DNA of 61,396 nt from an uncultured Bacilli bacterium (GCA_944355355.1 CALVQE010000003.1:1-61396), one strand, 5' to 3'. Shown: positions 1-61,396, numbered from the stretch's first letter. Notes: generated from the sequence alone by a model not told the origin. Translations and numbers: made by a program.

Positions 1-260
1 AAATACTATTAAATACTGTTAAATACTATTAAATACTGTTAAATACTATTAAATACTGTTAAATACTATTAAATACTGTTAAATACTATTAAATACTATT
101 AAATACTATTAAATACTATTAAATACTATTAAATACTGTTAAATACTATTAAATACTATTAAATACTGTTAAATACTGTTAAATACTATTAAATACTATT
201 AAATACTGTTAAATACTGTTAAATACTATTAAATACTATTAAATACTGTTAAATACTTAT
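1..260. repeat. 10-bp tandem repeat AAATACT(A/G)TT, 25 full units plus one degenerate unit; truncated by the window edge
   Basis: Read directly. Units align with the 10-nt print columns and only position 8 varies (A or G). Stop codons occur in all six frames. Confidence 0.97.
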
Positions 261-300
261 GGTCTTTGTAAAAACTTTTCTCAAATTACATAGGGTTAAG

Positions 301-309
301 TGGTATAAT
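301..309 (+). promoter_or_regulatory. Extended -10 (TGgTATAAT) of the putative whiA promoter
   Basis: tggtataat lies 20 nt upstream of the whiA ATG. No convincing -35 was found. Confidence 0.4.
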
Positions 310-328
310 CTTGGATAGGTGATGAGAA

Positions 329-1234
329 ATGACTTTTGCAACTAAACTTAAAGAAGAGATTTGTGCTAATGATATTAATCGGGTGGAACAGTTCAGTGAG
401 CTTAGTGCGATTATTCGTTATGATGCACATGTTGTAGATGGTAAAATAGTAATGACTTTTGAGAATGGTAGTGTGGCTAGGCGTGTATTTAAGGATATTA
501 AGAGTATTTTTAATGTTTCTCCTCATATTGTTGTGCGTAATCAAAAGAGGTTACGTGCTAAACAGATTTACATTTTGGAAGTTAGTTCTGTGGGAATTAT
601 GAAACGACTTAATGTGGATAAACCAATGAAAAGGGAGTATTTGGATACGCCTGAGGAAATGATTGCGTTTGTTAAGGGATGTTTTTTGGTGTGTGGTTCG
701 ATTAATGATCCGGCTACTGGGGGGTATCATTTGGAGTATGTTTTTAATTTAGAAGATGACGCTTGTTTTGTTAATGATTTACTACATGAAATGAAGTTTG
801 ATAGTAAAATGATCGAGCGTAGTAATAAGTATATGGTTTATTTAAAGAGTGCTGAAGAGATTAGTGATATGATACGAATGTTTCAGGCAACGTCAAGTTT
901 GTTTTATTTTGAGGATATAAGGATATATAGAGATCATAAGAATATGGTAAATCGGCTTAATAATTGTGAGATTGCTAATCAAGAGAAGACTACTTTTACA
1001 GGGATGAAACAGATTGAAGATATTCATTATATTAAGGAACATGATTTAATGGGGCTTTTGGATGAAAAGACTAAAATGGTTTTGGAATATCGTTTAAAGT
1101 ATCCTGAGAGTTCTTATCAAGAACTTAGTTCTATTATTAGTATGGAGACGGATTACCGGATTGGTAAGAGTGGAATTAATCATCATTTTATTAAGATGAG
1201 AAAATTAGTTGAAGAACATAAAAAAAGATTGTAG
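329..1234 (+). CDS. whiA: Sporulation/cell-division transcription regulator WhiA
   Basis: 301-aa ORF. Length and sequence (N-terminal MTFATKLKEE.., LAGLIDADG-like core, C-terminal HTH GKSGINHHFIKMRKL) fit the WhiA family. Confidence 0.9.
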   Translation: MTFATKLKEEICANDINRVEQFSELSAIIRYDAHVVDGKIVMTFENGSVARRVFKDIKSIFNVSPHIVVRNQKRLRAKQIYILEVSSVGIMKRLNVDKPMKREYLDTPEEMIAFVKGCFLVCGSINDPATGGYHLEYVFNLEDDACFVNDLLHEMKFDSKMIERSNKYMVYLKSAEEISDMIRMFQATSSLFYFEDIRIYRDHKNMVNRLNNCEIANQEKTTFTGMKQIEDIHYIKEHDLMGLLDEKTKMVLEYRLKYPESSYQELSSIISMETDYRIGKSGINHHFIKMRKLVEEHKKRL

Positions 1235-1315
1235 TGTAAAAAAAATACATTTTATCAATTTGGTGTGGTAATTTATTTGCATTTCGAATATAATATTATT
1301 AAGAGAGGCGATATT

Positions 1316-2470
1316 ATGCTAAAAAAAATAGAAGTAGATAACTATGCTACCTTCATAAAACCAACTGAAATAGATTTTTCTGCTACAAACTATAAATTTT
1401 TGGAGAGCGAAAATGTTGGAAGCAATAGATTGCTTAAGGGGTGCTTGTTTGTTGGAGAGAATGCTTCTGGAAAAACTAAGATTTTAAAAAGTATTACTTT
1501 TTTGCTTGATTTATTGTTTGCAAATACCGATGTTGATTTTATGATGAATAAAAGTTTTTATACTGATAAAGACACATATAAATTAGAATATACATTTATT
1601 CAGAGAGATGTTGAAATAATATATTCTATTGAATTGGGACTTAATGAAATTGTTTCGGAAAAGCTTATTATGGACAAGAAAATAATATTAGAAAGACTAG
1701 GTAATATGGCAAAGCTTTTGCTAAATGGTGAGAAAACATTTAAGGATATTTCTAGTAAATTACTTTTTTTGCGTAGAATTTATTTTGATACTAATTTTTA
1801 TGAAAATGCTGTATTAAATGATTGGTTTGATTATTTGAAAAGGTCTGTTTATATTAATTGTTACGATAGGCAAGTTGTATCTTACTCAGGAAAAAATTTG
1901 TTGATTTATGAATATTTAAATAATAATGGAGTGAACGATATTAATAAGTTTTTAGAGAAAATTAATTATAATCAAGAAATTGAATATGGAACAGAAACCA
2001 GCGATCCAAATCATAGGTTTTCGGTTAAATCAAATGATAATATTAAATTTATTTCTTTTAACAAATTAGGAACGGGTATTTATGTGCCAGAAATGTTTGA
2101 ATCTACAGGCAATCAAACACTTATGGCATTATTACCGTCATTTCTTCATGCTATTAATAATGAGTGTATGATTATTATAGATGAGTTTAGTAGTGGCTTT
2201 CATAATGAGTTAGAAGAATGTATTCTTAAATATTTTTTTCATTATGCTAAGGATTCTCAGCTCTTTTTTACTTCTCATTCTACAAATATTTTAAATAATA
2301 GTTTGCTAAGACCTGATCAAATTTACTCTGTGTATTTCGATGCAAAAAAGGGGTCGCAAATTAAAAGATTTTCTGATGAGATGCCACGTGAATCTCAAAA
2401 TACTGAAAAGATGTATTTAAATGGAGTTTTCAATGGATTGCCTCGATACAATAAAATCTTTAAAGATTAA
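1316..2470 (+). CDS. ABC/AAA_15-AAA_21-type ATPase (AriA/AbiLi-like defence ATPase)
   Basis: Walker A GENASGKT at nt 1454-1477. Walker B/D-loop region IIIDEFSSGFHNEL, then FTSHSTNIL. Start moved to ATG 1316 (MLKKIEVDNYATF), preceded by agagagg. A TATAAT lies at 1289-1294. Confidence 0.8.
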   Translation: MLKKIEVDNYATFIKPTEIDFSATNYKFLESENVGSNRLLKGCLFVGENASGKTKILKSITFLLDLLFANTDVDFMMNKSFYTDKDTYKLEYTFIQRDVEIIYSIELGLNEIVSEKLIMDKKIILERLGNMAKLLLNGEKTFKDISSKLLFLRRIYFDTNFYENAVLNDWFDYLKRSVYINCYDRQVVSYSGKNLLIYEYLNNNGVNDINKFLEKINYNQEIEYGTETSDPNHRFSVKSNDNIKFISFNKLGTGIYVPEMFESTGNQTLMALLPSFLHAINNECMIIIDEFSSGFHNELEECILKYFFHYAKDSQLFFTSHSTNILNNSLLRPDQIYSVYFDAKKGSQIKRFSDEMPRESQNTEKMYLNGVFNGLPRYNKIFKD

Positions 2471-3233
2471 TTTAAAAAGAAATATTGGAACTATATTAAT
2501 TATAGTTGAAGGAGCTTCTGATGAGTTTGAATTGTTAAAACAAATTTTTAGAAATGTACTTCATTATAATTATATTGAAAAAAGTAGAAATCAGTGTAAT
2601 TTTAGGAATTATGATGAATTTGTAATGAGTGGCAATGAGAATTCAAGGGTAATTGTAATAAATGCAAAGAATTCTAATTTGTCTTCAATAAAAAAGGATA
2701 AAGATTATCTTAATGAATTATATATAAAACTATATGTGGAATATGGAATTGATATTAAGAATATTAATGTGTATTTTATTTGGGATAGAGATGTTAATTC
2801 TAATCCAAAAGAGATTGTAAAAGAGCTAATAGAAATATTGGGTAGTTCTAATGATAATAAACATGGTGATATGAACGGGTTGTTATTGTTAAGTTATCCT
2901 TGTTTAGAGTCTTATATAATATCTTGTTATGATGATAGAAAGATGTTTTTAAAAGATCATGATTTAAAAAAGTATATTAAGGATCATGCTTATGATATAT
3001 CCAGAATCAATAGATATATGTTGTTAAGAGCTGTGGTAATGATGCATAAAGTATTTTTAGAGTTGGGTGTAAATAAGTATAATCTTGATGATTTTTCGAA
3101 AACTTCGCTAAAGTTATTTGGAAAGCAAGAAGAAATGTTGAAAAATAGGAAGTATTGTTATTTGTTATCTCTTATATCATTGATCTTTTTAGACTTAAAT
3201 ATAATATCGTTGCGAGAATCTGATGAGTATTAA
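2421..3233 (+). CDS. TOPRIM-like partner protein (DUF4435/RloB/OLD-type)
   Basis: ILIIVEGASDE (Glu30, nt 2508-2510) and FIWDRD (Asp122/Asp124, nt 2784-2792) match the TOPRIM E...DxD signature. It overlaps the ATPase stop by 38-50 nt (ATG 2421 or 2433). Confidence 0.65.
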   Translation: MEFSMDCLDTIKSLKINLKRNIGTILIIVEGASDEFELLKQIFRNVLHYNYIEKSRNQCNFRNYDEFVMSGNENSRVIVINAKNSNLSSIKKDKDYLNELYIKLYVEYGIDIKNINVYFIWDRDVNSNPKEIVKELIEILGSSNDNKHGDMNGLLLLSYPCLESYIISCYDDRKMFLKDHDLKKYIKDHAYDISRINRYMLLRAVVMMHKVFLELGVNKYNLDDFSKTSLKLFGKQEEMLKNRKYCYLLSLISLIFLDLNIISLRESDEY

Positions 3234-3234
3234 T

Positions 3235-3271
3235 ATATGGATATTGTTTTGATAAGATCCATATTTTTTTT
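3235..3271 (+). terminator. Intrinsic terminator after the ATPase/TOPRIM pair
   Basis: 8-bp stem ATATGGAT/ATCCATAT followed by T7. Confidence 0.6.
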
Positions 3272-3353
3272 AAAATAAAAATATATAAAAAGGTAGTTTA
3301 CTTTTAGTGCTTTTGTAATTATAATAGATAACCATACATGGGAGGTTATGGTT

Positions 3354-4493
3354 ATGAGAAAAATATTGTTGGTGTTGTTATGTTGTTTTTTCTGTATGCC
3401 AGTTTGGTCTAATGCTCAAACAAATATGGCGTATATTTTTGGGGCTAGTGATGCTGGTCTTACAAATACTACTTTGAATGGTAATAGTGTTTCGATTAAG
3501 AATGAAGGAACTAATACAAAGATTTATTTAGGATTACAGGTTGTTGAGGGTAGTTTTACGACTTATGAGGCTACTTTAAAGTTATCTGATTCTAATTATA
3601 GTTATCGTAGTCATGAACTTGCTCTTGGTTGGAATGGGACGATTAGAGAGGATGAAACGGAAAAAGGAAAGTATTATATTTCTTTGGAAAGAGATGAGGC
3701 TTTAACTGTTGGTAAGTATTTAGTTGTGACGATTTATTTAAATGTTTCGCCTAATACTTCTTCGGATCATTGTTCGATTGAGCTTTCGACGACTAAGGTA
3801 GAGAAACCTGTTTGTGAGATTATCGATGGAAAGTATTATGATAATAATGGAAATGAAGTTAGTTATCCAGAGTATTTAAAGGCTTGTACAACTGAAAAGT
3901 ATTATTGTGAAGAGAAGAATGGGTATTTCTTTGATAAAGATGGTAATGCTGTGAGTGAGGCTGAATATCGTAAGAGTTGTTTTAACTGTATGATTGATGG
4001 GGATAAGTATTATGATAAAGATGGACAACTTGTTGATAAGGAAACTTATGAGGAAAGTTGTTTGGGTGGATCTTTGGTTTGTATGGAAAAGGATGGAAAG
4101 TATTATGATATGGATTCTAATGAGGTAACGAAAGAGGAATATGAGGAAATTTGTTATTCTAAAGCCGAGTCTTATCAATGTTTGACGGAAGAAAAAATTG
4201 AGTATTATGTTACTAGAACGCATATATTAACTGGTGATGAGATTAATTCGACGGAGATTGTTGGTTTAGATAATCCTTTGTTTCAAGAGATTTTAAGTAA
4301 GAATCCAACTGTTTTAGATGCTTGTAAGGTACCAGTAAATCCTGGGGATAATGGTGATGATCCTTCGGATGGAGAGGTAGAGAACCCTCAAACGGGAATG
4401 GATACAAGTTATTATATATTGATTCCTATAGGAATTGGTATTGTTGTGTTCTTACTCATGAAATCAAGAAAGAGTTATTTGTATAAGTTATAA
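3354..4493 (+). CDS. Secreted, probably sortase-anchored, Cys-repeat surface protein
   Basis: Signal peptide (ILLVLLCCFFCMPVWSNA). Four to five Cys-bounded repeats of about 30 aa, DGKYYDxxGxxVxxxEYxxxC. C-terminal ENPQTG + TM + KSRK sorting signal (NPQTG at nt 4383-4397). GGAGG at 3341-3345 favours ATG 3354 over 3348. Confidence 0.75.
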   Translation: MRKILLVLLCCFFCMPVWSNAQTNMAYIFGASDAGLTNTTLNGNSVSIKNEGTNTKIYLGLQVVEGSFTTYEATLKLSDSNYSYRSHELALGWNGTIREDETEKGKYYISLERDEALTVGKYLVVTIYLNVSPNTSSDHCSIELSTTKVEKPVCEIIDGKYYDNNGNEVSYPEYLKACTTEKYYCEEKNGYFFDKDGNAVSEAEYRKSCFNCMIDGDKYYDKDGQLVDKETYEESCLGGSLVCMEKDGKYYDMDSNEVTKEEYEEICYSKAESYQCLTEEKIEYYVTRTHILTGDEINSTEIVGLDNPLFQEILSKNPTVLDACKVPVNPGDNGDDPSDGEVENPQTGMDTSYYILIPIGIGIVVFLLMKSRKSYLYKL

Positions 4494-4503
4494 TAAAAAT
4501 GGA

Positions 4504-5082
4504 CTATAGAATTTGATCTATTAGTCCATATTTTTTGGCTTCTTCACTGGATAGATAGTTATCACGGTCTGTGTCTTTTTCGATTTGTTTTAGGGATTTT
4601 CCTGTGTTTTTAGCGAGGATATGATTAAGCTTGTCTTTTATTTTTAAGATTCGTTCACAGGCTATTTTCATGTCTGAGGCTTGTCCTTCCATACCTCCTA
4701 GGGGTTGATGGATCATGACGTCAGCATTTTTTAGGGCACATCTTTTTCCTTTGGTGCCACTGGAAAGAATAAAGGCAGCCATGGATGCGGCGATGCCAGT
4801 GCAAATGGTTTTGACATCACTTTCAATATAGTTCATGGTGTCATATATGGCGAGGCCACTTGTGACAACCCCTCCAGGGCTGTTTATATACAGATAGATA
4901 TCTTCATGACTTTTAGCATCTAGATAAAGTAGTTCGCTGATAATGATGTTTGCTGTTGTATCATTGATTTCTCCTGTTAAAAAGATAATACGATCTTCGA
5001 GCATTCTAGAGTATAAGTCATAGGCCACTTCACGATTATTTGTTTTTTCTAATACAGTTGGAATTATATTCATTTTGTTCAC
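4504..5082 (-). CDS. clpP: ATP-dependent Clp protease proteolytic subunit
   Basis: 192 aa. Typical ClpP sequence ([34 protein letters not shown]). Confidence 0.95.
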
Positions 5083-5175
5083 CTAATATTATCTTAGTAA
5101 TTTTTGGGAAAAACTATTCAAAAAAAATGTTATTTATGATAAAATGTTAAAGAATAAAGGAAGGCTTATGATACT

Positions 5176-6804
5176 ATGCAAAAGGTAAATATTACTTATA
5201 AAGATCAAGTTGGGACTTTTGATAAGGATACAACTTATTATGATGTGAGCCAGTTTTTTGGTTGTAGTGAAGCTATCGCGGTTCAAGATGGCAATGAGGT
5301 TATTTCTTTGGATACGAAAATAAAAAAGGACACTTCTGTTGATTTTTTAGACGTAACAAGTTTGGCTGGATATAAGATTTATCAGAGTGGTTTAAAGTTT
5401 TTGTTTTATTTGTCGGTTAAAGAGTTGTATCCTGATTGTGAGGTTTCTTTTTTACATAGTGTTCCAAAGGGGATTTTGAGTGAGGTTTTGATGCCTCATA
5501 ATTTGACTAGTGAGGATGTTTCTAAGATTAAAGGTCAAATGGCTAAAAATGTTGCTCAAAAATTACGTTTTGTTAAGTATAATTTGGATATTCGGGATGC
5601 TTATCAATATTTGAAAGAGAAAGAAGAAAATGAAAAGGCCATTAATTTGCAATCTATTAATCAGGATGTTGTGACTATGTATCGACTTCGTGATACGCTT
5701 AATTATTTTTATACTTTGATGCCTTATGATACAAGTGTTATTCATCGTTATGAGTTAGTATTTTTAGGAAGAAATCGAATTGTTCTTGTTTGTCCTAATG
5801 TTGTTAGTGGGGAAAGTGTTCCGGAGTATGTTCATTATGAGAATATTGTTAGTAATTTTATGGAAACAAAGAAATGGCTTCGAAAGATGAATGCTCCTTA
5901 TTTGGCTGATATGAATCAACTTGTTAGTGGGTCTAAGATTTATGATTTTATTCAGTGTAATGAGATTTTATTTGAAGAAGATATTATTAAGGTTTGTAAT
6001 CAGATTGTTTCTTCTAGGGATGTACGGATTGTGTTGATTGCGGGACCTTCTTCTAGTGGAAAAACGACGACAATGAAACGGCTTAGTGCTTTTCTTAGAA
6101 GTCGGGGATTAGATCCTGTTGGTTTATCTACTGATGATTTTTTTGTTGATCGGGAAGATACTCCTAAGAACGATAAAGGTGAATTTGATTTTGAGTGTTT
6201 ACAGGCTATTGATTTAGAGTTGTTTAATGATTCTTTGCATAAGCTTTTAGAAGGGGAAGAAATAGAGGTTCCTGAATATGATTTTGTAGGCGGTAAAAAG
6301 GTTTTTAAGGGTAAAAAGATGCAGTTAAAAGAAAATAGTATTTTACTTGTTGAGGGGCTTCATTGTTTAAATGATGATTTAATGCCTTATATTGAATCTA
6401 AGTATAAGTATAAGATTTATTTGAGTCCATTTATACCTTTAAATGTTGATCGTCATAATTATATATCAACGCTTGATTTGAGGCTTATAAGAAGGATTGT
6501 AAGGGATAATCGGACGAGAGGAAAGACTGTTTCAGATACGATTCGGGAATGGCAAGTTGTAAGATCTGGGGAAGAGAAATACATATTTCCTTATGTTTAT
6601 CAGGCTGATGTGATCATTAATACGGCTTTGGCTTATGAGATTGGGGTTTTAAAGGTTTATGCTAATCCTCTTTTGTATTCGGTGGGAATTGATAGTCCGT
6701 ATTATAATGAGTCAAGAAGGTTGATTAATTATTTGCAAATGTTTTTTACTATTCCAAGTGAATTTGTACCTAATGATTCGATTTTACGCGAATTTATTGG
6801 GTAG
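5176..6804 (+). CDS. TGS-domain / uridine-kinase (PRK) family nucleoside kinase-like protein
   Basis: P-loop GPSSSGKTTT, ILLVEGLH, and a ThrRS-like TGS N-terminus. Confidence 0.7.
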   Translation: MQKVNITYKDQVGTFDKDTTYYDVSQFFGCSEAIAVQDGNEVISLDTKIKKDTSVDFLDVTSLAGYKIYQSGLKFLFYLSVKELYPDCEVSFLHSVPKGILSEVLMPHNLTSEDVSKIKGQMAKNVAQKLRFVKYNLDIRDAYQYLKEKEENEKAINLQSINQDVVTMYRLRDTLNYFYTLMPYDTSVIHRYELVFLGRNRIVLVCPNVVSGESVPEYVHYENIVSNFMETKKWLRKMNAPYLADMNQLVSGSKIYDFIQCNEILFEEDIIKVCNQIVSSRDVRIVLIAGPSSSGKTTTMKRLSAFLRSRGLDPVGLSTDDFFVDREDTPKNDKGEFDFECLQAIDLELFNDSLHKLLEGEEIEVPEYDFVGGKKVFKGKKMQLKENSILLVEGLHCLNDDLMPYIESKYKYKIYLSPFIPLNVDRHNYISTLDLRLIRRIVRDNRTRGKTVSDTIREWQVVRSGEEKYIFPYVYQADVIINTALAYEIGVLKVYANPLLYSVGIDSPYYNESRRLINYLQMFFTIPSEFVPNDSILREFIG

Positions 6805-7152
6805 TCATGGTATAACCAGATTGGTGATGATGTATGAAGATTTTTAAATTTGTTGTGGATGATTTGGCTTCAACTTTAGATTTTTTGGAATTGTATTGTA
6901 TTCGTAAAGGAATTTCTTATGTAAAGCTTGCTGATGAATTTCATTTTTTGGATTACATTTTTAAAAAGAGAGGAATTTTTAGCTGATTTGTTTTTGCAAG
7001 AGCAGGTTAATTCGGCAAGTATTTTTTTTGAAATTTTGAATTGTGATGAGACTAGTGATTTGGTAAATGAAAGTTTAAGTTCAACTAAAAATTGAGGAAA
7101 AATTATAAAGTAAATACTTTAGGGTGTCCTAAAAGAATAAGGAGGAGATAAG

Positions 7153-8178
7153 ATGATAAGGGTAGCTATTAATGGATTTGGAAGAATTGGAAGGCTTGCT
7201 TTTCGTGAGATGATTACAGGTGTAGATTTTGATGTTGTGGCAATTAATGATTTGACTGGAGCAGAAGATCTTAGTTATTTACTTCGTTATGATACGACGC
7301 ATCGTAGTTTTCATAAAGATGAGATTCGTAGTGAAGGCAATTATTTGGTGATTAATAATGTAAAGAAGATTCCGGTGTTTTCTGAAAAAGATCCAAGACA
7401 ATTACCTTGGAAGGTTTTGGGAGTTGATTTAGTTTTAGAGTGTACGGGACTTTTTACAAAGTATGAAGATGCTTATCAACATATTGAGGCTGGTGCTGGG
7501 AAGGTATTGATTTCGGCACCAGGTAAGGGAGATATGAAAACTATTGTTTATGGAGTAAATGATGATATTCTAGATGGTAATGAACAGATTGTTTCGGCAG
7601 CAAGTTGTACGACAAATTGTTTGGCTCCAGTGTTGCATGTTTTGGATAAAAAGTTTGGGGTTGTACGAGGATTTATGAGTACTATTCATGCTTATACTAA
7701 TGATCAAGCTACTTTGGATATTGCCCATAAAAAAGGGTATCGGTCAAGAAGAGGTAGAGCTTGTGCAGCCAATATTATTCCTTCTAGTACAGGGGCTGCA
7801 ACAGCCATTGGTAAGGTTATTCCTCATTTAGAAGGAAAGTTAAGTGGTGGTGCTTATCGGGTTCCAGTGACAGATGGCTCGATGATTGATTTAACGGTTG
7901 AGCTTGGAAGCACTACTAGTGTAGAAGAGATTAATCAAGCTTTTGAAGAAAGTAAGTCTGATTGTTTAGAGACTACGACGGATCCTGTTGTTTCTAGTGA
8001 TGTTATTGGTGAAAAAGTAGGAGCATTAGTTGATTTATCTTTGACGACTGTATTAGAAACGGATGAGAAACAATTGGTTAAAGTTGTGGCATGGTATGAT
8101 AATGAAATGGGTTATACAGCTCAGATGATGCGGACAGCAAAGAGATTGTTTGAACAAAATATAGAGGAAACTGTTTAA
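7153..8178 (+). CDS. gap: Type I glyceraldehyde-3-phosphate dehydrogenase
   Basis: INGFGRIGRLAFR, SCTTNCLAP catalytic Cys motif, WYDNEMGY C-terminus. Strong RBS aaggagg. Confidence 0.95.
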   Translation: MIRVAINGFGRIGRLAFREMITGVDFDVVAINDLTGAEDLSYLLRYDTTHRSFHKDEIRSEGNYLVINNVKKIPVFSEKDPRQLPWKVLGVDLVLECTGLFTKYEDAYQHIEAGAGKVLISAPGKGDMKTIVYGVNDDILDGNEQIVSAASCTTNCLAPVLHVLDKKFGVVRGFMSTIHAYTNDQATLDIAHKKGYRSRRGRACAANIIPSSTGAATAIGKVIPHLEGKLSGGAYRVPVTDGSMIDLTVELGSTTSVEEINQAFEESKSDCLETTTDPVVSSDVIGEKVGALVDLSLTTVLETDEKQLVKVVAWYDNEMGYTAQMMRTAKRLFEQNIEETV

Positions 8179-8286
8179 TTGGTTTCCTTTTACTTAATAA
8201 GAGACTACTGTGATGTTTCGCAAAATTCAGTCTTGACAAACATACGTTTGTGCTATATGATTTGATTCATCAAGGGGAGTTGCACT

Positions 8287-8388
8287 ATGAAAATCACTAG
8301 AGCTTATCAATTTAGGGTGTATCCAACATATGAGCAAGAGATATTGATTCATAAAACTTTTGGATGTACAAGATTTCTTTATTTATAA
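8287..8388 (+). pseudogene. N-terminal stub (33 codons) of an IS200/IS605-family TnpB (OrfB)
   Basis: MKITRAYQFRVYPTYEQEILIHKTFGCTRFLY matches the conserved TnpB N-terminus. The ORF ends at TAA 8386-8388. Confidence 0.7.
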
Positions 8389-8439
8389 AAATGTATTGTG
8401 ATTTTTGTGTGATATAATTGTGTATGAGGAGGAAACAGT

Positions 8440-9870
8440 ATGATAAATCAAATTCCAGTAAATCTTTTAAATTTAATTAAAAATGGAGAGTGTTCAACTG
8501 TGGAATTTAAAACAGCAAAGAGAAAATTACCTGAAAACTTATTTGAAACAGTTTGCTCAATGTTAAATCGTAATGGTGGACACATATTTTTGGGGGTACA
8601 GGATGACGGAACCGTAAGTGGGATATATAGAGATTATGTAAAAAAAATGAAAAGTGATTTTGTAAATTTGTGTAATAACAGTGAAAAAATAAGTCCAACT
8701 GTTCACCTTGAAATAAAAGAATATTTGTATGAAGAAAAGGAGCTTTTATATATTTACGTTTATGAAAGTTCAGATGTTCATAAAACTGCCAATAAAATCT
8801 TTGATAGAAATGAAGATGGAGATTTTGAAATAACTGGAAACACTTCACTAATTTCCCAATTATATATAAGAAAAAGTAGTACTTATATAGAAAACAAGAT
8901 ATATCCATTCGCAACAATTAATGATTTAAGAAAAGATTTGATTGATAAAGCTAGAAATATGGCTGCTAATAGAGTTGCTAATCATCCATGGTCAAAAATG
9001 AACGACTTGGAAATGTTAAGAAGTGCGTCTCTTTATGAAAAAAATTTTCAAACAGGTGAAGAAGGATTTAATCTAGCCTGCTTATTGTTACTTGGAAAGG
9101 ATGATGTAATAGCATCAGTTCTTTCTTATTATAAAACAGATGCTATATTAAAAGTTGATAATATTGATAGGTATGATGACAGAGATGATATTAGAACTAA
9201 TTTAATAGAAAGTTATGAACGATTAGTCAATTTTGTTAAAAAACATTTGAATGAAAAGTTTTATATTGATGGGAATCAAAGAATTAATATAAGAGATGTA
9301 ATAGCTCGTGAATTGTGTGTTAATCTTTTGATACATAGGGAATATTCTAATCCAATTCCAGCAAGATTAATAATAACAAAAGAATCAATGGTGACTGAAA
9401 ACGCAAATCGTCCTAGGAGTATTGGATACATAGATCTTAATAATTATTCTCCTTATCCTAAGAATCCTAAAATTGCTAATTTTTTTAAAGAAATAGGATT
9501 GGCTGAAGAGTTGGGTTCAGGAATAAAAACTATAACCAAATACAATAAAATCTATAGTGGAGGGATTCCTAGTTTTAAGGATGATGAAATATTCACTGTT
9601 AGAGTACCGTTAGTTGAAACAATTAAAGAAATGGATTCGGAACAAACTGAAGAAATGGATGAAATAAAAATTAAACTTCTGGAATTTATAAGAAGTAATA
9701 ATGGCGTGAGTCGACAAGACATAAATAATTACATGTATCCTTTTTTTAACACAACTGATCAAAAAGAATTAAATAATAAGACTAGATATATAATTACTTT
9801 TTTAAGGGAACGTAATTTAATTTATAATAAGGGTACAAACAATAAGCCGAGTTGGATAGCAAAAAAATAA
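8440..9870 (+). CDS. AlbA_2 (Schlafen-like) + HATPase_c_4-like + C-terminal wHTH protein (putative regulator / ATP-binding protein)
   Basis: N-terminal ECSTVEFKTAK..NRNGGHIFLGVQDDGTVSGI is the AlbA_2 signature. The 476-aa architecture is typical of the RecG-like/transcriptional-regulator annotation class. Confidence 0.7.
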   Translation: MINQIPVNLLNLIKNGECSTVEFKTAKRKLPENLFETVCSMLNRNGGHIFLGVQDDGTVSGIYRDYVKKMKSDFVNLCNNSEKISPTVHLEIKEYLYEEKELLYIYVYESSDVHKTANKIFDRNEDGDFEITGNTSLISQLYIRKSSTYIENKIYPFATINDLRKDLIDKARNMAANRVANHPWSKMNDLEMLRSASLYEKNFQTGEEGFNLACLLLLGKDDVIASVLSYYKTDAILKVDNIDRYDDRDDIRTNLIESYERLVNFVKKHLNEKFYIDGNQRINIRDVIARELCVNLLIHREYSNPIPARLIITKESMVTENANRPRSIGYIDLNNYSPYPKNPKIANFFKEIGLAEELGSGIKTITKYNKIYSGGIPSFKDDEIFTVRVPLVETIKEMDSEQTEEMDEIKIKLLEFIRSNNGVSRQDINNYMYPFFNTTDQKELNNKTRYIITFLRERNLIYNKGTNNKPSWIAKK

Positions 9871-9896
9871 AAAGTTGATATTAACTGTTATTATCT

Positions 9897-9944
9897 TGTA
9901 AACAACTGTAAACAACTGCAAACAACTGCAAACAACTGCAAACG
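9897..9944. repeat. 10-bp tandem repeat AACAACTG(T/C)A, about 4.5 units
   Basis: aacaactgta aacaactgca x3, then aacga. Begins 27 nt after the stop of the AlbA_2 gene. Confidence 0.9.
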
Positions 9945-9977
9945 ATTTTTTGTTTATGTAAATGTATATTTGGTACT

Positions 9978-10068
9978 TTAGTTGATTTATCTTTAATATC
10001 ATGTTGAAAACTTTAAGATAATGAAATAGGATGATGCAGACAGTAAAAAGATTTTTTGAACAAAATAT
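9978..10068 (+). pseudogene. Decayed duplicate of the gap 3' end
   Basis: ttagttgatttatcttt ... gataatgaaat ... atgatgcagacagtaaaaagattttttgaacaaaatat aligns with gap nt 8036-8162 (ttagttgatttatcttt ... gataatgaaat ... atgatgcggacagcaaagagattgtttgaacaaaatat), with two internal deletions. Confidence 0.85.
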
Positions 10069-10457
10069 TTCTTTTTTTGATAAAAATAGGTACTTATATT
10101 ATGGGGAATGAAAAATCAATATTAAACGTTTTTTTACAAAAACTAGTTAAAACCTTTTATTGCTTGAAAACATTTTTTTACATTAGGGTAAGAGACTCAT
10201 GGAAATGATTAGAAAAGTTGCTTTTTTCATTAAAAATAACTTTTGATAAAGAGTACTTTTTAATCATTGAAAAAAATATTGAGAATGCAAAAAAACATTG
10301 ATGTGCTTGAAACGCGTGAATCGCGATTCCAATGATTTTACAATTATGCGACTAGATACTTATTTAATAAAAGAAGAAATTAAAATATTTCATGTATTGT
10401 AAATTGCTAATTTCTTTTTTTTTGGATATAATAATTTTAGAATGTGAGAGATCAATT

Positions 10458-11672
10458 ATGAAATTATGTATACAAAATATGAATGTTCGAGATAAACGAG
10501 TTATTTTAAGGGTTGATTATAATGTCCCTTTTTCTGATGGAGTGATTTTAGATGATTCAAAGATAAGGGCTTCTATAAAGACAATTCGGTATTTACTTAA
10601 GGAAAATTGTAAGATTATTTTATTGAGTCATTTTGGGAAAATAAGAAATAATTATGATAAACAGGTTTATTCTTTGAGTATTGTTGCTGAACGTTTGAAA
10701 CAAATATTGAATCATGAAGTGTATTTTTCTAAAGTTAATTTTGGAGATGATGTTATAAAGAGAGTTCAGGTTATGCAGCCTGGTGAGATATTAATGTTAG
10801 AAAATACTCGTTTTATGGATTTGCCTAATAAGTTAGAGAGTAAGTGTGATGCTCAGTTGGCTATGTTTTGGGCTTCATTGGGGGATGTTTTTGTTAATGA
10901 TGCTTTTGCAACGATGCATAGACGGCATGCTTCGACTTATGGAATAGCTATGTATTTACCTAGTTGTATTGGCTTTTTAGTACAGGAGGAGGTTAATGCA
11001 TTAGATAAGTATATTATGCATCCTGAAATGCCTTTTACGTTAGTTATGGGTGGGGCTAAGATGGATGATAAGATTACTCTAATTGAAGCATTGTTACCTA
11101 AGTGTACGCATGTTTTGTGTGGTGGGGGGATTGCAAATACTTGTTTGAAAGCTTTAGGGTTTAAGATTGGGAATTCTATTGCTTCTGATAATCCTGTTAT
11201 TATTAAAAAAGTTCAAGAGTTGCTTTTAAAGAATAAAGAAAAGTTTTTAGTTCCTTTGGACGCGATTGTCGGAAGTACTTATGATAAGGATTATGTTCAA
11301 TATCGGCGAATTGATAAGATTGATGATAATGAGATAATTTGTGATATTGGGGTAAAAACATTGGAAAGGTATTCTCAGGTTATTCGGGATAGTAAGACTA
11401 TTTTTTTGAATGGGACTGTAGGATTGTATGAGGATATGCGTTTTGCTAATGGGACAAAAGAGATTTTAAAAGCTTTGGCTAATTCATCTGCAACGGTTGT
11501 TGTTGGCGGTGGAGATGCTTCTTCTAGTGTTCATCGTTTAGGTTATGGTGATATGGTTACGTATATTTCTAGTGGTGGTGGTGCGACGTTAGAGTATTTG
11601 GCTAAGGGTACTCTTGTTTGTTTAGATATTATTCAGGAAGAGGGTAGTAGTATTGAAATTCTTGATATGTAA
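10458..11672 (+). CDS. pgk: Phosphoglycerate kinase
   Basis: KRVILRVDYNVP, LLSHFGK and GGGDASS motifs. Start moved to ATG 10458, because the 22-aa N-terminal extension in the track is not PGK-like. Confidence 0.9.
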   Translation: MKLCIQNMNVRDKRVILRVDYNVPFSDGVILDDSKIRASIKTIRYLLKENCKIILLSHFGKIRNNYDKQVYSLSIVAERLKQILNHEVYFSKVNFGDDVIKRVQVMQPGEILMLENTRFMDLPNKLESKCDAQLAMFWASLGDVFVNDAFATMHRRHASTYGIAMYLPSCIGFLVQEEVNALDKYIMHPEMPFTLVMGGAKMDDKITLIEALLPKCTHVLCGGGIANTCLKALGFKIGNSIASDNPVIIKKVQELLLKNKEKFLVPLDAIVGSTYDKDYVQYRRIDKIDDNEIICDIGVKTLERYSQVIRDSKTIFLNGTVGLYEDMRFANGTKEILKALANSSATVVVGGGDASSSVHRLGYGDMVTYISSGGGATLEYLAKGTLVCLDIIQEEGSSIEILDM

Positions 11673-12369
11673 TTTAAAAATGAATCATTCTTTAAAAGAA
11701 ATGCTTTCTTATAAAAAAAATTTGGAAAATGAAAATATTCCGTTTTCCTTTTTTCTATGTCCAGCTACTTGTTATTTACCTGTGATGTATTCAAAAAGGT
11801 ATTCTTTGTGTGCTCAGAATGTATCTTTGCCCGAAGTTTCTAAAAATACTGGTAGTGTCTCTGCTTCAGCTTTAGCTAGTTTAGGGGTTAAAGCGTCTTT
11901 AGTTGGTCATTATGAGTTACAGGAGTCTTTAGAGGTTAAACGTGAAAAGATGATGGAGGTTTTAGAGCAACGCATGAAAGCTTTTGTATTGCTTACGAAT
12001 TCTTTAGATGAGTTTTATTATCAGTATACTAGTGATGTGTTGTTTAATCAAATTCAAGGTATTTTAAAGGATATTAATCCAAGATATTATGAACAAATTC
12101 ATTTTATTTATGAGCCCGGTTGGTTAATTGGTGGCGAGAAGACTCTTTCTGTTGGTGAGGTTACCCAGATTTTTAAGGAATTAAGGGATAAATTACAAGA
12201 AAGTTATCATTTTTCTTTTCCGTTACTTTATGGTGGTGGACTTATGAAGGAAAGTATTTTGGCTTTTTTAGAACAGGAAGGTATTGATGGTGTTCTTGTT
12301 GGCAAGTATGCTAATGATGTTCAAAATGTTTTAGAACTTTTGGAAAAATGTCGAGAATTTTACAGTTAA
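11653..12369 (+). CDS. tpiA: Triose-phosphate isomerase (divergent)
   Basis: Catalytic positions are retained in CNLKMN (Asn/Lys), GHYE (His) and YEPGWLIGG (Glu). TTG start is needed to include the N-terminal motif. Overlaps pgk by 20 nt. Confidence 0.8.
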   Translation: MKFLICNLKMNHSLKEMLSYKKNLENENIPFSFFLCPATCYLPVMYSKRYSLCAQNVSLPEVSKNTGSVSASALASLGVKASLVGHYELQESLEVKREKMMEVLEQRMKAFVLLTNSLDEFYYQYTSDVLFNQIQGILKDINPRYYEQIHFIYEPGWLIGGEKTLSVGEVTQIFKELRDKLQESYHFSFPLLYGGGLMKESILAFLEQEGIDGVLVGKYANDVQNVLELLEKCREFYS

Positions 12370-12400
12370 AAATGTCTAAAATTTAAACATTTTTTTCTTT

Positions 12401-12407
12401 TTCGACA
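12401..12407 (-). promoter_or_regulatory. Consensus Spo0A box (TGTCGAA on the minus strand) upstream of spo0A
   Basis: TTCGACA at 12401-12407. Near-matches are TTCGACG at 12454-12460 and TGTCGAG at 12349-12355. Confidence 0.45.
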
Positions 12408-12522
12408 AAATTGGACATTTGTAGACACAACTAGACAATATCTTTTCTTTTCATTCGACGAATTATTTGATACGATTAATGTGCGTGGTGTTGTAGGGGT
12501 ACAAAACGAAGGAGAAAAGAAA

Positions 12523-13299
12523 ATGAAAAAAATTAACGCATTAGTAGTAGATGACAGTAAGGAATTTACGAACGGTGTAGAGGAGTACTTTCGTAACAAC
12601 ATTCAAATTCATGTTGCCAAGGTTATTTCTGATGGCAATGAGGTTATTCGGTATTTACAAAATTATGGGCAGCAGATTGATATTGTAATTATGGATCTTA
12701 TACTTCCTGGTAAAGATGGGATTTCTTTGTTAGAGGAGATGCGGTCTTTAGGTTTAAAGAAACATGTTTTGGTTTTATCTAGTTATGGTAAGGATTATAC
12801 AATTCGAATGGCTAATCAGTTTGATGTAGATTATTTTATGCTAAAGCCTTGTGATTTAAAAGCAGTTGAAGCTCGGGTGCTCGATATTGTAATTGAGGCA
12901 AAAAATGATTTGTGTGCCGACAAGGAAGTTAATTTAGATATTCAATTAAAAGTTTCAGAGTTGCTTCATGAACTTGGTGTTCCATCCCAAATTAAGGGTT
13001 ATCAATATTTAAGAGAAGGTATTTTGATGCTTTATCAATCTACTGGGTTAATTGGTGGTATTACTAAGGAGGTTTATCCTGAGATTGCTCTTCGGTACAA
13101 TACAACGCCTTCAAGAGTAGAAAGAGCTATTCGACATGCGATAGAGATTAGTTGGAATCGTGCAGATTATGATTTAATGAATAAAATTTTTGGACATAGT
13201 ATTGATTATGATCGCGCTAAACCAACGAATTCAGAATTTATGGTTACTCTTTCAGATAATTTAAGATTAACTTATAATACTCAGAAAAATTATGTATAA
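12523..13299 (+). CDS. spo0A: Sporulation master response regulator Spo0A
   Basis: REC domain (ALVVDDS.., IMDLILPGKDG) plus the Spo0A_C signature (IKGYQYLREGI.., TPSRVERAIRHAIE). ATG 12523 is preceded by gaaggagaa. Confidence 0.95.
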   Translation: MKKINALVVDDSKEFTNGVEEYFRNNIQIHVAKVISDGNEVIRYLQNYGQQIDIVIMDLILPGKDGISLLEEMRSLGLKKHVLVLSSYGKDYTIRMANQFDVDYFMLKPCDLKAVEARVLDIVIEAKNDLCADKEVNLDIQLKVSELLHELGVPSQIKGYQYLREGILMLYQSTGLIGGITKEVYPEIALRYNTTPSRVERAIRHAIEISWNRADYDLMNKIFGHSIDYDRAKPTNSEFMVTLSDNLRLTYNTQKNYV

Positions 13300-13303
13300 A
13301 AGT

Positions 13304-13331
13304 CAACATATGGTATGTATGTTGTTTTTTT
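13304..13331 (+). terminator. spo0A intrinsic terminator
   Basis: Stem CAACATA/TATGTTG followed by T7. Confidence 0.7.
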
Positions 13332-13344
13332 ATAATTTGCTAGG

Positions 13345-13945
13345 CACTGGGGGAGTATATCCATTGGCTTTAGCCACATAAATCCTTTAGGACTACTTGC
13401 CAAAAAAAGAGAAAAGTAATAGAATAGCAAATCAAAAGGTGTGATTCACATGCAAAAAGGAGCCCACACGCAGTATGATTTGCAAGTACATGTGGTATGG
13501 CTAACGAAATATTGCAAAAGAATACTAGTTGGAAAAGTAGCCCAGAGATTAAAGATATTGCTAATGCAAGGATGCAGTGCAAAAAATATAACAATCATAA
13601 AAGGAAATATTCAATCTAATCATGTACATCTATTGTTAGCCATACCGGCAACATTATCTATGGCACAAGTTATGCAATATTTGAAAGGAAGAAGCTCTAA
13701 AAAGTTACAAGAGGAATTTCCACATCTAAGAAGAGAATATTGGGGACAACATATGTGGGCGACTGGATATTTTTGCAGGAGTGTAGGAACTGTAACACAA
13801 GATATTATCAAGGAATATATAGCAAATCAGAAAGAAATTAGTGATGATATTTTTGTGAAGCACGGTATGCTTTAGCATAGTATGACTTTCAGTGCAGGGT
13901 GGTTGATAAAGTGAAAAGGAGTACCGCGAGGTACTCCAAAGGAAG
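13345..13945 (+). mobile_element. IS200-type element (tnpA only); boundaries approximate
   Basis: Y1 transposase gene plus a perfect 8-bp hairpin GGAGTACC-gcga-GGTACTCC at 13920-13939, downstream of tnpA. No tnpB is present. Confidence 0.6.
13450..13875 (+). CDS. tnpA: IS200/IS605-family Y1 (HUH) transposase TnpA
   Basis: YDLQVHVVWLTKY, HUH motif NHVHLLL, C-terminal GYFCRSVG..IKEYI. Confidence 0.9.
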   Translation: MQKGAHTQYDLQVHVVWLTKYCKRILVGKVAQRLKILLMQGCSAKNITIIKGNIQSNHVHLLLAIPATLSMAQVMQYLKGRSSKKLQEEFPHLRREYWGQHMWATGYFCRSVGTVTQDIIKEYIANQKEISDDIFVKHGML

Positions 13946-14023
13946 AATAGAAGATTTATTTTCTATGAGTTCCTTTTTGTTCTGATAGTATATTTTATTT
14001 CTAAAAAAAAGAATAGCAAATTG

Positions 14024-16030
14024 CTATTCTTGAGTTTCATTACCTTCTTCTGAAGTATCATCTGTTGGTGGGGTTGTTGGATCAGTTGGTGTGGTCGGTT
14101 CATCTGTGCTTTGATCTTCATTGTTGTCATCTCCAGTGTCTGGATCTGTAGGTGTACCAGGTATTTGTGGTTCGTCTGGATTATTTCCTGGTTCTTCTGG
14201 AGAAGTATTATTATCATTATTGTCGTATTCATTATTGTTATTGTCATCTTCGTTGTTTTCTTCGTTGTTGTTTTGGTCTTCATTATTATCTTCATTTGGA
14301 TCTTGTTCTATTGGATCAGTTGGTTCGTCTGTATTCTCATCATCATTGTTATCATTGCTGTTATTTCCATAAATACTTTGATCTGGAACTTGTCCTCCTG
14401 AATATATTCCTTTACCAATGATATCACTCGTTTGTTCATAGTCTTCTGAATAATCATAGCTGAAGGTTTTTACTGTACTAATATCTTTTAGTCCTAAATT
14501 TTCTTCCATGGTTTCGACTACTTTGTCTAGGCTTCCTTGATAGTAACCTACGCAGCTTAAACCATATTGATTATCAAAGGTAAAGTAAGTTAATTGTAGT
14601 TTTTGAATAGAAATAAATTCTTCACCATTTAGTGCTCTTGAAAGCATTCCTTTTATAGATTGATAGAAAGATAGAATTTGCGATGTTTTCATGTTGGTTG
14701 CTATATTATTACTGATTGTATCTAGTAAGTTTTCAAAATCACTGAAACTTGATGTTTGAACTAATTTTTTAGCAATGGCTTCGATAACTTGTTGTTGATG
14801 ACGATTTCTGGCAATGTCTCCTTCTAAGAAGCCATATCGGTTACGAGCATATGCTAGGGCTTGTTCGCCATTTAAGTGTTGGAATCCTGTATTCATACAA
14901 ACTAAGTTAGTAGTATCACGAAGTGAGTTACTTTCACAAAGTCTTCCTTCGCCATATTGAGATACATAGTAATCATAGTCTGGTTGTTCAACATCAACGT
15001 CGATGCCACCTAAGGCATTGACTAGGTCAATTACACCTTGGAAGTTTACTTTGACAAAATAATCAATTTCAATACCGGTTAGATTTTCAATAGTATTTAC
15101 TGTACTGGCTGTTCCATAAGCTGCGGATGAATTAATTTTGTTGTAACCAATGTTGCGATTACTACTGTTGTAGATTGGGACGTAGGTATCTCTTGGAAGA
15201 GATAACATTGTAGCATTTAGTGTTTTAGGATTAAATGTGATTAACATTAAAGTATCGCCATTGAAAGCTGCGTTTGCGTCTAATCCATTCGTTGATTCTG
15301 AATCAACACCAAGTACTAGAACAGTAAATGGTTCGGTTAGGCTTTTGGTTGACACTAGTAGTTCACTTTCTTCTGTTTTCATTTCTTTGGAATATTCTTT
15401 TATGACGGTTGTTTCATTGGCTATGTTACTGAATTTTTGTTCGCCACCATATAAAATGGCATAGTCTTTATTAACAAAAATGGCATCTACTTCTTTATTA
15501 TATAAAGCATTTAGTAGTTCTGTATAGTTGTCATAATAGGTGATTTCATTTTGAATGTTTTCTTTTTGGATTAGTTCTAGTGGTAAAAGATAGCCAGTTC
15601 GATCTGTGTCATCACTAATCATACCGATGATACTATCATTTGTGAATTCTGTTTCTTTTAGGGATAGTAAAACTGTTGTGTATGTACTTGTTTCACTTGT
15701 AACAAAGTTTTCAATTTTGCTATAGATGAAATCAATATAATATGAGGCAACACTGAAGACGATGCCAAAAAGAATTGTCAAAATTGTTAGAATGGTAAAA
15801 ATTATTTTTTTATTTTTAAATAATGTTACTAAACCAAAGATTGTATAAATTAAGCCGTATAAGGCAAATAAGCTAATTACAATAATGCGGATGACGGTTT
15901 CGATTCCGGTTAGACTAAGTAGATTAGCTACTAGGAGTCCGTAAGTGACCCAGTAGCCAATTAAGGTGATAAAGTAGAATACTTCCATGATTTTGTTTGC
16001 TTTTTTCAATTTTTTAAAGAATACTTTCAT
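14024..16030 (-). CDS. LytR-CpsA-Psr (LCP) family cell-wall polymer ligase with an acidic low-complexity C-terminal tail
   Basis: N-terminal TM segments, FTVLVLGVDS, DTLMLITFNP and SLPRDTYV motifs. The last 125 aa or so are N/D/E/P/T-rich. Confidence 0.85.
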   Translation of the reverse strand: MKVFFKKLKKANKIMEVFYFITLIGYWVTYGLLVANLLSLTGIETVIRIIVISLFALYGLIYTIFGLVTLFKNKKIIFTILTILTILFGIVFSVASYYIDFIYSKIENFVTSETSTYTTVLLSLKETEFTNDSIIGMISDDTDRTGYLLPLELIQKENIQNEITYYDNYTELLNALYNKEVDAIFVNKDYAILYGGEQKFSNIANETTVIKEYSKEMKTEESELLVSTKSLTEPFTVLVLGVDSESTNGLDANAAFNGDTLMLITFNPKTLNATMLSLPRDTYVPIYNSSNRNIGYNKINSSAAYGTASTVNTIENLTGIEIDYFVKVNFQGVIDLVNALGGIDVDVEQPDYDYYVSQYGEGRLCESNSLRDTTNLVCMNTGFQHLNGEQALAYARNRYGFLEGDIARNRHQQQVIEAIAKKLVQTSSFSDFENLLDTISNNIATNMKTSQILSFYQSIKGMLSRALNGEEFISIQKLQLTYFTFDNQYGLSCVGYYQGSLDKVVETMEENLGLKDISTVKTFSYDYSEDYEQTSDIIGKGIYSGGQVPDQSIYGNNSNDNNDDENTDEPTDPIEQDPNEDNNEDQNNNEENNEDDNNNNEYDNNDNNTSPEEPGNNPDEPQIPGTPTDPDTGDDNNEDQSTDEPTTPTDPTTPPTDDTSEEGNETQE

Positions 16031-16192
16031 TATTATATGTCCCTTTCTTCTTTTTCTTTATTCTACATTCCATTATATAATAAATCTTTTTGATTCTCAA
16101 TAATTGATAGTTTATTTACATAAAAAAGTTTATATGTCTTTTAAAATATTGGGATATTTGGTATAATGAAGTCGAATAAAAGGAGGCTGGGA

Positions 16193-17977
16193 ATGAAAAA
16201 TAAGAGTATTATGGTAAAGATTTTTCTATCTTTTGTCTTCTTTATAGCTTTAAGTTCTAATGTTTCAGCTAGTACGACGGGAACAATTACTGGAAATGAA
16301 GTTTCTTTTCGTAATGGGGCAGGAACGAACAATTTAGTTATTCGTTATTTGTATTCTGGAAATATTGTGACTGTAGAAGATACAACTAAGGTTGTCGGAA
16401 ACGGTTGTTCCGATGGTTGGTATCGGGTGAATTATAATGGTACTAGTGGATATGTTTGTTCTACTTATGTTGCTTTAGCAGGAGAAAGTTATAGTGCTTC
16501 TTATGCTAGACCTTGGACTAGTCCTAAAAAGGCTATTATGGGTGGAGCTGCGTTTATTGCAGGAGATTATATTTCGGCTGGTCAGAACACAAGTTATTTA
16601 AAGAAGTTTAATGTTAATCCTAATGCTGATAATGCTCAGAATACGCATCAGTATATGGCTAATTTAGCAGCACCTTATAATGAGGCTTTATCGAGTTATC
16701 GAAGTTATCAAGAAAATGGATTACTTTCTTTGCCTTTACATTTTACTATTCCAGTGTTTTTAAATATGCCTAGTAAAACTTCACATCCTAAGTATGGGGA
16801 GGAAGTTGGTGGAACTAGTACGGTTACGGATCAAGCTTTTGAGAATATGTTAGATGCTGAGGGGTTTGATGAGACTTACAAGGTATGGTTAAGGGAGTTA
16901 CATAATCAATATCCTAATTGGACATTTGAGGCTTTACATACGAACCTTGATTTTGCTAGTACAGTTTCTATTCAACAGAGTATTGGTTCAATTCAAAAGT
17001 GGAATTGTTCTGAGTGTGTGCAACAGCCTGAGGTGGAAACAGAATCAGGTTGGTATATTGCAACTAGACAAACAGTTGAATATTTCTTAGATCCTCGTAA
17101 TTTCTTAATGGCTGATAGTGTTTTGATGTTTGAAGATCTTTCTTATAATGATATTTATAAGGAAGAAACTGTTAAATCGGTGTTAGCTGGTACTTTTATG
17201 AGTGGTAATGATCAGGTTGATAATGTTTCTTATTCTAGTATGTTTATGGAAGCTGGTAAAACGTATAATGTCAATCCTGTGTATTTAGCTTCTTTATCTA
17301 GGCAAGAAGTTGGGGCGACGATGGGACTTGTAACAAGCGGTGAACAGTTTGAATATAAAGGGATTACTTATGTTGGTTTTTATAATTTTTATAATATAGG
17401 TGCTTATTCGAGTGAGGAAAATCCTGCCAAAGCTGGTTTAGTATTTGCATCAGCTGGTTCTACGCCTAATAGTGATGGTATTTATGTTGGTAATGTTGGT
17501 AGTAGCGGTTCTGGTGATTCAAAACCTGTAGAGGATCCTGATACGCCAAGTACTGTTCCAGTAGCTACGTTAATTGCTAATATGGGATTAAATCGAAAAG
17601 GAACATATTTGACTAATCTTTCTTTGAATACTAAAGTTAGTACGTTGAAGGGGAAGATTTCTGGGCAAACTGTGACTTTTAAAAGTGCTTCTGGTAATGT
17701 TCTTGGTGATACGGAAAAGCTTACGACTGGATCGACAGTTACTTTTAGTACTGGAGAGGTATATACTGTGGTTATTTACGGTGATTTAACGGGTGATGGT
17801 GAAGTGGATTCTGCTGATTTACTTCGGATGCGTCAACAATTGCTTGGTAAAGTTACTTTAAGTGGATCTTATTTGGAGGCAGCCCACGTTTATAATACTA
17901 GTGGTTCTGTGGACTCGTCTGATTTGTTAAGATTACGTCAACATTTACTTGGAAAGACTTATATTAATCAAGCTTAA
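16193..17977 (+). CDS. Secreted SH3b + glucosaminidase-like peptidoglycan hydrolase with a C-terminal dockerin
   Basis: Signal peptide and an SH3_3-like segment (GWYRVNYNGTSGYV). YLASLSRQEVG is glucosaminidase-like. Two dockerin repeats, GDLTGDGEVDSADLLRMRQQLLGK and NTSGSVDSSDLLRLRQHLLGK, span nt 17780-17956. Confidence 0.65.
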   Translation: MKNKSIMVKIFLSFVFFIALSSNVSASTTGTITGNEVSFRNGAGTNNLVIRYLYSGNIVTVEDTTKVVGNGCSDGWYRVNYNGTSGYVCSTYVALAGESYSASYARPWTSPKKAIMGGAAFIAGDYISAGQNTSYLKKFNVNPNADNAQNTHQYMANLAAPYNEALSSYRSYQENGLLSLPLHFTIPVFLNMPSKTSHPKYGEEVGGTSTVTDQAFENMLDAEGFDETYKVWLRELHNQYPNWTFEALHTNLDFASTVSIQQSIGSIQKWNCSECVQQPEVETESGWYIATRQTVEYFLDPRNFLMADSVLMFEDLSYNDIYKEETVKSVLAGTFMSGNDQVDNVSYSSMFMEAGKTYNVNPVYLASLSRQEVGATMGLVTSGEQFEYKGITYVGFYNFYNIGAYSSEENPAKAGLVFASAGSTPNSDGIYVGNVGSSGSGDSKPVEDPDTPSTVPVATLIANMGLNRKGTYLTNLSLNTKVSTLKGKISGQTVTFKSASGNVLGDTEKLTTGSTVTFSTGEVYTVVIYGDLTGDGEVDSADLLRMRQQLLGKVTLSGSYLEAAHVYNTSGSVDSSDLLRLRQHLLGKTYINQA

Positions 17978-17988
17978 AAGGAGGTAAA

Positions 17989-19629
17989 ATGAAAATTATT
18001 AAACGTGCGGGAATTATTTTGGTCTTTAGTTTCCTTTTTTCGGTGACTGAGGTATCTGCGGCTAGTATGTCTGTTTCGGCATCAGCAAATTATATTGAAT
18101 CTGGTAATCGTGTAACATTTTATATTACGCTTAATAATGTTGCCGCTTGGGATTTAACGGGGACTGGTTATGGGGCAACTACAAATTGTTCTTTAGGTGA
18201 TGCTGGGGTTGATGCTTCTGGAACGGGTAGTAATATTAATAAGACTTTGTCTGTTACTTGTACTGCTTCTTCTGTTGGTCAAATTAGTTTTTCTGTTTCT
18301 GGTAATGTTAGTTCGGCTAGTGGAAATAATATAGAGAAAACAAATGTCAGCGGTTCTAAAATAGTGGTTGTTACTGCTCCGAGGGAAAAGGATTCTAATA
18401 ATTATTTAAAAAGTATTGGTGTTACTGGATATACACTTACTCCCGAGTTTAATCAGGATACATTAGAGTATAGTGTAGATGTTCCAGCGACCGTGGATAA
18501 GGTTACTTTGGAAGCTAGTGCTGCTAGTAGTTATGCAACGGTAAGTGGAACTGGCGAGGTTGAAGTTAATGAAGGAGCTAATTCTTTTGAAATTAAAGTT
18601 ACAAGTGAGACAGGTGTAGAGCGTATTTATAAAGTTACGGTTAATGTAAAAGATGAAAATCCGATTGAAGTTTCTATTGATGGTAATAGTTATACGGTAA
18701 TGAAGAATGCGAAGAATCTTGAGACTCCTTCTACGTATGAAGCTACTACTGTTAAGATTAATGATTTTGATATTCCAGCTTTTTATAGTGAGACTTCAAA
18801 GTATACATTGGTTGGTGTAAAAGATAGTAAGGGTGATACGTTCTTTGCTATTTATGATAAAGATAAAAATTCTTATACATTGTATAATGAAAATAAATCG
18901 GATCAACTGTTGCTTTATATTCGGGATATAACGAGTGAAATGGATGGTTTTGTTAAGGATAAAGTAACGATTAATGAAGTGAGTTATGATTGTTTTAAGT
19001 CTAATGATGGATCGCTTACTTTGGTTTATGCAATGAATATTGTGACTGGTAAAGAAGACTATTATCTTTATGATAAAGAGGAAAATACTTTTTTGTTGTA
19101 TGATGATTCTTTGATTGTTTCTTTAACAAATGAAGTGAATAAGTATAAAATGACGATTTTATATATGGCTGCAGCAATTATTTTCTTAATTATTGTCATT
19201 TTTGGAATGCTTCTTAAACGTTCTAAGAAAAAAGTAAGGGTTAAGTATCCTTCTGATGAGGTGAAGGTAGAGAAAATTAGTCCAGAAATTAAGAAAAATG
19301 AAGAAGTTAAGAATAAAAAGAATAATGTTAAAGAAGATGTGAAAGAAGAAGCTCAGAAAATGGTAGACAAACAGTTAGAGGATTCGACTGTAAAGAATAA
19401 TAAAGATAGAAAGAACAAGAAAAAGTCTAAGGATGAAGCTATTGATGAAGTGAATAAGGCTTCAGAGATTATTGAAAATTATGAAAAGACGATTCGATTG
19501 AGTCAAAAGGAACTAGCTAAGAAGAAAAAAGAGATGGAAGAAAAGGAAAAAAATACGGAAGTTACTATGTATGATATTTTTGAGGATGATCGGAAGAAAA
19601 AGTCTAAAAAGAAAAAGAAGAAAAATTAA
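17989..19629 (+). CDS. Membrane-anchored surface protein with a cadherin-like beta-sandwich domain and a Lys-rich cytoplasmic tail
   Basis: Signal peptide. LKSIGVTGYTLTPEFNQDTLEYSVDVP...IYKVTVNV resembles the Cadherin-like (PF12733-type) domain. One TM (AAAIIFLIIVIFGMLL), then a K/E-rich tail. Confidence 0.6.
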   Translation: MKIIKRAGIILVFSFLFSVTEVSAASMSVSASANYIESGNRVTFYITLNNVAAWDLTGTGYGATTNCSLGDAGVDASGTGSNINKTLSVTCTASSVGQISFSVSGNVSSASGNNIEKTNVSGSKIVVVTAPREKDSNNYLKSIGVTGYTLTPEFNQDTLEYSVDVPATVDKVTLEASAASSYATVSGTGEVEVNEGANSFEIKVTSETGVERIYKVTVNVKDENPIEVSIDGNSYTVMKNAKNLETPSTYEATTVKINDFDIPAFYSETSKYTLVGVKDSKGDTFFAIYDKDKNSYTLYNENKSDQLLLYIRDITSEMDGFVKDKVTINEVSYDCFKSNDGSLTLVYAMNIVTGKEDYYLYDKEENTFLLYDDSLIVSLTNEVNKYKMTILYMAAAIIFLIIVIFGMLLKRSKKKVRVKYPSDEVKVEKISPEIKKNEEVKNKKNNVKEDVKEEAQKMVDKQLEDSTVKNNKDRKNKKKSKDEAIDEVNKASEIIENYEKTIRLSQKELAKKKKEMEEKEKNTEVTMYDIFEDDRKKKSKKKKKKN

Positions 19630-19630
19630 G

Positions 19631-19656
19631 ACAGGTTGATTAAGCCTGTTTTTTTG
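19631..19656 (+). terminator. Putative intrinsic terminator
   Basis: ACAGG..CCTGT stem followed by T7. Confidence 0.45.
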
Positions 19657-19713
19657 AAAAGATGATTTTTTGGATGACAAATTTGGTATATTGTTAGTTT
19701 TATCTTGACTATT

Positions 19714-20706
19714 TTATTTGTGAAAGGATTTTTTGTAAACTAAACATGCGTCTTTTTCATGTGTTGGGACGTCACTTAAAAAAACATTTTCAAAGTGGCA
19801 AGTAGACTGAAAAGATTCATAATAGTATGTATTATCTGGGAATACTTCATCGCGTATTTTTTTATTAAAAATAGCCGGTTCATCACATTCTTCGAGAATA
19901 GTATAAATATAACCAATAATTATAATGCCGTCATCATTGAGATTCGCTTTATATCTCATTATAAAATTTTTAAATTTTTGTAATGCGGCTTTTTCTTCTT
20001 CAAGTTTTGTTTCATAAAGTGTGTCTGGGTTGAATATACTATTTGCATATTGGATAAGATTCGAAAAGTACATTAAATCATAGTGTTTGTTTAGTACTAA
20101 ATCTTTAAGATTTTTGTTTATAAATGTTATTTTTATAGACGGTGACATTTCTTTAATTTTTTTAAAATCTCTGTCATTTAAATAATGAACTGTTTTTTCT
20201 AAAGTGGATCTTTTATATTCATCGAAGGAAAAAAGACAATCTTTTTCTCTAATTTTATAGCCCTTATATCTGGTAAATAAGTTAGTCCAAAACTTATAAC
20301 TATTTCCTTTTAAAAAGGGGATAATTTTTACAAAAATTTTTTCGTTAAAGCTTTCTAATGATTCTGTATAATCTTGGCTACTCCAAAAAAATGACAGATA
20401 TTCTTCTTTGGTTAAATCAGCTCTTAAAGCAGCTCTCTTTAGATAAAATAAATACTTAGTTAAAGGGTTTATATCAAAAGCAGTGACACTTTTTGCGCCT
20501 CTTAGGTACATATCAAACACTTGGTCAGATGATCCTAATACGCTTAGGCAATCTTTTTCTTTAAAATTAAAACAATCAAACATACCGTTTATGTTCTCAT
20601 TTGTAAACGGATAAATCATATCAAACATGCTATCACGGTTTCGATAAAATGCATGATTTTCTATCAAATATTTTGCTTTTTTTAAATCGTTTTCTAGATT
20701 GGACAT
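19714..20706 (-). CDS. DUF3419 / BtaA-like SAM-dependent transferase family protein
   Basis: CLSVLGSSDQVFDMYLRGAKSVTAFDINPLTKYLFYLKRAAL follows the DUF3419 pattern (SaG.n.l..ll.g...V.avDlNp.Q..ll.LK.aa). Confidence 0.55.
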   Translation of the reverse strand: MSNLENDLKKAKYLIENHAFYRNRDSMFDMIYPFTNENINGMFDCFNFKEKDCLSVLGSSDQVFDMYLRGAKSVTAFDINPLTKYLFYLKRAALRADLTKEEYLSFFWSSQDYTESLESFNEKIFVKIIPFLKGNSYKFWTNLFTRYKGYKIREKDCLFSFDEYKRSTLEKTVHYLNDRDFKKIKEMSPSIKITFINKNLKDLVLNKHYDLMYFSNLIQYANSIFNPDTLYETKLEEEKAALQKFKNFIMRYKANLNDDGIIIIGYIYTILEECDEPAIFNKKIRDEVFPDNTYYYESFQSTCHFENVFLSDVPTHEKDACLVYKKSFHK

Positions 20707-20858
20707 AGTATCACCTCATGCTTTACTAGTCTAGCATTTTTATAATTCGAAGTAAAGAATTAGTTTGTTTTTTTAAGTATATAAGGGGGGATACTGTTAA
20801 ATACTTTTATTTGAAGTGGGGTGATTAAATCTGTTTTTTCTTTGAGGTTTTTGATATA

Positions 20859-21152
20859 ATGGTAGTTAAGAAGGAGTTGTTTGTTTTGGAAAAAGAAAAG
20901 ATACAATTGGATAAGGTTGACGCAATGTTGACGGGGTTTGGAGTGGCAGGTATTATCTTTTTTGTTAAGTTACTTGAACAGGCTATTTTGGCTGATCATC
21001 TTGTTGAAACTTTAGGTTATGGATTTGGGACTTTTTTGAGTTTTGAGACGGCTTCTTTTGCCATACCTATGGAAGTTTATTTACTTTATATGAAAAAGAA
21101 AGATCTTCTTGAAGAAAAAAAGCGAAGAATGGAAAATGATTTGAAATTATAG
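20859..21152 (+). CDS. Small hypothetical membrane protein
   Basis: 97-aa ORF with two hydrophobic segments, directly upstream of the ligase-like gene and on the same strand. Confidence 0.4.
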   Translation: MVVKKELFVLEKEKIQLDKVDAMLTGFGVAGIIFFVKLLEQAILADHLVETLGYGFGTFLSFETASFAIPMEVYLLYMKKKDLLEEKKRRMENDLKL

Positions 21153-21161
21153 GAGAGACTA

Positions 21162-22388
21162 ATGGTTAAAGATAAAGAAAAGTTTGTTTATTATTTTCTG
21201 CTTTTTCTTCCTATTATTGATTTATTTACGTCTATTGCAACTTGGGAAGGGTGGCCTAGTATTGGGCTTGTTTTGAAAGGCTTTTTTCTTCTTTTTGCTG
21301 TTGTTTTCCTTTTGAAAAAAAATTATAAGAAGAGGTATTATTGGTTTTTTTTCTTTTTGGTACTTCTTTATGGATTACTTGATATTGGATATTGGATGTT
21401 ACAAAATCCTTCTAATGTTATAACGGAAATTACGCATTTGATTAAGGTTTTTTATTTGCCGGTGCTCGTTTTGTTTTTTGGTCAATATGAAAATAAGTAT
21501 TTATCTAAGAAGACATTTTTCTATTTATCTTGTTTGTTTCTTTTGTTTTATTTAGTTCCTTATCCTTTTGGTCTTGGCCATAATATTTCTGAGGTATATC
21601 CTAATAAAGATCTGTATCTTTCTTATTTTTATATCGGAAATGAACTTGCGAACATTTTTATTATATTAGTTCCTGTTGGAATAATGTATTTGCTAGAAGT
21701 GAAGAAGAAGGTTTGGTTAGGAATTTATTTGCTTTTTGTTTTCTTTATGCTATTGCTTTTAGGTACAAAAACGATGTATATTAGTGTTTTTCTTATATTA
21801 ATTTATTTTCTTTTGCGATATCGTAAGTGTGTATGGAAGATAGTTCGTAAGCATTTAGTATTGTTTGGAGTAGTTATTGTTTTTGGAATATCTTTTTTAG
21901 GTATATATTTGCCAAGAAGTCAGTTTTGGAAAAATATTGAGACGTCTTTAAATTTTTATGAGGTTAATTCTTTAAGAGATTTGTTTACTTTAGAAAATAT
22001 TGATAATATTATTTATAGTAATCGTTTGGATTTTTTAGGGAATGTTCATGAGGAATATGCTCGTGGTTCATTATCCGTGAAATTGTTGGGATTGGGTCGA
22101 ACTAGGATTGCTGAGATAAAGGATATAGAAATTGATTTGTTTGATATTTTCTATAGTATCGGTATAATAGGTTTTATGGTGTATGTTTTGTTTTTTGGAT
22201 TTGCTTTAAGACAAGTTAGATTGACTGGTATTTATTTATTTTTGTTTATTCTTTTAGGTGTTATTTCTATGTTTACAGGACATGTGCTTATTAGTCCGAT
22301 GACTTCTACTTATTTGGCTTTGTTATTCGGTGTTTGTTTAGAGGAAAGGAGGAGTTCGTGTGAAATCATGGACCAAAAAGCAACTTAG
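21162..22388 (+). CDS. O-antigen ligase/polymerase-like (Wzy_C-type) polytopic membrane protein
   Basis: At least 10 predicted TM segments. The motif block IEIDLFDIFYSIGIIGFMVY is shared with the middle domain of the 847-aa protein at 28355. Confidence 0.55.
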   Translation: MVKDKEKFVYYFLLFLPIIDLFTSIATWEGWPSIGLVLKGFFLLFAVVFLLKKNYKKRYYWFFFFLVLLYGLLDIGYWMLQNPSNVITEITHLIKVFYLPVLVLFFGQYENKYLSKKTFFYLSCLFLLFYLVPYPFGLGHNISEVYPNKDLYLSYFYIGNELANIFIILVPVGIMYLLEVKKKVWLGIYLLFVFFMLLLLGTKTMYISVFLILIYFLLRYRKCVWKIVRKHLVLFGVVIVFGISFLGIYLPRSQFWKNIETSLNFYEVNSLRDLFTLENIDNIIYSNRLDFLGNVHEEYARGSLSVKLLGLGRTRIAEIKDIEIDLFDIFYSIGIIGFMVYVLFFGFALRQVRLTGIYLFLFILLGVISMFTGHVLISPMTSTYLALLFGVCLEERRSSCEIMDQKAT

Positions 22389-22905
22389 ACGACTTAGAAT
22401 TGCTTGTATGATTAATAGTGATAAAAGAAATGCTTATTTAAAAAAACATCATATTTTTTATGAAATGGGTGATAATGTTTTTTTTCAACCTCGGTTTATT
22501 CCTTCTGATCCTAAGTTGATTCGTTTTCATAACAATATTGTGGTAACAAGTAATGTTACGTTTGTGACGCATGATATTTTTCATTTGGCTTTAAATAATA
22601 TAGAAAAGGGAAGTTTTTCTTATTGTCAAGAATGTATTGAAGTGATGGATAATGTGCTTATTGGGTGTAATTCAACGATTTTAGGTGGTGTAAGAATTGG
22701 GCCAAATGCTTTAATTGCAGCTGGTAGTGTGGTGACGCATGATGTGGAGCCTAATACAGTTGTGGCAGGAAATCCAGCAAAGGTGATTGGAACTTTTGAT
22801 GATTTTGTAAAAAAGAGACGAGAGAGTACTTATATGATGAGTAATGAAGCATTGTGGGAGAAGTTTTATCGCGAAAAAGAGAAAAGAAACGAGTGTAAAA
22901 AATAA
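22360..22905 (+). CDS. Hexapeptide-repeat (LbH) O-acetyltransferase
   Basis: IGCNSTILGGVRIGPNALIAAGSVVTHDVEPNTVVAGNPAKVIG. Start uncertain (22360 or ATG 22408). Confidence 0.8.
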   Translation: MKSWTKKQLRRLRIACMINSDKRNAYLKKHHIFYEMGDNVFFQPRFIPSDPKLIRFHNNIVVTSNVTFVTHDIFHLALNNIEKGSFSYCQECIEVMDNVLIGCNSTILGGVRIGPNALIAAGSVVTHDVEPNTVVAGNPAKVIGTFDDFVKKRRESTYMMSNEALWEKFYREKEKRNECKK

Positions 22906-22956
22906 AATTAGTTTAGGTTTTTTAATGTAGAAAACATGAAAAGTGAAAAGGGCTGA

Positions 22957-23259
22957 AGCCATGCTCACGTAGAACAATTATTTGACTATTCTAGTGACAT
23001 TAGAAGAGTTATGTATGCAACTAATGCCATTGAATCTGTAAATTCATCCTTTAAAAAAGTCACAAAAAAAGGAACATTTCCTAGTGAAGATGCCCTTTTA
23101 AAAGTTCTTTATTTAAGGATAACAGAATTGCAAAAAAAGTGGGACAAAGCACATGTTCATAACTGGGCTATGGTGCATAATCAACTTGATGCTCATCCTA
23201 AATTTAAGGATAGAATTCGTAAATACAATCATTGCTCTTTGACAATTTGGTTTTTATGA
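22957..23259 (+). pseudogene. C-terminal fragment of an IS256-family transposase
   Basis: SHAHVEQLFDYSSDIRRVMYATNAIESVNSSFKKVTKKGTFPSEDALLKVLYL..KKW matches the conserved IS256 (Transposase_mut) C-terminus. The reading frame opens right after a TGA at 22954. Confidence 0.8.
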
Positions 23260-23396
23260 AATTTCAAACAACTTACACATTTTTCTTGATATATCTTGTA
23301 TGCTAGTTTTACAGCTTAAAAACAAGTTTTTTAATATTCGTCACATTGATTTTTTATTCATCCTATTATCCTCGTGTTTATAACCTTTGTTATATT

Positions 23397-25058
23397 TTAA
23401 TCAAGGTATTGTTCTAAATTGTTTATAACTTTTTTGAATTCATCTAACATTGCTGGTCTGTCACGAAAATATTGTTCGTTAATTTCTTTTAATATAGACT
23501 TTACAGTTTCAAGAGAATTGTCGATACGGATAATGTGATTTACTTTAATTGCCACATTTCTATATGCTGTTCTATTACTTGATCTACGAGCTGCATTAAG
23601 ACAAGAATTTTTATAAATGTCTAATAGTTCTTTGTTGTATTTTGGTAATAAGTACTTTTCATATTGTTCTATATTTTCCATGTTATAATGACATACATTT
23701 AAAAATAGATTATTATACATTTTTTCTTCAATATAGATTTGGTTTAGTATTCTGTCTGTAAAATTATCTTTCTTAAGCTTATTGATTATTTTTTGTTTTT
23801 CTTCATTCCAATCATTATTAGAATATAACTCTTTTATTTTAAGATAAGTGTCAAAGTCATAATTGGAATATTTATGGAATAAATCGTATAGCATGGTTTT
23901 ATACTCATTATTCATTTTATTCTTAGCATAGATTTCTACCAGTTTCGAAGCGTATTTATTATTTTTGTATTTATCGTCGTTTAAGTTCATTTTTAATTTG
24001 TTTATTGCGTCTTCTAATCTTTTGTTTTTGATTAGTTCATCGACATACATCAGGCAAACATTTTCATCATAACTATGTTCCTCTAATAGGGGAATAATTT
24101 TTTCATCTTTTTCTTTTAACTTATAAATTTGGATTAAATAATCTATGTAATTTTTTCTGTTAAAAAAATATTTTTTATCTTTAAATTTCTCTAGTGATAG
24201 TTCTAACGCCTCTTCTATTTTGTCGAGATATAGTTGTTCATCAATAAAATATTGTAAAATGTTTTTTAGAACGATGCCATAATTGTATAAATTTGCGGTT
24301 TTAACATCGTTTATTACTAAGTTTAATATATCTTTTAATAGTTCATCTGAAGACTTGATGTTATTTAAAATATCCCATATGATATCTATACATTCTTCGG
24401 CGATCATTCCTGTCGAGCCATTTGAATCATCTATTTCTGTTTTTGGAATGGATGATAATATGACATTTGTAATTGTAAAGGCTGTATCGTAGTTTTTTTG
24501 CTCTATTAATTTTTTTGCTTCACTTATGAATCCAAGCATTACGTGCTCGTAGTGAAAGGAAGCTTCGTAATTAATATAACCGTATTTTTGATCCCCACAA
24601 CTTCTAATTGCGGTATAAATTATTTGTTCATAATTTTTTTGGGATAATGCTGGAAAAAATTCATTAAATTCTATTCTAAACCGATTTAGTAAAGCTTCAT
24701 CGTTTCTTAGACATTGATAAAGGAATTCTTTTACTTTTGCACTGTCAATTCTATTTATGATATTTTTTAAATCGTCACTCTTTTTTGGGGATAATTCTTT
24801 TTTTTCGTTTAGGTAGTATAAGACTGCAGCTATGTGTTTACAATACTTTTCATCTCTATTGTAAGAACAGCTACATTTTCCATCTAAAAAGGTATTATCT
24901 TCTATTATCATGCTTACTATGTAATCATCTTTTCCATGAACTATTGCTGTTATTTCATCACCGTTCATTTTGAATTTATCCACTTTACCTGAAATATAAT
25001 AATCATAACCTCTACTTAAAATATGGTTTAAAAATTTGTGTTCAAAATTTATATTCAT
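23397..25058 (-). CDS. SWIM zinc-finger protein with a long alpha-helical-repeat C-terminal region
   Basis: CxCx8CxH, read as KCSCSYNRDEKYCKHIAAV (nt 24834-24875). The remainder is K/N/E/L-rich and helical. Confidence 0.75.
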   Translation of the reverse strand: MNINFEHKFLNHILSRGYDYYISGKVDKFKMNGDEITAIVHGKDDYIVSMIIEDNTFLDGKCSCSYNRDEKYCKHIAAVLYYLNEKKELSPKKSDDLKNIINRIDSAKVKEFLYQCLRNDEALLNRFRIEFNEFFPALSQKNYEQIIYTAIRSCGDQKYGYINYEASFHYEHVMLGFISEAKKLIEQKNYDTAFTITNVILSSIPKTEIDDSNGSTGMIAEECIDIIWDILNNIKSSDELLKDILNLVINDVKTANLYNYGIVLKNILQYFIDEQLYLDKIEEALELSLEKFKDKKYFFNRKNYIDYLIQIYKLKEKDEKIIPLLEEHSYDENVCLMYVDELIKNKRLEDAINKLKMNLNDDKYKNNKYASKLVEIYAKNKMNNEYKTMLYDLFHKYSNYDFDTYLKIKELYSNNDWNEEKQKIINKLKKDNFTDRILNQIYIEEKMYNNLFLNVCHYNMENIEQYEKYLLPKYNKELLDIYKNSCLNAARRSSNRTAYRNVAIKVNHIIRIDNSLETVKSILKEINEQYFRDRPAMLDEFKKVINNLEQYLD

Positions 25059-25076
25059 ATACTTGCTCCTGTTCTT

Positions 25077-26093
25077 TTATTTAAACTTTTCGTTACATTT
25101 TTCCAGATCAAAATCATTGATGTCATACTCGCCCCAGGAATCATCTTCACCACTAAAGATTCTACTAAGTCCCCAAAGACCACCGCAGTCGTCTATAATA
25201 CCGTATCCCTTACCACTTAATACTTCAAATTCTTTGGGGCCATAGCCATTTTCTATTTTGCGAAGCGTTACATTAAATTGCCAACCATCTCCCCAATCAT
25301 ATATGATTTTCAAACGTTGTTTTTCTTTTAAATCCAGATAAGATAGTTCTAGATCTTCGAAAAATTCATCTAGGTATTCTTTGTTTATATTCATTTTATA
25401 AACATGAAATAAGTCGCCGTTCATAGAAAGAATTACATTTCGGCAAAAATCATCAATTATGATATTACTATTCACAGCAATTTTTCTTTTGATTTCTTTA
25501 TTAAAACCTTCTAGGGAAACGTTAAATATATATTTTTGAGGTAAAAATCTCATTTTTCTTTGTTTCTGATAGGCTTCAATTCTATCATTTGTTTCCTTAA
25601 TATCAAATTTCTTTTGTAAATATTCTTTTTTGTTTTTTGAAATCTGTGTTATAAATCTTTTGTTTTTTCCATCTAGCAGTTTTTTTAAATAGTAAGGACT
25701 TACATTATCCATGATGCCGTATCCTTTGCCTGATAACAATTTAAAATCTATCTTTTGATTTTCTAAATCGCTTTTTATTGTTTCCTCTACTTTTAATTCA
25801 AAGCAATATTCCTCATAAAAATTATAGTTGATATGCATAATAGAATTTTTTGTTAATTTTAAATCTTTTAAGGTTAAGTCAAACATGTTTTTTTCATTTT
25901 CAACGTTCTCTGTTATGTAAGAGTAATATGTAACTTCATCGTATTCTAAGTCATACATAAGTATTTTTTCCCCATTCATTGATACAATCACAAATTCACA
26001 TAATGTTGCTAACTCGATATTTTCATCCACTAGTATTTGTCTGTTAATTTTTGTTTCTAAGCTTTCTACTGTTACATTAAATAATATTTTCAT
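25077..26093 (-). CDS. Protein with two tandem pRiA4b ORF-3 / MM3350-like domains
   Basis: Domain 2 has IIYDWGDGWQFNVTL and GIIDDCGGLWG (family pattern YDFGDxWxH ... EDCGG). Domain 1 is a degenerate copy (HINYNFYEEYCFELKV, GKGYGIMDN). Confidence 0.7.
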   Translation of the reverse strand: MKILFNVTVESLETKINRQILVDENIELATLCEFVIVSMNGEKILMYDLEYDEVTYYSYITENVENEKNMFDLTLKDLKLTKNSIMHINYNFYEEYCFELKVEETIKSDLENQKIDFKLLSGKGYGIMDNVSPYYLKKLLDGKNKRFITQISKNKKEYLQKKFDIKETNDRIEAYQKQRKMRFLPQKYIFNVSLEGFNKEIKRKIAVNSNIIIDDFCRNVILSMNGDLFHVYKMNINKEYLDEFFEDLELSYLDLKEKQRLKIIYDWGDGWQFNVTLRKIENGYGPKEFEVLSGKGYGIIDDCGGLWGLSRIFSGEDDSWGEYDINDFDLEKCNEKFK

Positions 26094-26229
26094 AATTTAT
26101 TTCCTTTCTCTCATCTATTTTGTTTTTTGTTTTCCAATTATTTATTATTTCTAAATAATAATTGTTTGAATAATCTAAGTATTCTTTAAATAAGTTATAC
26201 TTTCTTAAAGTATTATAAAACTTATCCAT
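26077..26229 (-). CDS. 50-aa ORF (below the track cutoff) bridging the 244-aa and 338-aa genes; probable displaced C-terminus of the upstream gene
   Basis: Hand translation gives MDKFYNTLRKYNLFKEYLDYSNNYYLEIINNWKTKNKIDERKEINYENII. Its ATG overlaps the upstream stop (tATGGATAAg), and its end overlaps the ATG of the 338-aa gene by 17 nt. Confidence 0.5.
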   Translation of the reverse strand: MDKFYNTLRKYNLFKEYLDYSNNYYLEIINNWKTKNKIDERKEINYENII

Positions 26230-26956
26230 AATTATGGTTTCTAAGGGTATAAAATAAAAATTTTCTTATTTCTTTATCTGTTACGTTGTTCTTTATATAG
26301 GAAGCCATAATTTTTTTGTGATTAAGATAACGATATTCAGGAAGCATGTAAATATTTAGGTCTTCATAATCAGGTATTTTTACTGCATTTTTTTCTTCAA
26401 GTGTTAATTTATGATAATTATCCGGAATATATTTTCTTAGATGGTCAAACGGATTTACGATACTGTTTATATCTGCCTTGTAAAAGAATGTCATTCGATC
26501 ATTCGTGATTCTTAAAATGTCGATTAAAGAAGTGCTTTCATATTCATCTTTCATTAGTTCTGCATTTATTTTTGCTATCATATTTTCATCGAGATGTTCT
26601 TCTTTTCCGGAATTGTTTTTCGGGGGAATGTTTTTACTCTCTATATATTTTATAATAATTTCTGGTATGTTATGGTTACCATATTTTAAAGTAAGTTCCT
26701 TCATAGAACTCCAAGCTAAGTCTTTTAGCACTACTGACATAGTTGATTTGCATTCTTCCTTATCATATATTTTATTTGCACTATCAAAAGTTTTATTCTC
26801 ATAAGAAATGTTATAACATTCACCGTAAAACAATTTGAACGTTGCTAAAGTAATATAGGCTAAATCTGCTAGGGTATCCGTATCTTTCATTTCTATTTTT
26901 TTCTTGTTTTTTCTACCTTTCTTTTTTGTGATTTCAAATATAAATTTTTTTGCCAT
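26222..26956 (-). CDS. Hypothetical protein, C-terminal part UPF0158-like (possibly frameshift-truncated)
   Basis: The tail LPEYRYLNHKKIMASYIKNNVTDKEIRKFLFYTLRNHNYG resembles the UPF0158 pattern as recalled. The continuation lies in the +1 frame. Confidence 0.5.
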   Translation of the reverse strand: MAKKFIFEITKKKGRKNKKKIEMKDTDTLADLAYITLATFKLFYGECYNISYENKTFDSANKIYDKEECKSTMSVVLKDLAWSSMKELTLKYGNHNIPEIIIKYIESKNIPPKNNSGKEEHLDENMIAKINAELMKDEYESTSLIDILRITNDRMTFFYKADINSIVNPFDHLRKYIPDNYHKLTLEEKNAVKIPDYEDLNIYMLPEYRYLNHKKIMASYIKNNVTDKEIRKFLFYTLRNHNYG

Positions 26957-26980
26957 TTTACCTCCTTTATGTAATACATT

Positions 26981-26997
26981 AGCAAATATTATTTGCT
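26981..26997. promoter_or_regulatory. Perfect palindrome AGCAAAT-att-ATTTGCT, 25-41 nt upstream of the island operon start codon
   Basis: Read directly. The half-site-containing 13-mer aatattatttgct recurs at 27118-27130. Confidence 0.35.
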
Positions 26998-27306
26998 ATT
27001 TTCTCTGTGTAATTTTGTACATTTTTTATATTTAATGCCTAATAATTAATGTTTTTGGGCTTCTTATTTTATCAGGATTTAAATCTTGATAAAAATATTC
27101 AGTTAATTTGTAACTGTAATATTATTTGCTTTTTAATTAAATTTAGACGTATTTCATTTTACTCCATTCAATACATATCATATCATAATTGCCAGCTGAA
27201 CAGAACATTAATGAATATATAGGGAATAAATTTTTTTAATGAGCTTAAATTGTTGAAAAAATATTTATTTTTAAGGTATAATAAGTCTTAAGAAGGAGCT
27301 TGTTTT

Positions 27307-28380
27307 ATGAAATTAGAAGTATCGCTTTTCAATGTTTTGTTAATGATTTTGACGACTTTTGTAGTCAGTTTGATTTTAGTTCCTATTTTTAAGAAAATTG
27401 CACTTCATATTGGAGCTATCGATTATCCAAATCAAAGAAGGTTGAATAAGGTACCTATGCCGACTATAGGTGGTTTAGCTATTTTCTTTTCTTTTTTGTT
27501 TGGATATATGTTTTTTGGTAGAGGTACAGTTGAGATGATTTCTATTTTGATTGCTTCCTTTATTATTTTGTTTGTTGGTCTGGTGGATGATATTAAACCA
27601 ATTAGTGCAAAGTATCAACTTATTGGACAGCTTATTGCTGTTATGGTTATTGTTTTATATGGAAAAATTACAATTGATCGTTTGACTATTTTAGGGGCAA
27701 CGCTTACTTTCCCTGAGCCTTTAAATTATTTGGTGACTATTGTTTTCATGTTAGGGATTATTAATGCTATTGATTTATCGGATGGTATGGATGGTCTTTG
27801 TGGCGGCATTAGTGTCATTTATTTTATTACAGTTCTTATTATTGCTATTTTACTGGGTATGGCTGGAAATATTGATACGACAATTTCTATTTTAATGATT
27901 GGATCAACGCTTGGCTTTTTAGTGTATAATTTTCCACCAGCTAAGTTGTATTTAGGGGATTCTGGTAGTAATTTTGTTGGACTTATGATTGCAACGACAG
28001 CTTTGTATGGTTTTAAGTTAGCTACATTTACTTCTCTTTTAATTCCACTTGCTATTTTGGCAACGCCGATTATTGATGTATTGTTTGCTATTATTAGGCG
28101 GGGTCTTAAGAAAAAAAATCCATTTACAAATCCAGATAAGGAACATTTACATCATCAGCTTTTAAAAATGAAATTTTCTACTCGAACTTCACTTATGGTT
28201 ATTTATGTGATTAATCTTTTGTTTTCTGGAGTTTCTATTTTGTATGCTTTGGGAGACTTGAATTTGGCGCTTGCTTTGTATATTGCACTTATGGTCGTGT
28301 TCTTATTTATTGTTTTAAAAACTGATATTTTGTTTCCGAAGCGGGGGATGAAAGATGAAAAAAAATTACGCAAGAATTAG
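27307..28380 (+). CDS. WecA/TagO-type (MraY-family, GT4) undecaprenyl-phosphate sugar-1-phosphate transferase
   Basis: Polytopic. Motifs GGLAIFFSF, VGLVDDIKPISA, NAIDLSDGMDGL and GDSGSNFVG. Confidence 0.85.
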   Translation: MKLEVSLFNVLLMILTTFVVSLILVPIFKKIALHIGAIDYPNQRRLNKVPMPTIGGLAIFFSFLFGYMFFGRGTVEMISILIASFIILFVGLVDDIKPISAKYQLIGQLIAVMVIVLYGKITIDRLTILGATLTFPEPLNYLVTIVFMLGIINAIDLSDGMDGLCGGISVIYFITVLIIAILLGMAGNIDTTISILMIGSTLGFLVYNFPPAKLYLGDSGSNFVGLMIATTALYGFKLATFTSLLIPLAILATPIIDVLFAIIRRGLKKKNPFTNPDKEHLHHQLLKMKFSTRTSLMVIYVINLLFSGVSILYALGDLNLALALYIALMVVFLFIVLKTDILFPKRGMKDEKKLRKN

Positions 28381-30898
28381 AGAAATTGTTCGATATTTAA
28401 TTGTCGGTGTTTTAACAACTGTGGTTAGTTTAGGAATTTATTATTTGCTTGTATACACCATTTTAGATCCTTCTAATCCGATAAGTTTACAGATAGCTAA
28501 TGTTATTAGTTGGATAGGGGCAGTTTTATTTGCTTATGTGACGAATCGGAAGTTTGTTTTTCAAAGTAAAAATGAACATGTAAAAAAAGAAGCTTTGTCT
28601 TTTTTTGGATCACGAGTTGTAACGTTACTTATGGATATGGCCATTATGTTTGTTGGCGTTTCTGTTTTACGTTATAGTGATAAGTGGATGAAGCTTGTAA
28701 GTCAAGTTGTTATTACGGTTTTAAATTATGTGTTTAGTAAGTTGTTTGTTTTTCGAAAAAAGGAAAAAAAGGTTCGTGTAAAGAAACAGTTTTCGATTGT
28801 TTATTTTCTTTATCTTCTGCCTTTTTTAGATTTTGCAATATATTCTTTTCAAGATGTTAAAGTGGTTTGGTTTATTTCTCTATTTTTTAAAGCAGGGTTG
28901 TTCCTTTATTTTGCTTGCCGGGTTTATTTGACACCTAAGTATCGGTTTAGTTTATCTTTTCTTTTAGGATATTGTGTGGTAGAGCTCTTGTATGTTTATT
29001 GCCAAGGGTATGATGTTGTTCCGATGTTATATTTCTTGCTTCAAGTGTTTTTATTTCCAGTGGCTTTTTTCTATTTTAAAAAGTATGATGATCCTAAAAT
29101 AGGTGAGGACTTTTTATTCCATCTTTTTGTCATTTATTTTCTAATGTTTTTTTTACCTCTTTGTTTTCCAACTACTTTTTCTATTTTGGCTAATTTTGTT
29201 TTGGTTATTATTGTGGGACTCATCCCTTTTGTTGTGTTAAAGTTAATTGAACACAAGAATTATCTTACAAAAACTATTGGCTTTCTTTTGATTTTAGGGG
29301 CAATTCTTTGCTGGCAGTCAAAGATTTTGGCTGTAGCTTATATTGTTTCATTACTCATTTATACGATTTATAAGCGAAGTAAGAACTTATGGATATGGTG
29401 TTTTGTTCTTCTTTCTTTAGGGGTAAGTTTGATTGGCGTTTTACCAAATACTTCTTTTTCTCAAGAAAATATGTATGAGAAATATTTTTTAGATGATCGT
29501 TTGGATCTTCTACATGATAAGCAAGAAGAGTTTGTATCTTCTAATATTGAGGAACAGTGGTTTGGATTATATGGTTTGTCTAATACTTTGGTAGGAATTG
29601 ATTTTGCAGATATTTTTTATAGTTTAGGTTATGTTGGTTTTGTATTTACGATGCTTATTTTGGGAATGGTATTGTATGCCTATCGTGTTAAGCTTTATGG
29701 TTTGCTTGGACTTTTGTTTTTGATTATTATGTCTTTTGTTTCTGGTGGAGTTTTTATCAATGGCTCTTTAGGTATTATTTTGGCTAGTATGGTTAATGTT
29801 TCTAGAAAAGAAAAGAAGAAGCGAATTTTGATTATTTCAAATATGTACCCTTCAAAGCGTTTTAAGCATTATGGAGCTTTTGTTAAAAATTGTAAGGTTT
29901 TATTAGAAGAATCAGGCTATCGGGTAGATTTGGCGGTTAAGAAGAAAAATGTTTCTTTTGTTATGAAGTTTTTGGGATATAGTTTTATGTATATCCAAGC
30001 TTTGTTTAAGTCAGTTTTCTATTCCTATGATTATTATTATGTTCATTTTGTGTCTCAGTCTACGTATGCAGCTTTGCTAGGTAAATTTACTGGTAAGACG
30101 AAGCTTGTTTGTAATGTTCATGGTAATGATATTGTGCCGGATTATGAGTTTGAAGAAAAAAATGTACGACGTAGCAAGTTTGTTTTAAGATTTGCTGATG
30201 TAGTTGTTTGTCCTTCAGAATATTTTTGTGATGTTTTGCAGAGTGAGTATCATATTCAGGCTGATAAGCTATGTATTTTTCCATCTGGCGGTGTAAATTT
30301 AGAAGTGATGAAACCTATGGATAAAGATGCTTGTTGTAGGGATTTAGGCCTAGATTCTTCTTGCACTTATTATGGAATGGTTAGTCGTCTTGAAAAGGAT
30401 AAAGGGTTCGATGTTTTCTTAAATGCAATGCATGAGTTAGATAAACAAAAAAGACTTAAAAACGTTAAAGTTTTGGTTATTGGAACAGGTGATTTACAGA
30501 GTGAATTTGATTCTTTAATTTGTAAATATCATTTAGAAGATAAAGTTATTCAGAAAGATTTTGTTTTACAAAATGATTTGGTTAAATATTATAATGTTAT
30601 GGATTTGTTTGTTTTTCCAACGAAGCGAAAAAGTGAATCTTTGGGGCTAGTTGGGTTGGAAGCAATGGCCTGCAAAACGTTTGTGATTGGTAATAATTTG
30701 TATGGCCCAAGAGTATATTTGAAGAATAAGGAAAATGCTTTGACTTATAGGCAGGATGCAGAGTTAGCAAAAGAAATAAAGGTTTATCAAGACATGTCTT
30801 TGAAAGAAAAAGAAAAAATCATCCAAGCTGGATATGAAACGGCTTGTCAGTATGATAGCAAAGTTCTTAAAGAGAAGTTGGCGACTATTTTTGAATAA
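28355..30898 (+). CDS. Tri-domain fusion: GtrA-like + Wzy/O-antigen-ligase-like membrane domain + GT1/GT4-type glycosyltransferase
   Basis: aa 1-135 are GtrA-like (RYLIVGVLTTVVSLGIYY..NRKFVF). The central 12-TM region carries IDFADIFYSLGYVGFVF. The C-terminus is GT-B-like (ILIISNMYP.., GLVGLEAMACKTFVI). Confidence 0.7.
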   Translation: MKKNYARIREIVRYLIVGVLTTVVSLGIYYLLVYTILDPSNPISLQIANVISWIGAVLFAYVTNRKFVFQSKNEHVKKEALSFFGSRVVTLLMDMAIMFVGVSVLRYSDKWMKLVSQVVITVLNYVFSKLFVFRKKEKKVRVKKQFSIVYFLYLLPFLDFAIYSFQDVKVVWFISLFFKAGLFLYFACRVYLTPKYRFSLSFLLGYCVVELLYVYCQGYDVVPMLYFLLQVFLFPVAFFYFKKYDDPKIGEDFLFHLFVIYFLMFFLPLCFPTTFSILANFVLVIIVGLIPFVVLKLIEHKNYLTKTIGFLLILGAILCWQSKILAVAYIVSLLIYTIYKRSKNLWIWCFVLLSLGVSLIGVLPNTSFSQENMYEKYFLDDRLDLLHDKQEEFVSSNIEEQWFGLYGLSNTLVGIDFADIFYSLGYVGFVFTMLILGMVLYAYRVKLYGLLGLLFLIIMSFVSGGVFINGSLGIILASMVNVSRKEKKKRILIISNMYPSKRFKHYGAFVKNCKVLLEESGYRVDLAVKKKNVSFVMKFLGYSFMYIQALFKSVFYSYDYYYVHFVSQSTYAALLGKFTGKTKLVCNVHGNDIVPDYEFEEKNVRRSKFVLRFADVVVCPSEYFCDVLQSEYHIQADKLCIFPSGGVNLEVMKPMDKDACCRDLGLDSSCTYYGMVSRLEKDKGFDVFLNAMHELDKQKRLKNVKVLVIGTGDLQSEFDSLICKYHLEDKVIQKDFVLQNDLVKYYNVMDLFVFPTKRKSESLGLVGLEAMACKTFVIGNNLYGPRVYLKNKENALTYRQDAELAKEIKVYQDMSLKEKEKIIQAGYETACQYDSKVLKEKLATIFE

Positions 30899-30903
30899 CT
30901 ATT

Positions 30904-30929
30904 GAGAGAAAGAAGTTCTCTCTCTTTTT
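30904..30929 (+). terminator. Intrinsic terminator
   Basis: Stem GAGAGAA/TTCTCTC followed by a T-rich run. Confidence 0.6.
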
Positions 30930-30961
30930 AAAAGTTTTTCCAGTGAAATGGAAAAACTTTT
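30930..30961. repeat. 13-bp perfect inverted repeat AAAAGTTTTTCCA-gtgaaa-TGGAAAAACTTTT, with a third related copy at 30979-31000
   Basis: Read directly. ctgtttcattggaaaaactttt is the near reverse complement of aaaagtttttccagtgaaa. Confidence 0.8.
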
Positions 30962-31150
30962 AAAAAATAATTTTTTTTCTGTTTCATTGGAAAAACTTTT
31001 TTGCTTTTTTTAAGAATGTATGATATATCTTGATATTGTGGAAAAATTTGGGGTTATGGACGTTTCTTATTTGAGTTGAATATTTTAGTATGTGTTAGAA
31101 ACTGAATCATGAGAGTTTTTCATAACTAATGTATTAGAATAATTGAATAA

Positions 31151-31453
31151 AAATAATCACAAAATTGCAATGTTGTATATGACGAATTGATTTGTTTAGG
31201 CTATGATGTTTATGTTGGCAAGACGATTAAAGGAGAAGTGGATTTTCTTGCTTCTAAGAATGGTGAAATAAAATATATCCAGGTTTGTTATGATTTATCT
31301 CATGAAGAAACCCGAAAAAGAGAATTTGGGGCATATGATACGATTAAAGATCAATATCCTAAGTATGTTATATCTATGAACTCGGAAGATTATTCGATAA
31401 ACGGCATTAAACATTTAAATATTTTTGATTTTTTGATGAATGATGAGTTTTAG
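31151..31453 (+). pseudogene. C-terminal stub of an AAA_14/DUF4143 ATPase gene
   Basis: VVYDELICLGYDVYVGKTIKGEVDFLASKNGEIKYIQVCYDL..TRKREFGAY matches the DUF4143 C-terminal (restriction-endonuclease-like) module. The frame opens after TAA 31148, and there is no ATPase part. Confidence 0.7.
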
Positions 31454-31550
31454 TGCAAGAGAAAGTGAATTTCTCTTTTTTCTTTAAAAAGTTAACGACT
31501 GATGATATAATTTTTTTAGTTCGATCCTTATTGGAACAGAAAGGATGCTT

Positions 31551-32396
31551 ATGAAAACTGGAATTGTAATATTAAATTATAATGATTATGAGAATACGAT
31601 TAAGATGTTAGAACAGATTATGGATTATAAGTGTTTATCTAAGATTGTCGTTGTGGATAATTGTAGTACGGATGAGTCTTTGGAAAAGATTCGCTTGTTT
31701 GAGAGTAAAAAGATTATTGTTTTAGAAAGTTCTCAAAATAAGGGGTATGCTTATGGGAATAATTTGGGTCTTAAGTATTTAGAGAAAGAAACAAATTGTG
31801 AGCTTGCGATTATTTCTAATCCTGATGTAGTAGTTTCGGAAAGTGTTATTGAGGCGTTGATTCAAGATATGAAAAAAGATGAAACGATTTCTTTTTTAGG
31901 ACCTAAAGTACTTGAGTATGGACATATTTCTAAGGGCTGGAAGTTGCCTAATTTTGCTTCGGAATTAGTTTCAACTATGAATTATTTTAATCGTTTTAGT
32001 TTTAAGTTGCAAAGATATAAGGATAGTTACTATCAAGAAAAGTTGTGTGATGTTGAAGTTATTCATGGATGCTTTTTTATGGCTAGACTTAAGGATTTTA
32101 AGAAGATTAAATATTTTGATCCCCATACTTTTTTGTATTATGAAGAGAACATTTTGGGATATAAGGCACGAGCTAAGGCTATGCGAGTAGTGGTAGATAC
32201 TTCTTTGAGTGTACAACATATGGGAAGTTTGACGGTGGATAAGAGTTTGAAAAAGATTAAGAAGTATAAGGCTCTTAAAAAAAGTATGTTTTATTATGAG
32301 AAGGAATATAGGCATTTGAATATTTTGGGAATGGCTTTACTCAAATTATTTTATTTTATTAGTTTAGGTATTTTGTATTTGACTTTTTGGATATAG
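31551..32396 (+). CDS. GT2 glycosyltransferase (RgpB-like rhamnosyltransferase class)
   Basis: GIVILNYNDYENT, VVDNCSTDES, NKGYAYGNN. Confidence 0.75.
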   Translation: MKTGIVILNYNDYENTIKMLEQIMDYKCLSKIVVVDNCSTDESLEKIRLFESKKIIVLESSQNKGYAYGNNLGLKYLEKETNCELAIISNPDVVVSESVIEALIQDMKKDETISFLGPKVLEYGHISKGWKLPNFASELVSTMNYFNRFSFKLQRYKDSYYQEKLCDVEVIHGCFFMARLKDFKKIKYFDPHTFLYYEENILGYKARAKAMRVVVDTSLSVQHMGSLTVDKSLKKIKKYKALKKSMFYYEKEYRHLNILGMALLKLFYFISLGILYLTFWI

Positions 32397-32405
32397 GAGG
32401 CTAGG

Positions 32406-33584
32406 ATGAAAAATATTATTATTATTGGCTCTCGTGGTTATAAGTTTAATTATGGAGGCTGGGAAACTTTTGTAACTAATTTGGTTTTGAATACTAAGGA
32501 TAAAGATGTTCAATATTATATTCCTAATTTGACACATGAGAAGAGTGAGGATAGAAAAATCAAGAAAATCGATGGAGTGATTAGTCCTAGTCTTTATGTT
32601 CCTAAGCAAGGATTTGTTACAATGTTTACTTTTACCATTAAGGCCATTCGTTATTTTTTAAAGTATATTCGGGAAAAGAATCTTGAAAATACGGTGATGA
32701 TTGTTTTGGGGTGTAAGGTTGGTCCTTTGTTTCCTTTTTGGAAGAGAAAACTTAAGAAGTATCATGTTCCTTTGGTTATTAATCCAGATGGGCTTGAATG
32801 GAAAAGAGATAAGTGGTCTTGGTGGATTAAGAAGTGTTTTAAGATTAGTGAACGTTTTAGTGTAAAGTATAGTGATTATGTTGTGTGTGATTCTAAAGCT
32901 ATACAAGACTATATTGATGTGGAATATGGGAAGTATCATGTTCCTTCAGGTTTTATTGCTTATGGAGCTTATGAGAATCAAAAGCCAAAGAAAAATGAAA
33001 CTGTTAAGAAATTATGGAAAGAGTACGATATTAAAGATAATGATTATTATTTAATTGTGGGACGTTTTGTTCCAGAAAATAATTATGAAACGATGATTAA
33101 TGAGTTTATGAAAACCGATATAAAGAAAGACCTAGTTATTATTTGTAATTTAGAAAAAAATAAATTTTATGAATATTTGCAGGAAGAAACTGGTTTTGAG
33201 AAAGATAAAAGGATTAAGTTTATTGGTTCTGTGTATGATCCTGAGGCTTTGCTTTATTTTAGGCAACATGCTTATGCTTATTTACATGGTCATTCTGCTG
33301 GTGGTACAAATCCTTCTTTGTTAGAAGCTTTGGCTAATACTTCTGTGAATATTTTGTTTGATGTTTCTTATAATCGAGAAGTTGGCGAGGATTGTTGCTT
33401 TTATTTTTCTAAGGAAAATGGTCAACTTAAAAAGGTTTTAGAGGATGTTGATGTTTTAGGCCAGAAGGAAGTTCAAGAGTTAGGGAAAAAAGCTAAAGTG
33501 AGAATTCATGAGGCTTATACTTGGACAATTGTTGTTGATAAATATATGGAAGTTGTTAATAAGTTGTTAAACAGTCAAAAGTAG
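32406..33584 (+). CDS. DUF1972-containing GT4 glycosyltransferase (RgpA/GacB/WchF-like rhamnosyltransferase)
   Basis: The N-terminus IIIGSRGYKFNYGGWETFVTNL is the DUF1972 signature. Confidence 0.8.
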   Translation: MKNIIIIGSRGYKFNYGGWETFVTNLVLNTKDKDVQYYIPNLTHEKSEDRKIKKIDGVISPSLYVPKQGFVTMFTFTIKAIRYFLKYIREKNLENTVMIVLGCKVGPLFPFWKRKLKKYHVPLVINPDGLEWKRDKWSWWIKKCFKISERFSVKYSDYVVCDSKAIQDYIDVEYGKYHVPSGFIAYGAYENQKPKKNETVKKLWKEYDIKDNDYYLIVGRFVPENNYETMINEFMKTDIKKDLVIICNLEKNKFYEYLQEETGFEKDKRIKFIGSVYDPEALLYFRQHAYAYLHGHSAGGTNPSLLEALANTSVNILFDVSYNREVGEDCCFYFSKENGQLKKVLEDVDVLGQKEVQELGKKAKVRIHEAYTWTIVVDKYMEVVNKLLNSQK

Positions 33585-33773
33585 ACTGTTTTTTGTGTTT
33601 GGTGATGTGATTAGATATGAATTGTTAATCATTTGAAAAAATGTTGTACTTTTATTATAGTTGTGGTATGCTTTAGGTGACTTTTTTATTTAAATAAGAC
33701 AATTTATATTTTTTGACAGGAAGAAACTCGAGAGATCGGGCTTTTTTGCGTTTCTTAAAAAAGGAGGTTAACA

Positions 33774-35786
33774 ATGGATAAGTTTGAGTTGCAAAAAGAA
33801 AAAGATCATTTGAAGGGAGTTTGTAAGTTTTTAAATGATAAGATTAAAATGATGAGTCAAACTATTTTTTCTTCGAAAGAGCGGATTCAGGAATTTCGAA
33901 AGTATGTGTGGGAAAATAAGGGGGATATGGACGTTCAGGAACTTACAAGTGTAAGGACAAATAGTGAGATGGAAGCTAAACGAATGCTTGATGAACGTGA
34001 CTATTACCGGAGGTTGTTGAAAATAGAGTCTAGTCCTTATTTTGCTTCTATACAGTTTATGGATGATGTGGGTGTCAAGCATGACATTTATATTGGAATG
34101 ACGTATTTAAAAAAAGATGAGCTTCATCAGATTATTTATGATTGGCGTGCGCCGGTTTGTAGTTTGTTTTATGATTATGAGACAGGACCCGCACATTACT
34201 TGGCTCCGGAAGGAGAGGTTTACGGAGAGTTGCTGCGGAAAAGGCAATATAAGATAGAGAGTCAGAAGCTTATACGGGTATTTGACAATTCTTTAAATAT
34301 TAATGATGATGTTTTACAGGAGGTGCTCGCCGAAAACTCGAATGAGAAAATGAAAAATATTGTCAATACGATTCAACAGGAACAAAATCAGGTTATAAGA
34401 AATATCCGAGATAAAAATTTGATTGTACAAGGTATTGCTGGTTCGGGTAAGACAAGTGTTGCTTTACATCGTATTGCGTTTTTACTTTACAAAATTCCTA
34501 ATTTAACAAGTGAAAAGGTACTTATTTTTTCACCTAATCAAATTTTTACAGAATATATTTCTAATGTACTACCGGAGTTAGGTGAGGAGAACACGGTTCA
34601 GACTACTTTTCATGATTATCTTTCTAAGATTATTACAGAGTATAAAGAGGTAGAGTCTTTTATTCATTTTCTTTCGAGATACTATCAAGATGATAATACG
34701 TCTTATGAAGAGGTTTGTTATAAGCAAAGTGAAAAGATTATCTTGGATATTGAGGCTTATGTACATCATTTAGAAGAGAATACTTTTTTTGAGAGGGGTT
34801 TTGTGGAGAATCATGTTTTTGAGTATTCTAAAGAAGAGCTTGATTATTTGTTTCATGATCGGTTTAGTTCGCTTAGTTTTTTTGAGAGGATTCAGGCTAT
34901 GGCTTTGAAAATGAGTGAGAATAATTATAATGGGAAAAGGCATAGGCAAGCGACGTATCGAAAGTTATTGTTTGAGTGTTTGCCTGTGAAAAGGGATTTT
35001 AAACAAATTTTGATTGATTTTTATGAGTCGGATTATTGTGATATCAATATAAGCTCTGATGAGATTCGTAAATTAAAAAGTAATCGTTTTATTTCGTATG
35101 AAGACGCGCTTGTTTTTGTGTATTTGAAAGGGTTGTTAAGTGAATTTCCTTATGATAAATATATGGAACAAGTGGTGATTGATGAGGCTCAAGATTATAA
35201 TTATTTGCAATACAAGATTTTGAGTAAGATTTTCAAGAAAGCACATTTTACAATTTTAGGTGATATTCATCAGAATATTAATCCTTATTATGCTTATGAT
35301 TCTTTAGAAAGGTTAAATGACTTATGGCCTAGCAGATATATTGAGCTTACAAAGACGTATCGTTCTAGTGAAGAGATTATTTCTTTTACAAATAAGATTT
35401 TACATTTGAATCATGTTAGTGCGATTCGAAAGAAGAATGCAAATCCGGTTTTGGTACATGATTATGATAAACTTATTTCTGATATTGAATATTTAAATGC
35501 AAAGTATAAGAATGTGGCAATTGTAACTAAGGATGAGAAGACGGCTAGTGAGTTGTATGAACAACTAAAAGATGAGTTTAAGATGTCTTTTGTTAATGCT
35601 TTTACGACAGATTTTCAGAAAGATTTGTTGATATTGCCTGCGTATTTAGCTAAAGGTTTAGAATTTGATAGTGTGATTGTTTATCAGGATAAAGACTCTT
35701 ATTATGATGAAAAGTCTCAAAATCTGTTTTATGTGGCATGTACAAGGGCTCAGCATGAACTGGTTGTTTTAGAGAAAGATGCATAG
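33774..35786 (+). CDS. helD: HelD (helicase IV-like, RNA-polymerase-recycling UvrD-family ATPase)
   Basis: Coiled N-terminal arm. IVQGIAGSGKTSVALHRIAFLLY, VVIDEAQDY, TYRSSEE and LEFDSVIV motifs. Confidence 0.8.
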   Translation: MDKFELQKEKDHLKGVCKFLNDKIKMMSQTIFSSKERIQEFRKYVWENKGDMDVQELTSVRTNSEMEAKRMLDERDYYRRLLKIESSPYFASIQFMDDVGVKHDIYIGMTYLKKDELHQIIYDWRAPVCSLFYDYETGPAHYLAPEGEVYGELLRKRQYKIESQKLIRVFDNSLNINDDVLQEVLAENSNEKMKNIVNTIQQEQNQVIRNIRDKNLIVQGIAGSGKTSVALHRIAFLLYKIPNLTSEKVLIFSPNQIFTEYISNVLPELGEENTVQTTFHDYLSKIITEYKEVESFIHFLSRYYQDDNTSYEEVCYKQSEKIILDIEAYVHHLEENTFFERGFVENHVFEYSKEELDYLFHDRFSSLSFFERIQAMALKMSENNYNGKRHRQATYRKLLFECLPVKRDFKQILIDFYESDYCDINISSDEIRKLKSNRFISYEDALVFVYLKGLLSEFPYDKYMEQVVIDEAQDYNYLQYKILSKIFKKAHFTILGDIHQNINPYYAYDSLERLNDLWPSRYIELTKTYRSSEEIISFTNKILHLNHVSAIRKKNANPVLVHDYDKLISDIEYLNAKYKNVAIVTKDEKTASELYEQLKDEFKMSFVNAFTTDFQKDLLILPAYLAKGLEFDSVIVYQDKDSYYDEKSQNLFYVACTRAQHELVVLEKDA

Positions 35787-35869
35787 AAATATGGTCTTTT
35801 TTCCTTAAGAAAGTTTGATATTATGGTACTTATTTGTTATACTAATAGCAGAAAACTTTGAGGTGGCTT

Positions 35870-36613
35870 ATGAAACAAGTAACGAATGATTATGCGATTG
35901 AAGTAATTGGTGTCACAAAAAAATTTAAGATTTATTATGATAAAGCTAATACTTTAAAGGAGCATTTGCTGTTTTGGAAAAGGAATAAAAGTGAAGAATT
36001 TGTGGCTTTAAAAAACATTAATGTTAAAATTAAAAAGGGTGAAACGGTTGGGTTAATTGGAGTGAATGGTTCTGGTAAGAGCACTTTATTAAAGCTTATG
36101 ACAAAGATTATTTATCCTACTTCTGGTAAGGTGATTACTCACGGAAAGCTTACTAGTCTTCTTGAACTTGGAGCAGGGTTTCATCAAGATTTCACGGGAC
36201 GAGAAAATATTTATTTTAATGCTGCAATTTTTGGTTTAACTAAAGAAGAAATTGATAAGCGTTTAGATGATATTATTGAATTTTCAGAGTTGGGAGAATT
36301 TATTGATAATCCAGTTCGGACTTATTCTTCTGGTATGTATATGCGTCTTGCTTTTTCGATTGCTATTAATGTAGATGCTGAGATTTTGCTTATTGATGAG
36401 ATATTAGCTGTTGGTGATCAACATTTTCAAGAAAAGTGTTTTAAAAAATTAGAAGAACTGAAGAATAGTGATAAGACTATTGTTATTGTCAGTCATAGTT
36501 TGGATCAAATTGAAAGTTTGTGTACTAGAGCTATTTGGATTTATGATGGTGAAATCGAGATGGATGCAGCGCCTAAAGAAGTCATTCCTAAATATTTAGA
36601 AAAGTGTAGGTGA
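35870..36613 (+). CDS. Polysaccharide/teichoic-acid ABC exporter ATP-binding protein (RgpD/TagH class)
   Basis: GVNGSGKSTLLK, YSSGMYMRLAFS, LLIDEILAVGD. Confidence 0.9.
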   Translation: MKQVTNDYAIEVIGVTKKFKIYYDKANTLKEHLLFWKRNKSEEFVALKNINVKIKKGETVGLIGVNGSGKSTLLKLMTKIIYPTSGKVITHGKLTSLLELGAGFHQDFTGRENIYFNAAIFGLTKEEIDKRLDDIIEFSELGEFIDNPVRTYSSGMYMRLAFSIAINVDAEILLIDEILAVGDQHFQEKCFKKLEELKNSDKTIVIVSHSLDQIESLCTRAIWIYDGEIEMDAAPKEVIPKYLEKCR

Positions 36614-36617
36614 AAAA

Positions 36618-37391
36618 ATGACAATTTTTAAAAATTTATATCAGTATCGTGAACTTTTGAAAACAAATGTTCAGAAGGAAATACGGGGTAAATATAAAGG
36701 TTCATTTTTGGGAATTTTGTGGTCTTTTTTAAATCCTTTATTGATGGTTTTTGTTTATGCTTTGGTTTTTTCTGTGATTTTAAAACAAGATATTCCGAAT
36801 TATCTTATTTTCTTGATTGTAGGAGTTATTCCTTGGAATTTCTTTACGACTGTAATCACTCAAGGAACAAATTGTATTTGGTTAAATGGCGGGATTATTA
36901 AGAAAGTCTTTTTTCCAAGAGAAATTCTTCCGATTTCAGTTGTATTAGCTGGGTTAGTGAACTTTTTAATTTCTTGTATTATTATTTTAGTTTTTGTTTT
37001 GTTTAGTGGGATGGGTTTTAGTTGGCATTTGATTTGGTTGCCACTTATTGCCGTATTACAGACATTATTTAGTTTAGGATTGTTATTTGCTTTAAGTGCT
37101 ATTGATGTATATGTTAGGGATGTCGAATATTTAGTTAATTTTTTGTTAAGTTTGCTATTTTACGCAACACCAATTATTTATACAGTTGATTTGTTTCCTG
37201 AGTCTATGAGGTGGATTTTGTATTTAAATCCAATGACTCATTTTATTGATGCTTATCGAAGTATTTTTTATTATCAGACTTCTCCTTCTATTGTCAGTTT
37301 AGGTTATATTACTTTGTTTACGATTATCTTTTTAATTTTTGGATACTTAATTTTCCGAAAGTTGGAAAAAGGTTTTGCAGAAGAGGTATGA
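36618..37391 (+). CDS. ABC-2 type polysaccharide exporter permease (RgpC/TagG class)
   Basis: 257 aa with 6 TM segments and the ABC-2 membrane pattern. Located immediately downstream of the ATPase. Confidence 0.85.
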   Translation: MTIFKNLYQYRELLKTNVQKEIRGKYKGSFLGILWSFLNPLLMVFVYALVFSVILKQDIPNYLIFLIVGVIPWNFFTTVITQGTNCIWLNGGIIKKVFFPREILPISVVLAGLVNFLISCIIILVFVLFSGMGFSWHLIWLPLIAVLQTLFSLGLLFALSAIDVYVRDVEYLVNFLLSLLFYATPIIYTVDLFPESMRWILYLNPMTHFIDAYRSIFYYQTSPSIVSLGYITLFTIIFLIFGYLIFRKLEKGFAEEV

Positions 37392-37392
37392 T

Positions 37393-38235
37393 ATGAAGTT
37401 GGCAGCAGTGGTTGTTTTTTATCATCCTAATGATGAAAATATTGAGAATATTAAAAATTATGAGAGGTTTGTAGATAAATTTTATATTGTTGATAATTCT
37501 TCAGATGATATCAATTATTATAAAAGCAACAAAAAAGTTGAGTATATTAAGTATGGTGATAATAAAGGTATTGCTACGGCTTTAAATGAAGGGGCTAGAA
37601 GGGCTATAGAGGATGGCTATCAATGGCTTCTTACAATGGATCAGGATAGTAAGATTACAGGTAATATTATTAAACAAATGGAACAATATTTGATGAAACA
37701 TGCAGATGAAAAAATTGGCCTTGTTTCGCCTTATCATGATATTTATAGTGATGAGGTCGTGCCTGATGTTGAAGTAGAGGAAATGATTGAGGTTATGACA
37801 TCTGGAAATATTATTTCTTTACAAGCTTATCAGGATGTTGGGGGGTTTAAAGATTGGCTTTTTATTGATTGTGTTGATACGGATTATTGTATGAATTTAC
37901 ATATGCACGGTTATAAGGTTTTGCGGTTGAATCGGGTACGGATGGAACATCATTTGGGTCATTTAGAGGTTCACAGGTTGTTTGGAAAAAAGTATCCATG
38001 TTATAATCACAGTCCAATGCGAAGGTATTATATCGTTCGCAATAATTTGTATATAAGGCAGATGTATGGCGATATATATCCGGATTATTGCGCATATTTA
38101 ATTCGTGTGCAAAAGGGACAAGTAAAAAGAATTATTGCTTTTGAAACTCAGAAATTTCAGAAGCTAAAAATGATGTATCAAGGTTATAAGGATTTTAAAA
38201 AGGGAATAAAAGGGAAAAAAAGATTGGCTGATTAG
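37393..38235 (+). CDS. GT2 glycosyltransferase
   Basis: AAVVVFYHP, IVDNSS, NKGIATALN, TMDQDS. Confidence 0.8.
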   Translation: MKLAAVVVFYHPNDENIENIKNYERFVDKFYIVDNSSDDINYYKSNKKVEYIKYGDNKGIATALNEGARRAIEDGYQWLLTMDQDSKITGNIIKQMEQYLMKHADEKIGLVSPYHDIYSDEVVPDVEVEEMIEVMTSGNIISLQAYQDVGGFKDWLFIDCVDTDYCMNLHMHGYKVLRLNRVRMEHHLGHLEVHRLFGKKYPCYNHSPMRRYYIVRNNLYIRQMYGDIYPDYCAYLIRVQKGQVKRIIAFETQKFQKLKMMYQGYKDFKKGIKGKKRLAD

Positions 38236-38243
38236 GAGGATTT

Positions 38244-40247
38244 ATGCAAGAAGAATTTCAAAAGTTAAAAAAATTGATTGATCAATATGATGTCGTTTCT
38301 TTCGATGTTTTTGATACTTTGTTGTTGCGGAATGTATTGAAACCAACGGATGTATTTTTAGCTATGAACGAATATGCTTTAGAGCAATATCGTATTGTTG
38401 ATTTTGCTGAGGAACGCATTTTGGCTGAGGCAAAGTCGAGGGTTGGGCATGAGAATAACGAGACTACTTTGGAAGATATTTATGAGGTTTTAGCTTCAAA
38501 GTTTCATCAGGGTATGCAAAAGTTGATGGAGAAGGAATTACAGCTTGAAACAAAGTTTTTAGTAGTTAATCCTTGGATGCATGAAATTTATGAATATGCT
38601 AGGAAAAAGAAAAAGAGGGTATTAGCTATTTCTGATATGTATTTGCCAAGGGATTATATTGTTCAGATTTTAAAAGATCAAGGTTATGATTTGGATGCTG
38701 TGTATGTTTCGTCAACAAATTTTCAGGTTAAAGGAAATCAATCTTTGTTTCATTATGTTCAAAATAAGGAAGATATTGATTTAACCAAATGGATACATAT
38801 TGGAGATAATCGAATCTCTGATTATGAATCGCCTAAAAGTATGGGGATAGAGGCATATCATTATAAGAGTGTTGGACAAAGAAGTGGTTTTCAAAATCAA
38901 AGTAATACGCTTGCAGAAAGTATTTTTAAGGCTGTTTCGCAAAATGCAATATATACTTCTTTACGGGATTTAAGTGAATGGGAAGTTTTTGGTATTCGTT
39001 ATGTGGCCCCTTTATATTATAGTTTTACCAATTGGATTTATCAGTTAACTAAACATAAAGATAATATTTATTTTTTAGCTCGTGATGGTTATGCTGTGAA
39101 ACAAGTTTATGAGATGTTTATGAAGAAGTTAAATAAAAATATTGATACGTATTATTTGTATTGTTCAAGGGCCTCTTTTCAAATTCCTACTCTAAGCGAT
39201 AAAGAAAAGGCTTTTGCTTTGGATGTTTTAACGCGATTTAATCCAACGATGAATCAAAAGGTTAAGATTGAATCTATTTTAAAGTCTTTAGAATTGGATC
39301 CAGCTCATTATAAAAAAGAATTTCAAAATTTTGGATTGAATAAAGATGTTGTGTTAGATAATGAAAATTTGTATCGTGTAAAAAAGTTTTTGAGTTATAT
39401 TTATGAGGATATTTTAGAAAAATTACAGCAAAAGAAATCTGTTGTTCAGATGTATTTAAAGAGTATGCATTTAGATCAATATGATACAATTAATATTGTC
39501 GATATTGGTTGGGCTGGAAGTACCCAGTTTGCTTTGTATGATTTGCTAGATAAATCTATAATAGGCTATTATTTTGGAACGCGAAAGAATATGTATGATG
39601 ATGTGAAATATAATTCTTTTGGCTATATGTTTGATGCTGAAGAACCTAAACACAGATATAAAAAAATTGATGATAATATCATGATGTATGAATTTATTTT
39701 TTCAGCTCCGCACGGTTCTACTTTAGGATTTAAGAAAGAGAAAAAGAAAGTTGTTCCTATTTTGGGTGATAATAGTATTAACAGTAAATTTATTGAGCAA
39801 TTTCAAGCTTCGGCAATTCAGATTTGCCAGGAATATTTAATGTATTATGATGAGCTTAAGTTTGCTTCACCAGATATTGCTTTAGATAATTATCATGAAT
39901 TTATTGAGAGAAAAAGATATGCTGATTTACAAATGTTTTCTAAGGTGAAGGAATCGGTTGGCTATGATGGGGCTAAGATTTCGTTTGTTCCTAGTTTTAA
40001 AGTAGAAGAAATTAAGGAAGATTTATCTGAATTTTATCATTTGATAAATACAGCTTTATGGAAAAATTCGTTTCTAATTGATGGCAAAAATGAAAAGGAA
40101 TACTTGTTGATTCAAAAGGAGCTTTTTAGTAAAAAAACACGAATTAGATGTTTATTTAAAAATATTCGTTTTAAAACGATTTTGAAAGCAATTCGTTATC
40201 CAAGAACAACAATTCGGAAGATAAAAATGATTTTGAAAAATGATTAG
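38244..40247 (+). CDS. HAD-superfamily hydrolase-like polysaccharide modification protein
   Basis: HAD motif I, VVSFDVFDTLLLRN, followed by a large uncharacterised C-terminal region. Confidence 0.55.
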   Translation: MQEEFQKLKKLIDQYDVVSFDVFDTLLLRNVLKPTDVFLAMNEYALEQYRIVDFAEERILAEAKSRVGHENNETTLEDIYEVLASKFHQGMQKLMEKELQLETKFLVVNPWMHEIYEYARKKKKRVLAISDMYLPRDYIVQILKDQGYDLDAVYVSSTNFQVKGNQSLFHYVQNKEDIDLTKWIHIGDNRISDYESPKSMGIEAYHYKSVGQRSGFQNQSNTLAESIFKAVSQNAIYTSLRDLSEWEVFGIRYVAPLYYSFTNWIYQLTKHKDNIYFLARDGYAVKQVYEMFMKKLNKNIDTYYLYCSRASFQIPTLSDKEKAFALDVLTRFNPTMNQKVKIESILKSLELDPAHYKKEFQNFGLNKDVVLDNENLYRVKKFLSYIYEDILEKLQQKKSVVQMYLKSMHLDQYDTINIVDIGWAGSTQFALYDLLDKSIIGYYFGTRKNMYDDVKYNSFGYMFDAEEPKHRYKKIDDNIMMYEFIFSAPHGSTLGFKKEKKKVVPILGDNSINSKFIEQFQASAIQICQEYLMYYDELKFASPDIALDNYHEFIERKRYADLQMFSKVKESVGYDGAKISFVPSFKVEEIKEDLSEFYHLINTALWKNSFLIDGKNEKEYLLIQKELFSKKTRIRCLFKNIRFKTILKAIRYPRTTIRKIKMILKND

Positions 40248-40261
40248 TAGGAGATGAAAAT

Positions 40262-42040
40262 ATGGGAAAGTTAGCTCATCCAAAACGATTAGGCTTGTTT
40301 GTTTTTTATGATCCTGATGGTATTGTTGATGATTATGTGGAATATTTACTCAATGATCTTTGTGCGAATTTTGATCATTTGACTATTTTTAGTAATAGTT
40401 TTTTAGAACCATCAGAAAAAGCAAAATTAGAGAAGTTTTCAAAAGACATTGTGATGCGTGAAAATAAAGGATTGGATGCTGGAGCTTTTTATGAGTATTT
40501 TACCACTTTTGATACTTATAAAGAGTACGATGAAATTATTTGTTTTAATGACACTTTTTTTGGCCCTTTTTATTCTTTTAAACAGGTTTTTGATTGTATG
40601 GATGATCGAGATATTGATTTTTGGGGCTTAGCCTTAGGCCATAGGCAAAGGGATGGTTATGGAATTATGCCAGAAGGATATATTTCTGAACATATTCAGA
40701 CTTTCTTTATTGCGTTTCGACATAATGTTCTTGTCAGTGAAGCATTTCAAAATTATTGGAAAAATTATGATTATGAACATATGCAAACGTTTTATGATGT
40801 TGTAACCAAACATGAACTTCGTTTTACACAGTATCTTGCTCAAGCTGGTTTTCGATATGATTCTTATATTAAGGATACAAATGCATCTGCAAATTATATG
40901 GAAAATTATAATAATTATAATTATAATGCTGCAACACAAATTATTCAGGATAAGGCATTATATATTAAAAGAAAAAACTTTGCTTTTGCTAAAAAGGATT
41001 TCTTATATTTAACGGATCAAGATGATTTAAGAAGGGCTTTAGAATATATAAAAAATGAGACAGAGTATGATGTACGGATGATTTGGAAAAATATTTTACG
41101 TTTATATTCTTTGAGTGATATTCATGAAAGTTTAGGTCTTTATTCTATTGTTTCTGAGCAACCTTGTCCTTTAAATAGAAATGTAATTTTTGTTGTTTAT
41201 ATTGACAATGTTCTTATGATGAAAGATTTGGCTTCTAAGATTTTTGAAATTCAAGGAGATTGGCAAGTGTTTACGGCAAATGAACAAGTTTATGATTTTT
41301 TGAAAGAGAAATGTTCCATTACTAAAATTAAAAAAAATGAATTTAGTAGACGCTTTGTTTCTTTTTTAACTAAAGTTAAACAGGAATATGTAGGTTTTTT
41401 CTTTATTCCTGAGCATGTAGAAAATTGTATTACTATAATTGAAGAAAGTGTTTATAAAAAGTATTTGAAATGTATTGTAAATAGTCAAAGTTATATTAAT
41501 AATGTTTTAAAGTTTTTTGATAAAGATTCGAGCTTAGGTGTTTCGTATGCTTTAAATTCTCTTCATTATGATTATTATTATAAAAGTAATCATTGGGATC
41601 ATGATGTTTATTTAAAGTTAAAAGAGTTATTGCCAAATAATACTAAATTAGTTGAAGAAAAATTGCCTATTTCTTTTGCTCAAGCTTGGATCGTGCGTGG
41701 CGATGTTTTGAAATGTATTGATTTTACAGATTGGCATTTTGAAGAGGATGAATTGTTTGCTAAGTGCTTATCGATCGGTTTGTCTTTTGTGGCTGCGGAT
41801 AATGGGTACTATTCGAATTTGATTTTGAATGAAAAAGAGGCTCTGAATCAGTTAAATTTGTATCGGTGTATTTATCAAAATACAAGTCGTATTCTTCAGC
41901 GATTGCCAGGAGTTCCTTTAACTTTAAGTGGTGAGGTTGAATTTATAAAAAATATAAAGATCAAATCTTCTAAAAGTTTTATTCGGCGAGGTTTTCGTTA
42001 TATTAAGAGACTTGTAAAGAAAATGCTTCATAAAAAATAG
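40262..42040 (+). CDS. Rhamnan synthesis protein F (RgpF) family glycosyltransferase
   Basis: RLGLFVFYDPDGIVDDYVEYLLNDL and NKGLDAGAF fit the RgpF family. Confidence 0.75.
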   Translation: MGKLAHPKRLGLFVFYDPDGIVDDYVEYLLNDLCANFDHLTIFSNSFLEPSEKAKLEKFSKDIVMRENKGLDAGAFYEYFTTFDTYKEYDEIICFNDTFFGPFYSFKQVFDCMDDRDIDFWGLALGHRQRDGYGIMPEGYISEHIQTFFIAFRHNVLVSEAFQNYWKNYDYEHMQTFYDVVTKHELRFTQYLAQAGFRYDSYIKDTNASANYMENYNNYNYNAATQIIQDKALYIKRKNFAFAKKDFLYLTDQDDLRRALEYIKNETEYDVRMIWKNILRLYSLSDIHESLGLYSIVSEQPCPLNRNVIFVVYIDNVLMMKDLASKIFEIQGDWQVFTANEQVYDFLKEKCSITKIKKNEFSRRFVSFLTKVKQEYVGFFFIPEHVENCITIIEESVYKKYLKCIVNSQSYINNVLKFFDKDSSLGVSYALNSLHYDYYYKSNHWDHDVYLKLKELLPNNTKLVEEKLPISFAQAWIVRGDVLKCIDFTDWHFEEDELFAKCLSIGLSFVAADNGYYSNLILNEKEALNQLNLYRCIYQNTSRILQRLPGVPLTLSGEVEFIKNIKIKSSKSFIRRGFRYIKRLVKKMLHKK

Positions 42041-42053
42041 GGTGGTGAGTATA

Positions 42054-43913
42054 ATGGATTTATTTAAAAGAAATTTGGAGAAGCGTTATGCATGGGTTTT
42101 TCTTTTGGTTTTCGCTTTAAGTATTGCTTTACTTCTTGAGATTTTTGGATATAATGGACATTATTTTCAAAATGAGTTTAAGGGTAGTGAGGTAGAAGAG
42201 AATGTTCGTTATGAAGAGGTTAATGGACAAGTTAATGTGACTGTTTCTGATATTAATAAGTACGTACATGAGTTGTCTTTTCAGACTTCTTTAGATTGGG
42301 AGTTAAATGTTTCGTTTGTCAGTTATGGTGTGGATGAAAGTGATCAAGCAACACCTATTCGTGAAGAACAGTTATCTGGTAATTTTGATGGGGATGTTTA
42401 TTTCCGGATTCACGATTATGTTAAAGATATACGACTTGTTTTTGGCGGAATTTCAGTAGATGAGATTCGTTTACAAAATGTATATGTTCATAATGAGTTT
42501 TCTTTTAATTTCATTCGTTATGCATTGTATAGTTGTGTTATCTTTTTAGGATTGTTTTTTGCAAAGAAAATTTTATTGAAGGAAAAGCTTGATTTAGCTA
42601 TTACTTTTTTACAATTGGCTATTCCTTTGGGAATTTTTTATGCAATTATGACCCCTTTTGGGTATTCTATGGATGAAAAGGAACATTTTGTTCGGTCTTA
42701 TAATATTGCACAAGGAAATTTCTTTTTGGATGAAGGTGAAGAAGTACTATGGCCAAGTGGTATTCAAACGCTTATGGGTAATACTTATGGTCGGATGATT
42801 CCTAGTACTTATCGCTCTTTTTTGGAAAGCTTTCAGGATTGGGGTACGGATTCTTATGAACTCGCTTATTATTCTTCCACAGCGGAGCCTTACTTGTTTT
42901 TTGCTTATGTAGTTAGTGGTAGTGGTATTTTTTTAGGAAGAGTTCTGAATTTACCTTTTTGGGCTCAATTTTATCTTGGTCGGATTTTTAATGTTTTGTT
43001 TTCTGTTTTGATCATTTTTTGGGCAATTAAATTAAGTGGCAAGTATCAAAAAATCTTTTTTGCTGTAGGATTGATTCCGGTTGTTCTTTTTCAGGCCGCT
43101 TCGTATTCAGCAGATATGTTTACTAATGCTTTTGCTTTGCTTTCTATTTCCTTAACTTTATTTTACCGAGAACGTAAGCAAAGAATTGGATTAAAGGATA
43201 TGGCCATTTTAACTACAAGTTATTTGTTGACTTTTCTTTCAAAAATTGCTTATTTTCCGATTGCGCTTCTTGTCTTTTTGCTTCCAAAAGAACAGTTTGA
43301 GTCAAAAAAGACATCTTGGGTATTTAAATGGGGAAGTCTGTTTATTGTTTTCCTTGGCGTTTTGTGGTGCTTCTTGTATGCTCAAGCTCACGGCATTGTT
43401 CAGTGGGCTAGTACTGGCATTAATGCTAAGGAACAAGTCTTGTTTATTTTAACGCAGCCTATACAATATCTTAAAGTTTTATGGACCACTTTTAATTCAG
43501 GATTGTTAGGGCTATTTAGTGGAGCAACGATTTTGCTTGGTTACTGTGGTGATTTAGGAAATATCAATTTTTTCCTTATGTTTATTTTTCTTATTCTGGC
43601 ACTAGCTTCTTCTTATCAAGCACATCATTTAAAATTAAAGGATAAGTTTTGGCTTTTCTTATGTATCGCAGGATGTGTGTTGGTATCCATCACTTCCTTA
43701 TATGTGACCTTTACGCCGGTTGGGAATAGCACTGTACTTGGATATCAAGGTAGATATTTGCTTCCAGTTTTAGCTATGGTGTTATTACTTTTTGTTTCTT
43801 CTAAGTTTCGGCTTGAATTAAAGGAATCTACTTGTTCTATTTTACTTGTTTTGTTTGGTGGGTATATTCATTTTTATACTTTGTTTATGATACTTAGGTT
43901 ATTTTATGGATAA
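42054..43913 (+). CDS. DUF2142-type polytopic membrane protein (GT-C-like)
   Basis: Many TM segments. The periplasmic-loop motif SMDEKEHFVRSY fits the DE..H pattern of DUF2142. Confidence 0.6.
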   Translation: MDLFKRNLEKRYAWVFLLVFALSIALLLEIFGYNGHYFQNEFKGSEVEENVRYEEVNGQVNVTVSDINKYVHELSFQTSLDWELNVSFVSYGVDESDQATPIREEQLSGNFDGDVYFRIHDYVKDIRLVFGGISVDEIRLQNVYVHNEFSFNFIRYALYSCVIFLGLFFAKKILLKEKLDLAITFLQLAIPLGIFYAIMTPFGYSMDEKEHFVRSYNIAQGNFFLDEGEEVLWPSGIQTLMGNTYGRMIPSTYRSFLESFQDWGTDSYELAYYSSTAEPYLFFAYVVSGSGIFLGRVLNLPFWAQFYLGRIFNVLFSVLIIFWAIKLSGKYQKIFFAVGLIPVVLFQAASYSADMFTNAFALLSISLTLFYRERKQRIGLKDMAILTTSYLLTFLSKIAYFPIALLVFLLPKEQFESKKTSWVFKWGSLFIVFLGVLWCFLYAQAHGIVQWASTGINAKEQVLFILTQPIQYLKVLWTTFNSGLLGLFSGATILLGYCGDLGNINFFLMFIFLILALASSYQAHHLKLKDKFWLFLCIAGCVLVSITSLYVTFTPVGNSTVLGYQGRYLLPVLAMVLLLFVSSKFRLELKESTCSILLVLFGGYIHFYTLFMILRLFYG

Positions 43914-43914
43914 G

Positions 43915-43941
43915 AAAGGTGGGAGAAAATCACCTTTTTTT
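43915..43941 (+). terminator. Intrinsic terminator splitting the polysaccharide locus into operons
   Basis: Stem AAAGGTG/CACCTTT followed by a T-run. Confidence 0.65.
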
Positions 43942-44004
43942 CCATTCTTGGTAAGTTACATGGTATAATAAAGCAAATCAGGTGTGTTTGTAAAGAGGTG
44001 CAGT

Positions 44005-44715
44005 ATGAAAAAAATTTTATTGATTATTCCAGCTTATAACGAAGAGCAGAATATTTTAAAGACGTATGAGTCTATTACCAATTATAATGCAAAGTTTCAT
44101 TCTAAGTATGATGTTTTGGTAATCAATGATGGCAGTAGAGATAATACAGAGAAAATTTTGACGGATCATAATATTCCCCATATTCGACTTATTCAAAACT
44201 TGGGAATTGGTGGTGCGGTTCAAACGGGTTATATATACGCATTAAGAAATGGCTATGATGTGGCAGTGCAATTTGATGGTGATGGACAACATGATGTAAA
44301 TTATGTGAAAACGATTGTTGATCCTATTTTGAATGGTAAGGCTGACATGGTTATCGGTTCTAGATTTATTAATAAGGATATGGATAATTTTAAATCTTCA
44401 CAGGTAAGACGTTTAGGTATCCGTTTGTTATCCAGGGTAATTGCTTTTAAGACCAAAAAGAAAATTTATGATACTACTTCTGGTTTTCGAGCAGTTAATC
44501 GAGATATAATGGAGTTTTTTGCTCAGCATTATCCAACGGAATATCCCGAGCCTATTTCGACGGTGGAAGTTCTATCAAGGCATATGACGGTGCTAGAATT
44601 ACCGGTCAAGATGAAAGCAAGGGAGCATGGAAAATCTTCTATTACGCTTGTTAAAAGTATCTATTATATGATTAATGTTATTTTTTCTATTTTAATTATG
44701 AAGAAGGTGAAATAA
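44005..44715 (+). CDS. Soluble-type GT2 polyprenyl-phosphate glycosyltransferase (GacI-like)
   Basis: LLIIPAYNEEQNI, VINDGSRDNT, FDGDGQHD. No C-terminal TM segments. Confidence 0.8.
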   Translation: MKKILLIIPAYNEEQNILKTYESITNYNAKFHSKYDVLVINDGSRDNTEKILTDHNIPHIRLIQNLGIGGAVQTGYIYALRNGYDVAVQFDGDGQHDVNYVKTIVDPILNGKADMVIGSRFINKDMDNFKSSQVRRLGIRLLSRVIAFKTKKKIYDTTSGFRAVNRDIMEFFAQHYPTEYPEPISTVEVLSRHMTVLELPVKMKAREHGKSSITLVKSIYYMINVIFSILIMKKVK

Positions 44716-45056
44716 TGAGTATTAAGTTAATTATTAGTCTAATTGTTTTTTCTCTATTTTGGTTTTTTCTGATTTTACATTTTGTGCGAAAGAAGAAAAT
44801 TTCGGTTCGTTATTCTTTGTTTTGGCTTTTTTCGGCATTTTTAATTTTGATGGTCGGATTATTTCCAGGGATTTTGAATGGTATTAATCGCTTATTTGGT
44901 TTTGAAGTGGTTTCTAATTTGGTTGTGGGTATGCTTATTACGATTTTAATGCTTATAACATTTATTTTGACGATTATTGTGACAAAGCAAAAGGAACAGA
45001 TAAGAGTGTTAGTTCAAGAGGTTTCTCTTTTAGAAAGTGAGCGTAAAAATGATTAA
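44715..45056 (+). CDS. DUF2304 small membrane protein (GacJ-like GT2 partner)
   Basis: 113 aa with 3-4 TM segments. Start overlaps the GT2 stop (ATAATG). The basic FVRKKKISVRYSLFW loop is DUF2304-like. Confidence 0.6.
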   Translation: MSIKLIISLIVFSLFWFFLILHFVRKKKISVRYSLFWLFSAFLILMVGLFPGILNGINRLFGFEVVSNLVVGMLITILMLITFILTIIVTKQKEQIRVLVQEVSLLESERKND

Positions 45057-45402
45057 GTATTTGATAATTGTTCTTTATATTTTCTTTACGACTGGCGGTA
45101 TTACTTTTATGAAACTTGGGGGAGACTCCTTGCATCTAGCTTTAAAAGACGGTTTAGCTTTTTCAGTAGGCTGGAAAACATTCATTGGCTTATGCTTTTA
45201 TGTTGTAAGTTTTTTGCTTTGGCAACGTTTGGTTGTTAAGTATGATGTGTCTTTTATTGTTCCAGTTGTTAATGGGATTGTTCAAGTAATAGTGCTTTTG
45301 ATCGGGCATTTTGTTTTTAAGGAATCGTTAAGCGTTATGTCTATTGTTGGAGCAATTTTTATTATTGTTGGTATTGTATTAATGGGGTTTGGAAGTCGTT
45401 AG
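45049..45402 (+). CDS. SMR/EamA-like 4-TM small transporter (ArnE/F-type lipid-linked-sugar flippase candidate)
   Basis: 117 aa with four hydrophobic helices, in a glycolipid decoration context. Confidence 0.5.
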   Translation: MIKYLIIVLYIFFTTGGITFMKLGGDSLHLALKDGLAFSVGWKTFIGLCFYVVSFLLWQRLVVKYDVSFIVPVVNGIVQVIVLLIGHFVFKESLSVMSIVGAIFIIVGIVLMGFGSR

Positions 45403-45470
45403 AAGACACTATTAAAAAAAGTAGTGAAAGTTTAAAAAAGTTCATACTAATTCATGAGTGGAGGATTGTT

Positions 45471-47240
45471 ATGATTAAGAAATTATTTGCACGTCAAAGT
45501 TTTCGATTTTTGTTTGTTGGTGGTTTAAATACTTTAGTAGGATATGGAGTTTATGCTATTTTACTTTTTTGGAATTTTAATTATTTAATAGCCAACAGTA
45601 TATCGACAGTTATTGGAGTACTTCATAGTTATTTATGGAATCGTTTCTTTACGTTTAAAAGCAAAGAGAAAGCTGGAAAAGAATTTATGAAATTTATTTC
45701 AGTTTATGTGATTAGTTATTTAATCGGAATGGTTTCTTTGTATTGTTTTACGGGTGTATTGCATTTAAGTCCATATATAGCCGGATTGATTAATTTAGTT
45801 ATCACTACTTTAATAAGCTATTTTGGACATAAATATTTTAGTTTTAATCGTACGCGAGACTCTAATTTTTTCACAAAAAAATATCAAGAAAATCCTAAGT
45901 TATTTCTATTATGGTGTCTTTTCTTTTTTATATTTGCTTTTGTTTTTTTGAATTTTCTTTTTGGGGATCTTTTGATTACGACAAATGCCTCGATTATATT
46001 TGATAAATTGTTTTTTAAAGGTGATTTAATAAATTTGTATGCAGCAAGTTATCATCCTTATGAGACGGGAATGTTTGCGGGAACAAATATTACTTATGAT
46101 TTTCCTATTTATATCTTTTTTGGTTTGTGGAATTTACCGTTATATATTTATTCATTATTTTCTCGAGTAAGCTGGGAATTGTCTTTTTTGAATATTTTGT
46201 ATGCAAAAACATTTTTGTTGGTGCTTGTCTTTTTCTGTTTACTTGTGATGAAAAAAATTCTAGCTTTATTTCATTTGGAAAAAGAATCTTCAATGTATAA
46301 TTTTTTGTTTTTGAGTTCTTGCTTGGTAATCATGGTTATAGGAATGTTCGGCGGGTATGAAATTCTTTCTATTCTTTTTACTTTATTAGGAATTTACTAT
46401 TATTTGAAAGATGATTTAAAAAAGTTTACTTTCTTTTTTGCTATAGCTATTTCTTTAAAACTGTTTGCACTGTTGATCTTTATTCCATTATTGCTTTTAA
46501 AGGAAAAGAAGATTTGGAAAATTATCTTGTATGGTCTTGGTGCGATTAGTTTGCTTGCTTTTGCAAAAATTATTTATCACAACGCTCCAATGTATATGGA
46601 GTCTATGACGACTTTTGAAGATAATATGTTTGCGAAGCTTTCTTTAAGTTATATTGTTAGCCCATTTGGAAATATTTCTATTTTTGTTTTACTTTATGCT
46701 TTAGTCTGTATTTGGTGTTATTCTAAAAAGATTTTAGATAAAAATTTGCAGAACTTATATACTTTATATATTCCGTTAGTTATCTTTGGCTTTTTTACAG
46801 TGTTCTGTCAAATTCATCCGCAATGGATTATTTTACTTGTACCTTATTTGATCTTTTTCTTGATTTATAACAAAGAAAATCGTAAATTAAATTTATTTTT
46901 GGAAATAGGTTTTTCGGTAACTAATTTACTTTTATTCTATCAAGTTTATACCTGGGTATTTTGTCCGAACTTGATGAATTCCATGCTTATTAACACTTTT
47001 ATTCCACCTAATAATAATATAACTGGGCTTCCTATATTAGAAAGGATAAATTTAGGACAATTCAACGCGATTATTGGAGGAATTATGGTTGCTTGTTTTC
47101 TTTATTTTCTGTATTTAAATAAACCAGAAAAATTACAGAATCAAACGAAAGGTGAAGAGTGGTCTTACTCGGTGTTGTTAACTAGATTATTGGTTATTGT
47201 TCCTTTTGTAGGTATTATTGTTTATTATTATTTTAGATAG
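45471..47240 (+). CDS. GtrA-like domain fused to a large polytopic (GT-C-like) membrane protein
   Basis: N-terminal FRFLFVGGLNTLVGYGVYA..WNRFFTF is GtrA-like. About 12 further TM segments follow. Confidence 0.6.
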   Translation: MIKKLFARQSFRFLFVGGLNTLVGYGVYAILLFWNFNYLIANSISTVIGVLHSYLWNRFFTFKSKEKAGKEFMKFISVYVISYLIGMVSLYCFTGVLHLSPYIAGLINLVITTLISYFGHKYFSFNRTRDSNFFTKKYQENPKLFLLWCLFFFIFAFVFLNFLFGDLLITTNASIIFDKLFFKGDLINLYAASYHPYETGMFAGTNITYDFPIYIFFGLWNLPLYIYSLFSRVSWELSFLNILYAKTFLLVLVFFCLLVMKKILALFHLEKESSMYNFLFLSSCLVIMVIGMFGGYEILSILFTLLGIYYYLKDDLKKFTFFFAIAISLKLFALLIFIPLLLLKEKKIWKIILYGLGAISLLAFAKIIYHNAPMYMESMTTFEDNMFAKLSLSYIVSPFGNISIFVLLYALVCIWCYSKKILDKNLQNLYTLYIPLVIFGFFTVFCQIHPQWIILLVPYLIFFLIYNKENRKLNLFLEIGFSVTNLLLFYQVYTWVFCPNLMNSMLINTFIPPNNNITGLPILERINLGQFNAIIGGIMVACFLYFLYLNKPEKLQNQTKGEEWSYSVLLTRLLVIVPFVGIIVYYYFR

Positions 47241-47249
47241 AGGAGTAGT

Positions 47250-48209
47250 ATGATGAAAAAAAGAATTAGTATTATGGTTCCAACTTATAATGAAGAAGAA
47301 AATGTGGAACTTATGTATCAGGCTTTAAAAGATATGTTTAAAAAGGATTTGCCTAATTATCAATATGAAATTTTGTTTATTGATAATAAGTCTAAGGATA
47401 ATACACGAAAGTTGATTCGTAATATTTGTGAAAAGGATAAAAATGTTAAGGCTATTTTTAATGCTCAAAATTTTGGACAATTTAATAGTCCATATTATGG
47501 TTTAATTAGTACGACTGGCGATTGTACGATTAGTGTTGCTGCTGATTTTCAAGATCCGGTGGAAATGATTCCGAAATTTGTTTATGAATGGGAAAATGGC
47601 TATAAAATTGTTATTGGAATTAAAAGTAAAAGTCAAGAAAACAAAGTTGTCTATTTACTACGAAGTCTTTATTATAAATTAATCAAGAAATTTTCGGAAG
47701 TAGATCAGATTGAACATTTTACTGGGTTTGGATTGTATGATAAAAGTTTTATTGAAGTGTTAAGGGAACTTGATGATCCGGAGCCTTATTTACGTGGTAT
47801 TGTGGCAGAACTTGGTTTTGAAAGAAAAGAAATTCCTTTTACACAGCCTAAACGAGAAAGAGGAAAGTCGAGTAATAATTGGTATCGTTTGTATGATGCG
47901 GCTATGCTGGGTATTACTTCTTATACGAAAATTGGTCTTCGAATCGCGACTATTTTAGGTTTTATTGTTTCTTTTCTTTCTATTGTTGTTGCTCTTGTTT
48001 ATTTTGTTTTAAAGTTATGTATGTGGAATTCTTTTCAGGCAGGAATTGCACCGTTAATTATTGGGGTGTTTTTCTTAGGAGGATTACAACTTTTCTTTAT
48101 CGGTTTTTTAGGTGAATATATTTTAAAAATCAACCAGCGTGTTATGCATAGACCTTTGGTTGTAGTTGAAGAAAGATTAAATATGAAATCGGAAGGAGAA
48201 AAGTTATAA
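47250..48209 (+). CDS. GtrB/ArnC-type GT2 polyprenyl-phosphate glycosyltransferase with two C-terminal TM helices
   Basis: ISIMVPTYNEEENV, FIDNKSKDNT, AADFQDP, C-terminal TM pair. Confidence 0.85.
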   Translation: MMKKRISIMVPTYNEEENVELMYQALKDMFKKDLPNYQYEILFIDNKSKDNTRKLIRNICEKDKNVKAIFNAQNFGQFNSPYYGLISTTGDCTISVAADFQDPVEMIPKFVYEWENGYKIVIGIKSKSQENKVVYLLRSLYYKLIKKFSEVDQIEHFTGFGLYDKSFIEVLRELDDPEPYLRGIVAELGFERKEIPFTQPKRERGKSSNNWYRLYDAAMLGITSYTKIGLRIATILGFIVSFLSIVVALVYFVLKLCMWNSFQAGIAPLIIGVFFLGGLQLFFIGFLGEYILKINQRVMHRPLVVVEERLNMKSEGEKL

Positions 48210-49147
48210 TGAAATATATAATTACCGGTGCGACTGGGTTTATTGGGCAAAAGATTATTGAATTACTTGTAGAAAAAGAGAATGAAGTTATTGCTATTTT
48301 TCGTCCTAATTCTTCTAAAACAATACGATGTTTAAATGCTCATTTAAAAGTTGTTACATTAGATTTAGCCAACATAGGTCAGTTGCCTGAAGCACTTAGG
48401 CAAGAACATATTGAACCTCATTTTGATCATTTTATTCATTTAGGATGGCAAGGAACAACTGGAGTAGAACGAAATGATATGGATTTACAGTTAAACAACG
48501 TCAAGACTTCTTTGCAATGTTTACAACTTGCTCGTCAATTTCATTGTCAATCTTTTTTCTTTTCGGGCTCGCAAGCTGAGTATGGTAATATTCTCAAACA
48601 TGGCTTTACGGAACAAAATGAACAAAATCCATGTTATCCTGAGAATGCTTATGGAAAGGCTAAACTTCTTTTTGGAGAACATTTAAGGCAGTTTGACGAT
48701 AACATGAAAAGTTATCATGGTCGGATCTTTTCTGTGTATGGTCCATATGATCAGCCAAATTCATTGATTGAAACGATGATTCGAAAGTTATCCGCTGGTG
48801 AAGAAATGATTTTAGGCCCTTGTGTGCATGATTGGAATTTTACTTATATTGATGATCTAGCTAACATGATTGTTCAGTTGCTTTGTTCTGAGGCTCCGTC
48901 TGGAATTTATAATTTAGCGGGAACGGATACGAGACCTTTAAAGGAATTTGTAGAAAGTATAAAGGATAAGAGAGATTGGCTAGGACATTGTCAAATTGGA
49001 GGTAGAGCGTATAATCCAAATTCGGATTTGCCTTTAAGGCCTAATGTAGATAAACTACGTTCTTATGTTGACGTGAATGAGACTTCTTTTGATGAGGGTA
49101 TTGAAAGAACAATTGAGAATGCTCAACAATTGATTTTAAAAAGGTGA
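48209..49147 (+). CDS. NAD-dependent epimerase/dehydratase (SDR) family protein
   Basis: IITGATGFIGQKI Rossmann motif and a YGKAK catalytic motif. Confidence 0.85.
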   Translation: MKYIITGATGFIGQKIIELLVEKENEVIAIFRPNSSKTIRCLNAHLKVVTLDLANIGQLPEALRQEHIEPHFDHFIHLGWQGTTGVERNDMDLQLNNVKTSLQCLQLARQFHCQSFFFSGSQAEYGNILKHGFTEQNEQNPCYPENAYGKAKLLFGEHLRQFDDNMKSYHGRIFSVYGPYDQPNSLIETMIRKLSAGEEMILGPCVHDWNFTYIDDLANMIVQLLCSEAPSGIYNLAGTDTRPLKEFVESIKDKRDWLGHCQIGGRAYNPNSDLPLRPNVDKLRSYVDVNETSFDEGIERTIENAQQLILKR

Positions 49148-49210
49148 TGATTGCTATTATTTTGGAAGAATATTTGATAAAATACGTTTGATAAGTTAGG
49201 AGTTAGAATC

Positions 49211-50149
49211 ATGAAAAAAATTGGTATTATTGTTCCGTGTCATAATGAAGAGGAATCTTTAAAATATTTTTATCCGGCGATTTGTGATGTGATGGATAAA
49301 ATGGATAATGAATTTGAACTTATGTTTATTAATGATGGTAGCACGGATCATACTTTAGATGTGATAAAAGAATATGCAAGAAAGGATAAAAGAGTAAGGT
49401 ATATTTCTTTTTCCAGAAATTTTGGGAAAGAGGCCGCTATTTTAGCTGGGTTACAACATGTTAACGGAGATTATGTGACAATGATGGATGCTGATTTACA
49501 AGATCCACCTGAGAAACTCATTGAGATGTACGATGTACTTATAAAAGAAAATTTGGATATTGTTGGTCTTAAAACAAATGATCATAAAAATTATGGGATT
49601 TTTCGGAAGTTTTTTACAGCTTGTTATTATAAGATTTTAGGCTCTTTTACGACTGTGCCTATGGCTCCGAATGAACGAGATTATCGTTTAATGACAAGAC
49701 AAGTGGTTGATGCTGTTTTATCTTTAACGGAATATAATCGTTATTCTAAGGGACTTTTCAATTTTGTGGGCTTTGATACAAAGTGGATTACTTATGATGC
49801 CCCTGATCGTGTGGCCGGGAAAACAAAGTGGAGTTTTTGGAAGTTATTTGCTTATGGAATTGATGGTATTGTAGGCTTTTCAACTAGACCTTTAGTACTT
49901 TCGGCTATTATCGGTGTGCTCTTTTGTTTTATTGCCTTTATTATGATTTTAGTTATTGTAATTAAAACGCTAGTTTGGGGAGATCCTGTTGGGGGATGGC
50001 CTAGTCTTGCTTGTATTATTATTTTTGTAAGTGGTGTTCAATTATTCTTTTTGGGTATTATTGGAGAGTATTTGGCTAAAACTTATTTAGAAACTAAAAA
50101 AAGACCTGTGTATATCATTAAGGAAACTGAAGAAGATTTGGAAAAATAA
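49211..50149 (+). CDS. GtrB/CsbB-type GT2 polyprenyl-phosphate glycosyltransferase (second copy)
   Basis: IGIIVPCHNEEESL, FINDGSTDHT, DADLQDPP, C-terminal TM pair. Confidence 0.85.
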   Translation: MKKIGIIVPCHNEEESLKYFYPAICDVMDKMDNEFELMFINDGSTDHTLDVIKEYARKDKRVRYISFSRNFGKEAAILAGLQHVNGDYVTMMDADLQDPPEKLIEMYDVLIKENLDIVGLKTNDHKNYGIFRKFFTACYYKILGSFTTVPMAPNERDYRLMTRQVVDAVLSLTEYNRYSKGLFNFVGFDTKWITYDAPDRVAGKTKWSFWKLFAYGIDGIVGFSTRPLVLSAIIGVLFCFIAFIMILVIVIKTLVWGDPVGGWPSLACIIIFVSGVQLFFLGIIGEYLAKTYLETKKRPVYIIKETEEDLEK

Positions 50150-50222
50150 ATATATGAATGCATTTTTTGTGTTTTATTTGATTTTCATTTGAACGGTTAT
50201 AATTAGGGAAGGAGTTTTATTG

Positions 50223-50741
50223 ATGAAAATAATTACTGATAATGCTGTATATGTTCAAAAAAATGATATTGCTTATTTAAATTCAGCTGATTTTGCAATA
50301 CCAATTTCTGTATTTATGAAAGTTTTTGGTAAGGGTATTACTATCATTGATGATAGTAATAGATATGATTTTGTTAAATTTGAGGATGAATCTGATAGAG
50401 AATTCTTTAAAGGACTAGATTGGATAATTGATTATAATGAAGTAAAAAACTTAAGTGAGGAACAAATCGTTGGGTTGTTAAATAATATTGGAGATGCACA
50501 ACAGAAGGTTGTTATCACATTTAATTCGATGTCTGAAGAGGAAAGAAGAGCACATTCTGATATGGTTACTCAATGTGAATTATTAGAGTTTAAGTTCTAT
50601 TCTTTAAGAGATATTTTATGGTTTAAACAAGGACATATTTCGATGAAATTACCCGAAGGTATTGATTATCCTGATGGATATTCTCAAGAAAAGGATATTT
50701 TAAAATTAATCAAAACATTGTTTAATAAAAAGAAAAAATAG
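50223..50741 (+). CDS. Hypothetical protein
   Basis: 172-aa ORF with no recognised motif. Confidence 0.5.
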   Translation: MKIITDNAVYVQKNDIAYLNSADFAIPISVFMKVFGKGITIIDDSNRYDFVKFEDESDREFFKGLDWIIDYNEVKNLSEEQIVGLLNNIGDAQQKVVITFNSMSEEERRAHSDMVTQCELLEFKFYSLRDILWFKQGHISMKLPEGIDYPDGYSQEKDILKLIKTLFNKKKK

Positions 50742-50789
50742 ATTTTCACTTCTAAGCAAAATTTTTGACTAAAAAATTGCAATTTTTTG

Positions 50790-50818
50790 TTGACAAACTG
50801 AGACCTTTCGGTTAGTAT
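50790..50818 (+). promoter_or_regulatory. Sigma-A-type promoter TTGACA-17-TAGTAT
   Basis: -35 at 50790-50795, -10 at 50813-50818, exact 17-nt spacer. Confidence 0.5.
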
Positions 50819-50824
50819 ATTAAC

Positions 50825-50921
50825 TACCAATTCACTTTTGAAGGCGAATTGGTGCTAGTATCACACTAGTCAACCCCTTTTTATTCTTTTATGAGAAACC
50901 TTCGGGTTTCTCAAGTATTTT
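50825..50921 (+). ncRNA. Candidate structured sRNA or recG leader of about 100 nt
   Basis: Hairpins CCAATTC/GAATTGG (50827-50852) and CTAGT/ACTAG (50855-50869). C-rich stretch CAACCCC (50871-50877). Terminator GAGAAACC-ttcg-GGTTTCTC (50893-50912) followed by a T-run. Confidence 0.35.
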
Positions 50922-50995
50922 TTATAAAAAAGTTCCCTTTGTTGAGGACTTTTTTTTCTGATTATTTTAGTCTAAAATAAAGTATAGGTGATTAT

Positions 50996-52981
50996 ATGGA
51001 TTTGAATCATATTAAAGGTATTGGTGAGAAAACTACTTCTTGTTTACATAATGTTGATATTTATAGTGTAGAAGATCTTTTGCATTTTTATCCTTATCGT
51101 TATCAAATTTTAAGCCCAAGTTTGCTTGAAGGAACTTCTTTGGAAGAGGTTGTAACTATTAATGCAACTGTAAGTGAGACACCTCAAGTATCTTATATTA
51201 AGCGAAATTTAAATGCATTGCGTTTTGTTTGTGAATCAAATGGTAAAAGGATTCGAGTAACTATTTTTAATCGGGCATTTTTAAAAAGAAATCTGGTTGT
51301 AGGTAAAGAGATTTCTTTGACTGGAAAATATAATTCTAAAAGTAATACTTTTACGGCTAATGATATTAAATTGTCTTGGTTAGATGAGACTAAGATAGTA
51401 CCTGTATATCATTCTATTAAGGAAATTCGGCCAGTCACTTTAGAAAAGCTTATTGAGGAGGCTTTACAGAATAATTTACAGCTTAATGATACTTTACCTG
51501 TAGATCTTTGTGAAAAATATCGTTTGGTTTCAATAAATGATGCTCTTTTTAAAATTCATAATCCTCAAAGTAAGGAAGATATTAAACAGGCACGTAGACG
51601 TATTATTTATGAAGAGTTGTTTGAATTTATGTTTAAGATACAGTATTTAAAGCAATTGAAACATGCAGCTGTTGGTCAGGCCAAGAAATTTGATTAAAAA
51701 AAATTAGACTGTTTTATAGATGCTTTACCGTTTTCTTTGACTAAAGATCAACGTAAAGCTGTGGATGATGGGCTTTTGGATTTAATGAGTCCACGTTGTA
51801 TGAATCGTTTGTTATTAGGTGATGTTGGTTCAGGAAAAACTATTGTCGCGACGATTTTGTTATATGCAAATGCACTTGCTGGTTATCAAACGGCTTTTCT
51901 TGCTCCAACTGAGATTTTGGCTGAGCAACATTTTAGAAGTATTCGTCATTTACTTTCCGATAGTAATTTAGAGATTGATTTGATGGTGGGAAGCTTGTCT
52001 AAGAAAGAAAAACGAAATATTTTAGAGCGTTGTCAAAATGGTCAGATTGATGTTTTGATTGGAACGCATGCACTTTTAAATGAGAATTTATTTTTTGATC
52101 GTCTGGGGTTTATTATTACGGACGAACAGCATCGGTTTGGAGTAAATCAACGAGATAAATTGAAAAGCAAGGCGATTGCGCCTGATATGCTTTTCATGAG
52201 TGCAACACCTATTCCAAGAACTTATGCTTTGACGATTTATGGGGATATGGATACGTCTCTTATTAAAGAAAAACCTAGTGGACGTAAGGATATTATTACG
52301 AAGGTTGTAAAAGAGAAGGATTTAAGGGAAGTTCTTCTGAAGGTGTTGGAAGAAATTAAATTGGGACATCAAGTGTATGTTGTGGCGCCGATGATTGAAG
52401 AGAGTGAAGAAAGCACTTTGAAAAATGTGGAGTTACTTAGAGAAAAGTTTGATTTGGCTTATCATGGTAAAATTCCGATGGGGGTTTTACATGGGAAAAT
52501 GAAAAAAGATTTAAAAGAAGAAGTTATGAATGACTTTAAAATAGGAAAATCAAAGATTTTAATATCGACTACGGTTGTTGAAGTTGGTGTGGATGTTTCT
52601 TTGGCGACGGTAATGATTATTTTTAATGCGGACCGATTTGGACTAGCTACTTTACATCAGTTACGTGGTCGTGTTGGAAGAAGTGATTTACAGTCTTATT
52701 GTTATTTGATTTGTAATGAGGATAAGGAAAGACTCCATGTATTAGAGGAAAGTAATGATGGTTTTTATATTAGTGAAAAAGATTTTGAGTTTCGAGGAGA
52801 GGGAGATTTGTTTGGTGTTAAACAAAGCGGTGATATGAGTTTTTCGTTGGCTGATATAAGAAGAGATTATGATATTTTAATGGTTGCTAAGGAAGATGCA
52901 ACAGAGTATGTGGCAAAGAAACTGTATAGTAATAGTCAACACTTTAAAGAAATTATAGAAAAAATAGATTTTACTAATTGA
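50996..52981 (+). pseudogene. recG: ATP-dependent DNA helicase RecG, interrupted by an in-frame TAA at 51695-51697
   Basis: The 233-aa wedge-domain ORF and the helicase-core ORF (LPFSLTKDQRKAV, GDVGSGKT, TDEQHRFG, LHQLRGRVGR) are in the same frame (51737-50996 = 741 = 3 x 247). A single TAA separates them. Confidence 0.85.
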
Positions 52982-53012
52982 CGAATTTTTAAATTCATAC
53001 TATACTTTATGT

Positions 53013-53107
53013 AGTGTAGCTATAAACGCTACACTGGTATGCATTCACGATCACTTCTGAGTGCGTATCGACAAACCCCCTGTGAGAGTCTTAGGACTCT
53101 CTTTTTT
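53013..53107 (+). ncRNA. Candidate sRNA of about 95 nt, or a structured recG 3' UTR with terminator
   Basis: Promoter-like TTGACG (52978-52983)-17-TATACT (53001-53006). 8-bp hairpin AGTGTAGC/GCTACACT (53013-53035). C-rich CAAACCCCC (53072-53080). Terminator GAGAGTC-ttag-GACTCTC + T6 (53084-53107). Confidence 0.35.
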
Positions 53108-53116
53108 GTAAAATTT

Positions 53117-53179
53117 ACAAATAACCGAATAAAAATGCTACAAATAACCGAATGAAAATGCTACAAATAACCGAATTTT
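53117..53179. repeat. 23-bp direct repeat ACAAATAACCGAAT(A/G)AAAATGCT, 2.7 copies
   Basis: Units at 53117-53139, 53140-53162 and a partial unit at 53163-53179. Ends 52 nt upstream of the DUF4143 ATPase start. Confidence 0.9.
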
Positions 53180-53231
53180 GTTGTCTAATTTCTTCTTCTT
53201 TGCTATAATTTTAGTTGAGGGAGACTTATTT

Positions 53232-54506
53232 ATGAAAGAATATAGAAAACGAATTGCTGATGAGTTACTTGAAAGAAAACTGCAAGGGAAAGGGGCTGTT
53301 CTGATTCAAGGTCCAAAGTGGTGCGGTAAGACTACTACTGCTGAACAAATATCTAGTAGTATATTATATATGGCTGATCCAAAGAATAGGGAGCAAAATA
53401 TCACTTTGTCTGAGTTGAACCCAAGTTTATTATTAATGGGGGAAACACCGAGATTAATTGATGAGTGGCAAATTGCTCCGAAGCTATGGGATGCTGTTCG
53501 CTTTGAAGTTGATCATCGCGGAGAAGAAGGACAATTTATTTTAACTGGTTCTTCTGTTCCTGCGAATATGGATGAGGTTATTCATACTGGGACTGGAAGG
53601 TTTGCTTGGTTAACTATGAGACCTATGACTTTATATGAATCTGGAGAATCTAATGGATCAGTAAGTTTGCAGGATTTGTTTAATAATTCATCTCCATTAA
53701 ATGGGGTTAACGAATTAACGTTAGAAGATGTTAGTTATTTGTGTTGTCGTGGGGGCTGGCCTAGATGTATTTTTATGGATAAGGAGATTGCTTTAGAGCA
53801 AGCTTATGATTATTATCAGGCAGTTGTTTATTCAGATATTTCTAGGGTAGATAATATTAATAGAAATCCAGAGCGTGTGAAATTATTAATGAAAAGTTAT
53901 GCTAGAAATATTGGTAGTCAGGTATCTAATGAAACGATAAAAAGTGATATGATTCATAATGATTCACTTTCGTTAGATACAGATACAGTTTTATCTTATG
54001 TAAATGCATTAAAAAAGATTTTCGTTGTTGAAGAGGTACCTGCATGGAATCCTAATTTAAGAAGCAAGAGCGCTATCCGGACTTCTGAAACTCGATATTT
54101 TGTTGATCCTTCGATTGCAGTTGCAGCGTTAGGTTTGGGTCCAAATGATTTGATCAATGATTTAAATACTTTTGGATTTGTATTTGAATCGATGTGTATA
54201 AGAGATTTACGAGTATATGCCGAGAGTATTCAAGGAAGTGTATATCATTATAAAGATGCAACAGAATTGGAATGTGATGCAGTTATTCATTTGAGAAATG
54301 GTTCATATGGATTAGTAGAAATAAAATTGGGTGGAGATCAATTGATTTTGGAAGGAGCTGAGAATCTTTTAAAGTTAAAGAATAAAATTGATACAGAAAA
54401 AATGAATAATCCCTCCTTTTTGATGGTGTTAACTGCGACTGGAAAGTATGCTTATCAAAGAGATGATGGGGTGTATGTTGTTCCTATTGGATGTTTGAAA
54501 AATTAA
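53232..54506 (+). CDS. AAA_14 + DUF4143 ATPase (uncharacterised ATP-binding protein)
   Basis: Walker A GPKWCGKTTT. Walker B-like FILTGSS. C-terminal ELECDAVIHL..GLVEIKLGG is a nuclease-fold-like module. ATG 53232 is preceded by gagggag. Confidence 0.75.
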   Translation: MKEYRKRIADELLERKLQGKGAVLIQGPKWCGKTTTAEQISSSILYMADPKNREQNITLSELNPSLLLMGETPRLIDEWQIAPKLWDAVRFEVDHRGEEGQFILTGSSVPANMDEVIHTGTGRFAWLTMRPMTLYESGESNGSVSLQDLFNNSSPLNGVNELTLEDVSYLCCRGGWPRCIFMDKEIALEQAYDYYQAVVYSDISRVDNINRNPERVKLLMKSYARNIGSQVSNETIKSDMIHNDSLSLDTDTVLSYVNALKKIFVVEEVPAWNPNLRSKSAIRTSETRYFVDPSIAVAALGLGPNDLINDLNTFGFVFESMCIRDLRVYAESIQGSVYHYKDATELECDAVIHLRNGSYGLVEIKLGGDQLILEGAENLLKLKNKIDTEKMNNPSFLMVLTATGKYAYQRDDGVYVVPIGCLKN

Positions 54507-54616
54507 AAGGTTGTTATATTGGTGCAACCTCTTAAAATAGTTTTTTTAGCAACGGTAAAATAGGAAACCTTTTGTTTTTGTAGGGTATATCTTATTTAGT
54601 GTATATAAGCTTTCTT

Positions 54617-54724
54617 TTAGTTTTTTAAGAATTTTATTATGTCTCCTACTTTTAATTTTTTCCTTTTTCCGTCGTTTAGTCTTATTTCAACTCTCTTTGT
54701 ACCGTGTAATAGTTGTGATTTCAT
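54617..54724 (-). pseudogene. 35-codon stub of an ASCH-domain gene
   Basis: Hand translation gives MKSQLLHGTKRVEIRLNDGKRKKLKVGDIIKFLKN, matching the ASCH pattern K.vEiRlnD.kR..lkvGD.I.F. It terminates prematurely. Confidence 0.45.
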
Positions 54725-54729
54725 TGTTA

Positions 54730-55644
54730 TCACTTAATACCTTCTTTTTTTATAGTGACTTGTTTTCCTTGCTCACAATGTTTGTAATATTCTTGAGTTG
54801 TGAGATATGGGGTCGGTTTTTTATATTCGTATAGGCATAAGTTATTTTTGTTATAGTTGTTTTTTAATTCGTTATGAATAAATTTTTCTTTTACATCTTG
54901 TAGTAAGATTTCTAGGGATGAATATTCATGAATTCCTTTATATTTCTCCCATGCGTGTTCAAACCAGTAGTATTTGTCCTCTTTTTGATATGTTAGAAAT
55001 GTATGGGTTGGACATTTGTCGTTATCATAATGGACAATGAAATAAGTTTTTATATTTAAATGTCCTTGGAAAAGAAATCTTTCTAGTTCTACTTGATCCC
55101 AACATACTCCAATTTTATTTTCTATGACTTCTTGTGGGGATTGCAATCTGTATTTACTAGAGAATGTTTCATCAACTATTGAGTGTTTCTTTGAACAATT
55201 ATCTATCCATCCATAATTTATTTGTTCCATGAAGTTCATGATTTCTTTTTCTGTACGGTAGTTCCATAAACCAAGAGAACCTTTTACTTTTATAGGAGAG
55301 ATGGGAGTAATGTTATCTAATACCCAAGCATATCGTCCTTCTTTATATTCCCCACAGATATATTCTTGATAGTGATTTTTCTTCATATTTTCTACGTATT
55401 CTTTAGTCATGTAGATACAATCTTTTAAAGTACATTTACAGATAATATGACCAAAGTTTAGAGGCATGTTGTTTACTAATGCCATAAGTTCTTTATTCGT
55501 TTGGGTTTCTTTTGGCATTTTGGTTAAACTTGCATGTATATATAGTTCTCCTCGATAATCAGTTTTCCAACTTCTTGTTTCTATGCTTTTTTTCTTTTCT
55601 TTAATTAATGTAGCGTAGGGTTCTGTTAAACTTATAATTTTCAT
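54730..55644 (-). CDS. ASCH (PUA-like) domain fused to a transglutaminase/papain-like Cys-His domain
   Basis: N-terminal LIKEKKKSIETRSW ... GRYAWVLDNITPISPIKVKGSLGLWNY is ASCH-like. The C-terminus has KIGVCWDQVELERF, CPTHTFLTY and WFEHAW, a candidate Cys/His/acid triad. Confidence 0.55.
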   Translation of the reverse strand: MKIISLTEPYATLIKEKKKSIETRSWKTDYRGELYIHASLTKMPKETQTNKELMALVNNMPLNFGHIICKCTLKDCIYMTKEYVENMKKNHYQEYICGEYKEGRYAWVLDNITPISPIKVKGSLGLWNYRTEKEIMNFMEQINYGWIDNCSKKHSIVDETFSSKYRLQSPQEVIENKIGVCWDQVELERFLFQGHLNIKTYFIVHYDNDKCPTHTFLTYQKEDKYYWFEHAWEKYKGIHEYSSLEILLQDVKEKFIHNELKNNYNKNNLCLYEYKKPTPYLTTQEYYKHCEQGKQVTIKKEGIK

Positions 55645-55708
55645 ATGATCACCATGGTATTATTATATCTTATTGGGATAAATATGACTATAAAAAAATT
55701 TTAAAAAA

Positions 55709-55735
55709 CTAGCACTTTATATTGACAAGTGCTAA
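55709..55735. promoter_or_regulatory. CIRCE-type HrcA operator (CTAGCACTT-N9-AAGTGCTAA)
   Basis: 9-bp arms with a 9-nt spacer, close to the consensus TTAGCACTC-N9-GAGTGCTAA. It overlaps the -35 of the hsp20 promoter. Confidence 0.75.
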
Positions 55736-55749
55736 TAAAGTGGTATAAT
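55722..55749 (+). promoter_or_regulatory. hsp20 promoter TTGACA-16-TGgTATAAT
   Basis: -35 at 55722-55727 and extended -10 at 55741-55749. Confidence 0.7.
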
Positions 55750-55775
55750 GGAATCATGAAAGGAAATGGTGATAT

Positions 55776-56162
55776 ATGAGATTAATGCCAAGAAGTTATT
55801 ATTTGGATGATTTATTTGATAATTTTTTATCAAGTGAGGACAGTAAAATGAAATGTGATATTTATGAAAGTGAGGGAAAATACCATATTGAAATGGATAT
55901 TCCTGGTTTTCGTAAAGATGAAATAAAGATTGAATGTAATAAAGGAAATATTGTTATTACTGCTGAAAAGAGTGATGAACAAAAGGATGAGGATAAGAAA
56001 TATCTTCGTCGTGAAAGAGTTTATGGAAAATATCAACGTAGTTTCTATTTAGGTGATATCGTTGAAGATGAAATTGAAGCTTCTTTTGATAATGGTATTT
56101 TACATATCGTTGTTCCAAAACTTGAAGAAAAAGAAACTAAGAAATATATTGAAGTGAAATAA
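55776..56162 (+). CDS. Hsp20/alpha-crystallin family small heat-shock protein
   Basis: KCDIYESEGKYHIEMDIPGFRKDEIKIE ... FDNGILHIVVPK. Confidence 0.9.
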   Translation: MRLMPRSYYLDDLFDNFLSSEDSKMKCDIYESEGKYHIEMDIPGFRKDEIKIECNKGNIVITAEKSDEQKDEDKKYLRRERVYGKYQRSFYLGDIVEDEIEASFDNGILHIVVPKLEEKETKKYIEVK

Positions 56163-56187
56163 GAGATGGTATTCTCTTATTTTTTTT
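56161..56187 (+). terminator. hsp20 terminator
   Basis: Stem AAGAGA/TCTCTT followed by T8. Confidence 0.6.
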
Positions 56188-56221
56188 GGTATAATACGGG
56201 TAACTTTGAAGGGATGATTTT

Positions 56222-57421
56222 ATGGCATTTATTAAGATACCAACTAAGGGAATGAGAGATCTTGGACCTCGAGATATGTTGTTAAGAGAGTATGTTCTTG
56301 GAGTGATGAAGGATACTTATCAAGATTATGGTTTTGAACTTATTGAAACTCCTTGTGTAGAACATATTGAGAATTTAACGAATAAAGTTGGTGGGGATAA
56401 TGAAAAACTTATTTATAAGGTTTTGAAAAGGGGAGAAAAGCTTGATTTTGATAATGCTTCTAAAGTAGACGATTTGGTTGATAGTGGACTTCGTTATGAT
56501 TTGACGGTTCCGCTTACAAGGTTTTATGCAAATTCTATGAATGAGTTGCAGAGTCCTTTTCGTTCTTTTCAAACGGGTAGAGTTTGGAGGGCTGATCGTC
56601 CACAGAAAGGAAGATATCGGGAGTTTGTTCAATGCGATTTAGATATTTTTGGTGAGAAAACAAATTTGGCTGAGATTGAGCTTATGTCTGCAGTTATTAC
56701 GTTTTTGAAGAAACTTAATTTTGAGGGATTTCAGATAAGAATAAATGATCGTCGTATTTTAAAGAAGATGGTTTTGTTTTGTGGCTTTTTGGAAAGTGAT
56801 GCTGATTCTATTTTGATTTCTTTGGATAAGTTAGATAAGATTGGCATGGATGGTGTTTATGATGAATTAATACGTCATGGCTATGAAATGGATAAGGTAA
56901 ATAAGTTTTTAGGATTTTTTTGTGAGAATCTTTCTTTAGAAGAGTTTTGTTTGCAATTTCAAATGGATGAAGATGTTGTCAAGAATTTAAGAGAGATTAT
57001 GAATTATACGAAAGAGGTTACGGGAGCTAGTTTGTTTTTTGACCCTACTTTAGTAAGGGGAATGGGTTATTATACGGGACCTATTTTTGAGATTATGGTT
57101 AGTGATTATGCTTCTTCGATAGGTGGCGGTGGCCGTTATGATGAGATGGTTTCTAAGTATGCAAATGTTTCTGTTCCAGCTTGTGGTTTTTCTGTTGGGT
57201 TTGAGCGGTTAATTATGCTTTTAGAAGAACGTGGTTTTGAGGTTCCTCTTACGAAGAAAAGAGTTGCTATTGTGATTCAAGAGAAAAATACTGACGTCTT
57301 TTTAAAGGCTCGGAGCATGCGTGATGAAAATATGATTGTCAAAGTGGTTTATCGTAGTAAAAATTACAAACATCAAAAAGAAGTCCTTGAGGCCAATGGA
57401 TATCATATTTTAGAGATGTAG
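56222..57421 (+). CDS. hisS: Histidine--tRNA ligase (short, 399 aa)
   Basis: KGMRDLGPRD, LRYDLTVPLTRF, WRADRPQKGRYREFVQCD (motif 2), IGGGGRYD, and a C-terminal anticodon-binding-like domain. Confidence 0.75.
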   Translation: MAFIKIPTKGMRDLGPRDMLLREYVLGVMKDTYQDYGFELIETPCVEHIENLTNKVGGDNEKLIYKVLKRGEKLDFDNASKVDDLVDSGLRYDLTVPLTRFYANSMNELQSPFRSFQTGRVWRADRPQKGRYREFVQCDLDIFGEKTNLAEIELMSAVITFLKKLNFEGFQIRINDRRILKKMVLFCGFLESDADSILISLDKLDKIGMDGVYDELIRHGYEMDKVNKFLGFFCENLSLEEFCLQFQMDEDVVKNLREIMNYTKEVTGASLFFDPTLVRGMGYYTGPIFEIMVSDYASSIGGGGRYDEMVSKYANVSVPACGFSVGFERLIMLLEERGFEVPLTKKRVAIVIQEKNTDVFLKARSMRDENMIVKVVYRSKNYKHQKEVLEANGYHILEM

Positions 57422-57488
57422 TTAAGTTTGGTAGAAATTACCATTCTTTTTTTTGTTAAAAAAAGCATACTACTTTTAGGTGAGTGGT

Positions 57489-57803
57489 ATGAAGAAGTAT
57501 CTTTATTTATTAGGTATAGTTATGATTGCTTTGATTTTAGTTTCTATTCCTTACTCTTATGGGATGGAGAGCGAGTTAAATAGTAATCAATTATATGAGT
57601 ATATTACGGAAAATCATATTCAGAATATAAAAAAAATTTGTTCAAATGATTTTTGTGATTATTTGAGAAGTGTTCGTTTGGAAGAATCTATTGAGATTTT
57701 TAAAAAGAAGTATCAGGAGTATATTGCTTTAAAGATTGGTGAGGATAAGGCATATGAGGTGGTTTTAAAAGGATTTCCAATTACAGATATTGAGTGTTTT
57801 TAG
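57489..57803 (+). CDS. Small hypothetical membrane-anchored protein
   Basis: N-terminal TM segment YLYLLGIVMIALILVSIP. No known motif. Confidence 0.4.
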   Translation: MKKYLYLLGIVMIALILVSIPYSYGMESELNSNQLYEYITENHIQNIKKICSNDFCDYLRSVRLEESIEIFKKKYQEYIALKIGEDKAYEVVLKGFPITDIECF

Positions 57804-58740
57804 GGAGTTTGCAACCTTGGTAGAGGTTTTTTCTTTGTAAGTTTTTATCAATATCGTTTAAGACACAAAACTTTTTTAATAGCCATGTTGGAGCGATTAG
57901 GTCTTCTTTGGTAGGATCACCTGTAATTCGTTCGATAACTATTTCAGGTTTTAAGTAAGTGAGTTGTTCACAGACGATGTCAATGTATTCTTCTTTGGAT
58001 AGAATTTTAAAGGGATGGGTTTGATAGTATGTGGCTAATGGTGTATTTTTAAGGATATGAAGCATATGAATTTTTATACCATCAATGTTTAGATTGTTTA
58101 AGTATTTAGCGGTTTCAATCATCATTTCTTTGGTTTCATGAGGTAGACCGTTTATAATGTGAACAACTGTGAAGATGTTTCTTTTTTGGAGTTCTTTGAC
58201 ACAGTTTTCAAAGTTTTCTTTGGTATGACCGCGGTTTATGAAGCGTAGGGTTTTGTTGTGCATACTTTGAAGACCTAGTTCAACGGTTAGAAAGGTTCGT
58301 TTGTTTAATTCTTCTAAGTAATCATAGGTTTCTTTGGTAAAACAATCACTTCTTGTGGCGATGGAAAGACCTACAACATCAGGAATTTTTAAGACGGTTT
58401 CAAAGTTTTGTTTTAAAACGGATAATGGTGCATTTGTGTTTGTTCCGGCTTGAAAGTAGGCGATGTAGTAGGCATCGGGCCATTTTTGGGCCATTTTGGT
58501 TTGAACTTCTTTGAATTGAGTGAGTAGGTCATCTTTTTGATTGCCAGCAAAATCACCACTTTGATTTGAACAATAAATACATCCATGGCCATTTTTATTG
58601 TTTGGACAAGATAGGCCGGCATTTAAGCTTACTTTGTATACTTTTTTGTGAAATTTGTTTTTTAGAAAATAGTTTAATGTATGATAACGTTTGTTATCTA
58701 AAGTATAGGGAAATGGATTTTTGTTTTGCATGAGATTCAC
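57781..58740 (-). CDS. TIGR01212 (YhcC)-family radical SAM protein
   Basis: SLNAGLSCPNNKNGHGCIYCS cluster motif, typical length. Confidence 0.85.
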   Translation of the reverse strand: MNLMQNKNPFPYTLDNKRYHTLNYFLKNKFHKKVYKVSLNAGLSCPNNKNGHGCIYCSNQSGDFAGNQKDDLLTQFKEVQTKMAQKWPDAYYIAYFQAGTNTNAPLSVLKQNFETVLKIPDVVGLSIATRSDCFTKETYDYLEELNKRTFLTVELGLQSMHNKTLRFINRGHTKENFENCVKELQKRNIFTVVHIINGLPHETKEMMIETAKYLNNLNIDGIKIHMLHILKNTPLATYYQTHPFKILSKEEYIDIVCEQLTYLKPEIVIERITGDPTKEDLIAPTWLLKKFCVLNDIDKNLQRKNLYQGCKLPKNTQYL

Positions 58741-58863
58741 CTCCGCTTTATTATACTGTATTTTATTTTAATTGAGTATTATTTTTTTTAGTTATCGTTT
58801 AAACAAAATTTACTTTGGTGATGAGTCGTGATATAATTTTCTATAGTAGAAAGGGGCTTTAAC

Positions 58864-61254
58864 ATGAATGGAATGGATGCTCATTTTCGGGTAGATTATA
58901 GTAAGGCTAGAAGTAAGGAAGGGGCTATTTTTCAAGGTTCAAATTATCGGATTACGGTTTTAACGGAACGATTGGTTCGGTTAGAGTATCAAAAGGATGG
59001 TATGTTTTTTGATGATTTAACTGAGCAGGTTGTAAATAGAGATTTTGAGGTTCCTAGTTTTAAAGTACAACAAGATGAGAAGTTTTTGGAGATTACGACG
59101 AGTTATTTTATGCTTAAGTATGCTAAGGAGAAACCTTTTGAAGGTCTTAATATAGAGATTTATTTATTAAATACGGATAAGATTTGGAATATTAAGAGTA
59201 AGGAAGTACGTAATTTTAATACGTCTGGGAATGGAATTAATTTGGATAAACCTGATTATCAAAAGGGGTTATATTCTGTTGATGGTTTTGTAACTATTGA
59301 TGATAGTGCTTCGATGATTGTGGGAGAAGATGGTTTTTTAACGCCTAATACGACGTCTAGAATAGATTTATATGTGTTTATGTATCGTAGGGATTTTGGA
59401 CTTTGTTTAAAGGATTATTTTACTTTGACGGGTTATCCGCCACTTATTCCTCGTTATGCATTGGGGGTTTGGTGGAATAAAAGTGAGATTTATAATTTTA
59501 ATGATATTTCTGATCTTTTGATAAAGTTTAATCGTTATGAAATACCAGTATCTATTATTCTTTTAGATGAGTTTTGGCATTTAAAAGATGCAACGGATCT
59601 AACTAAGTATAAGACTGGGTTTACTTTTAATCGTAATTTATTTTCTGATCCAGCATATATGACTAAGTTTTTACATGATAGAGGTGTTCGTCTTGGCCTT
59701 AATATTGATCCGGTAGAAGGAATTATGCCTCATGAAGATGCTTATGAAAGTATTGCTAAGACGATTAATCTAATGGATAAGAGTACGATTCCTTTTAATG
59801 CTTTTGATAAGTTTGTTTTGAATAGTTATTTGCATCAGTTAATGTTGCCTTTAGAACAAAAGGGTGTTGATTTTTTCTGGTTAGATTATAGCAATAAGAA
59901 AGATGTTTTAACCTTAAGAGCGCTTTCTTATTATCAATTTAATGATGCGAAGAAAAATGATGTGAAACGTGGTTTTATTTTGGCTCCTAACTCTTTAGTG
60001 GCAGCACATAGATATCCAGTAATGTATAGTGGAAGAACTTTGGTTTCATGGAGTACTTTGAGTGTTTTACCTTATTTTAATTCAATGGCTGCAAATAAGG
60101 GGCTTTCTTGGTGGAGTCATGATATTGGAGGCTATATGGGAGGTGTTGAAGATTCTGAGCTTTATGTGCGTTATGTCCAATTGGGATGCTATAGTCCTAT
60201 TTTTAGGTTTGCGTCTAAGGGTGGAAAATATTACAAACGTGAACCTTGGATGTGGGATGTAAAAACTTTAGAGATTGTTAAGGATTATACTCAGTTAAGA
60301 CATCGGTTGATTCCATATTTGTATACAGAAGGATATAAGTATCATAAATCAGGAATGCCAATTATTCAGCCTTTGTATTATTTAAATCCAGAAATTTATG
60401 ATGAGCCAAAGTATAAGAATGAGTATTACTTTGGATCAGAGTTATTAGTGGCGCCTATCACGCATCAAAAGAATGTAGTCATGAATAGGACTGTATTAGA
60501 TGTTTTTTTGCCAGAAGGAACTTGGTATGATTTTAAAACAGGTAAAAAATTTATTGGAAATAAAAGATATGTTGTCTTTTATAAGGATGAAGATTATCCA
60601 GTTTTTGCTAAGTCTGGTTCAATCGTGCCTTTAGGAGATTTAAATGCGAATAAGAATGATACTAGTGCACCTAAGAGTATGGAAATTCATATTTTTCCTG
60701 GTAAAAGTAATATTTATACTTTATATGAAGATGATGGTGTGTCAAGGCTTCATGAAAAAGGTTATTATTTATTAAGTTCGATTGATTACAATTATTTACA
60801 AAATAACTTTACAGTTATTATAAGGCCTATTGAAGGTAAGAGTGGTATTATTCCAGATACAAGAGATTATAAGATTCGCTTTAGAAATACAAGAAAGGCT
60901 GATCAAGTTATTGTATATTTGGATAAGGAAGTTTATACTTCGACAAGTTATGTAGATGATGCCGATTTTGTGGTTGAAGTAAAGGATGTTAAAACAACAA
61001 GCCAGTTGTCTATTAATTGTAAAGGTAAAGATATTGAGATTGATGCCGTTCGTTTAATTAATGAAGATATTGATTCTATTATTAGTGATTTACAAATTAA
61101 GACAACTTTGAAAGAAATGCTTGCGCAAATTATCTTTAGTGATATGGATATTAAAAAGAAACGAATTGAAATTCGGAAGTTAAAGAGTAAGGGACTTGAT
61201 AGTAAATTTATTTCGATGTTTATGAAACTTATGGAGTATGTTTCTCAAATTTAG
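58864..61254 (+). CDS. Glycoside hydrolase family 31 (alpha-glucosidase/alpha-xylosidase-like)
   Basis: GVDFFWLDYS and WSHDIGGY catalytic-region motifs, 796 aa. Confidence 0.85.
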   Translation: MNGMDAHFRVDYSKARSKEGAIFQGSNYRITVLTERLVRLEYQKDGMFFDDLTEQVVNRDFEVPSFKVQQDEKFLEITTSYFMLKYAKEKPFEGLNIEIYLLNTDKIWNIKSKEVRNFNTSGNGINLDKPDYQKGLYSVDGFVTIDDSASMIVGEDGFLTPNTTSRIDLYVFMYRRDFGLCLKDYFTLTGYPPLIPRYALGVWWNKSEIYNFNDISDLLIKFNRYEIPVSIILLDEFWHLKDATDLTKYKTGFTFNRNLFSDPAYMTKFLHDRGVRLGLNIDPVEGIMPHEDAYESIAKTINLMDKSTIPFNAFDKFVLNSYLHQLMLPLEQKGVDFFWLDYSNKKDVLTLRALSYYQFNDAKKNDVKRGFILAPNSLVAAHRYPVMYSGRTLVSWSTLSVLPYFNSMAANKGLSWWSHDIGGYMGGVEDSELYVRYVQLGCYSPIFRFASKGGKYYKREPWMWDVKTLEIVKDYTQLRHRLIPYLYTEGYKYHKSGMPIIQPLYYLNPEIYDEPKYKNEYYFGSELLVAPITHQKNVVMNRTVLDVFLPEGTWYDFKTGKKFIGNKRYVVFYKDEDYPVFAKSGSIVPLGDLNANKNDTSAPKSMEIHIFPGKSNIYTLYEDDGVSRLHEKGYYLLSSIDYNYLQNNFTVIIRPIEGKSGIIPDTRDYKIRFRNTRKADQVIVYLDKEVYTSTSYVDDADFVVEVKDVKTTSQLSINCKGKDIEIDAVRLINEDIDSIISDLQIKTTLKEMLAQIIFSDMDIKKKRIEIRKLKSKGLDSKFISMFMKLMEYVSQI

Positions 61255-61255
61255 A

Positions 61256-61285
61256 AGAAAGACTTAAGATAGTCTTTCTTTTTTA
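61256..61285 (+). terminator. Intrinsic terminator
   Basis: 9-bp stem AGAAAGACT/AGTCTTTCT followed by T6. Confidence 0.75.
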
Positions 61286-61396
61286 ACTTTAAGTATATAA
61301 AACTATTGGGTGTAAAAAATTTTGGTTCTTGCATAAAAGTTGTGGGATAACTATTTAGTTCTAGATATATCAAATAGCTTTAAGAAGAAGTATTCA

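Follow-up and report, generated by a model that had tools for sequence, protein, structure and literature searches.

A co-inherited trio of SWIM, MM3350 and UPF0158-like genes at variable chromosomal sites in uncultured gut Bacilli

We found that three adjacent genes, named A, B and S, form, within one clade of uncultured gut Bacilli, an accessory unit that is inherited together rather than a set of housekeeping genes; the chromosomal site of this trio varies from lineage to lineage. The genes were studied in a 61,396-nucleotide stretch of DNA from an uncultured Bacilli bacterium (hereafter the window), where they occupy the minus strand of 23397-26956. A possible reading, which we tentatively prefer, is that they encode a sensor/adaptor module with an accessory role in the host, of the kind found in defence islands; we present it as a lead and not as a demonstrated system.

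Position and composition of the island

The trio lies between a hexapeptide acetyltransferase gene, whose end is at 22905, and a GT4/WecA-like gene that begins at 27307. In the wider setting, an O-antigen-ligase/acetyltransferase block is found on one side and a WecA-like/glycosyltransferase block on the other, and the trio is on the strand opposite to this wall-polysaccharide locus. Both the coordinates of the open reading frames (ORFs) and the flanking genes agree with the position and orientation given in a preliminary description of this DNA, and the 18-nt gap reported ahead of the S gene was measured between B and S. That description counted four minus-strand ORFs (553, 338, 50 and 244 aa) in one operon. 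The tight packing stands, with neighbouring genes either overlapping or separated by 13-22 nt, but the ORFs really represent three genes, one of which is damaged (Table 1). In the intergenic region upstream of A, the sole strong sigma-70-like match (11/12, at 27253-27282) is oriented toward the WecA-like gene, an 18-nt palindrome is located at 27067-27094, and we identified no promoter from which the minus-strand operon could be read.

Table 1. Features of the island and its borders (coordinates of the window)
Feature	Coordinates	Strand	Description
IS256/Mutator-family transposase C-terminal remnant	22957..23259	+	about 100 aa, in-frame translation from 22957
Gene S	23397..25058	-	553 aa; N-terminal SWIM zinc finger and TPR-like alpha-solenoid body
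[I/M]-D-D-S-x-G loop in the solenoid	24417..24431	-	D210-G214; conserved in the S family
SWIM zinc-finger core	24807..24884	-	residues 59-84 (Pfam stretch); ligands C62, C64, C73 and H75
Gene B	25077..26093	-	338 aa; two MM3350/pRiA4b-ORF3 domains
Gene A	26077..26956	-	293 aa when intact; shortened N-terminal MM3350 domain and remote C-terminal UPF0158-like domain
2-bp deletion site in A	~26227-26232	-	TATATGG to TATGG; splits A into 244-aa and 50-aa ORFs
Intergenic region between A and the WecA-like gene	26957..27306	.	350 bp, divergent; presumed promoter region of the trio

The GC content of the island is 26.5%, against 30.8% in the window, which falls in the lowest 1% of equal-sized windows and bears out the higher AT content first noted by eye. 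The GC3 of 0.23-0.25 is, however, equal to that of the flanks. The lower GC content is therefore due to the amino-acid content and not to foreign codon usage, and the composition case for a foreign origin is weak. The island is found at the identical site in all same-species contigs (at least 20). We also noticed a DUF4143 ATPase remnant at 31187-31453, an eroding accessory gene of the same locus.

Domains of the three proteins

The S protein passes the cut-off of the Pfam SWIM family (PF04434; 24.6 bits versus 19.6, E 1.8e-5). The four residues of its zinc-ligand motif, CSCx8CKH, are invariant among 134 diverse representatives of the S family. The AlphaFold model (pLDDT 90) consists of a beta-sheet and a zinc finger, with beta-strands at residues 26-62, and then an all-alpha solenoid with helices from residue 97 to 552, for which Foldseek returned generic TPR/solenoid matches only. 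The Pfam score, the ligands and the model all agree with the protein as initially described, with an N-terminal SWIM finger and a helical body. The solenoid contains a loop conserved in the same 134 representatives (D210, 91%; D211, 94%; S212, 85%; G214, 85%), and W417, E445, R496, Y499, R534 and E540 are further conserved residues. Judging from this conservation, the DDSxG loop is a candidate ligand- or partner-binding site. The S family comprises 1,825 clusters at 50% identity (E<=1e-30), and nearly all of the best 150 among the 1,825 representatives are stand-alone proteins of 540-580 aa. Only one relative was found in 2.9 million viral contigs, versus more than 446 among bacterial species genomes.

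B matches PF07929 in two stretches (106 bits, cut-off 26.6, E 2e-30), as expected of a protein described with two MM3350-like domains, and the canonical motifs YDWGDGWQF and DDCGG sit in the second of these. PF07929 is present in all 170 B homologues, and a B gene is immediately upstream of S in 13 of the species-level loci examined.

Gene A had been taken for a separate 244-aa gene (26222-26956) followed by a 50-aa bridging ORF (26077-26229). In fact, these are pieces of one gene cut by a 2-bp deletion; relatives have a single uninterrupted reading frame of 291-338 aa. A and B share 17 nt, at the start of B. The deletion is common to every same-species contig covering the site except one (L090), in which A is intact with 293 aa. 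As A is split by this recent deletion, the A-B-S module may be partly impaired in this strain. The start ATG of the 50-aa piece overlaps the upstream stop codon (ATGGATAA), and so the piece could still be translated by coupling. Furthermore, the second half of the MM3350 domain of A (about 50 residues) is gone, a deletion common to the next-closest lineage. Because of this loss, A of the window has no match to Pfam PF07929. A full-length relative (P0124) has PF07929 at residues 5-175 (57.8 bits), and its model superposes on the MM3350 structure 2i1s with a TM-score of 0.71-0.73.

UPF0158 (PF03682) is the only Pfam match to the C-terminus of A, both in the repaired window sequence (12.0 bits, E 0.22) and in P0124 (16.7 bits, E 0.0075), and both scores are below the cut-off of 21.1. 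The UPF0158-like tail of the preliminary description is thus not matched directly, but bona fide stand-alone UPF0158 proteins (33-69 bits) adjoin SWIM genes in relatives and are linked by HMM profiles to this C-terminus. On the basis of this transitive link and of its own score under the cut-off, we class the C-terminus of A as a remote UPF0158 relative and not as a certified member.

The frameshift of A in nearly all strains and the loss of half of its MM3350 domain through an internal deletion of about 50 aa could mean that the module is a decaying relic, no longer functional in this genome and merely fixed in the species, in line with the erosion of other accessory genes of the locus, such as the DUF4143 ATPase. 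We regard this as improbable, because neither B nor S is disrupted, and both are 99-100% identical over at least 20 contigs from several metagenome projects, and the 50-aa piece could be translated by coupling. In addition, a lineage with no more than 70-75% identity has the same shortened A, whose dN/dS of 0.25 indicates that the short form is maintained.

Recurrence of the trio in other lineages

The A-B-S order is also present in at least four other lineages, and three different genomic sites are involved. In L106 and L107, the trio is located after SecA and KilA-N, and S is 75% identical to that of the window; in L001, L008 and L026, it follows AbiE, DUF6429 and orphan genes, and S is 63% identical. 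The dN/dS values of A (0.25), B (0.18) and S (0.16) indicate that all three genes are under purifying selection, and sequence identity in B rises and falls with that in S (r = 0.87), as in parallel divergence. These values, together with the order and spacing kept at other sites, sustain the earlier proposal of an accessory unit. Its fixed position, in turn, is a feature of the species, while the other lineages carry the trio elsewhere. It is very improbable that the trio has a housekeeping or regulatory role in the wall-polysaccharide locus, a reading already disfavoured. Its only evidence is the position between the sugar-gene blocks, and against it stand the unrelated gene neighbourhoods of the trio elsewhere (SecA/PfkB, NrdD/TrpRS and AbiE arrays), its opposite strand and the lack of any glycan-related domain in its proteins.

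In looser relatives, the same three domain types are also found in shuffled orders: B-S-UPF0158 in L012, L013, L016 and L019, S-UPF0158-x-MM3350 in L020 and L021, and UPF0158-S in L050. The fusion in A itself joins an MM3350 and a UPF0158 domain. In about 23 species-level loci with an S at least 38% identical, an MM3350 gene is located within 3 kb in 14 and a UPF0158 gene in 11. Where identity is no higher than 30% (about 60 loci), S stands alone throughout, with the exception of one UPF0158 neighbour, and in environmental metagenomes a SWIM or MM3350 neighbour of a stand-alone UPF0158 gene is rare (about 4 of 80 loci). In L118-L122, B is present but an intact S is not. Co-occurrence across genomes holds for the A-B-S lineages, but S is mostly alone and B can be found without it.

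Alternatively, S, B, A/UPF0158 and other orphans (C2, C3, DUF6429, CxxCxxCC and C13) might be independent cassettes, that is, separately acting binders (for example, immunity-, antitoxin- or anti-effector-like) in variable one-strand accessory arrays, with the A-B-S adjacency arising from shared residence and recent common descent. Array composition and order do differ between loci, S stands alone in most of them, and B is found without S. Four to five tandem S paralogues exist in Erysipelotrichaceae MAGs (L045 and L068) and several MM3350 copies in L013; such tandem paralogue arrays are typical of diversifying binder families, and the arrays are dominated by repeat proteins and small orphan families without an enzymatic domain. 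We nevertheless consider this alternative somewhat unlikely. The A-B-S order, with overlapping or coupled genes, is kept down to 63% identity at three sites, the three domain types come together again in other architectures, A is itself a fusion of MM3350 and UPF0158, and no polymorphic-toxin gene (LXG, RHS and similar) was detected beside the arrays examined.

The IS256 remnant

The transposase remnant beside S corresponds to positions 333-378 of 379 in Pfam Transposase_mut (E 5.8e-6) and to positions 297-336 of 338 in NCBIfam IS256, and is convergent with S. It comprises only the last ~100 aa of an IS256 DDE transposase and not the full gene. Same-species contigs extending to this flank of the island contain the stub, which is missing near the trio in L001 and L106; it is not part of the A-B-S module. 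Of the initial label of an IS256-stub-bounded island, the stub itself is real, but it is found on one side only and is absent at the other sites of the trio, and no terminal inverted repeats, flanking repeats or target duplications bounding the island were found.

The remnant raises the idea that the trio is the cargo of an IS256/Mutator-type composite transposon, serving transposition control or maintenance, and that the stub is its scar. Eukaryotic MULE transposases contain SWIM domains. Distant solo SWIM-solenoid genes are found amid transposases and recombinases on plasmids of Bacillus thuringiensis and haloarchaea, and pRiA4b-ORF3-like genes are passengers of the ISAzba1 group of Mutator-like transposons (PMC3942029). 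We judge this origin quite improbable, since the one-sided stub has neither terminal inverted repeats nor target duplications, no transposase is located near the trio in L001, L008, L026, L106 and L112, the site is the same in all of the at least 20 same-species contigs, and GC3 does not differ from the flanks.

Defence context and possible function

No enzymatic or effector domain was found in A, B or S by Pfam, NCBIfam, PHROGs, PADLOC and structure searches, in agreement with what had been noticed at the outset; nuclease, NADase, protease, kinase and pore domains are absent from all three proteins. No toxin family was found in them, either, with Pfam, NCBIfam and PADLOC, and since neither a toxin nor an effector is found, the earlier suggestion of an addiction system is left without evidence. 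A, B and the 50-aa ORF have no match among the PADLOC-DB v2 component models at E<=1, but S matches the candidate PDC-S62 (E 5e-19) with its N-terminal part only (residues 12-239, profile positions 21-247 of 566). The presumed absence from known systems is hence borne out for A and B, and the match of S is to a candidate only. A protein 41% identical to S (P0062) covers profile positions 19-546 of 566 (E 1e-26), and its gene is directly after BREX, GmrSD and a DUF4143 gene. Relatives of S often adjoin BREX, GmrSD, AbiE, Wadjet and restriction-modification genes. The 148 genes directly beside SWIM genes, in a census without a matched background, include matches to Wadjet JetA, AriA, AbiLi, mad2/3/8 (MADS), HEPN, Fic and AAA_14/DUF4143. 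This context is consistent with the conflict or defence role proposed earlier, although no effector accompanies it.

In the sensor/adaptor module that we tentatively prefer, S would be the core and would serve as a sensor or scaffold without enzymatic activity. The SWIM module at its N-terminus may recognise nucleic acid or a partner, and the solenoid, through the DDSxG loop and the conserved Arg, Glu, Trp and Tyr residues, may bind a ligand or a partner. The MM3350 and UPF0158 proteins would be clade-specific adaptor or regulatory subunits that bind S in a putative complex. Such a module might act in the conflict of the host with phages or other mobile DNA, either by binding or sequestration or by recruitment of host factors.

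Comparison with known systems

Eukaryotic ZSWIM8-type substrate receptors (PDB 9rwz) resemble S in having an N-terminal SWIM domain followed by a long alpha-solenoid, which they use for macromolecular-complex recognition (Foldseek E 9e-4). However, the TM-score is as low as 0.16, the sequences are not similar, and bacteria offer no cullin-binding context; we take this likeness as an analogy and a lead, not as evidence of homology. Residues ~10-100 of the S family weakly match the N-terminus of DpdE, the helicase of the Dpd DNA-modification defence system (PDLC02850; E 1e-5 to 8e-3). The SWIM module alone is common to both, and S has no helicase or ATPase domain.

With regard to UPF0158, S is flanked in L012, L013, L019, L020, L021 and L050 by stand-alone members that score above the cut-off, whereas elsewhere most UPF0158 genes lie apart from SWIM and MM3350 genes. 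In the MM3350/pRiA4b ORF-3 family (PF07929; 2I1S), B passes the cut-off twice and the full-length A relative superposes on the known structure. Members of this family are noted only as plasmid or transposon passengers in the literature found (PMC3942029), and a tandem MM3350 protein, a fusion with UPF0158 or a linkage to a SWIM-solenoid protein is not described in the literature retrieved.

The closest known counterpart of S in PADLOC is PDC-S62 (model PDLC05053), a computational, not experimentally validated, single-gene candidate for phage defence. We found no mention of PDC-S62 or of SWIM/MM3350/UPF0158 pairings in the literature searched. Like S, PDC-S62 is a stand-alone protein of ~550-566 aa in which a SWIM domain at the N-terminus precedes a helical body, and both occur in defence-island contexts. 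The similarity is remote (at most 92 bits over the 566-position profile; the window protein matches with its N-terminal part only), and PDC-S62 is a single gene, whereas S travels with MM3350 and UPF0158 partners that have no PADLOC model.

A three-gene operon in a wall-polysaccharide locus

ORF calling in the window gave a series of minus-strand ORFs lying head to tail over 23397-26956, flanked on both sides by wall-polysaccharide genes (see the table). The preliminary description of this DNA gave correct coordinates and was accurate in most descriptive statements, as the ORF calls, the flanking genes and the match to an IS256 C-terminus agree; its operon of four ORFs, however, has to be redrawn. 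The homologues of the 244-aa protein have 291-338 aa and continue without a break across the junction with the 50-aa ORF ('...LRNxxY-MDKFYNxLRKY...'). At this junction the window has TATGG where the same-species strain L090 has TATATGG, a 2-bp deletion shared by all same-species contigs spanning the site except L090, whose intact gene A encodes 293 aa. Since the homologues read through and the deletion splits gene A, the operon consists of three genes (A, B and S) and not four. Gene A is also internally deleted: about 50 residues, which make up the latter half of the MM3350 domain in 335-aa relatives, are missing in the window species and in the next-closest lineage (proteins P0122 and P0123).

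Features of the window and of related loci
Contig or locus	Feature	Position	Strand	Remarks
Window	DUF3419-family gene, 330 aa	19714-20706	minus	GC 27%
Window	O-antigen-ligase-like gene	21162-22388	plus	Island flank, wall-polysaccharide
Window	Hexapeptide acetyltransferase	22360-22905	plus	Island flank, wall-polysaccharide
Window	IS256/Mutator transposase C-terminus, ORF	23011-23259	plus	Pfam positions 333-378 of 379; NCBIfam IS256 297-336 of 338
Window	Gene S, 553 aa	23397-25058	minus	
Window	Gene B, 338 aa	25077-26093	minus	
Window	3' piece of gene A, 50 aa	26077-26229	minus	
Window	5' piece of gene A, 244 aa	26222-26956	minus	
Window	Near-perfect palindrome, 18 nt	27067-27094		Between gene A and WecA-like gene
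Window	GT4/WecA-like gene	27307-28380	plus	Island flank, wall-polysaccharide
Window	88-aa ORF	31187-31453	plus	Remnant of AAA_14/DUF4143 ATPase
L001	Orphan-family array	3592-5918 and 9762-10091		
L045	Tandem S paralogues	5160-11632		Erysipelotrichaceae MAG
L068	Tandem S paralogues	3028-9615		Erysipelotrichaceae MAG
L114	Compact defence island	1-13455		
L118	B-family and JetD_C gene cluster	7001-15044		
NZ_CP027023.1	'DUF6880 family protein' (H1)	167829-168740		Streptomyces plasmid

The palindrome (TTTTATCAGGATTTAAAT / ATTTAAATCTTGATAAAA) lies in a divergent intergenic region and could be an operator. A promoter and terminator scan of this AT-rich DNA was uninformative, with counts at or below shuffled expectation.

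Domains of the three proteins

Gene S passes the Pfam threshold for SWIM, with C62, C64, C73 and H75 as zinc ligands; beyond this domain, its sole family match in Pfam, NCBIfam and PADLOC is PDC-S62, a single-gene phage-defence candidate of PADLOC. In the AlphaFold model (pLDDT 90.2), residues 1-85 form a four-stranded sheet with a zinc knuckle, followed by about 25 helices. Foldseek searches of the PDB with this model returned only generic TPR/solenoid matches (TM <=0.31) and no enzyme fold, and a PDB sequence search with the S profile found no match. Among the Foldseek matches is ZSWIM8, which has the same SWIM-plus-solenoid layout. The zinc ligands, an [I/M]DDSxG loop at 209-214, and W417, E445, R496, Y499, R534 and E540 are 85-100% conserved in 134 diverse representatives, a pattern suggestive of a candidate binding site and not of a known catalytic motif.

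Profile scanning of a single genome from each species yielded more than 446 S relatives, in Bacillota only, and an exhaustive profile search gave 1,825 clusters at 50% identity (E<=1e-30). Of the 1,825 clusters, the best 150 consist almost entirely of stand-alone proteins, 540-580 aa long and without a fused domain. We also noticed an alignment of the Streptomyces plasmid protein H1 to the window S over S residues 17-331 (21.6% identity, E 2e-6). The DUF6880 family of actinobacteria may represent a remote branch within the SWIM-solenoid superfamily.

Gene B contains two PF07929 (MM3350/pRiA4b-ORF3) domains scoring 106 bits, above the family cut-off. In P0124, a full-length relative of A, PF07929 covers residues 5-175, and the model, with pLDDT 90.8, fits the MM3350 crystal structure 2i1s at TM 0.71-0.73. 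MM3350 is the only PDB match of the A-family model in Foldseek, through its N-terminal half, and 2i1s was the only match, a weak one, in a PDB sequence search with the A profile; a viral structure library added two uncharacterised giant-virus proteins. The C-terminal 160 residues of P0124 have no structural match in the PDB or BFVD. Searched alone, the C-terminus of A has UPF0158 as its sole Pfam match, below the 21.1-bit cut-off (16.7 bits for P0124, 12.0 bits for the repaired window sequence). In six relatives (L050, L012, L019, L013, L020 and L021), S is adjoined by stand-alone proteins of 134-141 aa that reach 33-69 bits against UPF0158 and are picked up by an HMM of A's C-terminus (E 4e-6 to 0.03). 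A 143-aa protein of L016 bridges the two groups (E 5e-41), and an iterated search from the L050 protein retrieves the window gene A. These stand-alone neighbours of S make the UPF0158 link credible, and the C-terminus of A is best regarded as a remote UPF0158-like domain that falls short of the family cut-off. The domain calls made at first reading were largely right, SWIM and PF07929 passing their thresholds and UPF0158 standing as a remote relative. NCBIfam has no match for A, B or S, PHROGs has none for them or their recurrent neighbours, and no enzymatic domain was found in the three proteins by Pfam, NCBIfam, PHROGs or PADLOC.

Linkage of A, B and S

ORFs were predicted at 88 loci, and family HMMs were run against them. 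Besides the window species, L106/L107 (S 75% identical) and L001, L008 and L026 (63% identical) have the complete A-B-S order. The surroundings of the trio are of three unrelated kinds: the window's wall-polysaccharide locus, SecA and KilA-N ... PfkB genes in L106, and, for L001, L008 and L026, DUF6088/AbiEii, DUF6429 and orphan genes. We regard a housekeeping role of the trio within the polysaccharide locus as very improbable. The three domain types also occur in other arrangements: B-S followed by a stand-alone UPF0158 gene (L012, L013, L016 and L019), S-UPF0158-x-MM3350 (L020 and L021) and UPF0158-S (L050). Where S is at least 38% identical (about 23 species-level loci), an MM3350 gene is found within 3 kb in 14 and a UPF0158 gene in 11. 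B and S are correlated in identity (r = 0.87, 28 pairs), dN/dS for A, B and S is 0.25, 0.18 and 0.16, respectively, when the window species is compared with the 75% lineage, and the genes are spaced by 17-nt overlaps or 13-22-nt gaps. Order, co-occurrence, co-variation, dN/dS, spacing and the MM3350-UPF0158 fusion in A together are good evidence for functional linkage within the gut Bacilli clade, and we consider it highly probable that A-B-S is a co-inherited, selected functional unit there. The gene A frameshift would suit a relic, a decayed module, a reading that we regard as improbable.

This partnership of S with MM3350 and UPF0158 is restricted to one clade and is facultative. In about 60 loci with S at most 30% identical, MM3350 was found in none and UPF0158 in L050 only. 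B-family genes exist without S (L119 and L120-L122) or, in L118, with no more than a 248-aa SWIM-solenoid fragment nearby. When environmental metagenomes were scanned around UPF0158 genes (80 loci, GC 29-64%), SWIM was found nearby only in L134 and L160/L164 and MM3350 only in L186; the link is rare outside the gut Bacilli clade. Two Erysipelotrichaceae MAGs carry tandem arrays of 4-5 SWIM-solenoid paralogues, some of them split, bordered by ordinary genes. Solo S genes, solo B genes and these tandem paralogues are what would be expected if the proteins were independently acting binder cassettes merely sharing one array, the main alternative, which we consider possible though somewhat unlikely. 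As for a polymorphic-toxin immunity array, no toxin gene adjoins the arrays examined, and the idea survives only as a form of these independent cassettes.

The IS256 stub and the insertion site

The frame homologous to IS256 is open from 22957, and the same stub is present in the same-species contigs that reach beyond S. In all of at least 20 same-species contigs from several metagenome projects the island lies at the identical site; none of them has an empty site, and we found no direct or inverted repeats bordering the island. As first reported, the island is AT-rich, with a GC of 26.5% vs 30.8% for the window, but its GC3 equals that of the flanks. The common site, the lack of an empty site and of bordering repeats, and the flank-like GC3 indicate an old, ameliorated insertion. 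The stub, which had been taken to bound the island, does not recur with the trio elsewhere and is incidental. The trio could be transposon cargo, given the stub beside it and the pRiA4b-ORF3-like genes that ride ISAzba1-group Mutator-like transposons (PMC3942029); its other sites, however, are without transposases, making this reading quite improbable. On plasmids, SWIM-solenoid relatives are only remote and solo, usually among transposases. A phage origin was rejected: a search of 2.9 million IMG/VR contigs gave one relative of S, and GenBank phage records gave three weak matches.

Two other variable features were seen in the window. The DUF3419-family gene is present in L089, L090 and L093 and absent from L088, and forms, in the same wall-polysaccharide locus, a second insert that varies between strains. 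The 88-aa ORF corresponds, with 99% identity, to the C-terminal 88 residues of a 400-aa AAA_14/DUF4143 ATPase that is intact there in L088, L096, L098 and L100 of the same species, the window strain retaining a deletion remnant.

Neighbours of the SWIM-solenoid genes

In gut Bacilli, the S genes of relatives lie in variable same-strand arrays with five orphan families: C2 (about 520 aa, 11 loci; no match in Pfam, PADLOC or PHROGs), C3 (144 aa, an integrase SAM-like domain only), C7 (86-100 aa, DUF6429), C10 (164 aa, CxxCxxCC domain) and C13 (110 aa). Such arrays were found in L001, L008, L009, L012, L018, L025, L026 and L114. The L114 island contains BREX (a PglX/MmeI-type methyltransferase, PglZ and BrxL), GmrSD, an AAA_14/DUF4143 ATPase, the SWIM-solenoid protein P0062, directly downstream of these systems, and a C2 protein of 522 aa. 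AbiEii adjoins S genes in relatives. In L118, the B-family gene (2 x MM3350) is directly upstream of a JetD_C gene, followed by genes for 508 aa, 244 aa (DUF6063) and 1,458 aa; this downstream cluster looks like a Wadjet-type system.

A census of 148 immediate neighbours of S from about 78 loci gave raw counts that, as they have no matched control, are suggestive only: PRiA4_ORF3 (9), UPF0158, AAA_14, GNAT and CxxCxxCC (4 each), NUDIX (3), and HEPN and Fic (2 each) in Pfam; and PDC-S01 (4), MADS mad2 and mad3 (3 each), PDC-S07 (3), and JetA, AbiLi, AriA, mad8 and PDC-S04 (2 each) in PADLOC.

A possible function

The conflict or defence role first proposed draws support from these neighbours (BREX, GmrSD, AbiEii and JetD_C) and from the PDC-S62 match, but the evidence is one of context and no effector domain is present. 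Tentatively, and at somewhat less than even odds, we favour an accessory module, host-encoded and of the defence-island type, in which S is the sensor or scaffold and the MM3350 and UPF0158 proteins are partner subunits. The fixed stand-alone architecture, the conserved SWIM module and the conserved solenoid surface would suit a non-enzymatic role for S; gene order, fusion, domain re-association and co-divergence would suit clade-specific partners. With no effector domain, any interference would need binding, sequestration or host factors, a speculative step; the sequences of A, B and S reveal no mechanism. It is a doubtful but wider possibility that the SWIM-solenoid protein (about 1,800 clusters at 50% identity, in Bacillota and beyond) forms the core sensor in a widespread immunity against mobile elements that has no recognisable enzymatic domain, for which one gut Bacilli clade recruited MM3350 and UPF0158 as dedicated partners.

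MM3350/pRiA4b-ORF3, UPF0158 and the bacterial SWIM-solenoid are large orphan families, which this locus and its relatives link concretely through the fusion, the A-B-S order and the re-association of the three domain types; the defence islands with BREX, GmrSD, AbiE and Wadjet suggest where a phenotype could be sought. If the wider possibility is true, it would be the first joint biological role for three long-orphan families. The trio is a reasonable experimental lead, with a case for defence that is purely contextual and hosts that are uncultured. If a complex of the trio restricts phages or plasmids, a PDC-S62-like candidate would become a characterised system and thousands of orphan genes could be annotated; if not, the corrected gene model of the island still stands, with three genes and a frameshift in one, and the IS256 stub is shown to be incidental.

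Comparison with known systems

The literature that we searched contained nothing on PDC-S62, UPF0158 biology or any association of SWIM, MM3350 and UPF0158, and nothing of use on the function of MM3350/PF07929/pRiA4b or of a SWIM zinc finger in phage defence. The closest catalogued entity to S is PDC-S62, an unvalidated single gene. Its profile aligns over the full length with P0062 (19-546 of 566, E 1e-26), a protein 41% identical to S, whereas only the N-terminal 40% of the profile matches the window S (E 5e-19), which therefore appears to belong to a remote subfamily. The family of S is very large and has been flagged before as a defence candidate; what is new here is a multi-gene form of a candidate of that kind, with unreported partners.
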